The position numbers and the translations under genes were made by a program. Positions 1 through 64,000 of a stretch of DNA of 64,000 nucleotides are shown here, in pieces (the stretch's first letter is position 1; every line of letters starts with the position of its first letter). This stretch comes from a virus, in IMG/VR virus record IMGVR_UViG_3300048694_001252, positions 1 through 64,000 of that record; one strand, given 5' to 3'. The notes under the pieces were generated by a model that worked only from the letters and a program-made list of their open reading frames with translations, was not told where the DNA came from and did not search any database.

Positions 1-66
1 TGATTCATTCAAACGAATATTGATCCAATGCAAACTCGGAGACGCATAGTCTCGATGATGTTTCAT
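1..66 (-). CDS. Hypothetical protein, N-terminal fragment (runs off window)
   Basis: ATG at 64-66 overlaps the TGA of the upstream ORF (ATGA); the frame is open to base 1 (MKHHRDYASPSLHWINIRLNES). Confidence 0.55.
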   Translation of the reverse strand, partial: MKHHRDYASPSLHWINIRLNES

Positions 67-290
67 GACCACCTCAGTGCAAACAACATGGCATCAGCGT
101 CCGAGCGGAAAAATCCCGTGAGTTTACTGCCTACATACAGGCGAATATCATATTCGCCCTGGAGATTTTTCTGGCACCACGCATCATAGATGTTCTGCCC
201 AGCTGTCCAACTAAGAGGCGCAGGAACCGTCACAGTGTGAAATCCCTGCGCCAACAGTTTCTCCCGGTTCTCAAATACGCGGATGCCCAT
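63..290 (-). CDS. Small phage protein with C-terminal F-x-LRW motif
   Basis: Likely start MGIRVF just after the RNA ligase stop; ends FRSDADAMLFALRWS. Confidence 0.7.
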   Translation of the reverse strand: MGIRVFENREKLLAQGFHTVTVPAPLSWTAGQNIYDAWCQKNLQGEYDIRLYVGSKLTGFFRSDADAMLFALRWS

Positions 291-295
291 GCTGT

Positions 296-1297
296 TTATC
301 CATGCTTCAGGAGATACTGGTTTGAAACCGCTTTCCAATGTGCTTGGCTGTCTAGGGCCTTGAACACCAGACCCTCGCGCAGTTTAGCGGGATTCAACAT
401 ACTAGTGCCATCGGCACTGGCCAAAACATCTTCTACATTCAGTGCATCTACTTTGGTCGCAGTGCTAACCACAGGCACATGTCTCAGCCCCAACTGAGCC
501 ACAAGATCCCGGCGCGCCATGGGGCTGAGATACTGACCCTTGGCTATATCGTAGATGCTGTAGACAAAAAAGTCCTGACCCTTTATGCCATAGTGATTGC
601 CCTGCACACCTTCACCAATCAATTCACCCTGGATAGCGAGGTTGTCCAGGCCCCAATTGCGGAATTTGTCTTCGAGCTCATACTTGCGAGCCATGGCCCA
701 AAGAGTATTGCCCTCAGTTTCCTTGAGGTTGAGATTGCGGCTGCACACTATAAACTCATTATCAATCATAGCCACAGTCATGCTAGAACCTTCCAACTTC
801 TCCGTGACTTCCCAGTCCAGTTCTTTGAGCTGTGGCCACTCACTGACGAGGTTCTGGATACGTTCTTCATCAGTTTTAGGCACCGCACTGGGCCACGCGC
901 CCTTGACCACACCCGCTAACTGTGCGGGAACGGGCGGCTCATATTTGATGATGCCCAACCGTTCCGACACATCCATGCCAACAAAGTATTCCATGAAGCC
1001 CGCCACAGACAGTGGTAATATCAGACCCTGGCTCAGCTGTTTACGCAGACGCACGGTGCGAAGTCGTTCACCCCGGATGCCTTCAAACTCGCTGGGCTCT
1101 CGGCCCTTGCTGAGGAACGGTGCCAAAGCATGCGGAATCCAGCTGTCTACTTCACAGTAGATCACCGGGTCACCCACTTTGAATTCGCCTTTCTTCACCA
1201 CCACAGTCCAACCATCCACCACCGCACATTCAATCGCATCAGCATCGGGGATGGCACGGATTTCTGCGATACATCTGATCGTTGCTAATTTTCTCAT
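296..1297 (-). CDS. ATP-dependent RNA ligase (DRB0094/Rnl2-like, N-terminal OB domain)
   Basis: MRKLATI..I..IPDADAIE N-terminus; nucleotidyltransferase motifs TEKLEGSS, QGELIG, REGLVFK, KAVSNQYLLK; AGGAG SD. Confidence 0.9.
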   Translation of the reverse strand: MRKLATIRCIAEIRAIPDADAIECAVVDGWTVVVKKGEFKVGDPVIYCEVDSWIPHALAPFLSKGREPSEFEGIRGERLRTVRLRKQLSQGLILPLSVAGFMEYFVGMDVSERLGIIKYEPPVPAQLAGVVKGAWPSAVPKTDEERIQNLVSEWPQLKELDWEVTEKLEGSSMTVAMIDNEFIVCSRNLNLKETEGNTLWAMARKYELEDKFRNWGLDNLAIQGELIGEGVQGNHYGIKGQDFFVYSIYDIAKGQYLSPMARRDLVAQLGLRHVPVVSTATKVDALNVEDVLASADGTSMLNPAKLREGLVFKALDSQAHWKAVSNQYLLKHG

Positions 1298-1306
1298 GTT
1301 TTTCTC

Positions 1307-1402
1307 CTAACCTAATAAACAAAATGAACAAAGCGCGTTTTTGCTTCTAACTGGCCAATAGTGGCAGCACGAGCATTTGTATTTTCTCTTGATGCGTTTC
1401 AT
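1307..1402 (-). CDS. 31-aa basic Cys-rich microprotein (CxxH/CxC...CxxC, Zn-finger-like)
   Basis: MKRIKRKYKCSCCHYWPVRSKNALCSFCLLG; fills the gap between two co-oriented genes, starting 1 nt after the upstream stop. Confidence 0.55.
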   Translation of the reverse strand: MKRIKRKYKCSCCHYWPVRSKNALCSFCLLG

Positions 1403-1403
1403 A

Positions 1404-1604
1404 TTACTCGATCACCCACAAAACTTTCAACCACTTTTTGAAATCTCGTTGTTTCCACTTGCCGGTCTTGACCCACATGTAGACATTCTCCACTGGTATG
1501 GCAGCGATCTCGTCGTCGGTGAGCAGGTCTGCATGTTTGATGTCGTCATGCTGCACACCCTTGGTCTCGATGCGACGCCGGTTCAGTTCTAGGAAGCTGG
1601 CCAT
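1404..1604 (-). CDS. Hypothetical protein
   Basis: 66 aa, AGGAG SD, TAATG coupling to the upstream gene. Confidence 0.7.
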   Translation of the reverse strand: MASFLELNRRRIETKGVQHDDIKHADLLTDDEIAAIPVENVYMWVKTGKWKQRDFKKWLKVLWVIE

Positions 1605-1945
1605 TATCTATCTCCTTTGTTTAGTGCAATCGCGGCTGGTAGCAGCAATACAGTTGCAGGTTGACCCAGTAGGGCCAGGAGATGGACATGTTTGGGATCA
1701 TTATCCAACAAGTGACCGCAATCATCCCACGCGATTAGGGCAAGTATCGAACCCCACGCCGCACCCCCCGCCGCATCCATCGCCGCATGCCTCGCCGCAG
1801 ACCTCGCCGCATCCCACGCCGCATCACTCGCCGCATGCCACGCCTCATCCCACGCCTCATCCCACGCCGGGCCATTGGTCTTGACATCAGCTATGATGCG
1901 ATCAATCGCGGTGGCATTGGGCAAATGGCTCCAAGCAGTGTTCAT
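1604..1945 (-). CDS. Hypothetical protein with AW(D/H)(E/A)A low-complexity repeats
   Basis: AWDEAWDEAWHAASDAAWDAA repeats; tightly packed in the operon. Confidence 0.75.
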   Translation of the reverse strand: MNTAWSHLPNATAIDRIIADVKTNGPAWDEAWDEAWHAASDAAWDAARSAARHAAMDAAGGAAWGSILALIAWDDCGHLLDNDPKHVHLLALLGQPATVLLLPAAIALNKGDR

Positions 1946-1948
1946 TGA

Positions 1949-2254
1949 TTATTCCTCAACTTTTGTGATGCGGACTTCAACCGTGACTTCAAAATTATCC
2001 TTTAGATCGTCCAATTCCAACAGACCACAGCGAGTGCAGCGTGGACCGTATTCTGCGCTATAGAGCCCGTTGGCAACGTTTTCATCTGAGCAGCTGGTTC
2101 TGCTGTGCGGCACCAACTCCAACAGTGCGTCACGATGTTTGAGCACCAGATCAAGACGCTGTTGCCGTTCTGCCAATCTAGCCTGTCTGGCTTCTTCGGC
2201 TCTGCGCTTGAGTTCATCCTGCAATTCTTTGTCGGTTACTTTTGTGAGATCCAT
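1949..2254 (-). CDS. Hypothetical protein (coiled coil plus Cys/His cluster)
   Basis: Start MDLTKV after AAGGA SD; HSRTSCSD...CTRC. Confidence 0.7.
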   Translation of the reverse strand: MDLTKVTDKELQDELKRRAEEARQARLAERQQRLDLVLKHRDALLELVPHSRTSCSDENVANGLYSAEYGPRCTRCGLLELDDLKDNFEVTVEVRITKVEE

Positions 2255-2264
2255 GTTGCTATCC

Positions 2265-2588
2265 TTATTGTTCAGTGTTGGCCCAGCGCAATTGAAACAA
2301 CAATTGATCCTGAGCATTGGCAAAACGATATTCGCGAAACTCTCGAGCCTTGGTCCATATTTGAACACCAGCAGCATCAACCTCGTACACTTCCACGTTC
2401 AGCACATACCAACGGCTACCCTGCTGTGTTTCGTAAAGCCAGGCCTTGCGCGGATCTGCAGAAAAACTCAACAGCGGTAAACGAACCGCATGTGGATACC
2501 GGCGAAATATGTCAGGCGAAGGCCACGCAGTTCGTTTGAACTTGACATATTCGTAATAGCGTTCACGAGTTTCCATGATATATTCCAT
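2265..2588 (-). CDS. Small phage protein with C-terminal F-x-LRW motif
   Basis: Ends FANAQDQLLFQLRWA, similar to 63..290. Confidence 0.65.
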   Translation of the reverse strand: MEYIMETRERYYEYVKFKRTAWPSPDIFRRYPHAVRLPLLSFSADPRKAWLYETQQGSRWYVLNVEVYEVDAAGVQIWTKAREFREYRFANAQDQLLFQLRWANTEQ

Positions 2589-2599
2589 GCTCGATCCAA

Positions 2600-2860
2600 T
2601 CATTGGTCCAGATAGCTGGCTACATCGCGGATTAGCCACAACCGTTCTTCCAAGTCGTCTTTAGAGCCAAAACGATCATAAAGCAAATTGTCAGTCACAT
2701 TTTCCAAGTAATCCAACAATTCCATGATCTCGTCGGCTTCTTGCTCCGTCAAGTGAACCGTGCGATCTCGTAAAATAGCCAGGGTCGTCTTGGGTGCATC
2801 CAGCTGACGGCGGCGCAGTTCAGACATCAATTCATCGTCGGTGAATTCGTTGAGTTCCAT
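2600..2860 (-). CDS. Hypothetical protein
   Basis: 86 aa, TAATG coupling; N-terminus TDDELMSELRRR resembles TDKELQDELKRR of 1949..2254. Confidence 0.7.
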   Translation of the reverse strand: MELNEFTDDELMSELRRRQLDAPKTTLAILRDRTVHLTEQEADEIMELLDYLENVTDNLLYDRFGSKDDLEERLWLIRDVASYLDQ

Positions 2861-3135
2861 TAGTATTTCCTCATCAACAGCAACATCGTTACTGTGCTTT
2901 CTTCACGGAAATACAGCCTGCGACGTTTGACGTCATAGTACCAATTTTCGTTGTATTCACGTTCAAACAATCCAGACTCTGGTGTGGGATATGTATACCA
3001 GGGGCCATACATGCGCTGGAATTCTTGGGCATAACGCAATTGTTCACGACGACCAGCTTCGTTGCGGGAAAATTGCAGCATGTGATTCCATTTGGGGAAT
3101 CCATGATATCGGCCATTGAGCTTTATGTATTTCAT
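2860..3135 (-). CDS. Hypothetical early protein
   Basis: Start MKYIKL 7 nt below a sigma70 -10 box. Confidence 0.7.
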   Translation of the reverse strand: MKYIKLNGRYHGFPKWNHMLQFSRNEAGRREQLRYAQEFQRMYGPWYTYPTPESGLFEREYNENWYYDVKRRRLYFREESTVTMLLLMRKY

Positions 3136-3142
3136 ACGGCCA

Positions 3143-3171
3143 ATTATAGGCATCACACCTATTTTGGTCAA
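3143..3171 (-). promoter_or_regulatory. Sigma70-type early promoter
   Basis: TTGACC-17 nt-TATAAT. Confidence 0.8.
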
Positions 3172-3199
3172 CCACAGCTAAGTTGTTGATTTTACTGGG

Positions 3200-3919
3200 T
3201 CAAATCCACCAGGATTGGATCTGTGCGTCCCGGACTTGGTGTGGTTTGGGGTTTCCATGGAAAACCAGTATGGACGTGGTGGGTTCGATGTGTGCCCCGG
3301 TGCCGGGAGCCCGGCTCTGGCGCCGGGCAAAGTCCATGCCACCTTCCCAGACGCTCCAACGCCAACTCTGTACCGCGCTGTCGGGCAAAAATCTACAGTG
3401 ATCCGGGCCAATCGTGGCCTGGAGGAAATCTTGATCGCCGGGATATTGGCGCGCTGCTACCTCGGGGGTAACAGTTTGAAACTGCTGCCATATCCATGCA
3501 AAGGTTTGCACATTCCACCACATCACGCTGCTGTTCATGCAGTTATATCTGGGGCGTTGCAGATAACGAAAATCCCGGATGGTCCAAAACTTCTGGGGGG
3601 TGTTTTGCATAATCCAACTGATGTCGCGACAAATCACCACATCTAGATCAAAATACAGTAGATCCCCGGCAAAATGTCCCGGGTCAAACATCTGCATCTT
3701 GTACCACCAGCTTTTCTTGGGCCCAGCTATGCCCGGCCAATCAGTCAGGCAGTGTTTGATCATGTGTGGCGGCACTGATCTATCATGCTCGGTCCACACA
3801 TGGAAATCTACCGGCAGGCCGATGTTGCGACTGACCATGTTGTAGAGTCGTTCCACATAGATCCAATCGTACTTGTCACCATGCAACACACAACCCACAT
3901 CTATGCGATGTCGAGTCAT
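3200..3919 (-). CDS. Glycosyltransferase, GT-A/GT8-like
   Basis: WWYKMQMF, LYFDLDVVI (DxD), GDQDFL, VFHGNPKPH. Confidence 0.8.
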   Translation of the reverse strand: MTRHRIDVGCVLHGDKYDWIYVERLYNMVSRNIGLPVDFHVWTEHDRSVPPHMIKHCLTDWPGIAGPKKSWWYKMQMFDPGHFAGDLLYFDLDVVICRDISWIMQNTPQKFWTIRDFRYLQRPRYNCMNSSVMWWNVQTFAWIWQQFQTVTPEVAARQYPGDQDFLQATIGPDHCRFLPDSAVQSWRWSVWEGGMDFARRQSRAPGTGAHIEPTTSILVFHGNPKPHQVRDAQIQSWWI

Positions 3920-4701
3920 CGCGGCGGGTGATGCCATAGATGTGGATACCGGGTCAACACTGCCTGTACCTGTGGTGGATACTGTGTATCAACCACGGCA
4001 CTGCTGCATTTGTGATTGATGGCGCTGGTGGTATCCAATTCCTTGAACGCTGCCAGGACCTGTTCGGGATCGCGATGTTGGCTTTCAATGCAGGCCCGGA
4101 CCTTGTGACGCACAGCCGCATCATCGCCCATCCAGGTCCAATGCCAACCCACGGGATACGCCAACCCCACACAATGAGCACGATTCTTGCGTTTGATGCT
4201 GGCGCCTTTGTATAGCTCATGCGGCGTATCAAACATGCTGCGCCGGGCCACCACAGACCCTTTCCAGCCACGTTCGGCTCGCTGGTCCAGGCGATAAAAA
4301 TACATGTCCATGCCGCAGGATACCGGTTGCACGGCAGTGTCCATGAGCTCACAGATTTCCAGCCAATGCGTGGGGTCTATGATCTCATCCAAGTCGCCAT
4401 GTATCACGATGTCCTGGGCATCACAGGTGGCCAGGGCCTCACGGAATCCCTGGCGCATGGCAGTTTCGCAGGCCCAATTGACTTGATCCGAGTCCAGGGG
4501 CAGACATATGGTTTGTATACGACCACCCCAGCGTTGATTATATTCGGCCAGGCGTTGGGTGAGATAGTAGGGTTTGGGCAGGCCCGAGAATGTGCGATCG
4601 GCTTCCAATATGATCCAGCGATCCACATAGTGGCTGGAGATGGCCAGATGTATATCCAGCATGTCAAATTCATTGTTGAACAGTGTGGTGTCTATGATCA
4701 T
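3916..4701 (-). CDS. Glycosyltransferase family 17-like (beta-1,4-GlcNAc transferase type)
   Basis: IID..LFNNE.DML, E...TFSG.PKP, GDLDEI, GWHWTWMG. Confidence 0.8.
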   Translation of the reverse strand: MIIDTTLFNNEFDMLDIHLAISSHYVDRWIILEADRTFSGLPKPYYLTQRLAEYNQRWGGRIQTICLPLDSDQVNWACETAMRQGFREALATCDAQDIVIHGDLDEIIDPTHWLEICELMDTAVQPVSCGMDMYFYRLDQRAERGWKGSVVARRSMFDTPHELYKGASIKRKNRAHCVGLAYPVGWHWTWMGDDAAVRHKVRACIESQHRDPEQVLAAFKELDTTSAINHKCSSAVVDTQYPPQVQAVLTRYPHLWHHPPR

Positions 4702-4702
4702 G

Positions 4703-5332
4703 CTAGAATTGATATATGATTTGATAGGCATCATAGATGGGACAGTAGCCTTTCTGGCTCAAATATTCCACTATGGCACGACCTTTGCCAGTACGCCGGC
4801 CGTCTAGGAATCTAGCATTGTCATCTATGGCCACTATGGTCCCGGGTTTTAGATTGTATTCGATAGCACGAAACTCTCGCAAGTGATGTTGGGCGCTATC
4901 GCGGTCATCGCTCCATTTCACATCCCAGCTGTCCAGGTAAAACAGATCCACATCGTCGAGGTCCTGCTGTGATTCCAGCCATGTGACACTGTCGGCACAA
5001 TGGACCTGGAATCGTTCATCAGTGATGGTTTGCCGTGCGCGATCGCAGGCCTCGGGATCAATATCTACGCTGCGTACTATACCACTGGTGAGATTGACAA
5101 ATTCCAGGAACAAGCGAGAACTCTGTCCATCTTTCCAGTTGCCGGGGTTACGAAGTGTACCAGTTTCTATGATATTGTACCAATCAGATCCACGCTCCCA
5201 TAACAGCCGGAATATAATCTCAAATCCCGGATAACGTACCCCAATTCCCTCTTGTAATCCGCGCTTGGCACCACTGATAGTGGGTGTGAGCAGATCTTGA
5301 TAGTTTTTGAACCATTCCACGACAGTTTGCAT
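4703..5332 (-). CDS. Class I SAM-dependent methyltransferase
   Basis: IIETGT, SVDID, DLFYLDSWD, IDD...GKG. Confidence 0.8.
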   Translation of the reverse strand: MQTVVEWFKNYQDLLTPTISGAKRGLQEGIGVRYPGFEIIFRLLWERGSDWYNIIETGTLRNPGNWKDGQSSRLFLEFVNLTSGIVRSVDIDPEACDRARQTITDERFQVHCADSVTWLESQQDLDDVDLFYLDSWDVKWSDDRDSAQHHLREFRAIEYNLKPGTIVAIDDNARFLDGRRTGKGRAIVEYLSQKGYCPIYDAYQIIYQF

Positions 5333-5338
5333 AAATCC

Positions 5339-5366
5339 TATTTACCCAACACAAGGACTATAAATA
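5339..5366. promoter_or_regulatory. Back-to-back T4-type late promoters
   Basis: TAAATA on - strand (5339-5344) and full TATAAATA on + strand (5359-5366), each 5-6 nt from an ATG. Confidence 0.7.
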
Positions 5367-5371
5367 TTTCT

Positions 5372-6151
5372 ATGAAAAACATCGTGCTTGTTACCGGGGG
5401 TTTTGACCCTTTGCATAGTGGACATATCGCTTATTTCCAAGCCGCACGTGAACTGGGCGATCGCTTGATAGTGGGTCTCAACTCAGACGAGTGGTTGACT
5501 CGAAAAAAGGGTCGTGCGTTTATGCCAATCAGTGAACGTCTGGGGGTTGTGAGTAATCTGCGCATGGTAGATGAAGTCATGGTCTACGACGACAGCGACA
5601 ACCACAGCATGGCGGCCATACGTCAAGTACGCGATCGCTATCCCGACGCACACATCATTTTTGCCAACGGTGGAGATCGCACTCAGAAAAACATTCCCGA
5701 AATGTCATGCGAGGTCAATAATCTAGAATTCCAGTTTGGTGTGGGTGGCACTCGCAAGTCCAACTCCAGTAGCTGGATCCTAGAGGATTGGAAAGCGCCC
5801 AAGACTCCCAGACCCTGGGGTTATTATCGTGTGCTGCACGAAGTGCCTGGTTGCAAGGTCAAGGAACTCACAGTGAGTCCTGGGGCCAGCCTCAGTATGC
5901 AGCGACATCAGGATCGAGCTGAATTCTGGTTGGTAAGCGAGGGCATGGCCACGGTCTACACCATTGACTCCAGCACCGATGTGGAACTGAACGGCGTGTT
6001 CCGGCGTCATCAGTTCCTACACATCGCGCCGCACGAGTGGCATCAGCTGGTGAATGAGCAGCCCAATGCTCTCAAGATCGTGGAAATACAGTATGGTGAT
6101 CGCTGTGAAGAAGAAGATATCGAACGTAATCAACAGGTACGGTGGGGCTAG
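5372..6151 (+). CDS. Cytidylyltransferase-like (HxGH) domain fused to a mannose-6-phosphate isomerase-type cupin
   Basis: GGFDPLHSGH, GLNSDEWL..KKG, FANGGDR; then RPWGYY, SLSMQRH..RAEFW, EIQYG..C.EEDIER. Confidence 0.88.
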   Translation: MKNIVLVTGGFDPLHSGHIAYFQAARELGDRLIVGLNSDEWLTRKKGRAFMPISERLGVVSNLRMVDEVMVYDDSDNHSMAAIRQVRDRYPDAHIIFANGGDRTQKNIPEMSCEVNNLEFQFGVGGTRKSNSSSWILEDWKAPKTPRPWGYYRVLHEVPGCKVKELTVSPGASLSMQRHQDRAEFWLVSEGMATVYTIDSSTDVELNGVFRRHQFLHIAPHEWHQLVNEQPNALKIVEIQYGDRCEEEDIERNQQVRWG

Positions 6152-6954
6152 TGCCCTCGGACTGGGTTTTTCTCAGCAAAAACGGTCGGGATCAATACAT
6201 CAACCGGTTGGCGGCCAGTGCCGGTGTGCAGCCCACTGACACCGATCATTTTGACTATCAGCAACACTTGGGCACGATCGTGCTACGCGGTATTCTCAAA
6301 TACAAAATCATGCAGCGGTGCTGGCAAGATCAGAGACCGTTTTACTACATGGACTCCGGCTACATGGGCAACGCTATCAGTGTCCAGAATCCGCAAGGGC
6401 ACAAGTTGTGGCATCGCATAGTACCCAATGATCTCCAGCACTCACAGATATTGCCAAGATCTCCAGATCGACTGGGTCGCTTGGGTATCACTGGTCGTGC
6501 GCGTAGACATGGCAGTCGCGTGATAGTGGCCGTACCTGATGAAAAGCCCTGTAGATTTTATGGTATCGATCGTGATCAGTGGATCCAGGACACCGTGAAC
6601 ACGATCAAACAACACACCGATCGACCCATCGTGATACGTGAACGTGCGCCACGACGCCGGGATCGTGTGGCCACCGATCCCCTGGTCCAGGTGTTACGCG
6701 ATGACACGCATGCCTTGGTCACATTCAACAGCAATGCCGCGGTAGAGGCCGTGATTGAGGGTGTGCCAGTGTTTGTGACTGCACCTACTCATGCAGCTGA
6801 ACCGGTGGGCAATCGAGATCTCAGCCAGATTGAAGAACCTTTCTGGCCCGATCGGGATCTGGTCCGGGCATGGTTATGTCATTTGGCCTATGGTCAGTTT
6901 CATGTGCATGAACTTGAAGATGGCACAGCCTTGAGGATTCTCGATGGCGCTTAG
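6142..6954 (+). CDS. KpsS/KpsC-like (capsule biosynthesis) glycosyltransferase
   Basis: TDRPIVIR, VTFNSNAAVEAVIEGVPVF, LAYGQF. Confidence 0.65.
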   Translation: MGLVPSDWVFLSKNGRDQYINRLAASAGVQPTDTDHFDYQQHLGTIVLRGILKYKIMQRCWQDQRPFYYMDSGYMGNAISVQNPQGHKLWHRIVPNDLQHSQILPRSPDRLGRLGITGRARRHGSRVIVAVPDEKPCRFYGIDRDQWIQDTVNTIKQHTDRPIVIRERAPRRRDRVATDPLVQVLRDDTHALVTFNSNAAVEAVIEGVPVFVTAPTHAAEPVGNRDLSQIEEPFWPDRDLVRAWLCHLAYGQFHVHELEDGTALRILDGA

Positions 6955-7909
6955 AGTGATCAGTTACCTGGCCACTCTGCCCCGGGGACGGACCGCCGAG
7001 ACTTTGGCCAAAAATCGACTCAAGGCCGACACGCTGCGCTACTTTGCCGAAGGTGTAAATCGCCTGGGTGACACGGGCGTGATTTCTGAAAGCACCGAGT
7101 GGCAGCCCGCAGATGTGGCCGTGATCCTGGGTTGGGTGCATGAACGTAGCAAAACATCCGCGCATCTGGAACTGCGACGCTCAATCCTGGAGCAACAGGC
7201 CCAACATGGTGGTCGCACCATAATTGCAGACAGCAATCTTTTTCTCTATCGAGACACCACCAATCCCGGCTATTGGCTGCGCTACAGTTATGATAACGTG
7301 TTTCCAGGGCTGGGCGAATATTGTGACCAGGATCCTGACCCCCAACGTTGGGCCCAGGTGCAACAACACTTGGGCGTACAGTTACGCGATTGGCGGCGCC
7401 AAGGCAATCATGTGCTGATTTGTCTACAGCGCGACGGTGGCTGGAGCATGGGTGGACGCGATGTGGCACATTGGGCTCTCAAGATGGTGGCCGAAATCCG
7501 GGGCTATAGCGATCGTCCCATACGCATACGAGCACATCCGGGCGACAAAGGTGCTGTGAAATATTGCGAGCGCATGCGGAAACTGTTGACGGCACGCCGT
7601 GTACGCGATGTGAGTTTCAGCATGGCCAGTCATAGCCTCATGCAAGATCTAGATCAGTGCTGGGCTGTGGTCAACCACAATTCGAGCCCGGCCGTGGCTG
7701 CTGCGATCGAAGGCGTGCCCATATTCCTGACCGATGCTGATCACAGTCAGGCCAACGAAGTGGCCAATAGAGATTTCTCGCTCATAGAAAATCCCCAACT
7801 GTTTGATCGTGACGCATGGGTCCGGCGCCTGGCTCAGTTTCACTGGAGCCATCAAGAACTACAACAGGGTCTCTGTTGGAATCATATGCGTAAATGGGCA
7901 CAACCATGA
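6944..7909 (+). CDS. KpsS/KpsC-like glycosyltransferase
   Basis: SDRPIRIRAHP, VVNHNSSPAVAAAIEGVPIF. Confidence 0.65.
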   Translation: MALRVISYLATLPRGRTAETLAKNRLKADTLRYFAEGVNRLGDTGVISESTEWQPADVAVILGWVHERSKTSAHLELRRSILEQQAQHGGRTIIADSNLFLYRDTTNPGYWLRYSYDNVFPGLGEYCDQDPDPQRWAQVQQHLGVQLRDWRRQGNHVLICLQRDGGWSMGGRDVAHWALKMVAEIRGYSDRPIRIRAHPGDKGAVKYCERMRKLLTARRVRDVSFSMASHSLMQDLDQCWAVVNHNSSPAVAAAIEGVPIFLTDADHSQANEVANRDFSLIENPQLFDRDAWVRRLAQFHWSHQELQQGLCWNHMRKWAQP

Positions 7910-8703
7910 TCGAAGTAATCACCAGCGTAAACGAGTACTACTGGAATCTCATAGGTCGAGACTGCGTGGAATCTTGGTTGGCACACTGGAGCGACCAGTT
8001 CCGGCTCACAGTGTATGTGGAAGATTTCCGTCTGCCCATACAGAATGATCGCATCAGCGAGATTGGGTTTGATCAGCTGGATCCGGATTATGCCCAGTTT
8101 CAACGCGAAAATTTCAATGCCAGCACCAAGCGGTTTGCCAAAAAAGCCTACTGTGTGATGCATGCCATGCGGCACAGCACCAGTGCCTGGGTGATATGGC
8201 TAGATGCAGATGTGATCACGCAACAGGACCTGGGCTGGCCGCAATGGCACACGCTGCTGAATCCGCAGTGGTTAGCCACTTATATGGGCGTGATCTATCA
8301 ACTGGATAAACAAGGGAAACCTGGTATATGGCTAGTACCCGAAACCGGAATATTTGCTGTGAATCGACAACACAGCGATTTTAACTGCTTCCGTGGCGAA
8401 TATGAGCGACGATATCATCAGAGAGATAGTCAAGGTCTCAGGAGATTCTATGACAACGACGTGTTTGGTGCGGCAATACGATCAGTACCCACGGCTCCGG
8501 TCCTGGATCTCTGCGGAGGATTTGCCAAGGCCTATAAAACTCCGCTGCGACATACAGTGTTAGGTCCCTATCTCACACACTACAAGGCCAAACACAGCAA
8601 GGCCGAATACCTATTACCTAGCGTTGATTCCAATAGGATTCAGAGCGTGGACGCAGGAGATCCTTTGTCTGGCTGCGACCCTGATCCTTTCTCCGACCCT
8701 TGA
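7906..8703 (+). CDS. Nucleotide-diphospho-sugar transferase (GT-A)
   Basis: RFAKKAYCV, WLDADV (DxD), ETG; ATGA overlap with upstream gene. Confidence 0.7.
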   Translation: MIEVITSVNEYYWNLIGRDCVESWLAHWSDQFRLTVYVEDFRLPIQNDRISEIGFDQLDPDYAQFQRENFNASTKRFAKKAYCVMHAMRHSTSAWVIWLDADVITQQDLGWPQWHTLLNPQWLATYMGVIYQLDKQGKPGIWLVPETGIFAVNRQHSDFNCFRGEYERRYHQRDSQGLRRFYDNDVFGAAIRSVPTAPVLDLCGGFAKAYKTPLRHTVLGPYLTHYKAKHSKAEYLLPSVDSNRIQSVDAGDPLSGCDPDPFSDP

Positions 8704-9436
8704 GATGATCCAGATAGGCTCCCCAGGCCGTATTGATCAGGGGGTGACCTTCACCGCGTATGAGACCCTGGCTCCAGTTCCATAATCGCCAATTGGGATG
8801 ATCGGCCTTGACTTCGTCGCGAGTTTGATCAAACACCCAGCAGTCATTCCATTCGGTCATGGTCATGAGTCGTCCAGAATCATAGGCCCGCTGGAATTCT
8901 GTCAACCACAAGCGTGTGGTGGTGTCCCGGAGATTGATACCGTAAAGTCCGCACTCAGTAAACTTGCGTTCACGACCCAGATAAGCCAAACCTACCTCGG
9001 GTGGCATCTGACTGGCTATGAAATCCAGTGTGATGGGGCTGTGGCAAACCATGTCAGCATCCATCCAGAACAGCACATCAGCATCAGTGTTCTGCGCAGC
9101 ATGACATACCGCATAAACCTTGTGGCTGAATCTTATGGCATCCCAACGAAAGCCCAGGCCCGGCGCCTTGCCTTTGCGATCGGGCTCACCCAGGGCCACT
9201 TCGCCACGTGCTCTGGGATCTGATTGCCACCTCTGTTTGAATCGTACTAGATTGGGTACAGAGTCATGCAGATCGCGTACCACGAGATTGGCAGCCAATT
9301 GTGAGACCGCGCAGTCCTGTGGATATACATAGAGGGTAACAGCGCGGGGCCAATTCATCAAGAAAGTATCAATCATGCGACTGGCATAGACTTGATAGCC
9401 CTGGGCATGAAAAGTAGTAACAACAGCAAAGGTCAT
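8618..9436 (-). CDS. Nucleotide-diphospho-sugar transferase (GT-A), paralogue of 7906..8703
   Basis: RFSHKVYAV, WMDADM, ECG, DHLKG.RK. Confidence 0.72.
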   Translation of the reverse strand: MTFAVVTTFHAQGYQVYASRMIDTFLMNWPRAVTLYVYPQDCAVSQLAANLVVRDLHDSVPNLVRFKQRWQSDPRARGEVALGEPDRKGKAPGLGFRWDAIRFSHKVYAVCHAAQNTDADVLFWMDADMVCHSPITLDFIASQMPPEVGLAYLGRERKFTECGLYGINLRDTTTRLWLTEFQRAYDSGRLMTMTEWNDCWVFDQTRDEVKADHPNWRLWNWSQGLIRGEGHPLINTAWGAYLDHLKGRRKDQGRSQTKDLLRPRSESYWNQR

Positions 9437-9489
9437 GCTATGATCCAAACATTTAGTAGGTGCAGCATTTTGATAACTATTTACTCATT

Positions 9490-10317
9490 ATGCGTATCGG
9501 TGTTTTCGATCAGTGGGGTGCCCAAAACAGCCAGTCAGTATGGCCTGCACTCTATCAGGGCATCGCAAGATTGGGTCACAGCGCAGTCAGCCATGACTGG
9601 GATGCAGACATGGCTGTGATATGGAGTCTGGTCTGGTCAGGACGCATGCGCTCAAATCAACAGGTGTGGCAGCATTATAGACAGCGCAGCCGGCCAGTCT
9701 TGGTCATAGAAGTAGGCACCTTGTGCCGTGGACATACTTGGAAACTGGGCATAAATGGCCTGGGTAGCGGGGCATTTTGGGGTCGTGAACAAGATCCACT
9801 GCGACCCCAGCGCATGGCGGTGCAACTCCGGCCCTGGCGCGAACCCGGCAGTGACGTCGTGATTGTGCTACAGCGCGATGACAGTGAGCAGTGGCAGGGA
9901 CTGCCACCCACAGCTGAGTGGCTTATGCAAGTGATTGCCAATTTGCGTCAATATACCGATAGACCCATACACATCAGGCCACATCCACGTCGAGCCACGC
10001 CCGATATTCCAGGCGTTATAGTAGACCGACCACAACGATCCGCGGGCACCTATGACGATTATGATCTGGATACCAGCCTGAGTCGGGCCTGGGCTGTGAT
10101 CAATGTCAACAGTGGTGCTGGAGTCAATGCGGTCATACGCGGCACGCCACTGTTCGCCCATGCGTCTAGCCTGGCAGCGCCCGTGGCCGGACTAGATTGG
10201 AGTCAAATTGAGCAACCGCGCAGGCCCGATCGCGACCAGTGGTTCCAGTACCTGTGTCATACCGAGTGGACTCTACCGGAAATCGCATCAGGTCAGGCCC
10301 TGACCCGATTGCTCTAG
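9490..10317 (+). CDS. KpsS/KpsC-like glycosyltransferase
   Basis: TDRPIHIRPHP, VINVNSGAGVNAVIRGTPLF, EWT..EI..G. Confidence 0.65.
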   Translation: MRIGVFDQWGAQNSQSVWPALYQGIARLGHSAVSHDWDADMAVIWSLVWSGRMRSNQQVWQHYRQRSRPVLVIEVGTLCRGHTWKLGINGLGSGAFWGREQDPLRPQRMAVQLRPWREPGSDVVIVLQRDDSEQWQGLPPTAEWLMQVIANLRQYTDRPIHIRPHPRRATPDIPGVIVDRPQRSAGTYDDYDLDTSLSRAWAVINVNSGAGVNAVIRGTPLFAHASSLAAPVAGLDWSQIEQPRRPDRDQWFQYLCHTEWTLPEIASGQALTRLL

Positions 10318-11286
10318 CTATTTCAATCGATTGATATCGGCATCCACCATGTCGCGTACTAGGCTACGGAAGTCGCTGCGTGGCTGCCAACCCAAGAGTT
10401 CTCTGGCACGACTGCTATTGCCGCAGAGACTGTGTAATTCCGCAGGACGCTTGAATCGAGGATCAGACGATACGTATTGACTCCAGTGAGGTAATCCCAC
10501 GTAGCTGAACGCTTCTTGCAAGAACTCGCGTATGGTATGCTGTTCGCCTGTGGCCACCACATAGTCTCGAGCTTCCGGCTGCTGTAGCATCAACCACATG
10601 GCCTCCACATAGTCCTGCGCATGCCCCCAGTCGCGTTGCGAATCAAGATTGCCCAGCGTGAGCCGATCGGACAAGCCTAAACGAATACGCGCCACACCGT
10701 CGGTGATTTTGCGTGTGACAAAATCTCGTCCGCGCAAGGGACTTTCGTGATTGAACAGTATACCCGAACAGGCATAGAGTCCATAGCTTTCGCGGAAGTT
10801 CACTGTGATCCAATGCGAATACAGTTTGCTCACACCATAGGGACTGCGCGGGTGGAATGGCGTTGATTCGTCCTGCTGCCCCCCGGTGCTGTTGCCATAC
10901 ATTTCCGATGTAGATGCCTGATAAAAGCGAGTGTCGGCACTGTGCTGCCGTATGGCATTGAGTATGTTGAGCGGACCCATGCAGTTCACTTCCGTCGTGA
11001 GCTTGTTTAGGTCCCAACTCACACCCACAAAACTCTGGGCTGCTAGATTGTAGAACTCTCGTGGACGTATCTGACGCACAAGATGATTCATGCAGCCATC
11101 ATCTGTGATGTCACCCGTGATCAATTCCACATCGTTTTCGATGCCTAGCCAGGCGAGATTTTCTAGATTGGGGTTACTGTAGCGTTTGATCAGACCATAT
11201 ACCCGATAACCACGCTCCAGCAACAGACGAGCTAGATAGGGACCATCCTGTCCGGTCATGCCGGTCACAAATGCAGTGGGTTTCAT
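10318..11286 (-). CDS. gmd: GDP-mannose 4,6-dehydratase
   Basis: TGMTGQDG, YNLAAQSFV, FYQASTSE, SPYGVSK, GILFNHESPLRG, RDWGHAQDYV. Confidence 0.95.
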   Translation of the reverse strand: MKPTAFVTGMTGQDGPYLARLLLERGYRVYGLIKRYSNPNLENLAWLGIENDVELITGDITDDGCMNHLVRQIRPREFYNLAAQSFVGVSWDLNKLTTEVNCMGPLNILNAIRQHSADTRFYQASTSEMYGNSTGGQQDESTPFHPRSPYGVSKLYSHWITVNFRESYGLYACSGILFNHESPLRGRDFVTRKITDGVARIRLGLSDRLTLGNLDSQRDWGHAQDYVEAMWLMLQQPEARDYVVATGEQHTIREFLQEAFSYVGLPHWSQYVSSDPRFKRPAELHSLCGNSSRARELLGWQPRSDFRSLVRDMVDADINRLK

Positions 11287-11334
11287 ACCATCTCCTTTGG
11301 AGTATGTATGAAAGAATCAGTTGCGTGACTAGAT

Positions 11335-11787
11335 TTAGACCCGAATATCTTCCATGCCGGCCGTGCGCAACCTAACGATATGACCCAGTTGCCACTGTTT
11401 GGTATCCAGACCTTTCATGATACCCAGCCAGCGATTGCGCAACAGAGCTACTTCGTTGATGATAGTTTCGTGATCCACCACTTCGTCCTCACCGTCCACG
11501 TACTTTTCAGCGTCACGGCTGGTTAGCGCTCGAGCATAGCCTTCCAGATACTTCTTGAAGTGCTGACGGCGTATCCGCCTCAGCTGGATGTTCAGGTAGT
11601 TGAGCACCGCTTCAATCTCTTGCAGCTGATTGAAACGATGCTCGGTCACACCCGGAAGCTCTTTGATGTTGGTTTCCACGTGACCTGAGATACGGCATTC
11701 CTGTCTTGCACCTTCTAGCTCATTTTCGTAATGGGCTATAAAGTCAGGGATGGCACCCAGGCTCGCGACAATACGGCTATACCACAT
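11335..11787 (-). CDS. uvsY: UvsY-like recombination mediator
   Basis: 150 aa helical protein, SRDAEKYVDGE...LRTAGMED; sits downstream of uvsX. Confidence 0.75.
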   Translation of the reverse strand: MWYSRIVASLGAIPDFIAHYENELEGARQECRISGHVETNIKELPGVTEHRFNQLQEIEAVLNYLNIQLRRIRRQHFKKYLEGYARALTSRDAEKYVDGEDEVVDHETIINEVALLRNRWLGIMKGLDTKQWQLGHIVRLRTAGMEDIRV

Positions 11788-12035
11788 CAGTGATCCTGAT
11801 CCTCGTCATCAAAATCCTCATCTTCGACGTAGTCATCATCCTCGGCGTCGTCAAGGTGTGCTGCTAGAGCCTCTTTCATGTCGGGATCACTACCAAATGC
11901 CGCACGTATGTCAGCGGCATCAAGATCATGATCGATCATGACACTGAGCACCGTGTCAGCTGCTTCGGCACGATCGTGCGGATTCACATAGCGTTTGATC
12001 TCGCTCCAGATGTCGGCTACCAATTGTTCACTCAT
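11787..12035 (-). CDS. Small, very acidic hypothetical protein
   Basis: 82 aa, D/E-rich tail; coupled to both uvsX and uvsY. Confidence 0.75.
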   Translation of the reverse strand: MSEQLVADIWSEIKRYVNPHDRAEAADTVLSVMIDHDLDAADIRAAFGSDPDMKEALAAHLDDAEDDDYVEDEDFDDEDQDH

Positions 12036-13093
12036 TCTGCTTCCTCCTCTGTGACATCGGTACTTACCTCAGTACGGAGATTTGCAAAATCTGCCATGAG
12101 TCGATCCAGACAACCTTCTTCGTTGCTTTCCCAGGCCTTGCGGAACAGTTTGGTAACTTCCCCGGTGCTACTCACAAACATCAGCCTATTGCCGTCTTTC
12201 TTGAGGATGTTTTTCTTCTCGGCCAGATCCACCAGTCCCGAGTAAGGGTTCATCCCAGTTTCGTACGGTATCTTGACCTGCACACCTTCAAAGGGTTTGG
12301 CATAGCGTGTTTTCATGACCTTGCAGGCAGCGCGGATACCCATGACATCCGAGATCTTGTTGCCATCCTCATCTTCCTTGAGCTTGAGCTTCTTCATGGC
12401 CACCACGATCGAGCTGGCATAGATAAAGCCTTGTCCGCCCGAGATCTTGTCATCGGGATCAAACATGTCTTGGCTGGCATAGGTATGGTTGGTACACACC
12501 AGGCCCACATTGTAGTTGCCAAACATGTTGACACAGTTACGAACCAGGGCCGTGAGCGCCTTGGGTTTGCGCCCAAGATCACCTTTCATGTCACCGGCTT
12601 CAAACTGGTTGATGTCCGTGGGTGTGAGCAGCATGCCCAGGCTGTCAATCACGAACAACACCTTGGGACGCTCGCCATCGGGCAGGGCCTTGTAGTCGGT
12701 CATGAATGTGCTGATGGTCTTGGCCACGTCGTCAATCATGCTCATACTAAGTTTGAGCAGTTTGCTTTCGCTGGTATCTACACCCAAGGCCGTGAGCCAG
12801 GCTTCGTCTAGTGCGTTCTCGCTGTCCACCAGCACAACAAAGATTCCCTGCTCTTGGGCGTTCTTGATAATGTTACCGGAACAGATGTAGCTCTTGCCCG
12901 CGCCTGATTCACCCGCAAACACCGCGACCTTGCCCAGCGGAATACCGCGAGTAAAGTCACCGGATATCAAGTAGTTGAGGGCGTAGTTGCCGGTCGAGAT
13001 CCAGTCTGTGGGATCATTGAAACCGATGGTGAGTCCATCGATTGATTTGGTTATTTCCTTGCGGAAACGTGAAACGTCAAAGGGTTTTCCCAT
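12032..13093 (-). CDS. uvsX: UvsX/RecA-like recombinase
   Basis: Walker A GESGAGKS, DSENALD, VIDSLGML, SGGQGFIYASS. Confidence 0.95.
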   Translation of the reverse strand: MGKPFDVSRFRKEITKSIDGLTIGFNDPTDWISTGNYALNYLISGDFTRGIPLGKVAVFAGESGAGKSYICSGNIIKNAQEQGIFVVLVDSENALDEAWLTALGVDTSESKLLKLSMSMIDDVAKTISTFMTDYKALPDGERPKVLFVIDSLGMLLTPTDINQFEAGDMKGDLGRKPKALTALVRNCVNMFGNYNVGLVCTNHTYASQDMFDPDDKISGGQGFIYASSIVVAMKKLKLKEDEDGNKISDVMGIRAACKVMKTRYAKPFEGVQVKIPYETGMNPYSGLVDLAEKKNILKKDGNRLMFVSSTGEVTKLFRKAWESNEEGCLDRLMADFANLRTEVSTDVTEEEAE

Positions 13094-13103
13094 AATTCAC
13101 CTG

Positions 13104-13139
13104 AAAAAGAAAGAACTGCGGGGTGGTTAGCCCCGCAGT
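13104..13139 (-). terminator. Rho-independent terminator after gp32
   Basis: ACTGCGGGG-7 nt-CCCCGCAGT followed by TCTTTCTTTTT on - strand. Confidence 0.8.
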
Positions 13140-13150
13140 ATGCGTCAATG

Positions 13151-14167
13151 TTACTGCGTCTTTTGACGAGCCCGGATCATGGCCAGGATGTCCTGGGCGC
13201 TCTGACCACCGCCACCTGCTGCGGCTGCTGCGGGTTTCTTCACAGGCTCGGCTGCGGCCGGAGCCTCATCGGCATCAAAGGGCGGGTCATCTGCTGCGGG
13301 TGCTGCCGATGATGCCGGTGCTGCCTGAGCTGCCCGAGCTGCAGGTGCGCTCTCGCTGGCTGCAGGTGCCGAACTGCCCGGTGCTGCCACTCCCGCGGGG
13401 CGGAAATACTGACCCCAGCGTTCGGCATCATAGGGCTGTCCATCGACCGAAGCCTCGAACATCTCTTTGATGACCCGGAGTTCGACTTCACCGGGGCGCT
13501 TGGGCAGGAACGTGCTGAGATCATAGAGACCATATTTTTCAATGGCCGCTTGTTCCTCGGCTGTGAGAGCCGATTCCTTGCGACTCCATTTGCTGGTGTT
13601 GTAGTCAGCAAAGCCGCCTTTCATGGTCTTGGTGATAGTGAAATCCAAGCCACGCATGACGTCGGTGGGCAGTTCTTCCAGCTCGGGATCCATCAGGGCC
13701 GATTTGATGATTTGGAAGATCTGGGGGCCGATGATAAAGCGTCGGATGGGATTTTCCGGGCACTTGTCATCGCTCAAGGGGTTTTTGCGGACGAAGCCTT
13801 GGAAAAGATAGCTGCGCTTTTTCCAATACTTACGACCCATGTCTTCAAGGCTCTTGTCCTTGAACCAGTTGCGTACTTCTGCCAAGATCGGGCAAGCATC
13901 GCCCCACATTTCCACACAGGGCACTTGGACCATGACCTGTTTGGTTTCTGCTTCGCCTTTGACGCCGGCAAAGGGCAAGCGGATCATGGCCCGTTCGACC
14001 CAGAAAAATGTGTTTTTGCTGTTGCCGTCAGCTAGGAAACGGAATGATGCGGATTGACCTTCTTCCATGTTCCAGTGGGGATAAATGGAATTGTCGCCGC
14101 CTTGTGAATTACCACCTTTTGTTTCTGCTGCCTGTAGACGCTGCCTAATTTCTGCTAAAGATGCCAT
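13151..14167 (-). CDS. gp32: Single-stranded DNA-binding protein, T4 gp32-like
   Basis: RFL, C..CPI, YWKKRSYLFQG, G.DF...KT..GG.ADY..S.W; Ala/Pro/Asp-rich linker near C-terminus; next to uvsX. Confidence 0.88.
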   Translation of the reverse strand: MASLAEIRQRLQAAETKGGNSQGGDNSIYPHWNMEEGQSASFRFLADGNSKNTFFWVERAMIRLPFAGVKGEAETKQVMVQVPCVEMWGDACPILAEVRNWFKDKSLEDMGRKYWKKRSYLFQGFVRKNPLSDDKCPENPIRRFIIGPQIFQIIKSALMDPELEELPTDVMRGLDFTITKTMKGGFADYNTSKWSRKESALTAEEQAAIEKYGLYDLSTFLPKRPGEVELRVIKEMFEASVDGQPYDAERWGQYFRPAGVAAPGSSAPAASESAPAARAAQAAPASSAAPAADDPPFDADEAPAAAEPVKKPAAAAAGGGGQSAQDILAMIRARQKTQ

Positions 14168-14239
14168 AGTAGTTTTCTCCTAAAAAAGTTGCCTATGTTT
14201 GTTGCCTATCTAAATTTAGATCGTTGCCTGTGACACAAA

Positions 14240-14275
14240 CAAAAAGGCGCATCACTGAAACAGTATATGCGCCTT
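14240..14275 (-). terminator. Hairpin plus U-tract after the 14302..16467 gene
   Basis: AAGGCGCAT...ATGCGCCTT followed by TTTGTTTG on - strand. Confidence 0.65.
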
Positions 14276-14290
14276 GAATGTCAGTGTCAA
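14262..14290 (-). promoter_or_regulatory. Sigma70-type promoter for gp32-uvsX
   Basis: TTGACA-17 nt-TATACT. Confidence 0.8.
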
Positions 14291-14301
14291 TGTTATTTAG
14301 T

Positions 14302-16467
14302 CTACTTTGACAAAGCTAGTGCTTTTATTCTCGCCAGATCTTCATAAAAACTATCGGTTACTGCTCCGCGGTGGTCCATGGAATCAGTTGAGTCTTCGTT
14401 TGGACCCGAAAACGTGGCCAGATTATCGCCTTCGGCCATATCTTCATCGTCATCCCAACCTTTGGCTTTGCTAGGAAAATAACGATGTACCGCTCTATCA
14501 TGACTTGGTACCAGCTTCAAGCGACTGGGAGAAATATACCAACCACGTCCATCTTTGTCTTCGATTCGAACACGACGATCATATGGATCACCAATCATTC
14601 TGAATACTTCACCGCCGTCACCATCCATTTCGTCACGTACAAAACAACCATCGTAAAGTTCAGTATCGTCGTATTCGCCTTCCGCCACACCTTGCTTCGT
14701 ACGTTTCTTAGCTTGCTGAGACCGATTATAATCATCCAGCGAAACAATTTTAAAGTTAAAAGCGTCGAGCGAATGTCTACCACCACTCATGCGAGTTAGG
14801 TACGATTTTGCGGCTGCTATTGAAGGGAACGCGCCGCCGTGCATTGGATAGTTCTGGGAACGTAATCCAGTTTTAGGGTTTACCAAAACATATCCACTGG
14901 TATCTAAATATCTTCTACTGTTTTCCTCCATATCTTTTTCTTTGGGTTTAGGTACAGGATTACCAGCTAAATCTTTGTCACCGATGTAAACTCCCCGTTC
15001 ATCATGGCTTAGCGGATTCTTTTCAAACGGTTTGCCTTTACGTGCTGCTTGGGCTGCTTCCACATCCTGCATGGCATCTTGCCAATAGCCTTCCGCCATG
15101 GGCTGCTGTGGTTGCGCAGCCGGCTGTGCCACCGGTGCAGCAGCCGGTTCAGGCGAGGGTTCTGCGGCAGGCGCGGGTTCAGGCGCGGGTTCTTGGGCTT
15201 GGGCATCAAGATCGACATCAACTCCGTTTTCTTCCAACCAGGCCTCGATCACGGGCGCGGCATCAGCATCGGCACCGTTGGAACGGCTGAGATTCTGTAG
15301 CCGGTCACGCAGATCATCCAGCATCTGATGATCCTCAGGATCATCGCGATCATAACCTATGATATCTTCCAGCTGAGGTATCACGTTCATGCCATCTTCA
15401 CCCACTGCTAGAGGTTTTTTGGCCAGCAGTTCCTGGATTTGATCCACTGCTTCATGATCATGGGCTAGGTCACTGAGACCTTCTGCCACTGTGTTGACCC
15501 AGTTTTCAAATATATCAGCTTCTTTCATGGCAGTTCCTTGAATACGTGCCAGCAAAGGCAATGCTGCCTCTACTCGCGTATCGATATGCTGCTCCACAAA
15601 CATGTCTCTGAGATTTTCTACCAGAGTATCAGCCGCAGTGATCTCAGCTGGCTGCCAGGATTCGAAATATCGACCATAACCACGACTGTGACCTAACTGC
15701 TGGAGATTGGAACGTAGCTGTTGATAGTACTCGCGGGCCTGTTCTACCAACTGTTGCCGCTGCCCTTCCAGTACCTGACCCTGGTGTGCACGATGGAATC
15801 GAGCCAGCACCTTCATTTCCTGGATTATTTCGGCTATGTGCTGACCGCGTATGTCATAGGGACGACCACCCTGGCGCACATGTTCCAGCATGGCGCGACC
15901 GCCTGCGAGATTGGTAAAAGGCAAAAGGAAGCGCTCACCATCCTGGGTTTCCACAAACAGTTTTTCCACATAGCGATAGCGAGCATCAGTTTCGCCTAGA
16001 GTGCGATTGTGTCGTATCATGAGTCGGGCCTGGGTGGGCTGTCCCATGTAGCTGACCTGGCGCGTACCATAATAACTTTCAAATAGGCTTTCCGAAATAG
16101 CCGACATGCTGGCCATGTAGTGCTTGAGATTACTGATATTTTGTGGGCTGAATGTGTTGAAGCCGTTGTGCGTGGCAAATTGTCCCAGTTGATGCAGGAA
16201 ATCATACCATTCGTCTTTGTCCCGGGGGGATTCCATGCTGCGTCCCATGCTGTCCCCAAAAAACAACAGTAATTCTTTGTCATCACTCAGGATCAACACA
16301 GCATTGCCATAATCGCGGCCACCGCTGCTGCGATAATCAAACCGTATGATATGCGCTTTTGATGGTGTGACATCTTGCCCGGTCCGGGGGTCTTTGGTAA
16401 CGGGATCAAATCCCCGAGTGACCAAAAGGTCATAAAGTCTTTGGGCTACTGTTTGTGTTTGTGCCAT
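14302..16467 (-). CDS. Probable virion head protein; N-terminal core plus C-terminal modules delimited by AEG/MEE motifs
   Basis: 721 aa; TAAATA 7 nt upstream; TVAEG, PMAEG, DMEE, QGVAEG, DMAEG sites; AT-rich C-terminal part. Confidence 0.7.
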   Translation of the reverse strand: MAQTQTVAQRLYDLLVTRGFDPVTKDPRTGQDVTPSKAHIIRFDYRSSGGRDYGNAVLILSDDKELLLFFGDSMGRSMESPRDKDEWYDFLHQLGQFATHNGFNTFSPQNISNLKHYMASMSAISESLFESYYGTRQVSYMGQPTQARLMIRHNRTLGETDARYRYVEKLFVETQDGERFLLPFTNLAGGRAMLEHVRQGGRPYDIRGQHIAEIIQEMKVLARFHRAHQGQVLEGQRQQLVEQAREYYQQLRSNLQQLGHSRGYGRYFESWQPAEITAADTLVENLRDMFVEQHIDTRVEAALPLLARIQGTAMKEADIFENWVNTVAEGLSDLAHDHEAVDQIQELLAKKPLAVGEDGMNVIPQLEDIIGYDRDDPEDHQMLDDLRDRLQNLSRSNGADADAAPVIEAWLEENGVDVDLDAQAQEPAPEPAPAAEPSPEPAAAPVAQPAAQPQQPMAEGYWQDAMQDVEAAQAARKGKPFEKNPLSHDERGVYIGDKDLAGNPVPKPKEKDMEENSRRYLDTSGYVLVNPKTGLRSQNYPMHGGAFPSIAAAKSYLTRMSGGRHSLDAFNFKIVSLDDYNRSQQAKKRTKQGVAEGEYDDTELYDGCFVRDEMDGDGGEVFRMIGDPYDRRVRIEDKDGRGWYISPSRLKLVPSHDRAVHRYFPSKAKGWDDDEDMAEGDNLATFSGPNEDSTDSMDHRGAVTDSFYEDLARIKALALSK
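14678..14694 (-). repeat. 17-bp QGVAEG repeat, copy 1 (CAAGGTGTGGCGGAAGG)
   Basis: Exact match to the copy at 24566-24582. Confidence 0.9.
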
Positions 16468-16477
16468 AGTAAGCTAT

Positions 16478-18049
16478 TTAGCGTAAAACTGCAAAGAAGG
16501 GCATGGGTTCAATTATGGAATCAGTATGATCCTTGATCTGTTGATCCAACTCAGCATGGTAGGTCTGTAACAGCATCAACATTCGTACGATCAGGATGGT
16601 AGACATGACCAAATCATCGGTTTCACCCGGCTTGGCTGCATAGCTCACACCGTGCGCCACAAAGGTCTTGAGCTCGCTTATGAGTGGTTTGCTGTGTATG
16701 ATCATGCGACGACTTTCCAGCAGCACCTTGAACTTGTTACAGGCCGTGATCTTGCTCTTGGGCGTGGTGTTGAATCCTTTGCGCCATCGACGTTGTCCTA
16801 TCACGGAATTGTCCGATAAGAAATAGCCCTGGATGTTTTCCTCACCGTATTCCGATATCGAGATCAGGGCCGCTTCGCCTATGGTGTTGTTTTCCACGGA
16901 GTAATAGATGCTCTGCGGATCCTTGACCACGCTGTTGATTTCACGCACGATGTCGGCCAAGATACGTACTTGTTCGGGGATGGTAGTACGATTATGTTGC
17001 CACTCGGCCACTTGTTCGGTGGTGCCGGCTTCAAATACCTGGATGGCCGCGGGATCTCCACCGGTGCCCAGGCTGGGATCCAAGGACACCACATAGATGC
17101 TGTTGGGGCGTATGTCACGATACCAACGAACCTGCCCGGTTTTGCGCAGGGGTTCGCGACCTTCTAGATCGATCAAGGTAGTGGGTGCTATCAAGGTCTC
17201 ATCGTTGATGATGAATTCGCACTGCATTTCGCGACGGAATCGATCGTCGCCCAGCTGGGCACGTTGTTCATCGGCCCAGGCCTGATCACGATCGGGATGC
17301 TCATGCCAATAACTCCGGAAAGCCCGGAAACCATTGATACCCAGTTCCGTGGTATTGCCAAACTCATCTAGGCATTTGTTGGCACCTTTCCACAGGAACG
17401 CAAACTGATCTTCATCCGAATTGGGTGTGCTGGTAATGATACATTTACCGCCTGTGGATAGCGTGGGCGCTATGGAAGTCCAGAATTCTCGACCTATGGT
17501 GGGACGCACGAATGCGAACTCGTCAGCATACAGTAAAGAAATACTCATACCCCGACCTGTGGTCTCTGTGGTTGTTTGGCTTACTATGCGGCTACCGTTT
17601 TCAAATTCCAGGCTGCCCTTGTTGTAGCTGGTACAACCGGCTCGTATATGGTTTGGGCACAGCTCATAGGCATAGCGTATGCGCTGCATGATTTCCTGAG
17701 CACCGGTATACTTGTGAGCCGCTATCAAGATCGTGCTGTCCGGAACGAACATGGCGTACCAGAGCAGATATCCCGCGGCCGAAGTTGACTTGCCGGTCTG
17801 GCGCGGCATGAGGCTGATGCTGTTGCGATAGTTGTGATATGTGTCGATCAGACGCTTCTGATAATCAAACGGATGATATACCATCTTGCCCCGGGTAGGA
17901 TGCTGGATGTAGAAGAAGTTGTCCAGGAAATACTGTGGACCGGTCACCGGATCGGCGCAGAGAGCAAATTCTTGAATCTCTTGTTCGGTATATCTTTCGC
18001 GGCGATGCGGACTTTTTACCAGTACTGTTTCAAGTTGGTTGCGTTGCAT
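16478..18049 (-). CDS. gp17: Terminase large subunit (T4 gp17-like)
   Basis: PRQTGKS Walker A, LLYADEFAFV Walker B, ITSTPN, RNase H-like DPSLGTGGD and DDLVM. Confidence 0.95.
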   Translation of the reverse strand: MQRNQLETVLVKSPHRRERYTEQEIQEFALCADPVTGPQYFLDNFFYIQHPTRGKMVYHPFDYQKRLIDTYHNYRNSISLMPRQTGKSTSAAGYLLWYAMFVPDSTILIAAHKYTGAQEIMQRIRYAYELCPNHIRAGCTSYNKGSLEFENGSRIVSQTTTETTGRGMSISLLYADEFAFVRPTIGREFWTSIAPTLSTGGKCIITSTPNSDEDQFAFLWKGANKCLDEFGNTTELGINGFRAFRSYWHEHPDRDQAWADEQRAQLGDDRFRREMQCEFIINDETLIAPTTLIDLEGREPLRKTGQVRWYRDIRPNSIYVVSLDPSLGTGGDPAAIQVFEAGTTEQVAEWQHNRTTIPEQVRILADIVREINSVVKDPQSIYYSVENNTIGEAALISISEYGEENIQGYFLSDNSVIGQRRWRKGFNTTPKSKITACNKFKVLLESRRMIIHSKPLISELKTFVAHGVSYAAKPGETDDLVMSTILIVRMLMLLQTYHAELDQQIKDHTDSIIEPMPFFAVLR

Positions 18050-18066
18050 CTAGTATTTACTAGCAG

Positions 18067-18771
18067 CTATCTAAACGCGAAACGAAATCCCGTGGCCTGT
18101 TCCACCGCTTCCACCGTGACCTGATAGCGTGGCAGATCGGCCACGGGCAATGCGGTGTTGGGCAGCAGATAGGCCACGGTCTGGCCATTGGCTCGGTTGT
18201 GCAGGATCTTGTACAAGCGTGTGGGTATGCCCAGACCGTTGCCAGTTACCGGATGTCCAGCATCAAAGATGCCGCCCGAAATTACATACCAATCCCCGCC
18301 CTTCTCGGCCCAATCCCGCTCCCAGGTCTCCAGCTGTTTCCAGATTCCGCGGTTGTTGTTGGCCACCTGTGCCACCATGTTTGACAGGAAGAAACTCTCA
18401 CTCATGATCTGGTCGTTCTGGGTATTGTTGCCCGCGGGAGCCATGTGACCTCGGTCGTGTGTTTTGCCCACTGTGGCATAGTCGGCCAAGGTGGCCTGGC
18501 AGTTGGCTGTAACGGCCGGATCGGCACGGAAGTTGTCTTTACGCTTGGCCGGACCGGTCATTGCGGCCACTGTTAGATGTTCAAACACTGCCACAGGTGC
18601 TTTCACACTGCAACGATGGATCACGGCATAATTGGTTTTACACAGTTCTTGATCTCCCGGCTGTGCTTGATAAGCCGGTGTGCCATGGCTGGTAAATTGC
18701 GGGCATTGGCTGTTGATCTGTGCCCATGAGCTAAGAGGCACACACAATAAAAAGAATAGTATTTTTTTCAT
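18067..18771 (-). CDS. DNA/RNA non-specific endonuclease (NucA/Serratia type) with signal peptide
   Basis: DRGHMAP, ESFFLSNM..Q....NRGIWKQLE, IPTRLYK; N-terminus MKKILFFLLCVPLSSWA. Confidence 0.88.
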   Translation of the reverse strand: MKKILFFLLCVPLSSWAQINSQCPQFTSHGTPAYQAQPGDQELCKTNYAVIHRCSVKAPVAVFEHLTVAAMTGPAKRKDNFRADPAVTANCQATLADYATVGKTHDRGHMAPAGNNTQNDQIMSESFFLSNMVAQVANNNRGIWKQLETWERDWAEKGGDWYVISGGIFDAGHPVTGNGLGIPTRLYKILHNRANGQTVAYLLPNTALPVADLPRYQVTVEAVEQATGFRFAFR

Positions 18772-18789
18772 AGTTCGATCTTTCATAGT

Positions 18790-20697
18790 TTAGTCCACCA
18801 GCCAGGCCAATCCAACTGTGGTTGAGTTGAATGATTGTGAGCAACTTATAAAAATACTAATAGTTTCTCCGGGTGCCAACACAAAGTTATAGGGCAGCAA
18901 GTTGAATTGAGCACCACCGTTGACCCCCACAGTCTGTACCAGTACAATCTGATCCGATGCCAAGGTTTCTGTAACTGCACTGGTGCTTATCTGCGCAAAG
19001 TTGAACGCAGTGGCACTGGGCTGCGGACTGAACACCAACAAGTCGCTGGTGCCTACTGCATTTTTGATCATATAAATCACAGCAGGATCGGTGCTTTTGA
19101 GACCCACTGACATGTCTTGTAATACCAAACTGCTCTTGTTGACCATACCGTTTCGCACAAAAGGATTTTGCACACTGAGAAAATGCCATACTGTGTCTTT
19201 GGCTTTGGTCGCGCCATCAAGAGCATAAAAACTTTGACTTGAATTTGTTTGTCTAATCTGACCCTGTATGCCGGTCATGATACTGGCGCCTGTGACGACT
19301 ACATTTTGACTGGGTGTGGCACCCGAGGTGGTTCCTGACCTATAAACAATACGCAAACTGGGTTTTCTAATGTGTGGTGCTGGATTGTTACCATCAGCAT
19401 CGGTCCATCGCTGGGTGTGCATCAAGGTCATCTGACCTGTGGCAGGATCTTCCATGAACAATCGCACGATACCTGCGCCCAACCAACGGAAATCCACTGC
19501 CCACACATTGAGTTTGGTTGGATCAAAGCTCACATTCTGATTGTCCCATTGATCCACATAGGTCCATGTGTCAGTGGGTGTGGCACCTGCTTGTGTTTGT
19601 GAAAATGTACCAGCTGCTGCGGTGCCAGTGCCTGTGCTGGAAAAACTGTATGTTCCAGATTTGGCACCTGGTGAGTAGTATGTGAATGTCACTGTGCTGC
19701 CACAGGCATCGATATCCCAAAGATTGTTGGGGACTGTCTGTGCTTTTAGTAATTTGGCAATTTGTGCGGCACAATAAGCTGTGCTGGAGCTGGTGGCCAG
19801 GCTTACTGTGTAAGCAGAACCATCGAGAGTGATGGTAGCAGTTTGAGCACCAGTGTTTTGTTGTGTTATGGTCAGTGTTTGTATTTCGGTCTTGCCACCT
19901 AATCTGTGCAAGAAGCCAATCTTCTGCGCACGGTTAGAATTTGCAGTGCTGGTGCTGCCGCTGTAACCTATGGCATAGCCATCTTCGCGGTCGATGGGTC
20001 CAGTGGTTTGCACTATGTTTGCTACTCCTAGACCATTTTTGTTTGTGGCATTGGCTGTAAAGGCCGCGGTCCAGCGGAACATGGATCCTTGGCCAGGTTG
20101 ATACGTCATGTATCTAGAAGTTGCCAACCTAGCATAACCACCAGGTGACGTTCCTGAATTTACCTGCCATGTGCTCACACTGCTGAGCACAACATTACCA
20201 TTGCTGAGTTGAGTGGTGCTCCAAATATCTGGATCCAATCCATAAACTCCATCAGCTTGTATCACTGGAGTTATGGTGATGGCCAAAGGTTCTTGGAATG
20301 CAGTTTTTTCTGCTGGATCAACTGTGGTGGTAATGTTACCACTGCTGACCGTGACATTTCCACTGACTGACCATGGAGTGGTTCCTTGTGTGACGTTTAC
20401 GTTGCCCAAGATTCCCACATTGCCACTGACGTTGGCATTTCCAAGAATGCCCACATTGCCTTGCACAGTGACATTGCTGGTGATGCCTGCGATGTTGCCG
20501 GTGACACTCACTGGCATGTAAGTATGGCTGAGATCTATGTTGCCCAGTGAACCAATGGCCACATTGCCCACTGACACATTGCCTGCGAGTACACTGTTGG
20601 TGCGCAGGAACACATTGCCCGTGGCCGAATCCAGCTCTAGAGCCTGCGTGATGTTGCGCAAATACCAGGGTGCCACTTGAGATGGGTTTGGTTCCAT
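18790..20697 (-). CDS. Probable virion structural protein (Thr/Ser/Gly-rich, beta-rich)
   Basis: 635 aa; GNV repeats, YQPGQG, WLGAG; TAATG coupling. Confidence 0.6.
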   Translation of the reverse strand: MEPNPSQVAPWYLRNITQALELDSATGNVFLRTNSVLAGNVSVGNVAIGSLGNIDLSHTYMPVSVTGNIAGITSNVTVQGNVGILGNANVSGNVGILGNVNVTQGTTPWSVSGNVTVSSGNITTTVDPAEKTAFQEPLAITITPVIQADGVYGLDPDIWSTTQLSNGNVVLSSVSTWQVNSGTSPGGYARLATSRYMTYQPGQGSMFRWTAAFTANATNKNGLGVANIVQTTGPIDREDGYAIGYSGSTSTANSNRAQKIGFLHRLGGKTEIQTLTITQQNTGAQTATITLDGSAYTVSLATSSSTAYCAAQIAKLLKAQTVPNNLWDIDACGSTVTFTYYSPGAKSGTYSFSSTGTGTAAAGTFSQTQAGATPTDTWTYVDQWDNQNVSFDPTKLNVWAVDFRWLGAGIVRLFMEDPATGQMTLMHTQRWTDADGNNPAPHIRKPSLRIVYRSGTTSGATPSQNVVVTGASIMTGIQGQIRQTNSSQSFYALDGATKAKDTVWHFLSVQNPFVRNGMVNKSSLVLQDMSVGLKSTDPAVIYMIKNAVGTSDLLVFSPQPSATAFNFAQISTSAVTETLASDQIVLVQTVGVNGGAQFNLLPYNFVLAPGETISIFISCSQSFNSTTVGLAWLVD

Positions 20698-21077
20698 TAT
20701 CTAGGATATCCAGAAAATGCCCGTAGCGGGCTTTGACTATTTACCAAATTGGGTTCTTGGCTGGTACGGGTAGAGATCAACTGTTTGCCGCCCGGTGTGT
20801 CGGTCATGGCCAAGGCACGATCTATGATCTTTTCTACGTTGTCGTTGAAACCCACGACCATGGCGTTTTGTCCCACAGTGATCGTGGGAAATTCTTCCGA
20901 ATCCTGCACATATCCCCCGGCTTCGGCTCGAGCTCGCGCCATGGCCACGCCCAGGCGCATGGTATGATAGGCATCGTTGTTGCGTATGCCAGGCAATCGA
21001 TAGGCATGCTGCATGGGTTCGGCCACTTCGGCTGGCAAACGTTCCAGCTGTTCCATGACAAATTCTCGTGCTCTCAT
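20697..21077 (-). CDS. MRAREF paralogue 4, putative internal head protein
   Basis: MRAREFVME...SPLRAFSGYPR. Confidence 0.8.
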   Translation of the reverse strand: MRAREFVMEQLERLPAEVAEPMQHAYRLPGIRNNDAYHTMRLGVAMARARAEAGGYVQDSEEFPTITVGQNAMVVGFNDNVEKIIDRALAMTDTPGGKQLISTRTSQEPNLVNSQSPLRAFSGYPR

Positions 21078-21472
21078 CGTGAGTATCCCGCAAACGGTCG
21101 CAAGGGACTGGTCTTGTCCACATCATCAGCTTCTTCACTGGTTGCTGTGCTGATCAGACGCTTGTCACTGGGACTCTGTCCTATGGCCTTGAGAGCTTCG
21201 TCGATCCAGTCTTCGATGTCGGGGTCAAAACTCACAACCACTTGGTTTTCACCCCAGGCGCTGCGCGGTGCGAAATCATGCACAGTACCTTCGCCGGCCT
21301 GTTCACGACCACGGCGTCCCTTGGCCTGGGCTATGGCCACCCCAAATCTGTATTGCTCATAGGGGTCTTGATTTTGCAGTTTGGTCAACACATACGTGGC
21401 CGGCAGGGCCCGAGCCACATCATCCTGGAGGCTACCCACGCGAGATTCGGCTACAAATTCACGCGCTCTCAT
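21074..21472 (-). CDS. MRAREF paralogue 3, putative internal head protein
   Basis: MRAREFVAE...SPLRPFAGYSR; ATGA overlaps. Confidence 0.8.
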   Translation of the reverse strand: MRAREFVAESRVGSLQDDVARALPATYVLTKLQNQDPYEQYRFGVAIAQAKGRRGREQAGEGTVHDFAPRSAWGENQVVVSFDPDIEDWIDEALKAIGQSPSDKRLISTATSEEADDVDKTSPLRPFAGYSR

Positions 21473-21867
21473 CGTGCGTATCCTGCAAAAGGTCGTACAG
21501 GACTGTTTCGGTGCACATAATCAGGTTCACGGCTGCGATTGTCCGTGAGTTTGTTCACGCGACCTGCCTGCACCATCTGGGCGGCAGCATTGATGATTTC
21601 CATGTCAACATCACTATAACAGGCCAACAGGGGATCGCCCGCAAAGGCGCCCGCAGGTGGCGTAGGGTAATCGGGTGCACCGGCCATGGCGATACTGAAT
21701 CGCCACTGGGTATAGGGACTGCCGCCCTGCTTGTTGCTGCTGATATCGGGCATGCTGATCGCGCCCTTGATAGTTGTACGGTGCGAATGCGGCAGTTTGC
21801 GAGAGCTGGCCGGCACATCTGCGGCTCTACCGTAGCGTGTTTCTGTTACAAATTCTCGTGCTCTCAT
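21469..21867 (-). CDS. MRAREF paralogue 2, putative internal head protein
   Basis: MRAREFVTE...SPVRPFAGYAR; ATGA overlaps. Confidence 0.8.
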   Translation of the reverse strand: MRAREFVTETRYGRAADVPASSRKLPHSHRTTIKGAISMPDISSNKQGGSPYTQWRFSIAMAGAPDYPTPPAGAFAGDPLLACYSDVDMEIINAAAQMVQAGRVNKLTDNRSREPDYVHRNSPVRPFAGYAR

Positions 21868-22745
21868 TTGCCATCATCTCCTAGATGCATGTGACTGAAG
21901 GGTTTGGTACCGCGATTCTTCTGCCATAGCAGTCTATTACTTAGTATTTCGACCCAGACATTGGTATCAGGACGATTCAAGCGCCAGAAATCAAACTCGA
22001 TATGGCTGCTGACCGGACGACAGTAGAGAGTACGCTCCCGGGGCACACATAGCTGCTGGCTGGTGGTGCGAAATTTCTTGGGTTCGGTACTGTATCGCAT
22101 GATGTTCAGCTGCGGGTTTGGGATGTTGATCTGGCACATGCCATCCACGAGATCCTGGGGAGTACGGGCGTCACGTACCACCTGTTGAGCCTGTAGCAGT
22201 CGAGCTCGACTGCTTATGCGATCCTGGGTCTCTTGCGTGTTTTTGGCGTTGTTTTGGAATCCGGCCCAGGGCAGCCAGATGCCGTGATTGGTACGAGCCA
22301 CCAGTTGCGTGTGCGGAATCAATTTTACTTTAGATCTATAGGGTCTACGTCCATCTTGATCGCCGGCTTCTATGAGATACAGTGTTTCTTGATCAAACAC
22401 CATGGTGCAGCCACCCAGCTTTCCCTGGATCAGGACGTCAACTGCGGGTTTGACTTCGCGCTCGAGCAAGGCCCGAGCAATCAAGCGACCATCCGGGCTG
22501 GTATCGGCTTCACCTTGTTCAATGGCTCGTTCGTCTGTGTACACATCCAGGCTGGTATTGAGTATGCTGATGCCCTGACTGTTGATACCTTCTTTGTAGC
22601 CGGTCACACGATCATGCATCATCATGCGTGACACGCCCCGCTCGGTACTTTCGATAAAGTCCAGGCGCGGTACGTAGTTACGATCTCGATTCTTGGCCCC
22701 GGCCCACCCAATCCCGGGAAAGTATCGGGCCACGATTATGCACAT
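21864..22745 (-). CDS. N-terminal nucleophile (Ntn) cysteine hydrolase, NRDE/C45-like
   Basis: Cys2 after Met, KNRDR, EGINSQGI, RTNHG, S..R. Confidence 0.75.
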   Translation of the reverse strand: MCIIVARYFPGIGWAGAKNRDRNYVPRLDFIESTERGVSRMMMHDRVTGYKEGINSQGISILNTSLDVYTDERAIEQGEADTSPDGRLIARALLEREVKPAVDVLIQGKLGGCTMVFDQETLYLIEAGDQDGRRPYRSKVKLIPHTQLVARTNHGIWLPWAGFQNNAKNTQETQDRISSRARLLQAQQVVRDARTPQDLVDGMCQINIPNPQLNIMRYSTEPKKFRTTSQQLCVPRERTLYCRPVSSHIEFDFWRLNRPDTNVWVEILSNRLLWQKNRGTKPFSHMHLGDDGK

Positions 22746-22747
22746 GG

Positions 22748-23128
22748 CTAGCGCCCATATCCGGCAAAAGGTTTTACCGGACTCTGTACCTGCACATCCG
22801 ACGTTTCACGACTGCCTTTGCTCACGTAATCATGCGGCTTCATTTTCAAATGCTTCATGATGGCCATGAGCTTTTCACGGTCATAGTCGGTATAGGCGCT
22901 GAACAGTGGTAGATTGCCGCAGAAACTCAGCTGATCAAGTTCTTTGAGCTTTTTGGGATCCATGCCGGCCAAGGAACTCACACGATAAAAATCATAATAG
23001 CGACCCCAGTATACGTCGCCCGATCCCGAAGGTGCTACCAGACCGGGATGCGCGGTTTCAAATTCCGGTGCGGCCGCTGTTCTGCTACCGCCCCGAGGCG
23101 ATTCAGTAATGAACTCGCGGGCGCGCAC
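22748..23128 (-). CDS. MRAREF paralogue 1 (GTG start), putative internal head protein
   Basis: VRAREFITE...SPVKPFAGYGR; GTG 2 nt after the upstream stop. Confidence 0.75.
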   Translation of the reverse strand: MRAREFITESPRGGSRTAAAPEFETAHPGLVAPSGSGDVYWGRYYDFYRVSSLAGMDPKKLKELDQLSFCGNLPLFSAYTDYDREKLMAIMKHLKMKPHDYVSKGSRETSDVQVQSPVKPFAGYGR

Positions 23129-23130
23129 AA

Positions 23131-23424
23131 TCAGTAGCTTCCCAGGCCGATCACACCTGCTGTGGCCGAACTGGCTGTGCCCAGTTCCAGGGCCGTCCAG
23201 TTGCTGCCGGTTATGGTCACATGATTGCCTGCGCCTGAATAGAGATCTCGCGTGGCATTTGCCGGCACCTGTATGGCCGCGCTGTAGATGTTGCCCACAG
23301 GTGAGGCCGATCCCAGGGCCACGGCATAGACCTGATAGGTCACTGCGGTGTTTCCGGTACTCACACGCAGCTTGTCGGTGTACACTGCGGCGTTGCCCAG
23401 ACTGGTATAGACATTGGCGCTCAT
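23131..23424 (-). CDS. Small beta-rich probable virion protein
   Basis: 97 aa, A/G/S/T/V-rich; AAGGA SD; ATGA overlap. Confidence 0.65.
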   Translation of the reverse strand: MSANVYTSLGNAAVYTDKLRVSTGNTAVTYQVYAVALGSASPVGNIYSAAIQVPANATRDLYSGAGNHVTITGSNWTALELGTASSATAGVIGLGSY

Positions 23425-23600
23425 TTGTGATTATCCTTGTTAGTGGTTCCGGTATAGGGTTGATACAGTTTACGGGTCTGGTCCAGCACACCTGGGATGT
23501 CTACCGGTTGTGGTTGTGCAACCGGGGCTACCGGTACTGTGCGGAAAAGATCCCGGGGCTGATTGTTTTCAAAATTCATACGGATTCGATCTATAGTCAT
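23421..23600 (-). CDS. Hypothetical protein (59 aa)
   Basis: Start MTIDRIRMNF 4 nt after the upstream stop. Confidence 0.55.
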   Translation of the reverse strand: MTIDRIRMNFENNQPRDLFRTVPVAPVAQPQPVDIPGVLDQTRKLYQPYTGTTNKDNHK

Positions 23601-23604
23601 GATA

Positions 23605-25557
23605 TCACCAGGCTCGGCAGCTCCAATATCTGGCTTTCCAACGCGGACCAGGATTGGCACAGTTGTGGCGGGCCCGGAAGCTCTTGCGGCGTTTTGGGTT
23701 GGATTTTTTGATGCGCATCTTCTTGTCACCAAAGTTGACCTTGACCACATTGCCTTTGGGACCTTTCACATACACTTTGCTTTTCTTTACATCTCCGGCC
23801 ATGGGCTTGCCCAGGGGTACTTCACGTCCTTGGTATTTGGCTTCCATGGGTGCAGGATCATCTACGTCGTATGGATCTTCCGCATTGTGCTGTTTAGCGT
23901 CACGTGAGTCCCACTGTGCTTGTGCATCCTGTTCAGCAGCCTGCTGATATTCTGGGCTGTAGTCTGGATCAGTGATTAGATACTGAATCATGTGATCGTC
24001 AACTTTAGCAGCAATATTGTTACCAGTTACGTCACCACCAGTTAGTTTAACATGTAAATGTCCGGTTTGTGGATCAGGTGTAGCGATATAATTTACATAT
24101 CCTTCTACTTCTTCACCATCGTCACCAATCCAGGTAACATCTGTGCTGCCTTCAAAACTTTCAGGATCGAATCCTTCGTTTTGCAGATGTTCCTCCACGG
24201 TTTCGGACAAGGGTGTGGTCTGAGGTTCTAGACCAGCCAATTCTTGTATGCGGCGCAGGGTTTGATCCGCTTCCGCCACACCTTGCTCTTGGCTCTCACC
24301 AAAACGAAACTTAGGGGCGGCACGTAACAACATTGCCACACCTTTATCAAATTTTGCGCGGTCGTAAAATTTCCCGTTGTTGATACTGGCTAAAATCGTT
24401 TTGACGCCAGGTATTCCCAGTAGTTGATTGGACATAAAATATGTTCTGCCACCTGCGGCCGCATCAACTAAATCCAACAAATCTTCGGGGTAAAGACGAT
24501 CTTCATTTTTTGGTGATCCATATTTGGCCCAGATTTTTTCTGCGATACGTTTTGCTTGCGAAGAGCCTTCCGCCACACCTTGTTCTCTATATTTCTTGGC
24601 GACATCTATTTCAATATCACCGTTGCCATTGCGCTCACTCCAGGCTGCAAATCGTTTTCCGTTGATAGTAACCAATTCACCACTTGCATTGGAAATATAT
24701 TCTGCATTGTCATCTAGCAACTCACGGTTAACACGATTTACATCACGCAACCACTTTTCATGGTTTCCGTAGGTCTCAAATCTTTTCTGCAATAAATCTC
24801 TAGTATCAACTGATGGCAAATTTACTCCAGAACGTGGCCCAAGCATATAATCGCTGGAACTTAAACTACCTGGCAAGCCTGCCTCCGCTACACCTTGCTC
24901 ATTGACATTATCTCTGACATATAATGTATCTTTGGGGAATTTTGCGATCCACTTAGCACCGGCTGGAGTTATCTTGTAAATCCCATCCAACGATGAGATT
25001 ATACCCTTTTTTACTAATTTTGGTAGGAATCTTTCCAGGAAATCTCTTTTGATAAACACATTGCCATGAAGCGCACTGGCTAATTTACGTCCAGACAATC
25101 CAGAATCTTCGACCTGCTGTAACTGTAGTAACGTTCTTGCGACATCTTTTCGATTGAACGTATGTTGAAACTTGCCTTCCGCCACACCTTTGACATGCCA
25201 AGTTTTATGGCATTGATGGCATTCTTTCTCACCATCACTGTAGGTTTTGATGTCGGTACTGTAACAGCCTGGGCAATGTGTACTGGTGGTGGGTTTGGCA
25301 CCGGTACCTGACTTTGTCTTGGGTTCTGGTTCGTTCTTTTGATCTTGGGCCATGCCTTGCTCTTCCAGCAGTCCATAGCTTTCCAAGATCCGCATCATGT
25401 CTTCGTCTGCGGCCAAGACCACACCATCTTCCACAACGTCAACTATGTGTGACTCTACCAGGCATTCTTCACGGATGTTTATGGCAAAGTCATCACCCAC
25501 GGCCGGTGCTGCGACCCAGGATTCTGCTTCGTTGATATGGTCTCGCAGTGTTTTCAT
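23605..25557 (-). CDS. Modular polyprotein with QGVAE-delimited cassettes and a basic C-terminal RRKSFRARHNC...ARYWSCRAW domain
   Basis: 650 aa; MKTLRDHINE N-terminus; EQGMAQ, KGVAEG, EQGVAEA, EQGVAEG, EQGVAEA separate unrelated modules. Confidence 0.8.
   Translation of the reverse strand: MKTLRDHINEAESWVAAPAVGDDFAINIREECLVESHIVDVVEDGVVLAADEDMMRILESYGLLEEQGMAQDQKNEPEPKTKSGTGAKPTTSTHCPGCYSTDIKTYSDGEKECHQCHKTWHVKGVAEGKFQHTFNRKDVARTLLQLQQVEDSGLSGRKLASALHGNVFIKRDFLERFLPKLVKKGIISSLDGIYKITPAGAKWIAKFPKDTLYVRDNVNEQGVAEAGLPGSLSSSDYMLGPRSGVNLPSVDTRDLLQKRFETYGNHEKWLRDVNRVNRELLDDNAEYISNASGELVTINGKRFAAWSERNGNGDIEIDVAKKYREQGVAEGSSQAKRIAEKIWAKYGSPKNEDRLYPEDLLDLVDAAAGGRTYFMSNQLLGIPGVKTILASINNGKFYDRAKFDKGVAMLLRAAPKFRFGESQEQGVAEADQTLRRIQELAGLEPQTTPLSETVEEHLQNEGFDPESFEGSTDVTWIGDDGEEVEGYVNYIATPDPQTGHLHVKLTGGDVTGNNIAAKVDDHMIQYLITDPDYSPEYQQAAEQDAQAQWDSRDAKQHNAEDPYDVDDPAPMEAKYQGREVPLGKPMAGDVKKSKVYVKGPKGNVVKVNFGDKKMRIKKSNPKRRKSFRARHNCANPGPRWKARYWSCRAW
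24269..25191 (-). repeat. Array of four 17-bp direct repeats spaced 297/315/294 bp, separated by unique AT-rich in-frame inserts
   Basis: Copies at 24269-24285, 24566-24582, 24881-24897, 25175-25191; core AAGGTGTGGCGGAAG exact in three, with two synonymous changes in the 24881 copy. Confidence 0.9.
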
Positions 25558-25559
25558 GG

Positions 25560-27575
25560 TTAGGCCTTATATGCTTTCCACAAGCGAGTCATGTCCTGGA
25601 GACTGGACTCAAACGCTTGATTTTCTTTATTGCTGCTGAGTTTATCCTGTAGGGCCTTTCCCGCCATCTGACCTGCCAGGCTTGCAGCACCTCGTGTCAG
25701 TGCACTGGCACCGGATCCCACGGCAGTGCGAGCTAGAGCAGCACCAATAGCCGGTAACACTTCGTCTAGTTTTTGGTCTTTTTCTGCTGCGGCTTGTGTC
25801 ATGGGCTCTTCCCGATCACCATCTTGGTCGATGTCCAAGAAATCGGGTTTAGCAGCTTCCTGCACCCCGGCCAGTTCCCGGATACGCTCCAGGCTTTCGT
25901 CCATGGGCCGATCACATTCGCATTTGCTTTCGTACATGCCACATTCCATGCATTTGTTTTCGTCGAGATCTTCGGTTTCCTGCACACGCACCGCAGTGGT
26001 AGGCATCACGGTCTGACCATCGCCAGCAACATCAGTCTTGGGTTTGTTGACACCACCTGAGTATTGCAGGGCATCGGAGTTTGTTTCGGTGTTGGTGGGC
26101 CATTCCGGTTGATTTTCATCTACCTGCGTGGCACAGGCACAGGGCTCTTGACCACAGCTGGGGCAGGCATGTGAATCCGGGGTGTGCGGCATGACCCCCA
26201 CACCAGCACGTTTTAGGAGCTCAATCAAATCACCTGCATCTTCTTCGGTGGCTGTGACTGTGACTGAATCATTGCCTTCGCTACTGCGGCTGATGTTTAC
26301 GCTCATGCTTTCAGAGATCATGGCTTCCAGTTCACGGTTCATGCTGTCATAGATGCCTTTACCATACTGCATTTTACCACCCGGAGATTTCTTGGGGACA
26401 TCCGCGGATTCTGACTTGGCTCGCGGTGCCGGGGCTGTCGCGACCGATCCCGCTACTGTGGAAGTTTCTTCCACTTCTTTTTTCTTGGTGGGCAGACCTT
26501 TTTCTTTGGTAGCAGCAAACTTATGCAGTTCCTTCTTGCTCATCTTGGCCATCTCTCGGCTGGCACCGCGTAGTTCGGATTTGGGGATTTCACCCTTCTG
26601 TGCCGCATGTGCGATGCCGGCAGCGCGACGCTGGGCCACGCTCACGGCTTTTTCACCCAGTGGTTGTTCCTGGCCCTCTTCACCAGTGGCCATTTCCCCA
26701 TCACGTTCGTGTTGGGTCTGCATGTAATCATCCACAGTGGACATCATGCCTTCGATCTTGGTCAACTTCATTTGTACCCATTCAGGCAAATCCTCGCGAT
26801 CGGCCAGGATCTTTTCCAGGGCCTGGGCATGACGCACGATAGTATGGATCTGATCCTTGGCTTGATCGCCTTCGTTGCCGTATTCGCCCGCATCATCAGG
26901 CTGGGCTCCGGGTGGTAGCTCCTCAGCTATGGCGCCTTTGCGATGCAGCTTGGATGTGCCCTTGACCTTGGCTCCGATTTTTTTGCCCCGGCCGGCACCC
27001 ACGGCCTTGCGGCCCATATGACGTGGCTCACCGTCGTCTTGGTCATCGGCATCGGGTTCATCTGTCTGGCTCGCGCCACCATAGCGTTTGCCCTGCACTG
27101 ATTTTACCGGCAGATCGGCCAGTTTGAGTTCTTCGACTTTATGGGTGGCAGGCTTTTTCTTGGTTGTCTTTTTGACTACCTGCAGCACACCCTTGGCATC
27201 ACGCCGGAGAGTTTCTTGGCCACCAGATGCTTTTTCCACTGCACGGGTCAGATCGGGTGCTAGATCTCGACCACTGACCTTGGTCTTGGCCTTGGGCGGT
27301 TGGTTGAACGAAGAAGATTTACGCACACCAAACTTGTCATAGTCATCGCTGCTGAAGGGTTTTGGTTTGCCTTCCTCCACACCTTGCTTGGCCTGGCGAG
27401 CCGCTTGCTTCATGGGTTCGTGGCGATTGCCATCTTGGTCCAGATCCAAAAAATCAGGCTTGGCCGCTTCGCCTACTTTGTGGCGCAGTTTGTCCAACAC
27501 AGCACCTTCTGTGAGCTGTTCCTTGCCTTGGGCCAGTTTGGCCAACTTTTTGTTCATGTCGTAAAAAAATGTCAT
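25560..27575 (-). CDS. Modular probable prohead core/internal protein (DUF3008-like segment, two DxDxDG repeats, LPEWVQ helix module)
   Basis: 671 aa; AAKPDFLD(L/I)DQDG twice; AVSVAQRRAAGIA...LRGASREMAKMSKKEL..FAATKEKGLP; many (L/I/V)xE sites. Confidence 0.75.
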   Translation of the reverse strand: MTFFYDMNKKLAKLAQGKEQLTEGAVLDKLRHKVGEAAKPDFLDLDQDGNRHEPMKQAARQAKQGVEEGKPKPFSSDDYDKFGVRKSSSFNQPPKAKTKVSGRDLAPDLTRAVEKASGGQETLRRDAKGVLQVVKKTTKKKPATHKVEELKLADLPVKSVQGKRYGGASQTDEPDADDQDDGEPRHMGRKAVGAGRGKKIGAKVKGTSKLHRKGAIAEELPPGAQPDDAGEYGNEGDQAKDQIHTIVRHAQALEKILADREDLPEWVQMKLTKIEGMMSTVDDYMQTQHERDGEMATGEEGQEQPLGEKAVSVAQRRAAGIAHAAQKGEIPKSELRGASREMAKMSKKELHKFAATKEKGLPTKKKEVEETSTVAGSVATAPAPRAKSESADVPKKSPGGKMQYGKGIYDSMNRELEAMISESMSVNISRSSEGNDSVTVTATEEDAGDLIELLKRAGVGVMPHTPDSHACPSCGQEPCACATQVDENQPEWPTNTETNSDALQYSGGVNKPKTDVAGDGQTVMPTTAVRVQETEDLDENKCMECGMYESKCECDRPMDESLERIRELAGVQEAAKPDFLDIDQDGDREEPMTQAAAEKDQKLDEVLPAIGAALARTAVGSGASALTRGAASLAGQMAGKALQDKLSSNKENQAFESSLQDMTRLWKAYKA
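27370..27386 (-). repeat. 17-bp repeat copy (CAAGGTGTGGAGGAAGG, QGVEEG)
   Basis: One mismatch to the consensus. Confidence 0.8.
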
Positions 27576-27580
27576 TGCAG

Positions 27581-28189
27581 TTATCCTCGAGGTTGGGCGC
27601 CGGTGGCCGGCTTGGGTGGACGTTTGATATTGGCGAAGGGACTCTTATTTCCCTGTGGCAGTTCATTGGTGGTCTTGGCAGGCGGTGTCTTCTTACCGGC
27701 CACGGTGAAATCTGAACGGTATTGATTCTTCAACACCACATGGTCATGCGGCTCCGCACTGTAGTCTTTTTTGAGACCTTTTTGTACACGATCCGGTTCC
27801 GGTAGATCAGTATTCTTGAGCAGATCTCGATTTTCATCTTTGATTTTCTCATACTCATCCACCATGCTGTCGTTGTAGTCCCGGGTGGTCATGACCACAC
27901 GATTGGGATCAAACTTCAACAGTTGCATCAGCTGTTTGATCTGGGGCTCGATCGCGGGGTAGCGGAAGCTCACATCAAACATGGTCACGCTATCGTTTTG
28001 AAAATTTGGGAAGTCTGTGGGTATGGCCTGGATCGGCGTGGTACGTGTGTCACTCATGCGTACCGGATCAAATTGATCCAATTTTTGCTTGAGCTGTCGG
28101 ATCAGCTCTTCGGGTACTCGACCGCACAATTTGATGCGATAATCGTAGGTTCTTTCGCTTTCAGCTAGGTATTTTGCAAATGGTTTCAT
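27581..28189 (-). CDS. Hypothetical head-region protein with capsid-targeting-like N-terminus
   Basis: MKPFAKYLAE; TAAATA at 28208-28213 and AAGGA SD. Confidence 0.75.
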   Translation of the reverse strand: MKPFAKYLAESERTYDYRIKLCGRVPEELIRQLKQKLDQFDPVRMSDTRTTPIQAIPTDFPNFQNDSVTMFDVSFRYPAIEPQIKQLMQLLKFDPNRVVMTTRDYNDSMVDEYEKIKDENRDLLKNTDLPEPDRVQKGLKKDYSAEPHDHVVLKNQYRSDFTVAGKKTPPAKTTNELPQGNKSPFANIKRPPKPATGAQPRG

Positions 28190-28210
28190 AGACGGTATCC
28201 TTGCCTATAT

Positions 28211-28696
28211 TTATGATTTGACGTCTTTTTGAGCCGCGCCGCCCAGGATTCTATCCAGCAGTTCGTTGCGGCTCAACACCACACCATGCCCGGTCTGGGG
28301 CGGGGGCGCGTTGTCCTGAGTCTGATCCAATCGAGCCTTTTTCAGCTGTAGATCTATCATCTTGAGCTTTTTGTCCAGTTTGGCTGTCTTGGCTGTTATG
28401 GCATGCCCCAGCATGTTGCTGGCCACGGCAAATATTTCGCTGGCAAATCTGGGTTCCACATTCATGCCCAGGGTCATGAGTTCCTCATAACTGGTCTTGG
28501 CCATGCCCGCCAGATCGTCCATCTCGCTGTCGGTGGCTTCCAGACCGCGCACACCGGGCAGGGCAGCGTCAATCTTGTCTATGGTGGCATCCAGCACCGT
28601 GATAATTTCGGGATTGGGCTGCATGACCGGTTCTATTGGCAATTCTGTTTGATCCTGAGGAGGCAAATCAAATAACTCTTGGAGTTTGGTGTTCAT
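28211..28696 (-). CDS. Putative terminase small subunit (gp16-like)
   Basis: Helical, 161 aa; EPRFASEIF resembles gp16 PRAYEV; C-terminal SRNELL; TAAATA 4 nt upstream. Confidence 0.5.
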   Translation of the reverse strand: MNTKLQELFDLPPQDQTELPIEPVMQPNPEIITVLDATIDKIDAALPGVRGLEATDSEMDDLAGMAKTSYEELMTLGMNVEPRFASEIFAVASNMLGHAITAKTAKLDKKLKMIDLQLKKARLDQTQDNAPPPQTGHGVVLSRNELLDRILGGAAQKDVKS

Positions 28697-28745
28697 ACCA
28701 TATTTATTGTTTTGGTCAACTAGCACTAGGTTCGTGACCGTGAGA

Positions 28746-29177
28746 TCAGCTCTTGCCCTGATGGAACAATTGATCTTCATTGAGTACCCGAAAAACTATG
28801 CCCTGTTTACGGCACCAGACCTGGGCCGCGGCCCACTTGTGATGATTCAGCGCCACGATCATGCGATCTTTCTGGGTCATGCGACCTTCTATCAGGCTCT
28901 GCTTCCGGGGTTTGATTTCGATCAGCTCGGTGCACACCTTGTTGTGCCGAGTGCGATAACGTATCAGGATGTCGGGCACATAGCTGGTCATCTTGCCCGT
29001 GAACGGATTGCGGTAGGGAATGAATACTGGTTCCGAAGCCCACTCTAACACATTTTCATTGCGATCACAAAAGGTAAAGAATGAAAATTCCCAGCTGGAT
29101 CTATAGGTGGGTAAACCTTTGCCCAGGTATTTGCCGGGGTTGGTGGGTTGGAATTTGCCCCGAGCCCAATGTGTCAT
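28746..29177 (-). CDS. gp4: Head completion nuclease (T4 gp4-like, PD-(D/E)xK)
   Basis: GKFQPTNPGKYLG, YRSSWE, W.SE...IPY, YVPD, IEIKP, KWAAA. Confidence 0.88.
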   Translation of the reverse strand: MTHWARGKFQPTNPGKYLGKGLPTYRSSWEFSFFTFCDRNENVLEWASEPVFIPYRNPFTGKMTSYVPDILIRYRTRHNKVCTELIEIKPRKQSLIEGRMTQKDRMIVALNHHKWAAAQVWCRKQGIVFRVLNEDQLFHQGKS

Positions 29178-29533
29178 TGCAGTATATTACGAGCTGCGTA
29201 GAAATTGGCCTGTACCGGAACACCCACACCGATCAGGGCCGCACGATCACGTACCAGGTTGAGGTAGTAGGCAAGATTGGCCGTGAGGTTGAGACCGCCC
29301 TGTCCTTGAAATCCCTGCAACAGAGTCATGACCGGGATCTTGGTTTCATGTGCCACCCTGAACAGACTCACTGTGAGGTTGCCAGCCGACACTCGACTCT
29401 GTGTGTTGGCCAGGAAAAACGAATGTACCAAATCATATTCGTCTGCGGGTACCGAGGTGTCATAATTGTAAAATTGATCAAACACTCGTACTGTGAGATC
29501 TTTGTTGTAATTGGTATCGTTTATGGAGCTCAT
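29174..29533 (-). CDS. Hypothetical tail/baseplate-region protein
   Basis: 119 aa; ATGA overlaps on both sides. Confidence 0.7.
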   Translation of the reverse strand: MSSINDTNYNKDLTVRVFDQFYNYDTSVPADEYDLVHSFFLANTQSRVSAGNLTVSLFRVAHETKIPVMTLLQGFQGQGGLNLTANLAYYLNLVRDRAALIGVGVPVQANFYAARNILQ

Positions 29534-30681
29534 GGATTGTTAGGAGTCTGTGCAGTTGGAAAGAACACACCGGTCTTGGTATTCATGATGTTGCGTACGC
29601 CTTGGCTGTTGGCACCTTGAGCCAATACCGCGGTGCCCAGAGCAGTGGCTTCGCTCACTGCTGTGGCAGCCACATTGCCGCCCTGGTAGGTATTGTAAGT
29701 ACGCATGGCTTTTTGCGCGGCACCCACCAGACCACCCACGCTGCCGCTCTGTAGATCACCCAGGATACCAGCACCCGCATCCAACAATCCACCTTGGCCA
29801 AATATGGTACGATTGGCGCCGGGTCTTGCGATGGGACTGAGTCGGGTATCGTAGTGGGCCGGATCCGCAAAACCCTGTACATTCACATCAGGACGATTTT
29901 TACCAACAGCGCCCGAATAGTATTTCACAGTCTCGTACAGTATGGTCATGTTGTGTTGCATGATACCATTGCCTTGGCTATAATCATATTGATCGTGATT
30001 CCAGGATTTGATCACGGGGTTGATCAAGATGTATTCGGCAAACTTGCGCTGATCCAGACCATAGATCCTGATGTCGCGAAAGAAAGCGGGTTTACCGTCG
30101 GGGCCACAATAGCCATTCTGCCAAGTTTCACCGATATAACCCCAGTCCTTGACCGGCAAACTGTCATTGTAAATATCTCGAGCATTGTACCCAAATCCCG
30201 CGGTGCGGTTGGCACTGGCACCCACGCTGCCATTGGTATTGTTGGGATCAAGATATCTCTGAGTGGGATCTTGGTAGTAGTAACTGAAATAGTAGTACCA
30301 GAGCCTGCGAGCATTGTCACCACCATCGTCATGGAACGTGATGTTGACCGGCTGATAATCAATACGAGTCTGTACCACACGTTTGCGATTGTATTGATTG
30401 AGTGGTTCGGCCTGGATCTCAAACTTGGGCAGTTCCACCGTCTTGACCAAGAGACTCAATTTGGCCACATCATCATTGCTGAACACACCGCGGAGATAGG
30501 GTATCTCTTGAGTGTTGATGGTAAAGCTCACATGATAGAGAAACTTGTAGCGTGGCTTGAGTTCATAGCTGTTGGTGGTAAAGGTACGGCTTGCGTGAGT
30601 GTAATCACGCAAGGTTTCCGTACCGATAAAACCTTTCAGTATCTGATCGCCGATACCAAACGGACCGCCACCATTGGCCAA
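29530..30681 (-). CDS. Tail-tube-like protein (gp54/gp48-type tube initiator)
   Basis: TTG start after GGAG; VKTVELPKF...NQYNRKR...Y.PVNITFHDD tube-fold pattern; follows gp19. Confidence 0.65.
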   Translation of the reverse strand: MANGGGPFGIGDQILKGFIGTETLRDYTHASRTFTTNSYELKPRYKFLYHVSFTINTQEIPYLRGVFSNDDVAKLSLLVKTVELPKFEIQAEPLNQYNRKRVVQTRIDYQPVNITFHDDGGDNARRLWYYYFSYYYQDPTQRYLDPNNTNGSVGASANRTAGFGYNARDIYNDSLPVKDWGYIGETWQNGYCGPDGKPAFFRDIRIYGLDQRKFAEYILINPVIKSWNHDQYDYSQGNGIMQHNMTILYETVKYYSGAVGKNRPDVNVQGFADPAHYDTRLSPIARPGANRTIFGQGGLLDAGAGILGDLQSGSVGGLVGAAQKAMRTYNTYQGGNVAATAVSEATALGTAVLAQGANSQGVRNIMNTKTGVFFPTAQTPNNP

Positions 30682-30697
30682 AGCCTATCTCCAGGAC

Positions 30698-31339
30698 TTA
30701 GACCGCGGTCTGCGTGGTGCCAGCGCCAGTTACCACATCGCCTAGCGTACGACCAATCGCAGTACCAACACCAGTACCATTGGGTGTCTGGTTAGCGTTG
30801 TCATATGTGATGGCCAGAGTGATAGTGACTGGTGCGTTTTCCGCATAGCTCAACTGATTGTAATTGGCGTTCTTGATATAACAACCATACAGTTCCCAGG
30901 TTTCAAGAACCACGGGAGTAGCTGCGCCGTTGCCACCGTCCAGGATTTCTACCTTGGTCAAGAACTTGTAGTCGATACCCGAAGCAGCCGATGCCATTTC
31001 CAGGAAGTCCATCTGCTTCTGTAACTGTTCGCCTACCAGTTTGCTGACCGATCCCGAAGCGTCATCACGCAGCTCACAGTTGACATCGGGCCAGCTGGCT
31101 TTACCAGCTAGCTTCAAGGTGCTGTTGTAGATGGGCAACGTGATTTCTTCAAACGTGGGGTTGGGTCGATCAAACGTCATGACCTGTTTGGTCAGTTCGG
31201 TTGTGGGTTTTGAAATACCAAAGTTTTCAAATGATACCCGGAAACGATACTTGAGTTTGGGCATCAACAGGCCCTGGGTGCTCGAGCTCTGATCGCTCGC
31301 CAGGGGCACTGTCATTCGTTGTAGTGAGCTAACTGCCAT
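30698..31339 (-). CDS. gp19: Tail tube protein (gp19-like)
   Basis: PKLKYRFRV, LAGKASW..V...LRDD, W.LYGCY, ITYDNA; directly after sheath. Confidence 0.85.
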   Translation of the reverse strand: MAVSSLQRMTVPLASDQSSSTQGLLMPKLKYRFRVSFENFGISKPTTELTKQVMTFDRPNPTFEEITLPIYNSTLKLAGKASWPDVNCELRDDASGSVSKLVGEQLQKQMDFLEMASAASGIDYKFLTKVEILDGGNGAATPVVLETWELYGCYIKNANYNQLSYAENAPVTITLAITYDNANQTPNGTGVGTAIGRTLGDVVTGAGTTQTAV

Positions 31340-31367
31340 TTGTGATCTCCTATAAGTTTATTTACCA

Positions 31368-31401
31368 GAAAGTGTGACCAGACAAGATCTGGTCACCTTT
31401 C
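31368..31401 (-). terminator. Hairpin between sheath and tube genes
   Basis: GAAAG.GTGACCAGA-5 nt-TCTGGTCAC.CTTTC; weak U-tract. Confidence 0.45.
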
Positions 31402-31402
31402 G

Positions 31403-34400
31403 TTAGCGTCCTGCTGCTCCAGAGATTTCACCGGTGTTCTTGATGCGCAAGGGGATATAGATAAACTCCACTGCCTTGACCGGTTCTATGGCAATATCAA
31501 CCCAGAGTTCGCTACGATCTATGCGGGCCGGTGTGTTGTTGCTGAGATCGCAAACCACCAGATAGTCATAGATTGCGCGTTTGGCTATCAAATCAATCAT
31601 CAAACTGTTCACAGTATTGGTGATTTCGTTACGAGTGATCTGATCATTGGGCTCAAACAGATACAGCTTGCCAATTTCTTCCAGGCGACCGCGTAGGTAG
31701 CAGATCAAACGTGCCACATTGATACGATCCAGCGCAGTGGTAACTGACAGCGAAGTCTTGTTACCAAAGTTCACGATACCCACACCCGGAATGAACGTGA
31801 TGGGATTTACATTGTGTTCGTACAGGATATCACGCACTGCCTGACTGCAAGAGATTTGTACGAATTCGCCTGTGGCTGCATCAATGTAACCAATCGCTGT
31901 GGCATTGTCCACCACGCCGCGACGTGTACCTGCGGGAGCCAACCAAGGATAGCTCACAGCATCGCTGCGCAGTATGGTACGAACCATCATGTGGCTGGGC
32001 GGTGCTACCACGCTGTTGCCCGATAGATCGTTGGTCTGGCAGCTGGGATAGAATGTGGCCATATAGTTGCTGGTAGCCACCAGGCCATCTTCGGCCGGGA
32101 GACCCAGACCATTGCGGTTTGTGGCCCATTCAACCAGACTGTTACCATCTGGTCCCAGACGCATGGGTGTATCACCCACCACGAACAGGGTGTTGTTGCG
32201 TTCATTGCTGAGCGCAATCATGTTGGGCTCTAGTTCAGGATAGGCCGGGCAAGCGATAATGTTGAACTGGTTCTGTTCTTCACGTGCAGCTTCGCTGGTG
32301 TCAATGGCCGACTTCATGGCCTTGACTATCACCTGGCGCTGGGCCAAGCGTCCACCCCACATAGCACCATTGTCACGATTGCCCGAAGCCGACAACCAGG
32401 TGTTGGTCACTGTGACTATTTGCCAATAGTTCACGTTGGTGCCGGGCGTGTGATTCACATTGGCATTGGACATGGAGATGTAGTTGAAGTCGTTATAGCT
32501 TACATAGCTACCAATGGTATAGGACGTGGTAGGCGACCATGGATCAGCTGGATAGGATGTGCTGTTGAAGTAATCCCGCTGGAAGGTCTTGACGTTGTAA
32601 CCCGAACGTCGTGTGTTGAACATCAACATGCCTTGTGGATATAGCGCAGGATCAGGTGCGTCAAGATCCAGATAATCACTGGTCAACAGACTCACGATAC
32701 TGGGTATGGCATCGCTGATGGGATCTGTGGTACCATTGGGTGCCCAACGTGCGTCAGCAAACAAGATACCGTTCTGTGTGACTTGATCTGTGGTATCGAT
32801 AGAGACCCATTGCGCTTGGCCACTTACCAACTGCCAGCGATAGAGCTTGGGATAGTTTTCCAAATCGCTGGTGTCCAACCAGAGATCACCATACACCAAG
32901 GGACTTTCTGCATCATCATTCTGTGTCATGGGTGCGGTGGCCGAGCATATGGGTCCGCTGGCATTGGTCAGTGTAAGGTCGTAGCCACGAACATCATTGC
33001 TAACGTTCTGATAACCTTGCCATTGACCGTTGTCCTGGATCATGATGTCCACTTGAGTAGCTGTGCTATAATACCACATGGTTCCGTCTGCTGGATCTTG
33101 ATCGGGCGCGGTGTCCATGGCAGTATAGGTGAACAAGGGCGCGGTGACCAAATTAGACAGTATCAATCGACCTGGGGTCGTGAATGATTGGCGAACCTTG
33201 GGCGTTGACAAGGTAAAACCAGCAGTGGTTATTGGATTGCCTGTGCCCGGAGTCAGACTGATCCAACCACCGGCACTGTGAGTGAACACAATATTACCAG
33301 CACTGTTCACCGATGCACTGACATAGGGCACCGCGGCTGCGGATACTGCTGCAATAAAATCAGCCACCGAACCAGTTCCACCTATGGTCACTGTACTGGT
33401 GATGCTGCTAGTGGTTCCGGGTTGGCTACCAGCCATGGCAAAAGTATTACCGGGTGTGAACGCATTGCCGGTGGGTGTACTGGTACCAGTAACGATAGTT
33501 TGTCCAAACGCATACTGTTCCAGGATTTCAAAACACATGGTGTCTAGTGGCACTGTTTCATAGTAGTTGGCCATGGGGTTGATGTAGGTGGTACCCACGG
33601 GAATAGTACGACCACCATTCACAGGATCCAACCCATATATGGCCTGAGATATGCCGTCATATGCGGGTGTTTTCTGAGCTATCCATTCGCCCAGCGTGGC
33701 GCTCCATTTCTTGATACGGATATCCAAGCCATAGTTCACTGTGCTGAGATTGTTCCAGACCGACCCTGTGGGATGTGGTGCTGTGTCAGTGGTTCTCCAG
33801 CGCGGAGCTTGGTAGCTGTAGCTGGCAAGATATGTGGGTGCCAGATAGGTATTGACCGTGATGCCCAGGGCCGCCAGCAGTGCAGCACCTAGATTTGGTC
33901 CTTGTTCGATAGTGATCAATCCACCATCACCAGACGAACCGTCATTTGTGGCTGTGCTATCACAGAACAATTGCAGACGTCCACTTTTGACCATGGCCGA
34001 TACGCCGGTAATGGCCGCATTGTTGATGGCAGTGGCAAATCCTGCCACAGTCAATGCCGTTGATCCTGCGCCCACAGTGACCAGGGTACCATTGATATAC
34101 ATGTTGGCACCATTGGTCAAGCTGTTGGGGGTAGCTGTACCTGCCACTGTGGGCCAGCTCATTTTCCAGTCATCGCTGCCTACCAGTACCCAGACGTTGT
34201 CAGAGTTTTTGTAGTAACCATACATAGGCACACTGAGAGCTGTGATAGCATAATCACCGATGCTGCCATAGCTGGTCACGGGAGTATAATCACCACCAGC
34301 AGCATCCACCACATATTCGACTTCGGTAATGACCAAGGGGGTTTTCACCGTGAATTGAGCTGTGGATTGATTCCATTCCTGGATACCCCACTGCGTGGTC

Positions 34401-34819
34401 GAAGTATCCAACCAATAGGTGCCATTGTTGGCGTTGCCCGTGGGGCGAACCAGACTGGCTGTGAGTTCGGTCAGATTGATGTTTGCACGTTGCACATAGC
34501 AACGATTGGTCACGCCCAGGGCGCTATAGGCAGCCAGCAAACCGTATTCGTTGAGTTCATATCCATTGATGGGAGTACCGGTCGTGGTATTGTAGAAAAA
34601 CGGTACACCAAAAGTGGCTACTAAATCACGTTGGCTTGTGATTAAATAGGTTTTATCGGCATTGGCTGCGGTCGTACCAGCAGCAACGGTTACGCCGTCA
34701 CCAGAAACTTTGTTTTGTGCAGTAGCTATCAAGAAGTAAGGTACAGTGTTGACTGCCGAGGGAATGTATTGGCTTTCGTCAATAACTGTTACTTCTACGC
34801 CAGGTGATGTCAGGGCCAT
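31403..34819 (-). CDS. gp18: Contractile tail sheath protein (gp18-like, enlarged, 1138 aa)
   Basis: MALTSPGVEV, PWLAPAGTRRG, NPI, DRINVARL, FEPND..TR, IEPVKAVEFIYI. Confidence 0.93.
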   Translation of the reverse strand: MALTSPGVEVTVIDESQYIPSAVNTVPYFLIATAQNKVSGDGVTVAAGTTAANADKTYLITSQRDLVATFGVPFFYNTTTGTPINGYELNEYGLLAAYSALGVTNRCYVQRANINLTELTASLVRPTGNANNGTYWLDTSTTQWGIQEWNQSTAQFTVKTPLVITEVEYVVDAAGGDYTPVTSYGSIGDYAITALSVPMYGYYKNSDNVWVLVGSDDWKMSWPTVAGTATPNSLTNGANMYINGTLVTVGAGSTALTVAGFATAINNAAITGVSAMVKSGRLQLFCDSTATNDGSSGDGGLITIEQGPNLGAALLAALGITVNTYLAPTYLASYSYQAPRWRTTDTAPHPTGSVWNNLSTVNYGLDIRIKKWSATLGEWIAQKTPAYDGISQAIYGLDPVNGGRTIPVGTTYINPMANYYETVPLDTMCFEILEQYAFGQTIVTGTSTPTGNAFTPGNTFAMAGSQPGTTSSITSTVTIGGTGSVADFIAAVSAAAVPYVSASVNSAGNIVFTHSAGGWISLTPGTGNPITTAGFTLSTPKVRQSFTTPGRLILSNLVTAPLFTYTAMDTAPDQDPADGTMWYYSTATQVDIMIQDNGQWQGYQNVSNDVRGYDLTLTNASGPICSATAPMTQNDDAESPLVYGDLWLDTSDLENYPKLYRWQLVSGQAQWVSIDTTDQVTQNGILFADARWAPNGTTDPISDAIPSIVSLLTSDYLDLDAPDPALYPQGMLMFNTRRSGYNVKTFQRDYFNSTSYPADPWSPTTSYTIGSYVSYNDFNYISMSNANVNHTPGTNVNYWQIVTVTNTWLSASGNRDNGAMWGGRLAQRQVIVKAMKSAIDTSEAAREEQNQFNIIACPAYPELEPNMIALSNERNNTLFVVGDTPMRLGPDGNSLVEWATNRNGLGLPAEDGLVATSNYMATFYPSCQTNDLSGNSVVAPPSHMMVRTILRSDAVSYPWLAPAGTRRGVVDNATAIGYIDAATGEFVQISCSQAVRDILYEHNVNPITFIPGVGIVNFGNKTSLSVTTALDRINVARLICYLRGRLEEIGKLYLFEPNDQITRNEITNTVNSLMIDLIAKRAIYDYLVVCDLSNNTPARIDRSELWVDIAIEPVKAVEFIYIPLRIKNTGEISGAAGR

Positions 34820-34921
34820 TTTGAGGTTTCCTTGTAAAAAGTTATAGTGATATTTACCGGAAGCCACAAAAAAACCACCGCTAGAACGCCCTTTGGCCAA
34901 GGTTCGTGAGTTAAATAGAGG

Positions 34922-35269
34922 ATGACTCGTCCCATTTGCGCTGCCTGCGGTCAACGTCCCTGTGCCGTAAACTATCACGGCCTGGATCGCATACACTATC
35001 GACGTCGCTGCGAAAATTGTCAACGCCGGAATCGAGGTATACGCCCGCATCGGCCGCGATGGGAGATAGCGGGCTATCGCAAAAAAATAGTGTGTGATCT
35101 ATGCGGATTCCGGGCTAGATACAGTGCCCAGATCCTGGTGTATCACATGGATGGCAGATTGACCAACGTGGAACCCAAAAATCTACGCAGCGTATGCCGT
35201 AACTGCGAAATCGCTGTGTCTAGGGGCGATTCGCCAGCGCGGCCGGGAGATCTGGAACCAGATCTCTGA
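34922..35269 (+). CDS. Zn-finger/HNH-like protein
   Basis: Four CxxC pairs; HMDGRLTN....NLRSVCRNC; TAAATA 4 nt upstream. Confidence 0.7.
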   Translation: MTRPICAACGQRPCAVNYHGLDRIHYRRRCENCQRRNRGIRPHRPRWEIAGYRKKIVCDLCGFRARYSAQILVYHMDGRLTNVEPKNLRSVCRNCEIAVSRGDSPARPGDLEPDL

Positions 35270-35894
35270 CTTGATCGTAGAGATTTTCCAAGCTACCATT
35301 GTTGTCAATGTGATGATCAAATCTATTGCCTACCCAGGCCCACTCGCTTTCATGGATCCGGTACCGAAACATGCTTTCTTCTAGATCGGCCACGATGCGC
35401 ATGATGGTACGTTGTTCATCGTTGGCCCGGTTGTAACATACCGCCCAGTCATACCAAACTGGTCTCGCACCACGCTCAACCCAGACGAGTTTAGCGCCAG
35501 CATTGCGTAAAGCTTCGATCTCATTGGGAAATCTACAGTCAGAAATAACTATATCATCGGTGGTTTTGCGCAGTTTGTTTTCCAGGCTTGCTACCCAGAT
35601 ATTGTCATGGAATCCGCGACGGCACACTTCGGTTCCCCACTGCTGCAATACCCATCTCGGGGTGAGATTGGGTATCTGTAATTTTTCAGCCCACCACTGA
35701 TCCACCTGTTCGCGCCAGGCCCGGCTGGTTTGGGTGCGCCCTTCCAGCATTTCGCGATCCCAACCAAATACCATACCAACAGCATCTTTGAGTGTGCTGG
35801 CAAAACTGTCGCGTCGAAATCCATGGGAATTTACCAAATAGTCAGCCATGGTGTCTTTGCCCGACCCTTGCCAACCGCAAATCGCGATGATCAT
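35220..35894 (-). CDS. Deoxynucleoside monophosphate kinase (T4 gp1-like)
   Basis: GWQGSGKDT, SFA..LKD, TPRWVLQQWGTE, SDCRFPNE, HESE. Confidence 0.92.
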   Translation of the reverse strand: MIIAICGWQGSGKDTMADYLVNSHGFRRDSFASTLKDAVGMVFGWDREMLEGRTQTSRAWREQVDQWWAEKLQIPNLTPRWVLQQWGTEVCRRGFHDNIWVASLENKLRKTTDDIVISDCRFPNEIEALRNAGAKLVWVERGARPVWYDWAVCYNRANDEQRTIMRIVADLEESMFRYRIHESEWAWVGNRFDHHIDNNGSLENLYDQVRDLVPDLPAALANRP

Positions 35895-36415
35895 TTCAGT
35901 TCCTTTATCTTGAGATACTCCAGTACATCCCACAACAGCAATATCTGGCAACAGCAATCTTCCAGGGCGTTGTGGCTGGCTGGATAGCGTTCCAGGCCGG
36001 GAGCGAGGCTAAACAAGGTGCGGCTGTCGCGCACTGCGAAATACTTCCAGGGCAGCGCCATGTTGAGACTCTTGTAGGCATGTTCCAGGATGGTCATGTC
36101 ATAGCAGGGTCCTTGCGCCCAGACGTGCCGGGCATGCCAGACCATACGGGTCAACCCCTCCAAGGCCTCGCGCAGACACACACGGTCTTGTTCCTGGAAC
36201 GCATCATCACGTATATCGTGGGGTTGGGTGGCCCACCATTCTAGAGTACCTTGCTCGATGCGGCGATCAGCCTGGCTCTCCATGTCCACACGCACATAGA
36301 ATTGGCGCCCCAATTTATCACGAGTCAAAGGGTCAAACTCAACCGCGGCAATGGTTAGTATGGTAGCATCGGGCCCGGTGCCTAGCCCTTCAATATCGAT
36401 CATGACATCAGTCAT
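35891..36415 (-). CDS. DEDDh 3'-5' exonuclease (Rv2179c/ExoVIII-like)
   Basis: MIDIEGLG, WAQG..YD, RDSRTL, HNALED. Confidence 0.85.
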   Translation of the reverse strand: MTDVMIDIEGLGTGPDATILTIAAVEFDPLTRDKLGRQFYVRVDMESQADRRIEQGTLEWWATQPHDIRDDAFQEQDRVCLREALEGLTRMVWHARHVWAQGPCYDMTILEHAYKSLNMALPWKYFAVRDSRTLFSLAPGLERYPASHNALEDCCCQILLLWDVLEYLKIKELK

Positions 36416-36421
36416 GATGCG

Positions 36422-36450
36422 ATTATAGTTGAAAACTACAGCACTGTCAA
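36422..36450 (-). promoter_or_regulatory. Perfect-consensus sigma70 promoter
   Basis: TTGACA-17 nt-TATAAT, 6 nt above ATG. Confidence 0.88.
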
Positions 36451-36457
36451 AATTGCT

Positions 36458-37228
36458 CTAGCCAATCACCCAGGTAATGGGCTGAGAACCATCCACATAG
36501 GCCTTGAGTTGCTCGAGCAAGGCATCCATTTGGGCCTGGGCTTCGGTTTTCATGGCAGTACCATTGAGGGTGCTGCCGCCCTGGGGACCGGCTATGGTAC
36601 CAAATTTTTCGCGAGCTTCGCCTATGATCATCTTGCAGTTGGCCACCATGTAGTCCCGCATCCATTGAGAAATTTGGAAATCGCTCAAGAGGTTGATCTC
36701 GGGCTTGAGGTTATAGGTCCATAGCAGTATGGCTTCGTTGCTGCCCTTGGGATCACGGATCAGTTGCAGCTTCTTGGTCACGGGGTTGTAGGTGTAATTG
36801 ATGTATCCACCAAACATGCGAGCTGCTAGTTCCACGTACTGGCTGTAGAAATCATAGGTGGCTAGACCACCGGCCACGTTGAAGTTCATGAGATATACAT
36901 TCAGGCTGGCCTGTGCAAAGGGATCAAAATTGGATGCAAATGGGCCTGTGGCATCACCAAATGTACGCCGGAAAATCTGGCGCACCGATATCACTTCCTG
37001 GGGCAATTGATAGATGTTTTCATCCTTGACCAGGTACATGAAACTGTAGCTTTCTTCATAGGCATTCTGGGCTCGCTGACGATAGGTGCCCAGGGTCTTT
37101 TGATAGGCAGCTTCGTAGTCCTCGGGATCGAGTTCCACATCAATAATGTTAGCACCCAATTGGGCGCTCACATATTTTATTAGAGCTTGTTTGAGTTCAG
37201 CGAGAGTATCTTGTTGTTGCTCGGCCAT
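36458..37228 (-). CDS. gp13: Neck protein (T4 gp13-like)
   Basis: LG..IIDVELD, W..DY..A..K...G....KF.....P.GG.TLNG. Confidence 0.85.
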   Translation of the reverse strand: MAEQQQDTLAELKQALIKYVSAQLGANIIDVELDPEDYEAAYQKTLGTYRQRAQNAYEESYSFMYLVKDENIYQLPQEVISVRQIFRRTFGDATGPFASNFDPFAQASLNVYLMNFNVAGGLATYDFYSQYVELAARMFGGYINYTYNPVTKKLQLIRDPKGSNEAILLWTYNLKPEINLLSDFQISQWMRDYMVANCKMIIGEAREKFGTIAGPQGGSTLNGTAMKTEAQAQMDALLEQLKAYVDGSQPITWVIG

Positions 37229-37269
37229 GGTTGGGTTCCTTGTGCATATTTAGCCCAGGAACCCTCTCG

Positions 37270-38418
37270 CTAGCGCACACGCAGTATGATCATATCCGCA
37301 TTGCCCCGACCATTGAATTTGGTCTCGGTGCTACGGATCTCTCGGAACACTTTACGCGCAGCAGGAGCGCCCCCACTCATGAGGCTCTTGAGCTGCTCCT
37401 TGGGTTTACGCAGGGTCTTGCGCACACTTTTGGTGGTATCATAGCCGATCAGGCCCGTGCCCTTGACCGAAAACGAACCCAGCAAATCTTCATGCACCAC
37501 GTAGATCAGCTTACGGCGTCGGGTATCATAGAGCCAGGCTTCTTGGGCATCCACCAAATCGGTCACTGGCACTGATTTCAATCCCAGTTCAGCAAACTCT
37601 CGCAGATACTTGAAACGTGCCGTGAGCTTTTCGGGACTCACGGGCTTTTTCTTGCGCGGTTTGCGCTCGACCTTTTTGACCTGCACATAGCTGGCGCAAT
37701 CGGCCACGACCTGTTCGGCAAATCGCACCATGTTGCGGACCTGGATCTTACTGAATCGGCCATAGCCCTCCACGAGATCGGCATCGCGCCCCTGGGCAGC
37801 TTCTTGCAGTTCAGCCGCTACCTGTCGCCAGTGCTGTGCGATCTCGCCCACCATTTGGGGCACGACATTGCGCTCACGCAGTATGGTCATGGGCTGGATA
37901 TCTGCGGTCATCTTGGCACCGGCCAAGATCATGGAGTCAAACAAGCCTTCGATATCACCACCGGTTTCCAGCATTTTTTCGCGCAAGCGATCCTGGATAT
38001 TGGGTCGCGGTGCTGTGGGTTTTTCTTGTACCTGGACATCGTCCTCGCCCTGCTGCAGGGCCGCTTGGATATGATCTGCGATCACCCGACGTTCACGCTC
38101 ATCCAGCGGCCAACCCATGACGTTCATGCGGCATAGCCAGCCCGGGGTGGTGCTGAAGTTTCGTTCATTGCTGCGGGCCACGCGCTGGCAAGCCGCGGCC
38201 GGGAATTCGTTACGACCCATCCAGTCGATCACGAACTTCTTGGCATCTTTGCTGTCGCAGTAATAGTTATACCAGGCAAACGCATGCAGCTGAGCCAGCC
38301 TACGGGCCGCGTCATCTTGGGGTAGCTTGGTCCACTGGGGTTCATTGCCCATGTATTTGGTGTCGGCGTCCCGGGGCATGATGGGCTTTGCGGGTTTGGC
38401 GTCAATCTTGCTCTTCAT
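37270..38418 (-). CDS. Hypothetical early protein
   Basis: 382 aa; own sigma70 promoter and GAGG SD. Confidence 0.75.
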   Translation of the reverse strand: MKSKIDAKPAKPIMPRDADTKYMGNEPQWTKLPQDDAARRLAQLHAFAWYNYYCDSKDAKKFVIDWMGRNEFPAAACQRVARSNERNFSTTPGWLCRMNVMGWPLDERERRVIADHIQAALQQGEDDVQVQEKPTAPRPNIQDRLREKMLETGGDIEGLFDSMILAGAKMTADIQPMTILRERNVVPQMVGEIAQHWRQVAAELQEAAQGRDADLVEGYGRFSKIQVRNMVRFAEQVVADCASYVQVKKVERKPRKKKPVSPEKLTARFKYLREFAELGLKSVPVTDLVDAQEAWLYDTRRRKLIYVVHEDLLGSFSVKGTGLIGYDTTKSVRKTLRKPKEQLKSLMSGGAPAARKVFREIRSTETKFNGRGNADMIILRVR

Positions 38419-38686
38419 TGGGATTCCTCATCAAAGAAGCGAATATAACATGTCCTTCAAAATTGGTCAAGGCCTCTTGGGCCTGCTGCATCAGGTTCTC
38501 AAACTGGGGTGTGGGATTGCGACGCCTACGCGAGATCACGCGCTCTTGATCGGCCCGGCGCAAGAGATCTATTGCGGGGCGACTCATGCGCCTGAGATCG
38601 CGGCGCGCAAAACGCGGCAAGCGTTCAATGCGCTCCAGACTCTGTTGCAGCCTGGAGTTTAGCTCGTCCCAATCTTCCAGTTTCAT
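38402..38686 (-). CDS. Hypothetical Arg-rich protein
   Basis: 94 aa, 6 nt below a -10 box. Confidence 0.65.
   Translation of the reverse strand: MKLEDWDELNSRLQQSLERIERLPRFARRDLRRMSRPAIDLLRRADQERVISRRRRNPTPQFENLMQQAQEALTNFEGHVIFASLMRNPNEEQD
38442..38470 (-). promoter_or_regulatory. Sigma70-type promoter
   Basis: TTGACC-17 nt-TATATT with extended TG. Confidence 0.65.
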
Positions 38687-38692
38687 ACAGTT

Positions 38693-38735
38693 ATTTTAGC
38701 TGATCGATCAATTCTGGTCAACCACCCCATAAATA
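38693..38735. promoter_or_regulatory. Divergent early (sigma70, -) and late (TAAATA, +) promoters
   Basis: TTGACC-17 nt-TAAAAT on - strand (38693-38721); TAAATA at 38730-38735, 7 nt before the + strand ATG. Confidence 0.7.
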
Positions 38736-38742
38736 CAGCACT

Positions 38743-40284
38743 ATGCCCAAACTCAGTTTATGGCGTCCCAATAGGACCCGTGATTATCAGTATCTAGATC
38801 GTATCATTAGCGAGCGCTATACCGTGGGTGGTATGGACATCTTTGTGCACAAATACATGGGCCCGCAGACCGGGGGCGAAGATTCGACCTTTAGCGGTAA
38901 CGCAGATGCCACCCAACCCGTGTACGAAACACAGAGTCCGCTCAACATACAGGACCTGCTGTTGTTGGAAAACCGCGATAGGATCTATGATCAAGACATC
39001 TACGTCATGCGCGGTGTATATACCCATCAAGACATCGACTTTGATCTCACCCAGTTTGGTCTATTTCTCAACAGTGATACCCTGTTCATGACATTTCACT
39101 TCAATGACATGATTGACACATTTGGGCGAAAACTCATGAACGGAGATGTGTTGGAACTGCCCAATCTCAAAGACTACTATCCGCTCAATGCAGCCACGCC
39201 CGAACCACTGCCGCGATACTATGTGATACAAGATGCCAACTACGCCAGTGAAGGACTCAGCCAGACCTGGTTACCACACATCTGGCGTGTCAAGGCCACA
39301 CCCTTGACCAACGCCCAGGAATTCAAAGACATCTTGAAAAAGCCCATGGTCAATAGTACCATCTGGGATAGCGACAATTTCTATCCGCAGAACAGCGTGG
39401 TCAATTACAACAATACCTACTATCGTGCTGGTGCGAATGTTCCAGCCGGTACCGACATCACCAACACCACCTACTGGACACCGTACACTCCGGGCACACA
39501 AGACGAGCTCATGACCACCCGGTTGAAGGATCAAGCAATCGACGATGCCATACTCACACAAGCCGATGTGGAAGTACCTGCATCCGGTTATGATGTCAAG
39601 AGCTATTACATCGTGCCCACGGTACAAGGTGTGCCTGTAACCCCAGCTATATGGAATCTCTGGGATCGAGACTCAGCCTACAATGCGGGTACCGTGGTCA
39701 ATATTGATCGACAGTACTGGACTGCTCGGGCTGACGTGCCGCCGGGTGTGCAAATATCCAATCAGGAATACTGGACCCCTTATCAGGCCAGTGCAGGTGG
39801 GCAACCGGCCAGCCCTGATACCCTATATACCAACAGCGCCACCACAGTGGACGGTACCCAAGGCGGTATGAATGTTACGCCCCAGGGCGATGGCTACACC
39901 GTAGGATACCTTACCGGTGATGGTGTACCGCCCAATGGTCTGCCTTGCGGTGTAGGTACCACGTTCCCATCTGGTGCTGTACCCGGCGATTACTTTTTGC
40001 GCTTGGATTATTTTCCTAACCGCCTGTTTAGATACAATGGTTCACGCTGGTTACACATCGAAGACAAAGTTCGTACCAATCTCAACAATGGCAGTGTGAA
40101 CGACACCCTGCGCAGCAGCTTTGTCAACAACACCTACACCACGGCCACCACGGATCAGGGCAACATACCCAGCCGTCAGAGTCTCAGCGAAGTGCTACGA
40201 CCTCGTGCGGACAATGGCAGCCAGGGCGGTCACTTTCCCGCCAAGCCCTATCCCAACACACAACCTGGACAGAAATCTAGCTGA
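38743..40284 (+). CDS. Neck protein (gp14-like) with two inserted CBM5/12-like repeats
   Basis: G.DIFVHKY, DLLLLENRDR, LTQFGLFL, GDVLELP; precedes the gp15-like gene. Confidence 0.65.
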   Translation: MPKLSLWRPNRTRDYQYLDRIISERYTVGGMDIFVHKYMGPQTGGEDSTFSGNADATQPVYETQSPLNIQDLLLLENRDRIYDQDIYVMRGVYTHQDIDFDLTQFGLFLNSDTLFMTFHFNDMIDTFGRKLMNGDVLELPNLKDYYPLNAATPEPLPRYYVIQDANYASEGLSQTWLPHIWRVKATPLTNAQEFKDILKKPMVNSTIWDSDNFYPQNSVVNYNNTYYRAGANVPAGTDITNTTYWTPYTPGTQDELMTTRLKDQAIDDAILTQADVEVPASGYDVKSYYIVPTVQGVPVTPAIWNLWDRDSAYNAGTVVNIDRQYWTARADVPPGVQISNQEYWTPYQASAGGQPASPDTLYTNSATTVDGTQGGMNVTPQGDGYTVGYLTGDGVPPNGLPCGVGTTFPSGAVPGDYFLRLDYFPNRLFRYNGSRWLHIEDKVRTNLNNGSVNDTLRSSFVNNTYTTATTDQGNIPSRQSLSEVLRPRADNGSQGGHFPAKPYPNTQPGQKSS

Positions 40285-40286
40285 TC

Positions 40287-41705
40287 ATGACAATCACTCA
40301 AGAATTTTTTTATGACGAGCAAATAAGACGCTTCCTCCTGCAGTTTACCCGAGCGGTATCGGGTTTTCAGGTGGAATATGGTCGTGACAAAGACGACCCC
40401 AACAAGATGGCTCTGCTACGAGTGCCAGTGCGCTACGGTGATGCCACTCGTAATGCCCAAACCATCATACAGGAAAATTCCGCTAACAATTTGCCTAGCA
40501 CTCCGCTCATGACCTTTTATATCACCAGTCTCACCTATGATCGTCAGCGACTGCAAGAACCCTATCATGTGAACAAGGTATCTGTGCGCCAACGCACCTA
40601 TGATCCAGCTACCGAAACTTATGAAACCACGCAGGGCAATGCGTTTACTGTGGAACGCCTGATGCCGGTACCCTACAAAATGAGTATCAATCTAGACATC
40701 TGGACATCAAATACCAATCAAAAATGGCAGCTATGGGAACAGTTGTCGGCCCTGTTCAATCCCAGTCTGGAAGTAACGAGCACCGATAACTTCCTGGACT
40801 GGACCAGCCTGTCTGTGATCGAACTGGATGACACTGTGTATACCAGTCGTAGCATACCCATGGGCACCGATAACCCCATAGACATCGCCACATGGAAATT
40901 CAACATACCCATTTGGCTGAGCAGTCCAGTCAAGGTCAAGAAGCTGGGAGTGGTAGAACGTGTGGTCATGAGCATGTATGATGCCCAAGGCGATTTCAAC
41001 GACGCTATCACCAACAACGATCTCTTGTTGGGTACTCGTGTGATGGTCACACCCTGGAACTACAAGTTGGTTGTCATAGACAATGCCATACAGATTCTCT
41101 ACAACCCTACCATCGTGCCCAATGGCAGTCTGGCTGATCTTGGACCCACAGCCATCGTGGCCGACAGCCCCCTGCTATGGCCTGCCGTGATAGGCGCCTA
41201 TGGTGTGTTGAGACCTGGAATCAGTCAGATCCGACTGAATCTACCACCTGAAAATCCCGACACACAGATCGTGGGTACCATTGTTGTTGATCCCAACGAT
41301 GATCGCCTGGTGATTTTCACGCCAGATGCGGATACGGTACCACAAAATACTCTCGAACCCATCAATGCCATCATAGATCCACTAATTAGTGCGCCAGGCG
41401 ATGGCCTACCCACGCCCGCCACAGGCACTAGATATCTCTTGACCCAGGCCACTGGTAGCTGGTCCAACAGTGATAACCCTTTGGCCTGGCTGGGCGAACA
41501 GGATCAACCCTTGGTGGCTCAGGCCAACGACATCATAGAGTGGATGGGCACACGCTGGCGCGTGGTTTTTGTGGCCGCGGATGAATCTACCCAACAGTTC
41601 GTGACCAACATAACTACAGGTACACAGTACGAGTGGACCGGCGAATTCTGGAAGAAAAGTTATCAAGGTGTATACATGGGTGGTGAATGGAATCTAGTGT
41701 TGTAA
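40287..41705 (+). CDS. Tail terminator/sheath stabiliser (gp15-like)
   Basis: FFYDEQIRRF..QF, VPVRYG, MPVPY....LDIW, Q..EQ...LFNP. Confidence 0.75.
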   Translation: MTITQEFFYDEQIRRFLLQFTRAVSGFQVEYGRDKDDPNKMALLRVPVRYGDATRNAQTIIQENSANNLPSTPLMTFYITSLTYDRQRLQEPYHVNKVSVRQRTYDPATETYETTQGNAFTVERLMPVPYKMSINLDIWTSNTNQKWQLWEQLSALFNPSLEVTSTDNFLDWTSLSVIELDDTVYTSRSIPMGTDNPIDIATWKFNIPIWLSSPVKVKKLGVVERVVMSMYDAQGDFNDAITNNDLLLGTRVMVTPWNYKLVVIDNAIQILYNPTIVPNGSLADLGPTAIVADSPLLWPAVIGAYGVLRPGISQIRLNLPPENPDTQIVGTIVVDPNDDRLVIFTPDADTVPQNTLEPINAIIDPLISAPGDGLPTPATGTRYLLTQATGSWSNSDNPLAWLGEQDQPLVAQANDIIEWMGTRWRVVFVAADESTQQFVTNITTGTQYEWTGEFWKKSYQGVYMGGEWNLVL

Positions 41706-42115
41706 AAGCAGTAGGTGTGTGGTTCCGAGCTGTCACTACCGGTCGTTATCTCTATCTCATGCGCAATGATCCCCGGCATCCCCAGGTCTGGGGCCTGCCC
41801 GGCGGCAAAATTGAATCAGGCGAAACGCTCTTGGGTGGTATGGAACGCGAATGCTGCGAAGAACTGGGCCGCATGCCCTCGTATCTACGCCTGATGCCTC
41901 TGGAGAAATTTACCAGCGCCGACGGACATTTTGAATACAACACCTGGGTGTGTGTGGTGGCCGAGGAATTCCAACCCCGACTCAACTCGGAACACTTGGG
42001 CTATGCCTGGATCGATGCGGGACAATGGCCTCGGCCCATGCATCCCGGTCTCTGGAACGTGATCAACATTGAAGATGTACAGGGCAAACTGCGCTTGATC
42101 GAAGCTAGCTCTTGA
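41687..42115 (+). CDS. NUDIX hydrolase
   Basis: WGLPGGKIESGETLLGGMERECCEELG Nudix box. Confidence 0.88.
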   Translation: MESSVVKAVGVWFRAVTTGRYLYLMRNDPRHPQVWGLPGGKIESGETLLGGMERECCEELGRMPSYLRLMPLEKFTSADGHFEYNTWVCVVAEEFQPRLNSEHLGYAWIDAGQWPRPMHPGLWNVINIEDVQGKLRLIEASS

Positions 42116-43334
42116 CAGTGCCAAACAGGTAGTGGTCCGCTGGTTTGACCGCGGTACCAAGATCGCGCAGTTGATCACGAACTGGGGCATTGATCAGATC
42201 CGGATGCACCCACCAGTCTTCGTAGCTGTGCGTGAGATCAAAGGCTACATCTCCGGCCATGAGTTCGTAGCCCTGTTTCCTTAGATAATCGCGACTGCGA
42301 TCTCGCACACCGGGATCGGCATAGTAGTCATGCTCAAAGGTCACCACAGCAAATCGATAGCGGTCCCAAGGCATGCTCATCAAGATGCGGAGGCTGTTTT
42401 CGGGCGGCTCGCAGTCTATCTGTAGATAGCCTAGATCTCGGGGCGCGCCATACTGCGCTAGTAGGGCTGCATAGTCGGTACGGGTAGCATCCTGGCACAA
42501 TACTGTGTTACGCCGCTGACGACCAAAGTCTTCTACCTTGGCCTGGTTTATGTCCAGGCTGATACCACGCCAGCCAAAGCGCGTTTCTAGCAGAGCCGTG
42601 TTGTTGTGGTAAAAGGGTTCGGCGCTGCCCACTTCGAGATACCATTTTTCTCGTTGGCCTTGATTGGCTGCCAAAACAAATATGTCCTGCAGACTCTGAC
42701 TGTGGTTTTGTGAGAGGTCGTGTAGTCCCGAGAAAGCACAGCGTATGTGGTTGGCCTGACTGGGATCAAAGGGCAGATTCAGTCGCGGCCAACCGCACAC
42801 CTGGAGATTGCGATCGCAGGCGTTGCGATGTATGTCATCAAGTGGATGGCTATAGCGCAGCTCAAACATCATGCGTCGGCTCTGTTCACATTCACCCACC
42901 CACCAGGCACACACTGCCTGTTCAAACAACAAGCCCCAGCGTCCGGGATATTCCACATTGGTCAAAAGTGGTGCGTGATCCCAGCTGCAAATCTTGAGAG
43001 CCATGTTGCTCATGGTCCAACCCTCGTGCCATTGCTCCTGGCGTTCGTGTGCTCGAGCTAGTAGGAAGTAGGCCTCGGGTCGATCCATCATGAGATTGAT
43101 GGCCTTTTGCAACAGTACCTTTTGGGTGTCGTCGCGTGTTTTTTGCTTGCCAAAGCAGAGAGACATACGCAGCAAACTCTCGTATTGCAGCAAGATGTCC
43201 TGAGCTCGTTCGGCGGTGCGCAGATAAAAGCTGATGGCAGCACCAGTCTGGCCCAGGAGTTCATACTCCAGACCCAGATGAAAGTTGCAGCCAGCATCTT
43301 CGGGGTTATTGACGTAGTCTAAGAGATGTTTCAT
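42105..43334 (-). CDS. TPR domain plus FkbM-like methyltransferase
   Basis: N-terminal TPR-like helices (RPEAYFLL); YLEVGS..P...NNT.LLE, YLQIDCE, TFEHD, EDWWVHP. Confidence 0.75.
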   Translation of the reverse strand: MKHLLDYVNNPEDAGCNFHLGLEYELLGQTGAAISFYLRTAERAQDILLQYESLLRMSLCFGKQKTRDDTQKVLLQKAINLMMDRPEAYFLLARAHERQEQWHEGWTMSNMALKICSWDHAPLLTNVEYPGRWGLLFEQAVCAWWVGECEQSRRMMFELRYSHPLDDIHRNACDRNLQVCGWPRLNLPFDPSQANHIRCAFSGLHDLSQNHSQSLQDIFVLAANQGQREKWYLEVGSAEPFYHNNTALLETRFGWRGISLDINQAKVEDFGRQRRNTVLCQDATRTDYAALLAQYGAPRDLGYLQIDCEPPENSLRILMSMPWDRYRFAVVTFEHDYYADPGVRDRSRDYLRKQGYELMAGDVAFDLTHSYEDWWVHPDLINAPVRDQLRDLGTAVKPADHYLFGTVKS

Positions 43335-45916
43335 CGTGGATAAAATCGCATGGGTTGTGGTGCGGGATGCGCACCATTTTCGCAGCTGGTACAGATATCA
43401 TAGCAGGTATTGGCCTGAGGTATGACTTGTTCGTAGCTGTGACTGTCTAGGTTGCCGATGATATTGTCCAGGCCATAATCCATGCAGCATAGACTAACAT
43501 CACCATTGGGCATCAGTACGTTGTGATAGAGATTTTCTACACACCCGCAGGTACGCGGACCATCGGTGTGCTTGATGCGGTTCCAACGATGCTTGATATC
43601 CATGAGCTCGGGCTTTAGTATGGCCTCACGGCTGAGATTGCCGGCTCTGTCCCACATCTGTCCCACCACAAAGGTCTGATCAAAACAATGGGCCACTGCA
43701 GGATGAACCTCACGGCCCATGCTCATGACCTTGAAGTTGGTGATGCGCTGATGATTGTCTCGGATCCATTCGCATAGTTTGATATATCGGGGTGTGATGG
43801 GATGTTTGGCCAAGAGTTCGCTGTCGGGCAAATGAAAGGTAAAACCACCATTGGGTTCGCCCACAAATGGTATATGGGCTATGCGTTCCATATCCTCGAT
43901 GCTCATGCCTATACCCGTGGTAAACACGCTGATGGGATGACCTTGCTCATGGGCATACAACACCATGTCTGAGCAGTGTCGGTTCAACCAAGGTTCTACA
44001 AAACCCGAAAATGTGATACGCACGTCTTGGGGTATTTTGTCGACCCATCGCTGGAAATCTTCCAGCTGCATGATCCGGTTGCCCTTGTAACTTTCTACCA
44101 ACAGCCGCTGGGGACAGAACACACAATCTACCGTGCATCCGCCCTGGGGCACCGAAGTGGTCACCTCCATGGTGGGAGCCGGGTGATGTTGCCAGGGTTT
44201 CTTTTGTTCCAGGGGCACACGGTTGTCGATCCACACATTGATAGCGGAATAGAATTCAATAAACCAGTCCGACCATAGATTGGGTTTGATATCCACGTAG
44301 TCCAGGCTTTCTATGCGATGCGAAGTCATTTGCCTGAGATAGGTATCACGGAAACGTCGGAATTTTTGTTTCAGTTCAGGAGTGTTGAGATGGAATTCAC
44401 CGGCGATCTTGCGCACATTGCGATTTATCCACTCAAAATTGGCATCATTGAAGATCTCGTACTCACCACCTTCGCAGTCGGTCTTGACGAAGTCTATGTG
44501 ATCCAGATCATACTGGGCCAAAATGGCCGGGAAGGCTATGGTATCCACGGGTTTGGCATCAGATCCATCGCTGATATCTACTCGAGCCGGGTCAAATAGT
44601 CCTGCTATCATGTTGGTGCCGGTGGTAGCGGCCATGGCACGATTGATCAGCGTGGCTGAAATATCCAGACGCTTGGCATTCTTCTCCAGGGTACGGAACA
44701 GATTGGACTCGGGTTCAAGACACAGGATACGTTTTATATTTTTGTTGGCCAGGCTCCATAGGAAAGGACCCGAACTGGCTCCCACATCCAGCACAGTATC
44801 ACCGGGTTCAACCGGGAAAAATTTCTGATATACGTCATGGTTGAAGATTTCATCATAGACTTGTTCCATGAACCAAGGATTGGCCTGGATGGCTCCCCAG
44901 TTGAATCCGCGAGTGTTGAGATTTTTGCCCCAGATCAAATCGTCCAACAATGTTCGTGGCATGCGTAGCACAAAAGCCGCATTGTCTTGATAACCAAAGC
45001 TGAGAGCCAGATCATCGCCCAACCAGGCAGCGCCGCAACAGAATTCGATGTCGGCGTTCATGAACGAAAAACTCGGCGTCACGCGGATCATTTCCCAGTC
45101 ACGGTTCCAGACTATGAACCTATGTCGATACACCGCATCTTTTTGACCGTGCTCGCTCTTGAATAGATCTACTTCATGGGTCAGGGCCAGATAAAATTCT
45201 CCGTAGGGTATGACTTGGCTACTGCCCCTGGGATCTGGCAAATTTGGGATGCGCGATCGCTCATCTATGAATATGGTCTTGGTCTCTTTGGTCAGGGGAT
45301 CATATCTGACCACTTCAGTGGGATTGGTCCATTTGACATAGGTGTAGGGTTGATCCAGCACCGGCATCCAGTTCTTTTCGCAATAGCTGGTGTCAGTGCC
45401 CGGGGCCGGCATGCGTTGGCGACTGATTTCCCGTAGATCTTGGATTTCGCTGAGCTCCATGCGTCCTTGTCCGTTGACCGTGGTGTCCCGGCGCACACCA
45501 GTATAGTACAGGCGTCCACACCAGCGTACCACACGCGCATCTTCTAGTCCAACAAATTCCCAGATAGGCTCCACATCCAGGGCCGAAGTGTCTATCTGAT
45601 CCACGGTCTCGATGTTGAGATTTGGGTCTAGCACGGCCAGATAATTCCAGGTGCGCAGATGGCGATCATTTTCGGGATGCAGATACTGCAAGGGCCCGTA
45701 GCGATGCTGGAATTTTTTGTTTTCGCTGTGGTACAGCGTATAGTTCACATGCCGAATATTGCATAATATGCGATCCCCGTCCACATAGATCGATGGGTTC
45801 ATGAGACCGGTACCATTGGTTTTTTCTGCTGGTATGATCAGGGGATGCAGGGAACCGCCCCGGGACAATGCTACTGATACTAGACCATTTTTCTCTACTG
45901 CTTGGGCATCATTCAT
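43331..45916 (-). CDS. Three-domain fusion: beta-propeller glycoside-hydrolase-like + FkbM methyltransferase + radical SAM/SPASM
   Basis: NPSI, EDARVV, EKNWMP; VLDVGASSG, KTDCEGGE; CTVDCVFC, FSGFVEP, GDVSLCCMD, C..C. Confidence 0.8.
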   Translation of the reverse strand: MNDAQAVEKNGLVSVALSRGGSLHPLIIPAEKTNGTGLMNPSIYVDGDRILCNIRHVNYTLYHSENKKFQHRYGPLQYLHPENDRHLRTWNYLAVLDPNLNIETVDQIDTSALDVEPIWEFVGLEDARVVRWCGRLYYTGVRRDTTVNGQGRMELSEIQDLREISRQRMPAPGTDTSYCEKNWMPVLDQPYTYVKWTNPTEVVRYDPLTKETKTIFIDERSRIPNLPDPRGSSQVIPYGEFYLALTHEVDLFKSEHGQKDAVYRHRFIVWNRDWEMIRVTPSFSFMNADIEFCCGAAWLGDDLALSFGYQDNAAFVLRMPRTLLDDLIWGKNLNTRGFNWGAIQANPWFMEQVYDEIFNHDVYQKFFPVEPGDTVLDVGASSGPFLWSLANKNIKRILCLEPESNLFRTLEKNAKRLDISATLINRAMAATTGTNMIAGLFDPARVDISDGSDAKPVDTIAFPAILAQYDLDHIDFVKTDCEGGEYEIFNDANFEWINRNVRKIAGEFHLNTPELKQKFRRFRDTYLRQMTSHRIESLDYVDIKPNLWSDWFIEFYSAINVWIDNRVPLEQKKPWQHHPAPTMEVTTSVPQGGCTVDCVFCPQRLLVESYKGNRIMQLEDFQRWVDKIPQDVRITFSGFVEPWLNRHCSDMVLYAHEQGHPISVFTTGIGMSIEDMERIAHIPFVGEPNGGFTFHLPDSELLAKHPITPRYIKLCEWIRDNHQRITNFKVMSMGREVHPAVAHCFDQTFVVGQMWDRAGNLSREAILKPELMDIKHRWNRIKHTDGPRTCGCVENLYHNVLMPNGDVSLCCMDYGLDNIIGNLDSHSYEQVIPQANTCYDICTSCENGAHPAPQPMRFYPR

Positions 45917-45979
45917 ATGTTTAGTTATAATGCCAAGCGTGGATGCCTATAATTTCCGTCTAGATTAGATATTTTGAGT

Positions 45980-48900
45980 TTATAATCTTCCTACAACAAT
46001 CTCGATCATTCCGCTAGTGCCGGCAAAATCTTCGAGCGCTTTGCCAATCACAGTGCCCATGGCCGGTTGACTACAGGCTGTGGCTGTGCCATCACCATGA
46101 CTGATCATCATATCACCTTTTCTTACTTGACCTGTGACCGATGTTGGTACTCGACCAGTCAATGCAACCGCAGTGGCATAGGGGTCTGACATCACGGAAT
46201 TCATGACATAGCTGGGATTGGTTGAAACTACCCCAGCCACGCGATTATCACTGTATACGTCACTCATGGTAACTTCTTTGTTGCCACCAAAACTCAAAAC
46301 CGTTCCAGGCAAATACTCTTGATCGGCCGCATAAATCTCGGCCAAGTCAGCGTATTGAGCCGAAGTGGCTTTGGCAAATACAGTATTGAAATACCCGGTG
46401 GCATTACCGATGTTGCCCACACCATTGGCTTGACCGTTGGTTATGTCCGTGTTGACCTGGATCGTACCCGTGCCCGTGGGTGTAAGGAATACCCAGGCAT
46501 TGGCCGCAGTACTGGTTATGGTGACATTACCGGTGCCATTGAGAGCAGCCGATATAACATTACCACCCGTGATGTTACCGGTCACTGATACTGTGGTACC
46601 TGTATGTGTGGTCGCATTGACGTTGGCACCACCCAAGACGTTACCACCCGTGATATTACCAGCCACGCTCAATGCTGATCCACCGGTATTGGCTATGGCC
46701 ACTGTGGTGGCTGTGTTGAATGTCACTGTGCCAGCTGCTGTTGTAGCTGTGACTGGTCCTATGGCTATAGTGGTAGTTGATCCTGCCAGTCCACCCACAC
46801 CAACGTTGATGGTTTTGGTATTACCAGTTCCCGTTGCACCAGTAGATATATTGGCTGTCTGGCTGGCCGTGCTCTGACCAATAGTGATAAAACCGGTCTG
46901 ACTAGTACCTCCCAATGTAATACTACCTGTGGTTTGGCTGGTACCTATGTTGATAGACAAGTTAGTAGCTGAGAAGGTAACTGCACCAGCAGCGGTTACG
47001 GCACCACTGACGCTGATGCTGGCACCACTGATGGCCGCCACAGATATGACGTTACCACCTGTGACGTTACCAGTAATGTTGAGTGCAGATACCACGTTAC
47101 CGGTCAAACTCAAACCAGCAGCATTGAGGTTACCACCCGTGATGTTACCGGTACCCGAAACGATACCTGAGCCAAACAGAACGTTGCCACCTGTGATGTT
47201 GGCTGTTACTGATACTGTGGTACCTGTGTGTGTGGTCGCATTGACGTTGGCACCACCCAAGACGTTGCCACCCGTGATGTTACCAGTACCCGAAACGATA
47301 CCTGAGCCAAATAGAACGTTACCGCCGGTGATGTTACCAGTGCCCGAAACTATACCTGAGCCAAATAGAACGTTACCACCTGTGATGTTACCAGTGGCCG
47401 ATATGAGACCCGCAGTGGTCACATTACCGCCTATGACGTTGGCCACTGCACTGACTGTGCCCGCGGTTATGACACCGTACGAGGCCGCAGCCGTTGTAGT
47501 AAACGGCGTCATGGGGTTCCAATAAAGGTTAGTAGTCGGCGTTGTTACGAAGTTATTGGTACTGGAATCTTTGATATAGTTTACTGACGTGGCCGCGGAC
47601 AGCAACAATTGAGTGTTGGCTATAGCCGTCAATGGTGCGGTGGACGGGGTAAACGCAGCGGTATAGACCGCGGTGCCTTTGACCGCTCTAAGATTTGTTA
47701 CATATCCTACTAATTTTCCACCAAACGTATCACCATAGGCTCCCAATGCGGGTCGTCCACTGGGGCATGTGTAACTGTTAGAATCTGTATAAGTCGAACC
47801 CGACTGCGCACCATTGATCCAAAGTTTGGTGCTGCCCGATTGTCGACTAACAGCCACATGTGTCCAAGCATTGGTAGTCACAGCGCCACCAGTTATAGCA
47901 GTGGTCGCTCCAAATTGGAAAGTCCATGATCCCGTCTGACCATTGACCACGGGTGAGACGTCAGCTGTGGAGGTCCTTTGGTCATAGACCACACCGGCTG
48001 TGAGCACGTAGACCCAAAATTCTATAGTAAAATCACCGGTACCAAAGGCCAATGCTGTGGTTCCGGCAGCCACGGTGGCATAGTCCCCGCCACTGAAATA
48101 CAGACTACCGCCAATGCCGGAACCTACCAATATGTTACCAGCCAGCACATTGCCGGCTATGCTGAGTGCGGCTTGCCCAGTGTTGGCCAAAATCGTAGTG
48201 GTACCATCATTGATAGCGAAAGTGGCGTTACCAGTTACTGGACCCAATGACATGGTAGTGAGCGAATTTGCTGCTCCGGCTGTGCCAATATTGATATTTT
48301 TGAATCGGGCGGAAGCTGTGACTCCAGAAAACAAGTTACCGGTCTGATTGGCCGTGCTCTGACCAATTAGAATCAAACCAGTTCCCGATGTGCCACCCAC
48401 AGTGAACGTACCTGTGGTTTGGCTGGTACCTATGTTGATGGTACCGGTAGTGGTTGTAAATCCTACGTTACCACCAGCACTGATATCTGTGGTCGCTATG
48501 ATATTACCACCCGTGATGTTGCCGGCCGCGCTCAGTGCTGATCCACCGGTATTGGCTATGGCCACTGTGGTGGCTGTGTTGAATGTCACCGTAGCCGCAG
48601 CAGTGGTGGCTGTGACTGGTCCAATAGCGATGGTAGTAGTAGATCCTGCCAGTCCACCCACACCAATATTGATGGCCTTGGTGGTGGCTGTAGCTGTGGC
48701 ACCAGTGGCTATATTACAGGTCTGGGCACCTGTGCTTTGACCGATCAAGAGTAGTCCTGTTTGCGCCGTGCCGCCCAGTGTCAAAGTACCTGTGGTTTGA
48801 CTGGTACCTATGTTGATGGCACCGGTGGTAGTTGAGTAGGTCACTGCACCTGCACCGGTTGTGGCACCACTGACGCTGATGCTGGCACCGCTGATGGCCG

Positions 48901-49399
48901 CCACAGATATGACATTGCCACCAGTGACGTTGCTGGTAACGTTGAGAGCAGATAATACGTTACCGGTCAAACTCAAACCAGCAGCATTGACGTTGCCAGC
49001 CGTGACGTTGCCTGTGGCTGACATAAGACCCACAGTTGTAACGTTACCTGCGATTACGTTGCCCGACGAAGAAACTGTGACACCTTGCACCAGGGTAGTA
49101 GCGATTATGTTGCCACCCGTGACATTACCAGTGGCCGATATGAGACCCGCGGTGGTCACATTACCACCTATGACGTTGCTGGTAGCTGATACAACGCCTG
49201 CTGTGTTGATGTTGCTGCCTGTGACGTTGCCTACCGCGCTTATGGTATTAGCAAAGTTGGCATTTTGGGTATTGGTCAGCGTGAGGGCCGTGGTACCACC
49301 AGTGCCAGTATCATTGGTTTTGATTACCAAATTGCCCGTGGTATCGCCCAATTGTATAAATGAAGTAGTTGACAGTGTGCCTACGCTGATATTGCTCAT
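45980..49399 (-). CDS. Tail fibre-like protein: GNITGGN repeats, LamG/ConA-like domain, C-terminal intramolecular-chaperone-like domain
   Basis: GDFTIEFW, WTHVAVSR, KGTAVYTAAFTP; C-terminal YADLAE.Y..D..Y.PGTV...IGKALE. Confidence 0.8.
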   Translation of the reverse strand: MSNISVGTLSTTSFIQLGDTTGNLVIKTNDTGTGGTTALTLTNTQNANFANTISAVGNVTGSNINTAGVVSATSNVIGGNVTTAGLISATGNVTGGNIIATTLVQGVTVSSSGNVIAGNVTTVGLMSATGNVTAGNVNAAGLSLTGNVLSALNVTSNVTGGNVISVAAISGASISVSGATTGAGAVTYSTTTGAINIGTSQTTGTLTLGGTAQTGLLLIGQSTGAQTCNIATGATATATTKAINIGVGGLAGSTTTIAIGPVTATTAAATVTFNTATTVAIANTGGSALSAAGNITGGNIIATTDISAGGNVGFTTTTGTINIGTSQTTGTFTVGGTSGTGLILIGQSTANQTGNLFSGVTASARFKNINIGTAGAANSLTTMSLGPVTGNATFAINDGTTTILANTGQAALSIAGNVLAGNILVGSGIGGSLYFSGGDYATVAAGTTALAFGTGDFTIEFWVYVLTAGVVYDQRTSTADVSPVVNGQTGSWTFQFGATTAITGGAVTTNAWTHVAVSRQSGSTKLWINGAQSGSTYTDSNSYTCPSGRPALGAYGDTFGGKLVGYVTNLRAVKGTAVYTAAFTPSTAPLTAIANTQLLLSAATSVNYIKDSSTNNFVTTPTTNLYWNPMTPFTTTAAASYGVITAGTVSAVANVIGGNVTTAGLISATGNITGGNVLFGSGIVSGTGNITGGNVLFGSGIVSGTGNITGGNVLGGANVNATTHTGTTVSVTANITGGNVLFGSGIVSGTGNITGGNLNAAGLSLTGNVVSALNITGNVTGGNVISVAAISGASISVSGAVTAAGAVTFSATNLSINIGTSQTTGSITLGGTSQTGFITIGQSTASQTANISTGATGTGNTKTINVGVGGLAGSTTTIAIGPVTATTAAGTVTFNTATTVAIANTGGSALSVAGNITGGNVLGGANVNATTHTGTTVSVTGNITGGNVISAALNGTGNVTITSTAANAWVFLTPTGTGTIQVNTDITNGQANGVGNIGNATGYFNTVFAKATSAQYADLAEIYAADQEYLPGTVLSFGGNKEVTMSDVYSDNRVAGVVSTNPSYVMNSVMSDPYATAVALTGRVPTSVTGQVRKGDMMISHGDGTATACSQPAMGTVIGKALEDFAGTSGMIEIVVGRL

Positions 49400-49441
49400 C
49401 TGTGTGCCTTTATATTACTTATCTGGGTCGCGATCATATGG

Positions 49442-50206
49442 TTAGGCCCAAGTTCCCACGCTGATATTTGCCCCAGCAGCCCCCAGCGGCGTGAGACAAA
49501 ACCACGATCCTTTTAGCACCGAGGATGTTACCCCAGGGGCCACAGAGTACTGCATCTGGGGTATGAAAGTGCCGCCGGCGTTGATACTCACTGTACCATG
49601 TATGGTCATCGAACTAGCTTCACTGGATCCCGATCCCGCTGCTGCGGTCATACTGGCAGTGTTTATTATGGTTTGTACCGGACTAATATCTACTAGATTG
49701 ATTGTGCTAGCCGACGTGTTGATCAAATAGGGAAAATCATATAAAATGTAGTTTATCGTGGCAGTACCACCAAAACCCAAATTGATAGCCATGGAGGCTA
49801 TGCCGGCTGTTGCCAAAATGACCAGCTGCGCCTGTATCTCATATACGGTATTTGCGCTCAACGTAATTCCAGCATTGAAGATGCTTTGTATAGACGTATC
49901 ATTGGACAGAGCTCGATTGGAGTTCAAATAATACACCAAATTACTGGGCATGATGCCCCGTTGTGTACCTTGTGGTGTCACATAAGGTATCCGGCCGTCA
50001 TATTCCCAACTGCCCGCAGCGGCAGTGGTAAGATTGCTGCCGGAACTGAAAGTCAACGGAGCTTGGCTATTGGTACCGGCTGCCAACACAGTATTGGCAA
50101 TCAATGTGCCGCTGACCGATGGCAATGTGATGTTACCGCTGCCTGAAGCTGCTGGCGTTATGGTAATAGATCCACTGGTGTCACCGGAAAGAATTATATT
50201 GCTCAT
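49442..50206 (-). CDS. Fibre-associated protein, tandem paralogue 3
   Basis: [46 protein letters not shown]. Confidence 0.75.
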   Translation of the reverse strand: MSNIILSGDTSGSITITPAASGSGNITLPSVSGTLIANTVLAAGTNSQAPLTFSSGSNLTTAAAGSWEYDGRIPYVTPQGTQRGIMPSNLVYYLNSNRALSNDTSIQSIFNAGITLSANTVYEIQAQLVILATAGIASMAINLGFGGTATINYILYDFPYLINTSASTINLVDISPVQTIINTASMTAAAGSGSSEASSMTIHGTVSINAGGTFIPQMQYSVAPGVTSSVLKGSWFCLTPLGAAGANISVGTWA

Positions 50207-50961
50207 ACCCAAGGTCCCACACTGACATTGCCTGTGGTTCCCACTGGTGTGAATTTGATAAAAGAACCGATATTCACAGTATAGGTGCCGCCTGGCGCGC
50301 GATTGGCATTGTAATTGGGGATAAAAGTACCACCGGCATTGGTAGTCACTGATCCGCGTAGCATTACAGGAGCATTGACCGAGGTGGTTATGGCTGTGGT
50401 CACATTGGCAGTCGTGGATACATTAGCACTGGCCTGTGTCAGGTTACCATTATCAAATGCCGCACCAGAGGCGCTGTACATGACACCGGCCTGATAAATG
50501 ATATTATTCAATGTGGCTGTACCAGTAAAAGAAAACTGTATGACATGTGATGTAGTACCACCCGCTCTGCTCAAATAAATCAATGCATCCATCATGTAAC
50601 TGGTATTGGCACTCAGCGTGACTCCCACACCAAATATAGATCTTACCGTGGCGTCATTGCCTCCAGCGATGCCACTATTGAGCCAATATAGTTGGGCAGT
50701 GGGCAATACTCCGCGTTCACTGGCCTGCCCGGTATTATAAAACACTGTACCGTCATACTCCAGGCTGCCGGCTGTGGCAGTGGTTAGATTGGATCCGCTG
50801 GTAAATTTTAGAGGTGCTGTGGTGGTGTTGCCTGCTGTGAGCGAGGTAGTCAAGATATTGGCAGTACCTGTGGGCAACGTGAGTATCGCTGTGCCAGCTA
50901 TGGCTTGTGGACTCAGCACAACATTACCGCCAACACTGTCTGATATGGTCAGTTTACTCAT
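50203..50961 (-). CDS. Fibre-associated protein, tandem paralogue 2
   Basis: Same motifs; ATGA overlaps. Confidence 0.75.
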   Translation of the reverse strand: MSKLTISDSVGGNVVLSPQAIAGTAILTLPTGTANILTTSLTAGNTTTAPLKFTSGSNLTTATAGSLEYDGTVFYNTGQASERGVLPTAQLYWLNSGIAGGNDATVRSIFGVGVTLSANTSYMMDALIYLSRAGGTTSHVIQFSFTGTATLNNIIYQAGVMYSASGAAFDNGNLTQASANVSTTANVTTAITTSVNAPVMLRGSVTTNAGGTFIPNYNANRAPGGTYTVNIGSFIKFTPVGTTGNVSVGPWV

Positions 50962-51710
50962 GCCCAAGACCCAATTGAGATGTTGGAACCACTGGCCCCT
51001 ATGGGATATATGCTGAAGAAACTACCCGCTTGCAAAGTATAAAATGCTGTGGGCGTATTTTGTGATTGTTGTGGTATAAACGTACCCCCGGCGTTGACAC
51101 TCACTGTCCCACGCAACCACAACGTCACAGTTTGGAAATTAGCTGATGCCATCAGAGCAGTCATGGCCGTGGTCGTTGAAAAAGCTGCGCTGGATGAACT
51201 ATCAACCAAAGGTATAGTTGAGGATGAATGTATACATTCAGCACAGTATAAAATATTATTCACCGTGGCTGTACCACCAAACCCAAAACTCACAATGTTG
51301 GCTGCACTGGCAGATCGAGAAAATACCATCTCGGCTTCCATGACATACACCGTGCCCGACGACAGTGTCACACCTACACCAAACACGCTATTGGTACCGG
51401 ACCCTACAGGATATGACCGGTTTGAATTGATACAAAAATACTGCATGCCCGGGATGATCCCCCTAAGAGCTCCGCTGGGAGTACCATAAAAACCTTGACC
51501 ATCGTATTCAATAGATCCAGCAGTGGCCGTGGTCAAGAGGTTACCTGAAGCAAAACTAAGTGGGGCGGCAGAGACATTGCCGGGATTGAGTACATTGCTG
51601 AGCAATGTGACATTGCCACTGGGCAATGTCAGTGTACCGGCTCCGGCCGCAGCTGGTGCTTGCAATGTGACCGATCCACTGGTATCTCCGGCTATGGTTA
51701 CTGCGCTCAC
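50958..51710 (-). CDS. Fibre-associated protein, tandem paralogue 1 (GTG start)
   Basis: Same motifs; GTGA overlap with the collagen gene. Confidence 0.75.
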
Positions 51711-54700
51711 AGAATCACCCATCTCTGTCCAGATGCCACAGTGACACTGACGTTGTTGGCTGTGGTAATAGGTCCGATACTAAGAGCGTTATAACCCGAT
51801 CCCACAGTATAGTTGGCTGTGATAGTGTTCGCTGTGAGTAGTAGTCCATTGGTTGCCAAGAACACCGAACTAGAAAATGTTCCCAATGAAGTCAAGTTGC
51901 CGCCGGTAATATTGCCTGTCACGCTGAGCGCATTACTGGTGGCGTTATAAACAAATCCTGCTGTTGAAACGTTGGCCAACTGGTCAACTCCAGCTGCTCC
52001 TACCATAACCGGATAAAGATTAGCGGTAGTGGTATTATTGGTAGCGTTGATTGTATTGGCCGATCCACCGCCCCCACCGCTAGGACCTTGGGCTCCTTGC
52101 GTACCCAAAGTACCTTGTGTGCCTGTGGCACCTTGCGTACCCGCCCCTGTAGCACCTTGCGTACCTGTACCTGTGGCACCTTGCGTACCTGTACCTGTGG
52201 CACCTTGTGCACCAGTGGCGCCCTGTGTACCTGCCCCTGTAGCACCTTGTGCTCCGGTCACGCCCTGAGCGCCTGTAGCGCCTTGCGCGCCAGTTGATCC
52301 TTGTGCGCCAGTTGTGCCTTGAGTTCCCGTGGTTCCTTGCGCACCTGTTACACCTTGAGCCCCGGTAGCGCCCTGCGCACCATCTGTGCCCTGTGCACCT
52401 ATTGTGCCCTGTGCACCTGTTGTGCCCTGTGCACCTGTGGTTCCTTGAGCTCCGGTTGTGCCTTGTGTGCCATTTGTTCCACTAGTACCCTGTGCACCTG
52501 TGGTGCCTTGAGCACCTGTTGTACCTTGTGTGCCATCCGTGCCTTGTGTACCTGTTGTGCCTTGCGCACCTGTTGTGCCCTGTGCACCTGTGGTGCCTTG
52601 AGCACCCGTGATGCCTTGTGTACCTGTGGTACCTGTTGTGCCTTGTGCGCCCGTAGCACCCTGTGCACCTGTGGTGCCTTGAGCACCTGTGGTGCCTTGT
52701 GTACCTGTGGTACCCGTGGTGCCTTGTGCGCCCGTAGCACCCTGTGCACCTGTTGTGCCTTGAGCACCAGTTGTGCCTTGAGCACCTGTTGTGCCTTGTG
52801 TACCTGTGGTGCCCGTTGTGCCTTGTGCACCCGTAGCGCCCTGTGCACCTGTGGTGCCTTGAGCACCTGTGGTGCCTTGAGCACCCGTGATGCCTTGTGT
52901 ACCTGTGGTACCTCTTGTGCCTTGCGCTCCAATCGTGCCTTGTACTCCCTGTGCACCTGTAGTGCCTTGTGCACCCGTGATGCCTTGCGCTCCAATCGTG
53001 CCTTGTACTCCCTGTGCACCTGTAGTGCCTTGTGCACCCGTGGTGCCTTGTGCACCTGTGGTGCCCTGTGTACCTGTTGTGCCTTGAGTGCCCGTGATGC
53101 CTTGCACGCCTTGTGCGCCTGTGGCACCTTGCGTACCGGCTGTGCCTTGAGCCCCGCTGACCAAGGCCACAAACAGAGTACTGTTATCAGCAAAATTGCT
53201 TGATCCGGTACCGCCTGATCCCAACAACATAACCGGATAGGTCCAGTAGTTGTTGGTAACAGTACTGGGTGTGCCATTTATCTGCCAGCGTTGATAATTG
53301 GCACTGTTGGCTCGATCCTGTATGGTTATTACTTCGGTATTCTGGATCAGAGCCAAGAATATGTCAATGTCCTGACCATCATCTGTGAGGTGATCAATAT
53401 TGATAGATGTGGCACTGGTCTGGGCCAAGTTATTCCAGATTACCTTGCCATCACCTGGATCACCACTGGTACTACCAGTATTGGCTCGATAATTGAATAG
53501 GTTGCTACTGCTACCTTGATTACCTTGCGTACCCTGTGTGCCTGTAGCACCCTGTGTGCCTTGAATGCCTTGAGTACCCGTGATGCCTTGCACGCCTTGT
53601 GCACCTGTGGTGCCTTGGGCACCTGTGATGCCTTGAGTGCCTTGTATACCCGTGGTTCCTTGTACACCTTGTGTGCCTGTAGTGCCTTGTGCACCCGTGG
53701 TGCCTTGTGCACCTGTTGTGCCCTGAGCACCTGTTGTGCCTTGTGTACCTAGAGTGCCTTGAGCACCTTGGGTGCCTTGTGCGCCTGTGGCGCCTTGTGC
53801 GCCTGTGGTACCTGTTGTGCCCTGAGTACCTGTGGTGCCTTGTGTGCCATTTGTTCCTGCAGTACCCTGTGTACCATCTGTGCCCTGTGCACCTGTTGTG
53901 CCCTGAGCACCTGTTGTGCCTTGTGTACCTGTTGTGCCTTGTGTACCTGTGGTGCCTTGTGTACCTGTGGTACCTGTTGTGCCTTGGGCTCCGGTTGTGC
54001 CTTGTGTGCCTGTGGTACCTTGTGTACCTGCGGTACCTTGTGAGCCAGTGGTACCTTGATTGCCCGCAGTGCCTTGCGTACCAGTTTGTCCTTGGATGCC
54101 CGTGGTGCCTTGAGCACCTGTGGTACCCTGTGCACCTGTTACCCCTTGAACGCCTTGTGTACCTGTAGTGCCTTGTGCACCCGTGGCGCCTTGAGCTCCG
54201 GTTATACCTTGTGTGCCATCCGTGCCTTGTGTACCTGTGGCACCTTGAGTACCTGTGATGCCTTGAGTACCTACAGTGCCTTGCACGCCTTGCAAGCCCA
54301 CAGTGCCTTGTGCACCCTGTACACCCTGTGTGCCGAGAATGCCTTGGAGACCCTGTGTACCTAGAGTACCTTGTACACCCTGAGTACCTACAGTTCCTTG
54401 CACACCTTGTGTGCCTTGAACACCCTGTGTGCCCGTAGTACCTTGTGAGCCAGTTGCGCCTTGAGCACCCACGGTGCCTTGGCTACCAATCACGCCCTGC
54501 GCACCTGTGACGCCTTGAGCACCTGTGGTACCTTGTGCGCCTGTGGTACCTTGAGTGCCTTGACTACCTGTGGTGCCTTGTGTGCCGTCTGTGCCCTGAC
54601 TACCGGTAGTGCCCTGTGTACCCGTTGTGCCTTGAGCACCTGTGACGCCTTGAGCACCTGTGACGCCTTGATTACCAATTATGCCCTGGAGACCTTGTGT

Positions 54701-57700
54701 GCCTGTAGTGCCCTGACTACCAGTAGTGCCCTGGATTCCCGTAGTACCTTGCGCACCTGTGACGCCTTGAGTGCCCGTGACACCTTGAGATCCCAAGATA
54801 CCCTGGATGCCTTGCGCACCTGTTGCACCTTGCGCACCCGTGACACCATTGACCAAGGCCACAAATAGATTAGTTTCGTCTGCAAAATTGCTTGATCCGG
54901 TACCGCCTGATCCCAACAACATAACCGGATAGGTCCAGTAGTTGTTGGGTACCGAAGTGGGTGTACCATTTACCTGCCAGCGTTGATAATTGGCACTGTT
55001 GGCTCGATCCTGTATGGTTATTACTTCGGTATTCTGGATCAATGCCAAGAATATGTCAATGTCCTGACCACCGTCGGTTAGATGACTGATATTGATTGAT
55101 GTGGCGTTGACTTGGGTGGCGTTGTTCCACAACAGATGACCGCTACCAGGATCACCACTGATTATGTTGGTATCTGACTTGTAATTGAATAGATTACTGC
55201 TAGAGCCAGTATTACCTTGGCTGCCTGTAGTGCCTTGTGTGCCAGTTGTGCCTTGTGTGCCCGTGGTACCTGTGACGCCTTGAGCGCCTGTTGAGCCTTG
55301 GGCACCTGCAATACCCTGTGCGCCCGTGGTACCTTGGCTTCCAGCTACCCCTTGTGTTCCTGTGGTGCCTTGAGCACCTGTGACGCCTTGCCCGCCCGTG
55401 ACACCTTGTGTGCCCTGTGTGCCTGTGACGCCTTGAGCGCCTGTGGTGCCTTGTGTGCCCGTAGCGCCTTGTGAGCCTGTTGTGCCCTGTGTGCCTGTGA
55501 CGCCTTGCGCTCCTGTGGTGCCTTGACCGCCAGTTGATCCTTGTGTGCCCGTAGTGCCCTGACTACCCGTAGTACCCTGAGCACCCGTAGTGCCTTGTGT
55601 ACCCGTAGTGCCCTGTACGCCCGTAGTGCCTTGTGCACCTGTTGAGCCTTGGGTACCCTCAACTCCTTGGATACCTTGAATACCTTCTACACCTTGAGCA
55701 CCTGTGACACCTTGGGTTCCAGTAACCCCTTGAACCCCCGTGGTGCCTTGTGCACCTTGTGCACCTGTAATGCCCTGAGTACCTACAGTACCTTGGGCAC
55801 CTGTTGAACCTTGGGTACCCGTGGCTCCTTGCACTCCCTGTGTGCCCGTAGTACCTTGTGCACCCGTGGTGCCTTGGCCTCCTGTCGCCCCTTGTGTGCC
55901 TTGTGTGCCTGTGGTACCTTGTACACCCTGTGTACCAGTTTGCCCTTGGACTCCTTGTGCTCCAGTAGTACCTTGCGAGCCTGTCACTCCTTGCGTACCC
56001 TGTGTACCTGTGACGCCTTGTGCGCCATCTGTGCCCTGTGCACCTGTGGTGCCTTGACCTCCGGTAGCACCTTGTGTACCCTGTGTACCTGTGGTGCCTT
56101 GTGTGCCCGTGATGCCTTGGCCGCCTGTGGCACCTTGACTACCTGTGGTGCCTTGTGTGCCTTGACTACCAGTAGATCCCTGCGCACCTGTGGTGCCCTG
56201 TGCGCCATCCACACCTTGTACACCTTGTGTACCAGTGGTACCTTGTACACCTTGGCCGCCTGTAACACCTTGTGTGCCTTGTGTACCTGTTGTGCCTTGA
56301 GCACCCGTAACGCCTTGGGTGCCTTGCGTACCGGTTTGTCCTTGAGTTCCTGTGGTGCCTTGTGCACCAGTGACGCCTTGAGTTCCTCCTACTCCCTGTA
56401 CACCTTGGCTGCCTACAATACCTTGGGTGCCTGTGGTTCCTTGTGCACCTGTAGTGCCCTGCGTACCTGTGGCGCCTTGTGTGCCTGTGGTACCTTGTGT
56501 ACCCGTAACGCCCTGTGCGCCATCTGTACCCTGAGCGCCTGTGATGCCTTGTGTGCCAGTTGTGCCCTGAGTGCCTGTGGTGCCCTGTGAGCCAGTTGTA
56601 CCTTGTGTGCCAGTTGTACCTTGTGTGCCAGTTGTACCTTGGGAGCCAGTTGTACCTTGGGAGCCGGTTGTACCTTGTGCGCCTGCGGGTCCGGGCGTAC
56701 CACCAAGATTTACCTCCCAAGATGTGTAACTACCGGTTCCCGTTGCTGTGGTAATATTGGCCACCATGGCGCCGGTACCACTGTCATAACTGGTAACAGT
56801 ACCATCCATGTAGTTGTTGGCATCGTAACTGATGATAATGTTCTGAGATGGGATATAGGCCAGGCTGGTTCCCACCGTGAGAGATTTAGATCCTGTGCCA
56901 ATGGATAGATTGGTTGAGCTAGTGGTTTGATAGGCATCGCCTGTGATGCCTTGTGATCCAATCGTGCCTTGTACACCCTGCGTACCTTGCGAGCCATTTG
57001 TTCCCTGTGTACCTGTAGTGCCTTGACTACCTACAGTACCTTGCGAACCAGTAGTGCCTTGGATACCTGTGATACCTTGGCCGCCTGTAACTCCCTGTGT
57101 ACCCTGTGTGCCTTGCGTACCTGTGACACCTTGACCGCCCACAGCACCTTGACTGCCTACCGCGCCCTGTACGCCCTGACCTCCCACTGCACCCTGTACA
57201 CCTTGAGTGCCCGTGATACCTTGAGTGCCCGTAGTGCCTTGTGCACCAGTAGATCCTTGAGCGCCAAGAACTCCCTGTGTGCCTTGTGTGCCAGTATTGC
57301 CTTGTGTGCCCGTAGTTCCTTGAGCACCTGTGGTGCCCTGTGTACCCGTAGAGCCTTGAGCTCCTTGACTACCTGTGGTTCCTTGCGAGCCCGCAGTACC
57401 CTGTGTGCCTGTTATGCCTTGTGAGCCAGTAGTGCCTTGTACACCTGTCGCGCCTTGCGAGCCCGTAGTGCCTTGTGTGCCAGTTGTACCCTGTGATCCA
57501 ATCGTGCCTTGTGTGCCTTGACTACCTGTGGTGCCTTGCGAGCCCGCAGTACCCTGTGTGCCTGTGGTGCCTTGAGCACCTGTGGTGCCTTGGCCGCCCG
57601 TGACACCTTGTGTGCCTTGAGTGCCCGTAACGCCCTGTGTGCCAGTTGTACCTTGTGCTCCAGTTTGTCCTTGACTACCGGTCACTCCCTGCGTACCCTG

Positions 57701-59083
57701 TGTGCCTGTGACGCCTTGCACTCCTGTAGTGCCTTGTGTGCCTGCGGTGCCCTGCGTACCTGTGGTGCCTTGTGATCCAACCGTACCTTGTGATCCGGTA
57801 GTGCCTTGTGTGCCCGTAGTGCCTTGTGCACCAACGGTGCCTTGCGATCCTAGGGTGCCTTGAACACCTTGACTGCCTACGATACCTTGTGCACCAGTCT
57901 GACCTTGCGTACCTGTGGTGCCTTGAGTACCCGTGATGCCTTGTGTACCCGTGGTGCCTTGTGTTCCCTGTGTGCCTGTAGTGCCTTGCGCACCCGTGAT
58001 GCCTTGAGCGCCTGTGGCTCCTTGCACACCTTGAATTCCAGTAGTACCTTGGCTGCCCACGCTACCTTGTACGCCTACCAGGCCTTGTGTGCCTACCACG
58101 CCTTGGAGACCTGTGGTTCCTTGCAAACCCTCAGTACCCTGTGTGCCCGTAGTGCCCTGAGTGCCCGTGGTACCCTGTGTGCCTGTGGTACCTTGCGCAC
58201 CTGTGGTGCCTTGAGTGCCCGTGGTACCCTGTGTGCCTGTGGTACCTTGTGCGCCATCTGTTCCCTGTGTGCCTACCACGCCCTGGATGCCTTGTGCACC
58301 CACGGTGCCTTGACTTCCGGCTACGCCCTGACTGCCTGTGGTACCTTGGGTGCCACTCACTATGGACTGGCCGTTGGCTAGATAGAATGCATCGCCTACG
58401 ATATTGCCGGCGGTTGTCAGTCCCTCGGCAGAAAACGTGGTCTGGCTACCAGTAGGATCACTGAGGATAAGGCTGTCGGCATTGGCCGAGATCTCAGCTG
58501 AACCCAGATATATGGTGCTGTTGGATAGATAGAGGTCGCGCCAACGAGCTGTGTCACTGCCTAGATCATAGGTGATGTTGGCTGCGGGTTCTAGATTGGC
58601 TGCGAATGTCACCTGGTTGCTGGCAAAAACAACCACATTACCGGTGCCGTTGATGCCCACTGTGATATTGCTGTCAGCTGCTAACACGCTCACGTTGGAA
58701 GTACCATTGGCGATGGCAGTACCATTGCCTGCACCGCCGCCGGAGATACCGGTTAGAAATCTACCATTGCCATAATAGTAGCGGCTGTAGGTGCTGTCAA
58801 AGTAGCGATTGGCCGATCCTAGGTCATAAACGGAATCTATATTGGGCACCACGGTACTGGCCATGGTCACATTGCCTATCCCGTTGCCGGCTAAGACCAG
58901 ATCTAGATTGGTTTCATTGGTACTGACACGATTGTTGGAGATCTGGACTTGGCTGTTGACCGGTCCCGCTGTCCATATATTGGCAAAATTGTTATTGACC
59001 GCTTGAAAAGCGTCGCGCAGACTTTCACCCGTGCCGTCATTTACCGCACCGATGTCTATTAGCTGTTGTGGTGTATCGCTCAT
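51707..59083 (-). CDS. Giant collagen-like fibre protein (2458 aa)
   Basis: N-terminal anchor-like IDIG...[15 protein letters not shown]; long G-(T/A/S)-Q-G-(T/V/A/I)-(T/Q) runs interrupted by three globular inserts. Confidence 0.9.
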
Positions 59084-59135
59084 TTAGTGGGATCCTATAG
59101 GATATTTACCAATTTAGATCCCAAACTATTTTGCG

Positions 59136-62100
59136 CTAGACTCTGCCCACCACGATTTCAATCAGGCCCTGATCGCCCTCAAAGTTTTCCAGACTCTTGC
59201 CTATAATAGCACCAGTTGGGGGGTCTGCATCCGATCTGGCCGCGCCGTTGCCCGCGCTCACCATCATGTCGCCCTTGCGTATCACGCCCGTGACACGGGT
59301 TTTTACCCGCCCCTGCAGAGCCAGCAGTACCGGATGTTCAGCTGATATGCCCGCGTTCATGACGTGTCCCGGACCGGTACTGACCACACCGGCCACGGCT
59401 CGATCACCATCAACTGAACTGATAGTTACTTCGTGTGTGCCACCAAAGCAGAGCACAGTACCCGGTTCATAGTCTTGATCGGCGCTGTATTTTTCGGCCA
59501 AGTCGGCATATTGAGCTTGTGTTGATGTGACCTGTAGCGTGTTATTTGCTGCATCAAAACTGAATGCCGTGGCTGCTGTTCGAACTGAGGCTGTTTGGTT
59601 GCTACCGGCTGCGGCCACAAAAACCGGATAGAATGTACCAGTTGTGACCGCTGTGGCATTGATAGCCGTACTGGGTCCAGTGGAGCCCTGAGTGCCCGTG
59701 GAGCCCTGAGTGCCCGTGGAACCCTGAGCGCCTGTAGCACCTTGAGTACCAGTACCTGTGGTACCCTGTGCACCTGTTGTGCCTTGTGCACCTGTGGTGC
59801 CTTGTGTGCCATTTGTTCCTGCAGTACCCTGTGCACCTGTGGTGCCTTGAGCACCTGTGGTACCTTGTGTGCCATTTGTTCCTGCAGTACCCTGTGCACC
59901 TGTGGTGCCTTGAGCACCTGTAGTACCTTGTGTGCCATTTGTTCCTGCAGTACCCTGTGCACCTGTGGTGCCTTGTGCGCCATTTGTTCCACTAGTACCC
60001 TGTGCACCTGTGGTGCCTTGTGTGCCATTTGTTCCACTAGTACCCTGTGCACCTGTGGTGCCTTGGCCGCCGGTGGCACCTTGTGTGCCATTTGTTCCAC
60101 TAGTACCCTGTGCACCTGTAGCACCTTGGCCGCCAGTGGCACCTTGTGTGCCATTTGTTCCACTAGTACCCTGTGCACCTGTGGTGCCTTGAGTGCCAGT
60201 ACCTGTGGTGCCTTGTGCACCTGTGGTACCTTGTGTGCCATTTGTTCCACTAGTACCCTGTGCACCTGTGGTACCCTGTGCACCTGTGGTGCCTTGTGCG
60301 CCATTTGTTCCACTAGTACCCTGTGCACCTGTAGTGCCTTGTGTGCCATTTGTTCCACTAGTACCCTGTGCACCTGTGGTGCCTTGTGCACCTGTTGTAC
60401 CTTGAGCACCTGTGGTACCTTGTGTGCCATTTGTTCCACTAGTACCCTGTGCACCTGTGGTGCCTTGAGCACCTGTAGCACCTTGTGTGCCATTTGTTCC
60501 ATTAGTACCCTGTGCACCTGTGGTGCCTTGGCTACCAGTAGCACCTTGACTACCTGTGATACCTTGAGCACCTGTTGTTCCTTGAACACCTGAACCTGTA
60601 GTGCCTTGAGTACCTTGGGTACCCGTAGCTCCTTGGGTACCAGTAATTCCCTGTCGACCTTGAATACCTTGAGTGCCCTGTGCACCTGTGGTGCCTTGGC
60701 TACCAGTAGCACCTTGACTACCTGTGGTGCCTTGAGCACCTGTGGTGCCTTGAGAACCTGCACCTGTGGTGCCTTGTGGTCCCGGAGTTCCACCAAGATT
60801 TACTGACCAAGAACTATAAGTACCAGATCCAGTAGTACTAGTAATATTGGTTACTAGCTGTCCAGTACCGCTGTTATAACTGGTAACAGTTCCTGACATA
60901 TAATTGCTACCGTCATATGAGATAACAATATTTTGAGATGAGATATATGCTAAATTGGTACCAACAGTTATCGTTTGACTGCCAGTTGCAATAGTCAGAC
61001 TAGTTGAGCTAGTGGTTACATAAGCGTCGCCAGTTATACCTTGTGAACCTAGAATACCTTGCGATCCAGTGCTGCCTTGACTACCTGTAGCACCTTGGGT
61101 ACCTGTGGCTCCTTGGGTACCAGTAATTCCCTGTCGACCTTGAATACCTTGAGTGCCCTGTGCACCTGTAGTGCCTTGGCCACCAGTAGCGCCTTGACTA
61201 CCTGTAGCACCTTGACTACCTGTGATGCCTTGCGCACCTGTGATGCCTTGGCCGCCGGTGGCACCTTGTGTGCCATTTGTTCCACTGGTACCCTGTGCAC
61301 CTGTGGTGCCTTGTGTGCCATTTGTTCCACTGGTACCCTGTGCACCTGTGGTGCCTTGGCCACCAGTAGCGCCTTGACTACCTGTGATGCCTTGAGTACC
61401 TGCACCTGTGGTGCCTTGGCCACCAGTAGCGCCTTGGCCACCAGTAGCGCCTTGACTACCTGTGGTGCCTTGAGTACCTGCACCTGTGGTGCCTTGGCCA
61501 CCAGTAGCGCCTTGTGTTCCCAATAAACCTTGAACGCCTTGAGTGCCCATGGTTCCTTGGCTGCCTGTGACACCTTGAGCACCTGTGCTACCTTGTGTTC
61601 CTTGTATTCCGGTAGCTCCTTGAGGACCGGTTGTGCCTTGCGCACCAGATCCAGTACTGCCCTGTATGCCCGTGGCACCTTGAGCACCAGAAGCTTGCAC
61701 AGCCACACCATTGGCATATTGGAATCCTGCAGCAATGACGTTGCCAACTGCTGTGACTTTACCGCTAGAAAACACATTTCCGCTGGCAGAAATTGCACCA
61801 GTGGCATTGACATTTGCACCCTGGACATTGCCCGATGCTGATACTGTAACACCTTGCACCAGCGCGGCAGATATTAGATTACCACTGGTGACATTTCCCG
61901 AAACTGAAACTGTGGTCCCAGTATGGATCACTGCGTTGACATTGGCCCCACCAAGTATATTGGCACCAGTAATATTGCCCGTGACTGATAGTCCAGTACC
62001 GTTGAATATTGCTGCTTGAGATCCACCAATACCCACTGTGACCGCACCGCCGGCGCTGACCACCTTGACATTGCTGGTACCATTGGTTATTTGATTAACC

Positions 62101-62243
62101 GATACGTTGCCACCAATACTGGTATTTCCGTTGATGGTTAGATCCCCGGTGATGGTAGTTGCCCCAGCCGAAAGCTTGATCGAATCTGTAGGATCTATGG
62201 TTTCGATGGTGTAATTGCCGCTAACGCGCTTGATTGTGCTCAT
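59136..62243 (-). CDS. Collagen-like fibre protein with C-terminal chaperone-like domain (1035 aa)
   Basis: GxQGTT repeats; C-terminal AQYADLAEKY...IEIVVGR homologous to the 45980..49399 C-terminus. Confidence 0.88.
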   Translation of the reverse strand: MSTIKRVSGNYTIETIDPTDSIKLSAGATTITGDLTINGNTSIGGNVSVNQITNGTSNVKVVSAGGAVTVGIGGSQAAIFNGTGLSVTGNITGANILGGANVNAVIHTGTTVSVSGNVTSGNLISAALVQGVTVSASGNVQGANVNATGAISASGNVFSSGKVTAVGNVIAAGFQYANGVAVQASGAQGATGIQGSTGSGAQGTTGPQGATGIQGTQGSTGAQGVTGSQGTMGTQGVQGLLGTQGATGGQGTTGAGTQGTTGSQGATGGQGATGGQGTTGAGTQGITGSQGATGGQGTTGAQGTSGTNGTQGTTGAQGTSGTNGTQGATGGQGITGAQGITGSQGATGSQGATGGQGTTGAQGTQGIQGRQGITGTQGATGTQGATGSQGSTGSQGILGSQGITGDAYVTTSSTSLTIATGSQTITVGTNLAYISSQNIVISYDGSNYMSGTVTSYNSGTGQLVTNITSTTGSGTYSSWSVNLGGTPGPQGTTGAGSQGTTGAQGTTGSQGATGSQGTTGAQGTQGIQGRQGITGTQGATGTQGTQGTTGSGVQGTTGAQGITGSQGATGSQGTTGAQGTNGTNGTQGATGAQGTTGAQGTSGTNGTQGTTGAQGTTGAQGTTGAQGTSGTNGTQGTTGAQGTSGTNGAQGTTGAQGTTGAQGTSGTNGTQGTTGAQGTTGTGTQGTTGAQGTSGTNGTQGATGGQGATGAQGTSGTNGTQGATGGQGTTGAQGTSGTNGTQGTTGAQGTSGTNGAQGTTGAQGTAGTNGTQGTTGAQGTTGAQGTAGTNGTQGTTGAQGTTGAQGTAGTNGTQGTTGAQGTTGAQGTTGTGTQGATGAQGSTGTQGSTGTQGSTGPSTAINATAVTTGTFYPVFVAAAGSNQTASVRTAATAFSFDAANNTLQVTSTQAQYADLAEKYSADQDYEPGTVLCFGGTHEVTISSVDGDRAVAGVVSTGPGHVMNAGISAEHPVLLALQGRVKTRVTGVIRKGDMMVSAGNGAARSDADPPTGAIIGKSLENFEGDQGLIEIVVGRV

Positions 62244-62831
62244 CTAAAGGTCCTTTGGATTATTTAGTCGTCGTTGTAGGTCTTCTAGATCCAGATGAAA
62301 CAGGTTAGCCAATCCATCAAATTGAGCAATATGCGCCGTGGTTGATCCACGCACTCGGACAAAACGTATCCGCGGGAAATCGCCGGCGATACGCAGAATC
62401 TGCCGTGTCCAATTACCGGTATAAGTGGGTTGACTGCTGCTTTTTTTGTAGAATTCGGTATCCGCATACACATTGTTGAACAGATCGCCCGGCATTGGCC
62501 CCATATCAAATCCCACGAGATATATGGGATCATGATGGGCCAGTGCAGCCAAACTCACGGCCAATGGACCTGAACTAAATCCAAAATACTGCTGGGGTAC
62601 AGACTTGGCACCTAGACCCGGAATAGGTTTACGAGTATAGAACTCGTATTGAGCCGAATAGCCACTCTCTTGTATGGCCGTGCTTATGGGTCTATCTGTA
62701 GACACCAATACTGTGGGTATAAATTCACGATAGAGAGCATTACAACCATAGACGGGACCATGTCTTTTTACCTGATCCAGATCCAGCCCCATGCGACTGC
62801 GCCCGTTACCCAACACAAAAGCCACACTCAT
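62244..62831 (-). CDS. Putative glycosyltransferase (Maf/DUF115-, sialyltransferase-like fold)
   Basis: VLGNGRSR, YGCNALYR, SSGP.A, IYLVGFD. Confidence 0.6.
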   Translation of the reverse strand: MSVAFVLGNGRSRMGLDLDQVKRHGPVYGCNALYREFIPTVLVSTDRPISTAIQESGYSAQYEFYTRKPIPGLGAKSVPQQYFGFSSGPLAVSLAALAHHDPIYLVGFDMGPMPGDLFNNVYADTEFYKKSSSQPTYTGNWTRQILRIAGDFPRIRFVRVRGSTTAHIAQFDGLANLFHLDLEDLQRRLNNPKDL

Positions 62832-62863
62832 AAAAAATCCTCCCAGTAGTTATCTGGGAGGAT
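62832..62863 (-). terminator. Rho-independent terminator overlapping the next gene's SD
   Basis: ATCCTCCCAG-7 nt-CTGGGAGGAT then TTTTT-ATG. Confidence 0.75.
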
Positions 62864-62882
62864 CCTTTTGGTTTGACAAATG

Positions 62883-63710
62883 TTACGAAGTAAGGTTGTT
62901 GATCTGGGCCAATTGCAGACTACCATTCTGTGCGGAAGCACCATTGATAACTTCTGCACCAGACCATGTGACCGTACCTTCATCAGTGAAGAAGTTGGTG
63001 GGATAAAAGTTTTCGCTACTTTGTACATTGGTACCATAGTTGCTGTCAGCGTAGTTGCCATAGGTCATGCCATTCCAGTCACGTACCCATTTATTGGTGA
63101 TATAAGAAGCGTAAACAGCCGAACTATCACCCACAGAGTATGCCACGCTCATATATCCTGCGCTGGGAGAACCAGTGTTGGCCAGAACACAGATACCCAC
63201 ATTCCACACGGTACCGTTGTCAACAACAGCCGAACTACCACTGATAGTGGCTGTGAAAATATCACCCTGTGCTGCATTGGGGCTAGCACCAAACTGAGAC
63301 CAATCTGTACCGCTGGCACTGTTGATCATATAGGTATTACCGGCCACGATGTCCTCATCTTGTATGTCCGAGGCTTTGGCCACCAAGAATTTGTGTGCAC
63401 CCTTTTGGCGCAAGATGCGGCCCGATCCCGAACCAGTGCTAGAACCGCTGTTTAGTACGATATTGACCGTGCAGTTGATGTAGGGATTGGCAGCTGATCC
63501 CTGACCTTCTTGGAATCCACCCACCACGCCCAGATAATCCGAGGCGCTGAGTGTGCCAGCTGAGTTGTAAACCGGATCTGTCAGTGACCCAAAGTTGGGA
63601 TAACCCACATCCACATTGACCGCGGCTGCGGGTTGATTTATGGTACCATCGGCGTTGATCGTGATGCCCTGTGCAGGACCACGTTTGGAGATTTTGAGAG
63701 CTCGACCCAT
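62883..63710 (-). CDS. Probable virion structural protein
   Basis: MGRALKI, ILRQKGAHKFLV, G/S/N-rich; TAAATA at 63797-63802; AAGGA SD. Confidence 0.7.
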   Translation of the reverse strand: MGRALKISKRGPAQGITINADGTINQPAAAVNVDVGYPNFGSLTDPVYNSAGTLSASDYLGVVGGFQEGQGSAANPYINCTVNIVLNSGSSTGSGSGRILRQKGAHKFLVAKASDIQDEDIVAGNTYMINSASGTDWSQFGASPNAAQGDIFTATISGSSAVVDNGTVWNVGICVLANTGSPSAGYMSVAYSVGDSSAVYASYITNKWVRDWNGMTYGNYADSNYGTNVQSSENFYPTNFFTDEGTVTWSGAEVINGASAQNGSLQLAQINNLTS

Positions 63711-63734
63711 TTTGTTTGTTCCTTGTGTAAAGTT

Positions 63735-63790
63735 GCGGGTTCTATCCCGCTACGCTGTTTGGGGAAACAGCATAAGCCGCATGATTACGG
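63735..63790 (-). promoter_or_regulatory. Three-hairpin structured 5' leader
   Basis: CCGUA/UGCGG, UAUGCUGUUU/AAACAGCGUA, GCGGG/CCCGC; the G-U pairs form only on the - strand. Confidence 0.5.
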
Positions 63791-63844
63791 ACCAAGTATT
63801 TATGCAAAAACCAAATTATACCAGAGTACCGTAGTAAATACCCC

Positions 63845-64000
63845 GTGAATACTGCACAGCTAATTGAAACCGGCAATCAACATCGTGCTGATCGCCAATA
63901 TGATGCGGCTCTGGCCTGCTATGCCCAGGCCTTTGCCCAGGATCGCGGCTCATCTGCGGCCTTCAACAATTATGGCAATGTACTGCGTGAGATCGGGGAA
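63845..64000 (+). CDS. TPR-repeat protein, N-terminal part (runs off window)
   Basis: GTG 4 nt after TAAATA; MNTAQLIETGNQHRADRQYDAALACYAQA....SAAFNNYGNVLREIG is a TPR pattern. Confidence 0.8.
   Translation, partial: MNTAQLIETGNQHRADRQYDAALACYAQAFAQDRGSSAAFNNYGNVLREIGE

Follow-up and report, generated by a model that had tools for sequence, protein, structure and literature searches.

The internal proteins of phage T4 (IPI, IPII, IPIII and Alt) and the head proteins processed by gp21 are the first of the described systems that resemble the locus reported here. The gp21 protease cuts after L/I-X-E, and the set of packaged proteins varies among T4 relatives (PMC9026906). Each internal protein has its own gene and a 10-residue N-terminal targeting sequence, and the smaller ones are roughly 8 and 10 kDa. 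The second are the polyvalent proteins, single polypeptides of 2–15 unrelated domains that are encoded among virion or packaging genes and are predicted to be delivered with the DNA (Iyer et al. 2017; PMC5512222). Neither “linker” nor the stem “shuffl” occurs in the text of that paper, so a universal, DNA-conserved junction with a possible second role as protease site is not described there. In the gp38 adhesin, T4-type phages undergo exchanges in or near glycine-rich motifs, which are short conserved sequences flanking variable segments and form a fixed set of five in one folded domain of one gene (PMC3157838). PeSL cassettes also combine short conserved flanks with nearby exchanges, but these are intergenic promoter–terminator elements (PMC2839356, PMC4122927). 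Finally, integrons hold arrays of unrelated cassettes at a recurring site, and these are gained, lost, reordered and shared across genomes. In an integron, each cassette is a complete promoterless ORF, the attC site is structured and the tyrosine-recombinase integrase is encoded adjacent to the array.

The locus analysed here lies in a window of 64,000 nucleotides, positions 1 to 64,000 of the 115-kb IMG/VR record IMGVR_UViG_3300048694_001252, the source of which is a giant T4-like phage. As in T4, there is a gp21-family protease and a T4-like head module; the modules, at 56–83 aa, are about as large as the smaller T4 internal proteins, and their sets vary as the packaged proteins of T4 relatives do. 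Unlike in T4, many modules are found in one precursor behind a large conserved carrier that has no targeting N-terminus of the T4 kind, processing is predicted from sequence, and many genes and phages share a junction that is conserved as DNA. The carrier resembles the polyvalent proteins in combining a core with three unrelated modules and a tail, in adjoining the terminase gene (TerL) and in the fast change of its domain combinations. As in gp38 and the PeSL cassettes, break points fall in short conserved flanking sequence (the L014/L005 chimera, five module pairs and the P0154 swap, all described below). In contrast to both, one 18-mer, placed in frame, connects whole modules of unrelated sequence, hundreds in number, across many genes. 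The array, its recurring site and the gain, loss, reordering and sharing of modules are integron-like. However, the junction is a non-palindromic coding sequence, the modules have neither start nor stop codons and form one chain, and searches with PF00589 and PF00239 found no integrase on the record, which is ~33% complete. A literature search found no paper describing this junction-cassette system.

Layout of the carrier gene

The gene for the large terminase subunit lies directly upstream of the carrier gene, and the same order (TerL, carrier homologue, gp32-like, UvsX-like) is found in RaK2 and PA5oct. The carrier has more than 1600 homologues, and the best 120 of these range in size from 471 to 1172 aa. 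The features are listed below, with a slash placed after the junction Glu.

16478..18049, minus strand: large terminase subunit, T4 type (PF03237, E 6e-15; PF17289, E 2e-6)
14302..16467, minus strand: carrier gene, 721 aa (ORF list)
15481..16467, minus strand: conserved N-domain, residues 1–329 (alignments A1 and A2; phrog_13484, “virion structural protein”, E 1e-11)
15478..15489, minus strand: vertically inherited V-A-E-G site, residues 327–330 (E329-G330 invariant in A1 and A2)
15208..15480, minus strand: conserved middle region, residues 330–420 (A1 and A2)
15091..15207, minus strand: Pro/Ala-rich linker, residues 421–459, ending in P-M-A-E (GC 0.70)
15088..15099, minus strand: junction 1, M-A-E/G (last 11 nt are the right half of the repeat)
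14923..15090, minus strand: module 1, residues 460–515, 168 nt, a widespread cassette (GC3 0.34)
14923..14934, minus strand: junction 2, D-M-E-E/N, a decayed copy (from alignment with module 1 ends in other proteins)
14680..14922, minus strand: module 2, residues 516–596, 243 nt, a near-orphan (GC3 0.38)
14677..14694, minus strand: junction 3, exact 18-nt repeat encoding QGVAEG (exact copy also at 24565–24582)
14431..14679, minus strand: module 3, residues 597–679, 249 nt, small, probably all-beta (GC3 0.30)
14428..14439, minus strand: junction 4, M-A-E/G, preceding the tail (10 of 11 nt match the right half of the repeat)
14305..14430, minus strand: C-terminal tail, 42 aa, conserved, with a predicted helix at its end (helix from a low-confidence model)
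23605..25557, minus strand: second array gene with four GVAE junctions (modules GC3 0.33–0.38)
27369..27386, minus strand: one-mismatch repeat copy reading Q-G-V-E-E-G, in gene 25560..27575

The first-pass annotation of this DNA had described the locus as a C-terminal array of unrelated, AT-rich segments divided by copies of a repeat; overall, this observation is confirmed and the interpretation given to it is supported. All four sites that it named are on the minus strand in the frame of 14302..16467, with junction 1 at 15088–15099 in place of 15088–15098. The segment lengths of 168, 243 and 249 nt are obtained by cutting after each junction Glu, and the three modules are mutually unrelated, as they do not cluster together in an all-against-all BLAST. 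Its outer boundaries had to be moved. The conserved N-terminal part comprises residues 1–420 and not ~310, and the array is internal and not C-terminal, with the last 42 residues conserved across the family. This tail forms the C-terminus in nearly all of the best 120 homologues and was found in 33 of ~200 loci; the site immediately before it reads [LMV]-x-E-G across the carrier family. Homologues also have low-complexity linkers at the place equivalent to the Pro/Ala-rich linker.

The modules are AT-richer than the core, as had been noted: GC is 0.44–0.46 and GC3 is 0.30–0.38, versus 0.50 for both in residues 1–329 and a GC3 of 0.59 in the terminase. The predicted coincidence of composition with boundaries holds, with the drop in GC3 beginning at the first junction. 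When the long ORFs of the whole record were divided into 80-codon windows, just 3–11% had a GC3 as low as that of the modules, and in 38 of 42 family members (p = 6e-7) the variable region has a lower GC3 than the core. Pfam returned nothing significant for each module, the tail or the whole carrier protein, including any catalogued effector or peptidase domain.

Module exchange at junction borders

Among related phages, modules are added, removed, substituted and rearranged precisely at the junction borders, and always in frame. Carrier homologues have the core and the 42-aa tail in common, and the modules between these differ in number, kind and order, so that the comparison of C-termini proposed at the outset gave wholly different modules between shared ends. 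Even in the closest homologue, the core of which is 91% identical, the module set is different. In the fragment P0154, module 2 is 99% and the tail 95% identical to the sequences here, and module 3 has been replaced, in a recent exchange at both of its junctions. The locus L014 does not have two modules that are present in L005, and its junction is a chimera in which two junction copies of L005 are combined. In addition, in five pairs of modules with 94–100% nucleotide identity, the similarity stops at the repeat on either side, and the flanks beyond it are random, with 23–37% identity. P0002 and P0154 are the closest relatives.

A family-wide comparison of BLAST alignment ends with motif positions gave weak enrichment, with 9% of ends within 3 residues of a motif versus 3.8% at random, and 5.5% of starts versus 4.2%. 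This was a crude test, and it was superseded by the module-level comparisons.

Modules also pass between unrelated host genes. Module 1 occurs in 33 proteins without the carrier core, in most of these end to end (residues 1–56 of 56), at 62–89% identity. A QGVAE-like junction precedes it in most of the 33 and follows it in about half. The DMEE of junction 2 aligns with the QGVAE, DMAE or DVAE at the C-terminal end of these module 1 copies, and it is because module 1 has a QGVAE-type end there in other proteins that DMEE is taken to be a decayed junction. Module 3 is common to several family members, in which its position in the array varies, and it too is found in core-less proteins; in one fragment, it lies directly before a C-terminal domain that, by eye, resembles the end of 23605..25557. 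For module 2, one relative was found, in P0154 and 99% identical, with no match in ~200 loci and no Pfam family. A shared small fold of module 2 and look-alike modules of homologues was considered and dropped, as the pairwise alignments (z ≤2.1) were not significant.

Local tandem duplication, which the first-pass annotation had argued against, is rejected as the origin of the array, since the modules are mutually unrelated, modules 1 and 3 occur in other proteins and P0154 has the swap at both junctions. The same annotation had called the repeat a genome-wide landing site. “Landing site” implies an insertion mechanism beyond the evidence, and what stands is exchange at the junctions. “Genome-wide” has to give way to clade-wide, for the junction is restricted to three virion-module genes on the whole 115-kb record, while the exact 18-mer is present in at least 120 IMG/VR viral contigs.

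Head protease and virion association

A gp21-type prohead protease is encoded on the same record (C1:76805-77449; PF03420, Peptidase_S77, 82.2 bits at C1:76943-77362, minus strand), between portal-side genes and the genes for scaffold and major capsid protein, in a T4-like head module. The candidate cut sites in the carrier are V-A-E (residues 327–329), M-A-E (457–459), M-E-E (513–515), V-A-E (594–596) and M-A-E (677–679). P3 at cassette junctions is Val or Met, and in the T4 rule it is Leu or Ile; apart from this difference at the hydrophobic position, the junction fits the L/I-X-E rule and looks like a putative cleavage site. E329-G330 falls at the end of a stretch of low model confidence (residues 289–332). 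A T4-like N-terminal capsid-targeting sequence is absent from the carrier, which has no hydrophobic-X-Glu site in residues 1–20. N-termini of this kind are present in other genes of the window (the MRAREF set) and in the cassette-bearing P0156 and P0161. An intein or a self-cleaving, 2A-like peptide was rejected from the sequence, the junction being without their defining residues.

In PA5oct (noted ESI-MS/MS) and RaK2, the homologues in syntenic position carry the annotation of virion structural protein, from which the carrier protein is inferred to be virion-associated. This is an extrapolation, because the two homologues are distant (23–28% identity) and have neither modules nor tail. The model of residues 1–420 has a pLDDT of 72.6; against the PDB, it gave no Foldseek match at E ≤0.001 and, by VIA-align, no clear fold, with helical hairpins only at Z ≤7.1. 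It matches a BFVD protein named “large polyvalent protein-associated domain” (E 5e-17). The single-sequence model of residues 460–721 is poor (pLDDT 46), and no fold claim was drawn from it. Module 3, which had been proposed to be SH3-like, gives a low-confidence model that is all-beta, and the SH3 part of the proposal is weakly suggested by neighbours that include SH3 and KOW folds at TM ~0.5 (ESM Atlas, leads only).

We consider it probable, if well short of certain, that the protein is a virion carrier whose modules are shuffled by recombination between junction copies and whose junctions would be cut by the gp21-type protease to release the parts. Modules would be exchanged during co-infection or between copies within one genome, most likely by recombination functions of the phage itself, for which the short stretch of identity would be the substrate. 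Each incoming module would bring fresh junction copies, and resident borders would diverge, silent positions changing before those where another residue is tolerated. Inside the prohead, the protease would cut the junction peptide after Glu and split the precursor into N-domain, middle region, single modules and tail. The modules would thus be like T4 internal proteins: small, head-carried and probably delivered with the DNA. A length of 18 nt is short for homologous recombination, which counts against the recombination part of this account. If the account is true, phages can evolve a multi-protein cargo fast, as the 18-nt junction keeps exchanges in frame and would make each inserted module releasable by a protease already present. 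The extremely varied architectures of a very large family would then be accounted for, hundreds of small modules would become candidate injected effectors, and phage heads could be loaded with foreign proteins after a natural model. A more ambitious form, in which a clade of giant T4-like phages has an integron-like system for protein domains, with one junction as both DNA recombination handle and head-protease site, so that any small protein could be inserted into a head-packaged carrier, freed in the capsid and delivered with the genome as part of a quickly reshuffled arsenal of injected effectors (for example, anti-defence), is tentative and somewhat below an even chance.

It is rather unlikely that the junction is instead an uncleaved flexible linker in a single multi-domain, “polyvalent” virion protein, with modules still exchanged there; its resemblance to a protease site would then be a coincidence or have some other role. 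Some polyvalent proteins are packaged unprocessed (PMC5512222), and the BFVD match of the core fits with this. A mere linker, however, should not require a Glu that never varies, with an equally fixed hydrophobic residue two positions ahead of it. Nor would it lead one to expect this pattern at the core site, which is inherited vertically and reads [LIVM]-x-E-G in all 47 of the family ORFs in which it was located, and the record encodes a gp21-type protease with a specificity of this sort.

DNA identity and peptide at the junction

The module borders are hydrophobic-X-Glu/Gly sites (E/N at junction 2), and the youngest borders are exact copies of the 18-nt repeat. In the window, there are 5 copies of the 18-mer when up to 3 mismatches are allowed, versus 0.04 expected, and 6 of its right half (11 nt) when up to 1 is allowed, versus 1.07 expected; all are on the minus strand and are spread over three genes. 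Among 153 exact 18-mer matches, 147 read QGVAEG in ORFs of at least 150 aa. The sequences flanking the 18-mer form 138 unrelated contexts, and immediately beyond the repeat the information content is down to ~0.1 bit.

In an unbiased DNA search, junction mismatches at codon positions 1, 2 and 3 numbered 15, 22 and 40, and the positions that never vary are 1 and 2 of the Glu codon and 2 of the Val/Met codon. Of 43 junction instances, 23 have GCG as the Ala codon, versus a background of 5%. At cassette junctions it is GCG in 13 of 27, versus 0 of 18 at the core site, where the same kind of peptide is encoded with ordinary Ala codons. This contrast therefore points to recombination history, and not peptide need, as the source of the DNA identity. 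As judged from codon choice, the comparison shows junction DNA identity to be tied to exchangeable borders and not to the peptide as such. It also agrees with the first-pass proposal that older sites decay while keeping hydrophobic-X-E, as seen in the alignment of DMEE with QGVAE-type ends and in the core site, which keeps [LIVM]-x-E-G without the repeat codons. The locus contributes an internal control by which constraint on the DNA can be told apart from constraint on the peptide, along with a near-isogenic swap and the passage of modules between unrelated carrier genes.

The modules could also be moved by an enzyme that specifically recognises the 18-mer (a recombinase, a nuclease or one of transposase-like kind), much as integron cassettes are moved by an integrase, and this is compatible with cutting by the protease. 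In favour of it, the repeat is exact and has sharp edges in 138 unrelated contexts, and its silent positions are conserved far beyond codon bias and more than expected from 18 nt of homology alone. We regard such an enzyme as improbable: the 115-kb record, ~33% complete, yielded no tyrosine or serine recombinase (PF00589, PF00239); inspection of the 18-mer shows no palindrome, and nothing is conserved in the flanks that could form a structured site; and the L014 junction is simply chimeric between two copies, as from ordinary crossing-over. Selection of nucleotide identity at the RNA or translation level in place of recombination, for example as a rare-codon pause between domains, has the rarity of GCG and the position of the repeat at domain borders in its favour, but it is barely credible, as the core site has the same kind of peptide without such codons and a pause leaves unexplained why nucleotide homology of shared modules stops exactly at the repeat, a signature of recombination. 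As a separate observation, the zinc-ribbon module of 23605..25557 resembles, by eye, one in the carrier homologue P0009.

The gene next to terminase and its family

The ORF at 14302..16467 (-) encodes a protein of 721 residues and starts 10 nt past the stop codon of the T4-type large terminase gene. The limits of its parts were set by cutting after each junction Glu, where a junction is an in-frame border of the QGVAEG type, specified by an 18-nt repeat (the 18-mer, with one exact copy at 14677-14694 (-)). The parts, of which the first two form the core, are as follows:

15481..16467 (-), residues 1-329, N-domain
15208..15480 (-), residues 330-420, middle region
15091..15207 (-), residues 421-459, Pro/Ala linker, which ends in P-M-A-E
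14923..15090 (-), residues 460-515, module 1
14680..14922 (-), residues 516-596, module 2
14431..14679 (-), residues 597-679, module 3
14305..14430 (-), residues 680-721, tail

Cutting in this way returned the same four borders as in the first-pass annotation, and the module sizes proposed there, 168, 243 and 249 nt, are correct. GC3 is 0.34, 0.38 and 0.30 in modules 1, 2 and 3; the N-domain has 0.50 and the terminase 0.59. Of 42 family members, 38 have a variable region whose GC3 is lower than that of their core (p = 6e-7), and the gap is largest in the window gene. The database representative P0001, given as 100% identical, has A-A at two tail residues that are D-S in the window protein; the A-A variant is also present in the related fragment P0154.

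Homologues of the protein number more than 1600 matches, many of them from contigs of 200-360 kb. Among the best 120 of these, the core is present in all 120 and the C-terminal tail in nearly all, and the variable stretch from core to tail gives them lengths of 471 to 1172 aa. The pair E329-G330 is invariant in family alignments. The closest homologue among the matches listed has 91% core identity, yet it has only module 3 and the tail in common. When family proteins were cut at junctions and the pieces clustered, architectures were found to differ by whole modules, as in the viral loci L005 and L014 (clusters c8-c17-c18-c9-tail versus c8-c9-tail). The position of module 3 within the array also varies among family members.

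The gene order TerL, carrier gene, gp32-like SSB and UvsX-like is identical in phage RaK2 and near-identical in PA5oct, where an additional structural gene follows TerL. The carrier homologues of these phages (426 and 496 aa) have neither modules nor tail; their annotation is virion structural protein, with an ESI-MS/MS note in the PA5oct entry. A model of the core (pLDDT 72.6) has no clear relative in the PDB; it matches uncharacterised phage proteins, one of which takes its name from a large polyvalent protein-associated domain.

The junction as a putative prohead protease site

A DNA search with three mismatches allowed anywhere gave 43 instances, all variants of Q-G-V/M-x-E-G/A/E/D, with 15, 22 and 40 mismatches at codon positions 1, 2 and 3. 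In these, bases 1 and 2 of the Glu codon and base 2 of the Val/Met codon are invariant. The record (115 kb, estimated as 33% complete, with the window as its first 64 kb) encodes a Peptidase_S77 (gp21-type) prohead protease (82 bits), whose neighbours are the portal, acidic core-like protein, scaffold and major capsid genes. In giant phiKZ-like phages, cleavage is at S/A-X-E or A-X-E. In T4, gp21 cleaves after L/I-X-E, and with this type of cleavage internal proteins are targeted to the head and released there (PMC9026906). In the model, the invariant site in the core falls at the end of a low-confidence segment that covers residues 289-332. Given the invariant Glu and Val/Met positions, the encoded protease, the T4 rule and this low-confidence segment, the junction fits a putative gp21-type cut site in which V or M takes the place of the L or I of T4. 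It is also possible that the junction is a linker that stays uncleaved.

Exchange of modules at the junction

That module exchange takes place at the junction is well supported. The exact 18-mer is found in at least 120 IMG/VR contigs, where 147 of 153 matches encode QGVAEG within ORFs of 150 aa or longer; these are 122 distinct host ORFs, 100 of which are linked into one network by shared modules. Its contexts, counted as distinct below 70% flank identity, number at least 138, and information content drops to about 0.1 bit within two or three bases of it on both sides. In 30 module pairs the whole module is shared but one or both adjoining modules are unrelated, and in the five pairs inspected, identity is 94-100% inside the module and 23-37% just past the repeat.

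Within the window, the 18-mer occurs five times with up to three mismatches (0.04 expected) and its 11-nt right half six times with up to one (1.07 expected), always on the (-) strand and spread over three genes. The repeat had been described as genome-wide. This does not hold on the 115-kb record, since the GVAE[G/A] peptide is confined to 14302..16467 and the other array gene, 23605..25557 (-), plus one match in an opposite-strand frame, and a one-mismatch copy of the repeat lies in a third gene, 25560..27575.

Module 1 is present in 33 other proteins at 62-89% identity, none of which has the core signature motif, and in most of them the alignment spans all 56 residues of the module (1-56). 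Most of the 33 have a QGVAE-like junction before the module, and about half have one behind it. The D-M-E-E at its end in the window protein is QGVAE, DMAE or DVAE in other carriers of module 1, which confirms the second border as a decayed junction, in agreement with its earlier description as a degenerate copy. Module 2 is nearly an orphan: its sole relative found is P0154, whose identity to the window protein is 99% over module 2 and 95% over the tail. In P0154, another module, of 45 aa, stands between two junctions instead of module 3, a very recent replacement made exactly at the third and fourth of the borders first annotated. Module 3 is also found in the coreless proteins P0137 and P0147, and in fragment P0158 it directly precedes a C-terminal domain like the end of 23605..25557 (compared by eye), which suggests that modules move between the two carrier families.

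DNA comparison showed that the single L014 junction is made up of the left side of one L005 junction and the right side of another, which is the expected product of a putative crossover inside the repeat. Modules would thus be exchanged by ordinary recombination on short shared sequence, a route favoured because the L014 junction is a plain chimera and because no conserved flank or structured site was found around the 18-mer in at least 138 contexts. As the record is only a fragment, there is a small chance that a dedicated enzyme moves modules at the 18-mer.

Codon use was analysed in 43 unique junction instances found via their peptide. The Ala codon is GCG in 23 of 43 (5% in the same ORFs), the Gly before Val/Met is GGT in 32 of 43 (35%), and Val is GTG in 22 of 30 (42%). 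The vertically inherited core site, which is [LIVM]-x-E-G in 47 of 47 family ORFs where it was located, provides a control: Ala is GCG in 0 of 18 cases there versus 13 of 27 at cassette junctions of the same genes. The peptide itself needs no such codons, so the nucleotide identity of the junction is a property of the exchangeable borders. A purely translational reason for these codons is unlikely: GCG is absent from the core site, and homology breaks off sharply at the repeat.

Among known systems, the closest are the gp21-processed internal proteins of T4, polyvalent proteins (PMC5512222; linkers and shuffling are both absent from the text of that paper) and motif-mediated shuffling in T4-type phages, that is, gp38 glycine-rich motifs (PMC3157838) and PeSLs (PMC2839356). 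None of these has one in-frame, DNA-fixed junction linking unrelated whole modules across many genes, and a full-text literature search for the junction peptide returned no relevant paper.

Other genes

Outside the window, a strongly acidic protein of 310 aa is encoded at G000:C1:77456-78388 (-) of the full record, immediately upstream of the prohead protease. It has a P-M-A-E/A site (slash after Glu) between its acidic N-part and basic C-part; this P-M-A-E is identical to junction 1 of 14302..16467. The major capsid protein (G000:C1:74484-75680 (-)) has L-L-E/G, I-L-E/N and L-K-E/N in its first 42 residues, putative sites at the position expected for a T4-like propeptide cut. The short cassette-bearing proteins P0156 and P0161 have N-termini of the type M-K-T-F-K-S-F-M-V-E/G, which are strikingly similar to the targeting sequence of T4 IPIII; P0156 lacks the core and finishes with module 3 and the family tail. 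Four small paralogues at 20697-23128 (-) of the window share an M-R-A-R-E-F-[VI]-x-E start and a common conserved C-terminal end. This start resembles a capsid-targeting sequence, as in T4 IPIII, with a hydrophobic-X-Glu site at its end. Interspersed with these paralogues is a 293-aa ORF with an M-C start (21864-22745 (-)), for which there was no PHROG match.

At locus L199 (-), a 1775-aa host ORF of the exact 18-mer is nucleotidyltransferase-like by eye in its N-terminal part and has a metallopeptidase-like motif, H-E-x-x-H. Outside the window, a gene for a GIY-YIG-like homing endonuclease (G000:C1:73593-74366 (-)) is flanked by the major capsid gene and a gene for a 1842-aa fibre-like protein. 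Between terminase and a 635-aa ORF, the window has a 239-aa ORF (18067-18786 (-)) with a signal-peptide-like N-terminus and a D-R-G-H motif, as is typical of non-specific DNA/RNA endonucleases.

Follow-up and report, generated by a model that had tools for sequence, protein, structure and literature searches.

In-frame modules joined by a codon-locked linker in late genes of an uncultured T4-core giant phage: a probable exchange sequence and predicted protease site

Why would one short DNA sequence recur, always in frame, between otherwise unrelated segments of a single phage gene? The question is raised by a window of 64,000 nucleotides (positions 1 to 64,000 of the IMG/VR record IMGVR_UViG_3300048694_001252) on a 115-kb contig, ~33% complete, of an uncultured giant phage with a T4 core. 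A preliminary description of the window placed a 17-bp repeat on the minus strand at 24269, 24566, 24881 and 25175, and recomputation gives the same positions and the same spacings of 297, 315 and 294 bp. A search for the 17-mer CAAGGTGTGGCGGAAG(G/C), allowing at most 2 mismatches, detected 6 minus-strand copies in the window compared with 0.06 (maximum 1) expected from window shuffles. Three copies are exact (14678-14694, 24269-24285 and 24566-24582), and the others carry two mismatches (24881-24897) or one (25175-25191 and 27370-27386); no further good copy was found across the whole 115-kb contig. All 6 copies are translated in frame as (Q/K)GV(A/E)E(G/A), and the full linker comprises 18 nt, CAA GGT GTG GCG GAA GGC, encoding QGVAEG. 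Three late genes carry the copies: four lie in the gene denoted here P0001, and the exact copy at 14678 and the variant at 27370 bear out the earlier observation that the repeat is shared by different genes. The accompanying remark on codons, that the repeat has GCG and the backbone sites do not, stands for the repeat copies and for TVAEG (GCA) and DMAEG (GCC), but fails for PMAEG, which also uses GCG.

One explanation, that metagenome assembly produced a chimera at a short repeat or that the repeat arose by chance, would be in keeping with the fact that all data are metagenomic assemblies and that single copies of the 17-mer occur in cellular genomes at about the chance rate (at least 120 matches compared with ~70 expected in 596 Gb, as single copies in high-GC genomes; no 17-mer arrays or host clue were found in the cellular genome contigs). 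However, 17-18 nt is below the k-mer length of assemblers, the arrays remain in frame, P0001 is present on 4 contigs, hundreds of contigs, drawn from many samples, repeat this arrangement, and a control with the reversed pattern gave 0 matches against 13, in addition to the excess over shuffled windows. An artefact is thus extremely improbable. None of the deposited phage genomes carries the 17-mer (in blastn, the linker with short flanks matches at chance level), the motif is absent from the cultured relatives HTVC008M, Melnitz and C48C1, and megablast of P0001 and its neighbor gene against deposited phages returned nothing; tblastn found the C-terminal domain alone, which in cultured aquatic phages is encoded by a small gene of its own. 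A literature search found no paper on the linker/cassette system and none pairing GVAEG with a phage.

P0001 (23605-25557, minus strand, 650 aa) consists of an N-terminal domain, four cassettes and a conserved C-terminal part. The N-terminal domain (aa 1-66, 25360-25557; pLDDT 83-94), which ends in YGLLE/E, shows 43-81% identity across ~35 homologues and is possibly a targeting domain. Its DNA homology to relatives ends at 25360-25373, and its junction with cassette 1 is a decayed fifth copy of the linker, EQGMAQ (25344-25363; family D1, 80% to the reference copy). Cassette 1 (aa 67-127, 25177-25359) is a CxxC...CxxC zinc-ribbon module, with weak zinc-ribbon matches in Pfam; its homology to L001/L002 begins at 25348, it retains 87-91% nucleotide identity to the related loci L001-L004 up to the repeat, and in proteins P0047 and P0051 the module is flanked by the linker on both sides. 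Beyond linker copy 1 (KGVAEG, 25175-25191) follows cassette 2 (aa 128-225, 24883-25176), a winged-helix-like module (HTH_45 at E=0.0016, short of the Pfam cut-off; the model shows helices and a hairpin) with 95% amino acid identity to P0003 that stops exactly at E225. Linker copy 2 (QGVAEA, 24881-24897, with GTA and GAG variants) leads to cassette 3 (aa 226-330, 24568-24882), an alpha/beta module bounded by linkers on both sides in P0015 and P0023; the six members of its family (family 0) have 5 different left and 6 different right neighbors. Cassette 4 (aa 331-429, 24271-24567), a helical module of another six-member family (family 1), lies between linker copies 3 (QGVAEG, 24566-24582, exact) and 4 (QGVAEA, 24269-24285, an exact 17-mer) and shows 80% amino acid identity to P0010, where it is likewise linker-bounded on both sides. 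The first C-terminal part (aa 430-571, 23845-24270), which aligns to ~25 homologues, starts with the peptide LRRIQELAGL followed by an acidic domain, and the terminal domain (aa 572-650, 23608-23844; phrog_7595 at 1e-8) is preceded by P-M-E/A. Among the 243 family proteins, 26 have a RIQELAGM-type peptide following a V/I-x-E site. As a separate observation, the RIQELAGL peptide resembles the C-terminus of the scaffold.

In the AF2 model, P0001 forms folded beads at aa 1-66, 93-121, 134-208, 254-327 (pLDDT 90-97) and 333-415, and all four linkers fall in stretches of pLDDT<50 between them (aa 123-133, 209-253, 328-332 and 416-430). The segments between the repeats are mutually unrelated and all copies are in the P0001 frame, as the preliminary description stated; their AT-richness is equally confirmed, with a GC content of 37-47% compared with 50-62% in the flanks, similar to the ~40% GC phages that share these cassettes. 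No match to a known effector was obtained in Pfam or PHROGs for the whole protein or for each module, the zinc-ribbon and winged-helix hints being the only, weak, signals; the whole model has no PDB match at E<=0.001 in Foldseek, and the matching ESM Atlas clusters, those of the C-terminal domain included, are viral only and without names. An internal start or a frameshift at the linker was considered and rejected, given that no suitably spaced start codon and no slippery heptamer are present. Matches to the T4 late promoter TATAAATA (one, compared with 0.8 expected) are uninformative.

Comparison of orthologues indicates that the cassettes are the changeable part of the gene. Orthologues keep the N- and C-terminal domains while ranging from 155 to >1100 aa, with 0 to 9 linkers, and hold hundreds of unrelated modules of 50-110 aa. 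In a set of 72 homologues of 370-1124 aa, shared sequence is confined to the N- and C-terminal parts, with several QGVAEG in nearly every member, and 41 complete orthologues cover 155-773 aa with 0-3 linkers. The 271 internal modules fall into 208 families, and the neighbors of the members of one family are almost all different. Cassette number, order and identity therefore vary between orthologues, as had been anticipated, and the identical collinear modules named as the contrary outcome were not seen.

The expectation that the breakpoints lie at the repeat is borne out as well: among 132 internal ends of matches at >=85% identity, 39 (30%) fall inside the linker and 49 within 3 nt, compared with a null of 3-4% (maximum 8%), in a set in which many loci were chosen for containing a 16-mer and the pairs are not phylogenetically independent. 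Cassettes of 165-190 nt that are bounded by the linker on both sides show 95-97% identity. The preliminary description further asked whether one cassette occurs in different carrier genes, and this is the case for the segment at 14932-15098 (minus strand), which is 93% identical at the nucleotide level to L001:10410-10576, within a different carrier gene of another phage; its left breakpoint is inside TGGCGGAAGGC and the right one is at DMEE here and at DVAE in L001. The local carrier of this cassette is a 721-aa virion-type protein (14302-16467, minus strand; phrog_13484, 'virion structural protein') encoded beside the terminase, with a C-terminal third divided by TVAEG, PMAEG, QGVAEG and DMAEG; it contains the exact linker copy at 14678-14694 in the context KQGVAEGE. 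The third carrier, P0002 (25560-27575, minus strand, 671 aa), is a bead-on-string protein with DUF3008 and two AAKPDFLDxDQDG modules, in which the copy at 27370-27386 reads QGVEEG with one mismatch; synteny of the P0002-P0001 neighborhood is kept in relatives. A counter-example is a recently exchanged 295-bp segment at 23887-24181 (minus strand), 96-97% identical to L001/L002, the breakpoints of which are away from any linker, so modules also move by other routes.

What moves the cassettes? The window encodes homologues of UvsY, UvsX and gp32 (11335-14167, minus strand; phrog_231, phrog_97 and phrog_1192, with RecA and gp32 Pfam matches), and this general recombination machinery could act on short repeats, although 17-18 bp is short for homologous recombination, which counts against our preferred explanation. 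A site of this length is typical of homing endonucleases or recombinases, and the lock on the linker described below is tighter than recombination on short homology alone seems to need; both would suit a dedicated site-specific enzyme, i.e., an integron-type integrase or a homing endonuclease, acting at the 17-18-bp site. Against such an enzyme, neither Phage_integrase (PF00589) nor Resolvase (PF00239) domains were detected in the phage's own contig, which is 33% complete, or in any of four relatives, among which two are 97-99% complete, whereas the controls matched; the absence of an integrase noted for the window thus extends beyond it. The junctions, moreover, are 17-20-nt direct repeats in which no attC-like palindrome or inverted repeat was found, and nearly all of the sites lie in frame within ORFs. 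From these results, with a domain search covering integrases and resolvases, we regard a dedicated enzyme as very unlikely.

The linker is constrained not only as a peptide but also at silent sites. Among 53 linkers from loci picked by protein alone, spanning 31-55% GC, the core GGTGTGGCGGAA is present in 32 compared with 0.6% expected; GCG is used in 39/53 against a background of 8%, the third-position T of GGT is kept in 47/53, and CAA in 32/32, whereas other invariant peptides of the same genes show normal, free silent-site variation. The synonymous-site conservation beyond codon usage that was proposed earlier is therefore present, and freely varying codons, the outcome named as speaking against it, were not observed. 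In 10 junction pairs with diverged flanks, which are not phylogenetically independent, identical residues share the codon in 72/175 cases in the flanks and in 36/40 cases in the linker. Given that the linker is locked even at these old junctions, something must maintain it actively, and recombination alone is not an explanation.

The persistence of the lock at old, diverged junctions points to purifying selection on the sequence itself. One reading is that the linker nucleotides are preserved because they act directly as RNA or DNA, for instance by folding into a structure or by pausing ribosomes where domains meet, and that exchange is a by-product of sequence identity. A candidate structure exists: the linker fits a two-tetrad G-quadruplex, GG-TGT-GG-C-GG-AA-GG, in which the third-position Gs that complete the second and third GG tracts come precisely from GTG and GCG, the two rare locked codons, and for the 18-mer in isolation ViennaRNA predicts a quadruplex (-1.4 kcal/mol at 37 C, -9.7 at 15 C); by sequence reading, AGGTG also resembles a Shine-Dalgarno element. 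Nevertheless, the loop and outside positions that a quadruplex does not require (the T of GGT, CAA) are locked too, the QGVAEA copies lack the fourth GG tract and have no predicted quadruplex, and with 20-nt flanks at 37 C the quadruplex is absent from the minimum-energy fold. This reading is further disfavored by the lack of a start codon or slippery site after the motif and by the reading frame, given that 109 of 112 copies are in frame, which ties the DNA motif to the peptide. A nucleotide function of this kind as the principal explanation appears unlikely.

What, then, could the peptide do? A Peptidase_S77 of the gp21 type is encoded at G000:C1:76805-77449 (3.9e-23) beside scaffold, Gp23 capsid and T4 portal genes, and an S77 protease was found in 5/5 large relatives. 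T4 gp21 cleaves after L/I-X-E (PMC9026906). In 482 distinct linkers collected with the pattern G[VIL]AE, which fixes G at P4, A at P2 and E at P1, position P3 is V in 92%, L in 5% and I in 3%, and P1' is G in 67% and A in 12%. The linker thus combines Glu at P1 with an aliphatic residue at P3, Val in place of Leu/Ile being a deviation. The pattern [VLIM]AE[GAS] occurs at 15 sites in 7 proteins of the proteome of the 115-kb contig, and 6 of the 7 are head-module or virion-type proteins. Given the encoded S77 protease, the fit to L/I-X-E, the predicted linker position and the near confinement of [VLIM]AE[GAS] to the head module, we infer that V-A-E in the linker is a putative cut site of the prohead protease. 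The conservation of all six linker residues, however, exceeds what a T4-like L/I-X-E protease should need, and this counts against the explanation favored here.

It could be argued that exchange is real but the linker is a mere flexible spacer, the chains staying intact or not being head components and the resemblance of V-A-E to a protease site being coincidental. Short x-x-E motifs are common, P0001 has no match to a virion-protein family, and the predicted capsid-protein site (L-K-E) and other candidate sites are unlike QGVAEG. A spacer, however, fits poorly with the P3 Val, nearly invariant in the 482 linkers alongside a P1 Glu fixed by the search pattern, and with the near restriction of [VLIM]AE[GAS] to head-module proteins and the S77 protease in all relatives tested. 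It fits no better with the location of P0001, flanked by the terminase on one side and the tail tube and sheath genes on the other, with neighbors that match phrog 'virion structural protein' families, or with the L/I-x-E-type sites (YGLLE/E, IDE/A and PME/A) that are present even at linker-free domain boundaries. We therefore consider the spacer reading rather unlikely.

Taken together, we propose that P0001, and to a smaller extent the 721-aa protein and P0002, are carriers that take small independent modules (50-110 aa) in frame, with the linker serving both as exchange DNA and as a predicted S77 protease site; to this reading of P0001-type carriers we assign a probability of roughly 0.6. 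Every module junction would be an 18-nt QGVAEG linker with two apparent jobs. At the DNA level, an identical short sequence common to many genes and phages would allow single cassettes to be swapped, inserted or deleted there, most likely by the general recombination of the phage during co-infection and without a dedicated recombinase. At the peptide level, the linker would expose V-A-E/G to the S77 prohead protease, so that the chain would be cut into mini-proteins inside the prohead. Incorporation into the head, perhaps via the N-terminal domain or the RIQELAGL peptide, would be part of this scheme, as would delivery of the modules into the host and any effector role that they may have.

A more far-reaching version, tentative and one that we lean against, is that the 18-nt linker is a selected, dual-coded recombination-in-protease site, the basis of an integrase-free 'protein integron' of giant T4-type phages, in which hundreds of mini-protein cassettes from a shared environmental pool could be inserted in frame into head-cargo genes, the cargo being loaded into the capsid as one chain, cut and delivered to the host. 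In such a system, the linker would persist at old junctions because exchangeability is selected for, and a G-quadruplex-prone sequence that starts recombination might help. If the reading holds, viruses would have a simple route to multi-protein payloads, with modules made exchangeable in DNA and separable in protein by one sequence, and there would be a large unexplored pool of phage mini-proteins, candidates for host take-over or anti-defence. What is known of internal proteins and capsid targeting in T4 would then apply to giant phages of freshwater and the sea as well, and the linker could be used as a ready-made, standardised 'part junction' when foreign proteins are to be loaded into capsids. 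The codon lock is a clean, directly testable example of silent-site selection within coding sequence.

Among known systems, integrons provide the name that the preliminary description used, and the likeness is that in both an array can grow and its cassettes can be exchanged, all of them coming from a large common pool. In the strict sense the name does not hold: integrons have an integrase, attI/attC sites and cassettes that are whole promoterless genes, whereas here none of these is seen and the cassettes are in-frame ORF segments without start or stop codons. With no integrase and no attC-like site, 'integron-like' is an analogy only.

Further parallels exist within T4-type phages. The His boxes of gp37 reportedly take part in the modular exchange of T-even tail fibres. 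In the T-even tail-fibre adhesin gp38, glycine-rich motifs separate hypervariable segments and mediate their exchange (PMC3157838); likewise, many of the breakpoints here coincide with a conserved short in-frame sequence between variable segments swapped between phages, the segment at 23887-24181 being a counter-example. The gp38 motifs, however, are parts of one folded domain, fixed in number and order, with the segments as loops, whereas here the units are whole independent domains of variable number and order, separated by a motif that is predicted to be cleaved and is codon-locked across phages of 30-55% GC. PeSLs are mobile regulatory cassettes of T4-type phages, with mini-circles as possible transfer intermediates (PMC2839356). 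They resemble the linker as scattered short conserved copies that mediate insertion, deletion and replacement of modules by recombination, and coincide with breakpoints in the same manner, but a PeSL is an intergenic promoter-plus-terminator that moves whole genes, whereas the linker is intragenic, in frame and translated.

The polyvalent proteins of phages and conjugative elements (Iyer et al., 2017; PMC5512222) also combine numerous unrelated domains in a single chain, the gene of which lies close to packaging genes, and are predicted to be packaged, proteolytically processed and delivered with the DNA. Their domains are recognisable effectors or enzymes (MuF, ART, metallopeptidase and others), often with a peptidase of their own, whereas the P0001 modules match none of these and would be separated at one uniform linker by the prohead protease. 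Polyvalent proteins have no counterpart to the lock on the DNA of that linker. In the giant phages phiKZ, 201phi2-1 and SPN3US, a gp21-related protease cuts many head proteins after Glu, some of them multiply (PMC10052503, PMC9026906). The sites in those phages are short and variable (A-X-E or S/A/G-X-E), mostly serve to remove propeptides and, unlike the linker, are neither repeated DNA elements nor boundaries of modules shuffled between phages.

On the side of the cargo, a counterpart is found in the T4 internal proteins. IPI, IPII, IPIII and Alt bear a capsid-targeting sequence (CTS), and their packaging and ejection have been shown for T4 (PMC3012670, PMC9026906). Both systems belong to a head of the T4 type whose protease is of the gp21 family, with cleavage after Glu, both involve highly diverse, fast-changing small proteins, believed to enter the prohead, to be released by the protease and to be ejected, and cargo that is highly variable between related phages, and in both a conserved element is joined to unrelated cargo. 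The T4 proteins, however, are encoded by separate genes with an N-terminal leader of ~10 residues, whereas in P0001, from which a short leader of the CTS type is absent, the cargos are fused in one ORF behind a conserved, confidently folded domain of 66 residues, which may be a functional analogue of the CTS without being one. The element shared among cargos is accordingly a leader in T4, and here an internal linker, repeated between the cargos and fixed at the level of DNA.

The 17-mer CAAGGTGTGGCGGAAGS has six matches in the window when two mismatches are allowed, all on the minus strand, against 0.06 expected from shuffles: exact copies at 14678, 24269 and 24566, copies with one mismatch at 25175 and 27370, and a copy with two mismatches at 24881. 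The remainder of the 115,246-bp contig contains no additional good copy. These positions bear out the spacings of 297, 315 and 294 bp given in the preliminary description. All six copies are in frame and encode (Q/K)GV(A/E)E(G/A), hereafter the linker, in three minus-strand genes: P0001 (23605-25557, 650 aa) has four copies, the adjoining P0002 (25560-27575, 671 aa) has one (QGVEEG), and a 721-aa protein (14302-16467) has one exact copy together with TVAEG, PMAEG and DMAEG. P0001 also has a decayed fifth copy, EQGMAQ (25344-25363), where its N-terminal domain meets cassette 1. The GC content is 37-47% in the cassette region vs 50-62% around it.

In an AlphaFold2 model of P0001, built from a 66-sequence alignment, confident beads (aa 1-66, 93-121, 134-208, 254-327 with pLDDT 90+, and 333-415, plus C-terminal domains) are separated by stretches with pLDDT<50 that hold all four linkers. 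The modules include a zinc ribbon and a weak winged-helix-like module (HTH_45, E=0.0016, under the cut-off), and two further modules have no assigned kind; none of the P0001 modules is similar to known effectors, and a Foldseek comparison of the model with the PDB gave no match at E<=0.001. The C-terminal 79-aa domain (23608-23844, minus strand; corresponding loci L187:5923-6240 and L188:5863-6264) is phrog_7595, and the Atlas clusters that match it have thousands of members, exclusively viral. This domain is a small stand-alone gene in the cultured aquatic phages C48C1 and pelagiphage HTVC008M; Methylophilales phage Melnitz has it at the C-terminal end of a mosaic protein of 650 aa. P0002 contains a DUF3008 domain (aa 310-365, 1.8e-16), elsewhere found as small stand-alone proteins, and an AAKPDFLD(L/I)DQDG module that occurs twice, both times after a Glu.

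The arrays of in-frame cassettes are highly variable in metagenome assemblies, on which all our array, breakpoint and codon comparisons rest. A search of 5.8 billion proteins yielded 72 relatives of P0001 (370-1124 aa), each covering just 6-39% of it, often with 60-97% identity, and nearly all containing several QGVAEG, with a maximum of nine. These proteins have ~66 aa at the N-terminus and ~230 aa at the C-terminus in common, and the middle is a mosaic with BLAST boundaries at the linker in both partners. Among 41 complete IMG/VR orthologues selected by an N-terminal peptide, the length ranges from 155 aa, i.e., just the N- and C-domains, to 773 aa, with zero linkers in 28, one in 8, two in 4 and three in 1. 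The 243 non-redundant linker-bearing proteins contain 271 internal modules (median 78 aa) that group into 208 families, of which 169 have a single member; in the multi-member families, the neighbours almost all differ between members.

Cassettes are exchanged at the linker. When 181 linker-bearing ORFs, part of them selected for carrying the motif, were compared all against all at >=85% nucleotide identity, 39 of the 132 internal match ends fell inside the 18-nt linker and 49 within 3 nt, vs 3-4% (maximum 8%) under random placement. Several single cassettes of 165-190 nt are 95-97% identical and linker-bounded on both sides. One cassette occurs in two carriers: positions 14932-15098, in the 721-aa gene, match L001:10410-10576, part of a different carrier gene in a related phage locus, with 93% identity, and the identity starts inside TGGCGGAAGGC and ends at a second V/M-x-E site (DMEE in the window, DVAE in L001). 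The zinc-ribbon cassette is 87-91% identical to those of four relatives, and the identity stops at the linker. The similarity of these cassettes far exceeds that of the genes around them, so their exchange was recent. A counter-example is the 295-bp segment 23887-24181 (minus strand) in the conserved C-terminal part of P0001, which is 96-97% identical to L001 and L002 (contigs of 40-41% GC), where it makes up the C-terminus of another protein, P0006. Given that its breakpoints fall away from any linker, the sequence comparison indicates that the linker is the main route of exchange, yet not the sole one.

The linker is also locked at the codon level. The spelling AAGGTGTGGCGGAAGG(C) is used almost invariably in four relatives (40-46% GC), and the exact 16-mer is present in at least 120 IMG/VR stretches of 30-51% GC among the matches listed, in frame within a long ORF in 109 of 112 cases. 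The non-exact linkers of those ORFs retain GGT (58/64), GTG (44/56) and GCG (49/64, vs a 7% GCG background). In an unbiased sample of loci selected purely by protein patterns, including 77 metagenome loci, the core GGTGTGGCGGAA is present in 32 of 53 distinct GVAE linkers vs 0.6% expected from the codon usage of the same ORFs, and GCG in 39 of 53 vs 8%. As a control, the invariant peptides REECLxE, KSFxARHxC, VxFGD, YWSC and ELAG in the same genes show ordinary silent variation. At ten diverged junctions, where both flanks are homologous yet diverged, codons are shared for 36 of 40 linker residues vs 72 of 175 identical flanking residues (the ten pairs are not independent), which argues that the linker sequence is actively maintained rather than merely young. 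Alternatively, the linker could be kept for an RNA or DNA function such as a G-quadruplex: the locked core GG-TGT-GG-C-GG-AA-GG conforms to a two-tetrad pattern (24566-24582 and other canonical copies), and the isolated 18-mer yields -1.4 kcal/mol at 37 C and -9.7 at 15 C (ViennaRNA with G-quadruplexes), but the lock extends to loop positions and to the CAA codon, and the QGVAEA copies lack the fourth G tract.

The source contig comes from a T4-core giant phage and is incomplete (33% according to IMG/VR/CheckV); it encodes both general recombination genes and a protease. The window contains UvsY, UvsX and gp32 (11.3-14.2 kb), the large terminase (16478-18049) and the tail tube and sheath (29.5-35 kb); outside it, the contig encodes a Gp23 capsid protein and a scaffold as well as a T4 portal and a prohead protease of the Peptidase_S77 family (3.9e-23). 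Among cultured phages, Pseudomonas jumbo phage PA5oct and its kin have the closest capsid proteins (67% identity), and the S77 protease is present in each of five large contigs from relatives (180-344 kb; 97-99% complete in two cases). An Endonuclease_NS gene (non-specific DNA/RNA endonuclease, 2.4e-37; 18067-18786, minus strand) lies between the large terminase and a 635-aa gene, and a run of small genes (20733-23491) separates the latter from P0001; the two that were scanned (21864-22745 and 22748-23491) have no match in Pfam or PHROGs. An ORF of at least 3774 aa (G000:C1:103924-115246, plus strand) continues past the contig end.

T4 gp21 cleaves after L/I-X-E (PMC9026906), and SPN3US gp245 cleaves after A-X-E, some proteins several times (PMC10052503). 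By analogy, the linker would be cleaved in the prohead at V-A-E|G. At the positions left free by the search pattern G[VIL]AE, the 482 distinct linkers that it collected have Q at P5 in 63%, V at P3 in 92% and G at P1' in 67%. The contig proteome contains 15 [VLIM]AE[GAS] sites in seven proteins, six of which are of the head module or virion type: the 721-aa protein, P0001, a 202-aa phrog 'virion structural' protein (27581-28189; YLAE|S at aa 8, near the N-terminus) and, within G000:C1:75700-83311, the scaffold (VVAE|S), an acidic 310-aa core-like protein (PMAE|A) and a 929-aa lysozyme-domain protein (ALAE|G at aa 75). The last four are, judging from these motifs, likely further protease substrates. 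Linker-free domain boundaries carry simpler sites (YGLLE|E, IDE|A, PME|A); therefore, the conservation of six residues exceeds the expected need of the protease, an excess that fits a constraint at the DNA level. In 26 of the 243 family proteins, a V/I-x-E site is followed by an LxRIQELAGM-type peptide; LxRIxELAG(L/M/V) likewise follows such a site in P0001 (24229-24258) and P0002 (25863-25892), and the scaffold (G000:C1:75700-76791) ends with ELKRLAGL. This peptide may be a prohead-docking element common to scaffold and cargo.

We propose that cassettes are exchanged through short-homology recombination during co-infection and, after the predicted cleavage, might be ejected into the host; an effector or anti-defence role is speculative. 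The preliminary description considered the array integron-like, but there is no tyrosine or serine recombinase in the contig or four relatives and no palindrome alongside the repeat, and it is therefore not an integron.

A full-text literature search found no paper on GVAEG in phages, and the 17-mer is absent from deposited phage genomes. Five known systems come closest: the T4 internal proteins, which have a capsid-targeting sequence (PMC3012670, PMC9026906), motif-bounded exchange in gp38 adhesins (PMC3157838), PeSL-mediated modular shuffling (PMC2839356), polyvalent proteins (PMC5512222) and the multiply cleaved head proteins of giant phages (PMC10052503). In none of the five is a junction that is translated and codon-locked combined, as in the system described here, with a predicted protease site and with module number and order that vary freely.

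Follow-up and report, generated by a model that had tools for sequence, protein, structure and literature searches.

The DNA at positions 23605-25557 of the window (the whole 64,000-nucleotide stretch of a viral record that was analysed) raises the question of what kind of protein is built from its series of small domains, and whether these domains could be cargo that a phage carries into its host. On the minus strand the region is occupied by one open frame (P0001), the start codon of which lies 2 nt past the stop of an upstream gene for a 671-aa polyprotein. The gene sits in the structural region of the window, among terminase, head-closure, tube and sheath genes. Judged from its sequence and from structure models, P0001 appears with about even probability to be a capsid-targeted cargo polyprotein, encoded by an uncultured giant T4-like myovirus, whose cassettes would be cut out and packaged. 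What is new here is the identity of the cargo; the winged-helix and zinc-ribbon folds found in it are known and themselves ordinary.

Modular architecture of the polyprotein

Four linkers of the form xxGVAE followed by Gly or Ala (VKGVAE/G, EQGVAE/A, EQGVAE/G and EQGVAE/A) split P0001, and a degenerate linker, EEQGMAQ, lies upstream of the zinc module. The parts are:

23605..25557, minus strand: cassette polyprotein P0001, single open frame of 650 aa
25528..25557, minus strand: decapeptide MKTLRDHINE, capsid-targeting-like, resembling the T4 CTS
25360..25527, minus strand: acidic N module, residues 11-66, pI 4.05, 75% identical to the N-terminus of P0003
25177..25359, minus strand: zinc-ribbon cassette, residues 67-127, ending VKGVAE, with invariant Cys4 and an AF2 model
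24883..25176, minus strand: winged-helix cassette, residues 128-225, 11 kDa, pI 9.9, ending EQGVAE
24568..24882, minus strand: cassette C3, residues 226-330, pI 5.15, N-terminal conserved motif and small alpha+beta domain, ending EQGVAE
24271..24567, minus strand: cassette C4, residues 331-429, pI 9.3, helical bundle, ending EQGVAE
23842..24270, minus strand: acidic module C5, residues 430-572, pI 4.05, beginning with an LRRIQELAGL motif, with DNA identity to L016/L017
23608..23841, minus strand: very basic C-terminal module, residues 573-650, pI 11.2, matching phrog_7595

The decapeptide, the acidic N module and the basic C-terminal module make up a resident frame, into which AT-richer, independently folding cassettes are inserted, each ending in (E/K)(Q/K)GVAE and followed by Gly or Ala. 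The GC content of the interior cassettes is 0.40-0.46, compared to 0.51-0.53 for the resident frame and 0.519 for the window. P0001 matched no Pfam family, and among the PHROG families only its C-terminal module yielded a match (phrog_7595, E=6.9e-8). This module is 74% identical to gp56, a free-standing 79-aa gene of Pelagibacter phage Kolga. The core of C5 (window 23887-24181) shares 96-97% DNA identity with the C-terminus of another polyprotein, of 727 aa (L016/L017).

Within the 115-kb record, one reading frame contains GVAE five times, four of them in P0001, and each other frame contains it zero to one time. This recurrence, together with the cysteine conservation and the fold searches for the winged helix described below, places the module pattern beyond chance. 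A spurious open reading frame and a chance motif were both rejected, as conservation and the existence of relatives exclude them.

Folds and conservation of the interior cassettes

A winged-helix-like domain had been proposed by the sequence-only reading from the peptides LSGRKLASAL...FLPKLVKKGII...GIYKITPAGAKW. These are indeed present, at residues about 153-206 of the module reaching from G128 to E225 (window 24883-25176), and both the AF2 model and fold searches back the assignment. In the numbering of the model of zinc and winged-helix cassettes together, helices at 70-82, 90-95 and 105-117 are followed by strands at 121-124 and 127-130 (pLDDT 70-85), which is the canonical winged-helix topology H1-(b1)-H2-H3-b2-b3, where a beta-hairpin wing follows the recognition helix. 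The model superposes on solved winged-helix proteins, and Foldseek searches against the PDB and against viral models led to the same class, with E-values of about 0.01 and a model that was built from an alignment with effectively two relatives and has a mean pLDDT of 64 over the two modules. All four weak Pfam matches of the cassette fall in winged-helix families. None of HTH_45, PadR, MarR, Rrf2 and Mrr_N reached its gathering threshold, the best being HTH_45 (18.9 bits, cut-off 25.5, E=0.0015) and the rest weaker, and a phmmer search against PDB sequences with a limit of E=10 returned no match. As all scores lie under the cut-offs, PadR, MarR and HTH_45 were rejected as families of the cassette. 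By its model, the cassette is a basic 11-kDa domain of the minimal PadR / MarR / F93 structural type which stands outside the named sequence families. It is alike in fold and size to STIV F93 (2co5), TA0346 (3elk), SSo2273 (2x4h), PadR and MarR, and the sequence pattern of helix 3, Gly and hairpin resembles that of PadR and HTH_45. Identity to the structural matches is, however, about 14-22%, and whereas the minimal winged-helix proteins F93, TA0346 and SSo2273 are free-standing, this domain sits in a polyprotein.

R50, K54 and K58 (cassette numbering) are spaced i, i+4, i+8 on helix 3 and are conserved with the relative of 43% identity. Given these residues and a pI of 9.9, the domain most likely binds nucleic acid. 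A winged-helix fold alone is no proof of DNA binding.

The winged-helix cassette is very rare and nearly unique in public data. Among 1.84 billion representatives searched with HMMER, the single match was P0052 (43% identity), and a 99% copy is found in another polyprotein; among about 15 billion sequences the domain was seen in three protein clusters, namely P0001, P0002 and P0052/P0053. As P0052 is a 1101-aa protein without GVAE linkers, the winged helix does not depend on the cassette system.

For the preceding module, a CPGC-x14-CHQC pattern had been noted, and it proved to be exact: C95-P-G-C98, 14 residues, then C113-H-Q-C116. All four cysteines (C95-x2-C98-x14-C113-x2-C116) are invariant in 15 aligned relatives of 38-83% identity. 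The same holds for H51, W54 and a KTYSDGEK core (cassette numbering), so that about 19 positions are invariant, the four cysteines and 15 others. AF2 predicts three strands in a three-stranded sheet (pLDDT about 75), with the two conserved CxxC knuckles on beta hairpins, as is typical of zinc ribbons. Sequence and model thus identify the cassette, which measures about 6.6 kDa, as a conserved Cys4 zinc ribbon with a predicted metal site. With its knuckles 14 residues apart on beta hairpins it is like the zinc ribbons of the ribosomal L37ae/L43a type and the zinc-binding domains of TniQ and IS91 transposases, and two of its relatives bear the JGI label L37AE/L43A. Unlike known zinc ribbons, the cassette carries between its knuckles a distinctive and highly conserved core (S-T-D-I-K-T-Y-S-D-G-E-K-E); its matches to Pfam zinc-ribbon families were weak and all under the cut-off, and this type was found only inside QGVAE polyproteins.

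The two cassettes that had not been recognised from the sequence correspond to residues 226-330 (24568-24882) and 331-429 (24271-24567). In the structure model the former, C3, takes on a small alpha+beta fold and the latter, C4, forms a helical bundle. C3 keeps an invariant surface-type motif, D-x3-G-x-R-x3-NLP. For neither cassette did Foldseek yield a convincing structural match (E of at least 0.12), the ESM Atlas a usable lead, or a sequence-profile search of the PDB anything above chance level.

The idea that the cassettes are self-contained folded mini-domains held in large part. In the model of the zinc and winged-helix pair the linker has a pLDDT below 50 and the two domains fold apart; C3 and C4 are predicted to be folded, and the cassette ends fall at linkers. 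Wholly disordered cassettes were accordingly rejected. The idea did not hold throughout the C3 and C4 model: disorder is predicted for its first 30 residues (VAE from the linker before C3, then 27 residues of C3 itself) despite the invariant motif that they carry, and a single helix (model residues 95-124, lower confidence, pLDDT 62) spans the C3/C4 linker.

Cassette exchange among relatives

Relatives exchange cassettes at the linkers, as comparison of their sequences indicates. The downstream end of the cassette falls exactly at the linker in 12 of 16 matches of the zinc ribbon, 21 of 27 of C3 and six of nine of C4. At the DNA level, the zinc cassette shares 94% identity with L014/L015 across gene nt 198-384, a stretch that coincides exactly with the cassette, and identity ends at the linkers. 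Cassette content shifts fast among close relatives: P0003, an orthologue of P0001, lacks the zinc ribbon, the winged helix and C3, and P0002 carries the zinc ribbon followed by the winged helix, the latter being absent from its orthologues L016, L017 and L021.

Free-standing homologues in other phages, which the sequence-only reading had suggested looking for, were not found for any of the four cassettes in any search. A tblastn search of the four against 50,697 GenBank phage records gave zero matches. IMG/VR scans with single cassettes returned nothing for the winged helix or C3, and neither did an alignment-based IMG/VR scan for C4 or a scan of JGI metagenomes with the winged-helix alignment. 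Alignments of these shuffled proteins were built from locus sub-ranges. A word-indexed search limited to proteins of 30-356 aa produced 12 matches, none of them a free-standing cassette. Ten have G(V/M/L)AE linkers of their own; the two without are P0040, a multi-module protein of 284 aa with a copy of C3 at its end, and P0043, a piece starting within C3. The words QGVAE, GVAEG and QGVAEG retrieved no phage paper from the full-text literature, where most matches dealt with alpha-synuclein.

Proposed processing and packaging, and possible roles, of the cassettes

The T4 CTS is MKTYQEFIAE (bioRxiv 10.1101/2021.01.19.427310). The P0001 decapeptide MKTLRDHINE has the same length, the same MKT start and the same I-x-E end, and thus matches, as a pattern only, the rule of about 10 N-terminal residues ending in L/I-x-E, here followed by Ala. 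Among 48 family members starting with Met, 40 have hydrophobic-x-E at residues 8-16. The same record encodes a gp21-family protease (PF03420 Peptidase_S77, 82.2 bits, cut-off 27; G000:C1:76943-77362), which is followed in the head-gene order by a scaffold-like gene and a gp23-type capsid gene. The T4 protease follows the rule L/I-x-E and cuts a Glu-Ala bond (PMC9026906). If P0001 is processed in a similar manner, the decapeptide would direct the precursor into the prohead's scaffolding core, and the gp21-type protease would cut after the Glu of each V-A-E linker, following a form of the T4 rule in which P3 is Val and P1' is Gly or Ala. The folded products of 7-12 kDa, similar in size to T4 IPI*, IPII* and IPIII*, would remain with the packaged DNA and reach the host together with it. 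As a gp21-type protease and a T4-CTS-like N-terminus are both present, the release of internal proteins of 7-12 kDa into the capsid is plausible. The junction upstream of the zinc cassette may stay uncut, as QGMAQ has Gln in place of Glu, and the C3/C4 linker would be a poor substrate if the predicted helix across it is real.

P0001 resembles the T4 and T-even internal proteins IPI, IPII, IPIII and Alt, from which gp21 removes the CTS, in several respects. Its N-terminus of roughly 10 residues has the form MKT...(I)-x-E, its genome encodes both a gp21-family protease and a head module of the gp22/gp23 type, its predicted products measure 7-12 kDa and in several cases are basic, and it has the character of fast-evolving non-core cargo. 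In contrast to T4, where each protein has its own gene, many unrelated modules here share a precursor that holds up to four or five internal V-A-E sites. Two differences from T4 speak against cleavage: the P3 residue is Val, where T4 has Leu or Ile, and several internal sites would have to be cut, where a T4 internal protein receives a single cut. Among Pfam and PHROG families, P0001 showed no match to IPI, IPII, IPIII or Alt. The giant phages phiKZ, 201phi2-1 and SPN3US likewise have a diverged gp21-type protease cutting after Glu (gp175 / gp245, motif S/A/G-x-E), and they deliver many processed head-internal proteins to the host (PMC9026906, PMC7411985). Yet phiKZ-type proteins shed propeptides, whereas P0001 is an array of interchangeable cassettes with a linker conserved in its DNA, and no homology to the processed ejection or inner-body proteins of the phiKZ type was detected.

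It is possible, though doubtful, that P0001 is never cut and is one 72-kDa protein of the beads-on-a-string type, with QGVAE as a flexible inter-domain linker or a recombination joint for domain shuffling, and with winged helix and zinc ribbon acting jointly, whether inside infected cells or as part of the virion. The DNA of the linkers is nearly fixed: CAA GGT GTG GCG GAA is found in two of the four and GGT GTG GCG GAA in three, the fourth differing at two silent positions, and from local codon usage the five-codon word would be expected at 0.013 per copy. Exchange exactly at the linker could be due to recombination alone, and the AF2 helix across the C3/C4 linker and the sharing of the zinc and winged-helix pair by two different polyproteins fit with an uncut protein as well. 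However, a signal for recombination only need not stay in frame or retain Glu, and the peptide V-A-E followed by Gly or Ala is conserved across about 50 diverged proteins. The peptide also fits the glutamyl-specific motif of a protease family present in the same genome, CTS-like N-termini are common in the family, and at least 14 other polyproteins have the zinc ribbon but no winged helix. A bulk role, in turn, has been proposed for the basic internal proteins of T4 or the inner body of phiKZ. That the cassettes are likewise cut and packed for a structural role in the capsid (charge neutralising, DNA organising or core filling), their identity being of little weight, is unlikely. Their quick turnover between close relatives and the basic nature of winged helix, C4 and C-terminal module agree with such a role, as do the T4 internal proteins, which are highly basic and non-essential (bioRxiv 10.1101/2021.01.19.427310) and contact DNA phosphates with their lysines (PMC3012670). 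Against this, the N module, C5 and C3 are strongly acidic, and the invariant positions of the zinc ribbon far exceed the needs of metal binding. As conservation in the zinc ribbon and in the surface-type motif of C3 is so specific, both are likely to have specific partners.

Anti-defence or host takeover had been suggested for the cassettes. That the winged helix and the zinc ribbon are such injected effectors, for example a DNA-binding shield of the entering genome or a means of early transcription reprogramming, appears quite improbable. T4 IPI* is an injected restriction enzyme inhibitor and the T-even internal proteins are a diverse defence-countering set (PMC3012670, PMC9026906), and fast cassette turnover and the extreme rarity of the winged helix would suit an arms-race gene; yet no similarity to known anti-defence proteins was found, and the fold gives no hint of a target. 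Rather unlikely, too, is the broader idea of a swappable arsenal, in which the head protease would cut one capsid-targeted precursor into equimolar mini-proteins arriving with the first DNA. The basic winged helix would then bind incoming phage or host DNA, for protection or early reprogramming, and in-frame cassette exchange at a dual-purpose linker would renew the arsenal, as in an integron-like system of orphan folds.

If the cassettes of the proposed cargo polyprotein are released and injected, they would show what a giant environmental phage delivers ahead of its own gene expression: an orphan domain of DNA-binding type, a strongly conserved zinc module and two folds without relatives. 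As small domains of 60-105 aa that can be expressed one by one, they would be concrete candidates for new phage proteins that act early, and the idea of T4 internal proteins would widen from one gene per protein to a single precursor for many exchangeable proteins. The winged helix is noteworthy for its rarity even if nothing is injected.

Modular architecture and predicted folds of P0001

The modular gene P0001 is located in a myovirus structural region, where its start lies 2 nt beyond the stop codon of a further large modular gene (25560-27575). The window covers the first 64 kb of an IMG/VR record of 115,246 bp that is 33% complete by the CheckV estimate, which makes the phage a giant one. 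The relevant features are:

23605-25557, minus strand: P0001, a single ORF of 650 aa
25177-25359, minus strand: zinc ribbon cassette, residues 67-127, with C95-P-G-C98, 14 residues and C113-H-Q-C116
24883-25176, minus strand: winged-helix cassette, residues 128-225
24568-24882, minus strand: cassette C3, residues 226-330
24271-24567, minus strand: cassette C4, residues 331-429
16478-18049: large terminase
28746-29177: head-closure protein
30698-31339: tube
31403-35050: sheath

The modules are divided by the linkers VKGVAE (ending at E127, followed by G), EQGVAE (E225, followed by A), EQGVAE (E330, followed by G) and EQGVAE (E429, followed by A), with a degenerate linker, EEQGMAQ, at residues 65-71. 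At the DNA level the linkers repeat a single 20-nt word. In the whole record GVAE occurs five times in one reading frame (four of them inside P0001) and at most once in each other frame. A full-text literature search for the linker peptide retrieved no phage paper. The linker 5′ of the zinc cassette (25345-25365, minus strand) reads QGMAQ, whereas the 94% identical copy in the IMG/VR contigs L014 and L015 has QGMAE. QGMAQ is a decayed site, at which the zinc ribbon may stay fused to the N module.

The zinc ribbon CPGC-x14-CHQC is present exactly as a previous sequence-only reading had described it. All four cysteines are invariant in an alignment with 14 relatives (38-83% identity), as are P30, S34, D36, K38-K45, H51, T53, W54 and G58 (cassette numbering). 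AlphaFold2 (AF2) models the cassette as a three-stranded sheet (pLDDT ~75), and Pfam gave only sub-threshold matches of zinc-ribbon type (Zn_Tnp_IS91, TniQ, Zn_ribbon_19). Its structure is that of a generic zinc ribbon, from which it differs by an unusually conserved core.

The winged-helix-like domain proposed by the same reading was confirmed at the level of the fold. The AF2 model contains helices 1 to 3, then a beta-hairpin and, at the C-terminus, a short helix (pLDDT 70-85; below 50 in the linker joining it to the zinc ribbon), Foldseek searches against PDB and BFVD both returned the winged-helix class with weak E-values, and the four weak Pfam matches (HTH_45, E = 0.0015; HVO_A0261_N; Rrf2; Mrr_N), all below cut-off, are winged-helix families without exception. 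The fold is therefore well supported; membership in a named wHTH family lacks such support, every Pfam score remaining under the cut-off. In structure the domain is similar to minimal winged-helix proteins of viruses and archaea, F93 for example. It is basic (pI 9.9; Lys and Arg account for 17 of 98 residues), and R50, K54 and K58 of helix 3 are kept in its sole distant relative. Whether the domain would bind DNA, as predicted, we regard as an even call.

Folds were also predicted by AF2 for the two cassettes which the sequence-only reading had not recognised (this prediction and that for the zinc ribbon and winged helix each used a shallow alignment of 14-15 rows): C3 has an alpha+beta core (model residues 38-94; strand, helix and four-stranded sheet; pLDDT 78-89) and C4 is a helical bundle (pLDDT ~75-87). 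C3 has 27 relatives, every one inside a polyprotein with GVAE-type linkers, and C4 has nine. In a clean alignment D14, G18, R20, N24-L25-P26, W47, D60-D61-N62 and W84 of C3 are invariant. The conserved N-terminal motif of C3 was modelled with pLDDT below 50 and may be a linear or binding motif rather than a component of the fold. In residues 1-27 (24802-24882, minus strand) the pattern D-x-D/S-(H/Y)-M-x-G-x-R-G-(I/V)-N-L-P is invariant or close to it in relatives down to 28% identity. Taken by themselves, the fold assignments are made with high confidence. New here is the identity of the cargo; the fold calls are confirmed, and C3 and C4 are characterised as two further orphan modules.

Exchange and distribution of the cassettes

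The cassettes are self-contained as units of evolution. In relatives, the downstream limit of homology falls exactly on a G(V/M)AE linker for 12 of the 16 zinc-ribbon matches, for 21 of 27 with C3 and for six of nine with C4. The DNA identity of 94% to L014 and L015 covers gene nt 198-384, the zinc cassette itself being nt 199-381, and the flanking DNA is unrelated. A different polyprotein, P0002 (N-terminus MHVLDLF...), carries the zinc ribbon and winged helix as a pair at 92-99% identity, and in L016, L017 and L021 its orthologues carry different cassettes at the winged-helix position. The P0002 cassette after the winged helix is 81% identical to 14917-15108 (minus strand), within a 721-aa gene adjoining the terminase, which indicates that modules are dealt out differently among the polyprotein genes of related phages. 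In P0003, the orthologue of P0001, the N module (75% identity) and C-terminal module (100%) are present without zinc ribbon, winged helix and C3. The interior cassettes are AT-richer (GC 0.405-0.464, GC3 0.33-0.38) than the N- and C-terminal frame (GC 0.51-0.53) and the window (0.519), which fits with import into a resident frame. Within 24271-25176 (minus strand) the cassettes have GC 0.405-0.448 and are foreign in composition. The core of module C5 (23887-24181, minus strand) is 96-97% DNA-identical to the stretch that closes a different polyprotein of 727 aa, encoded on two IMG/VR contigs (in one of them at L016:2242-2536); there it ends the protein, and the basic C-terminal module does not follow.

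Among 1.84 billion representative proteins the winged-helix cassette had one match, P0052 (near-identical to P0053; 43% identity), where the domain makes up residues 779-872 within a protein of 1101 aa that has no GVAE linkers; both proteins are encoded on contigs of 61-204 kb. The proposed search for free-standing homologues in other phages yielded none for the zinc ribbon, winged helix, C3 and C4 in short proteins, GenBank phages, IMG/VR and JGI metagenomes. Other modules of the polyprotein family do occur as free genes: the C-terminal module (23608-23841, minus strand) is the free 79-aa gene gp56 of Pelagibacter phage Kolga (74% identity), one P0002 module matches the 50-aa phrog_16028, and the gene neighbouring P0001 contains DUF3008. 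The C-terminal module (phrog_7595) is very basic (pI 11.2), ends in RHNCANPGPRWKARYWSCRAW and is also found in Roseobacter phages and Nitrosopumilaceae spindle-shaped viruses.

Proposed targeting, cleavage and packaging

In the record, the gene for a gp21-type prohead protease (Peptidase_S77, 82 bits) precedes those for a coiled-coil scaffold-like protein and a gp23-type capsid protein, in the same order as in T4. T4 gp21 recognises L/I-x-E and cleaves behind the Glu, the classical bond being Glu-Ala (PMC9026906), and T4 internal proteins reach the prohead via the 10-residue CTS MKTYQEFIAE, which gp21 removes (bioRxiv 10.1101/2021.01.19.427310; PMC3012670). P0001 starts with MKTLRDHINE, followed by A, and among the 48 family members that start with M, 40 carry a hydrophobic-x-E pattern within residues 8-16, typically in the form MxxxDLFxE. 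The linker V-A-E, followed by G or A, agrees with the gp21 rule, with Val at P3. Cutting at the linkers would yield products computed at 6.5-12 kDa, in the size range of T4 IP*, and a 25-kDa C-terminal piece. The N-terminal decapeptide would thus target P0001 to the prohead, the protease would cut after the Glu of the V-A-E linkers, and the products would be retained in the capsid. Protease gene, gene order, CTS-like N-termini, fit to the cleavage rule and IP*-like sizes make this the most likely mechanism.

Cleavage and packaging are predicted with a slight lean in their favour, and the full explanation, likewise a prediction, we consider evenly poised. The main rival, in which the multidomain protein stays uncut and its linker is just a recombination joint, draws on the conservation of the linker at the DNA level and on an AF2 model that runs a helix across one linker; it is considered rather unlikely. 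A purely structural role in DNA packing is considered improbable, the anti-defence role proposed from the sequence being of similar, slightly lower probability. By function, the T-even internal proteins and Alt, along with the ejection proteins that are processed in phiKZ-like phages, come closest to P0001, which differs from them in its many unrelated modules per precursor, several internal sites and DNA-conserved linker.

The scaffold-like protein beside the protease (~75.7 kb in the whole record) ends in ...VIELKRLAGL, resembling LRRIQELAGL in P0001 (24229-24258, minus strand) and LERIRELAGV in the neighbouring gene (25863-25892, minus strand). This putative motif, of which P0003 has two copies, could serve in capsid or scaffold docking.
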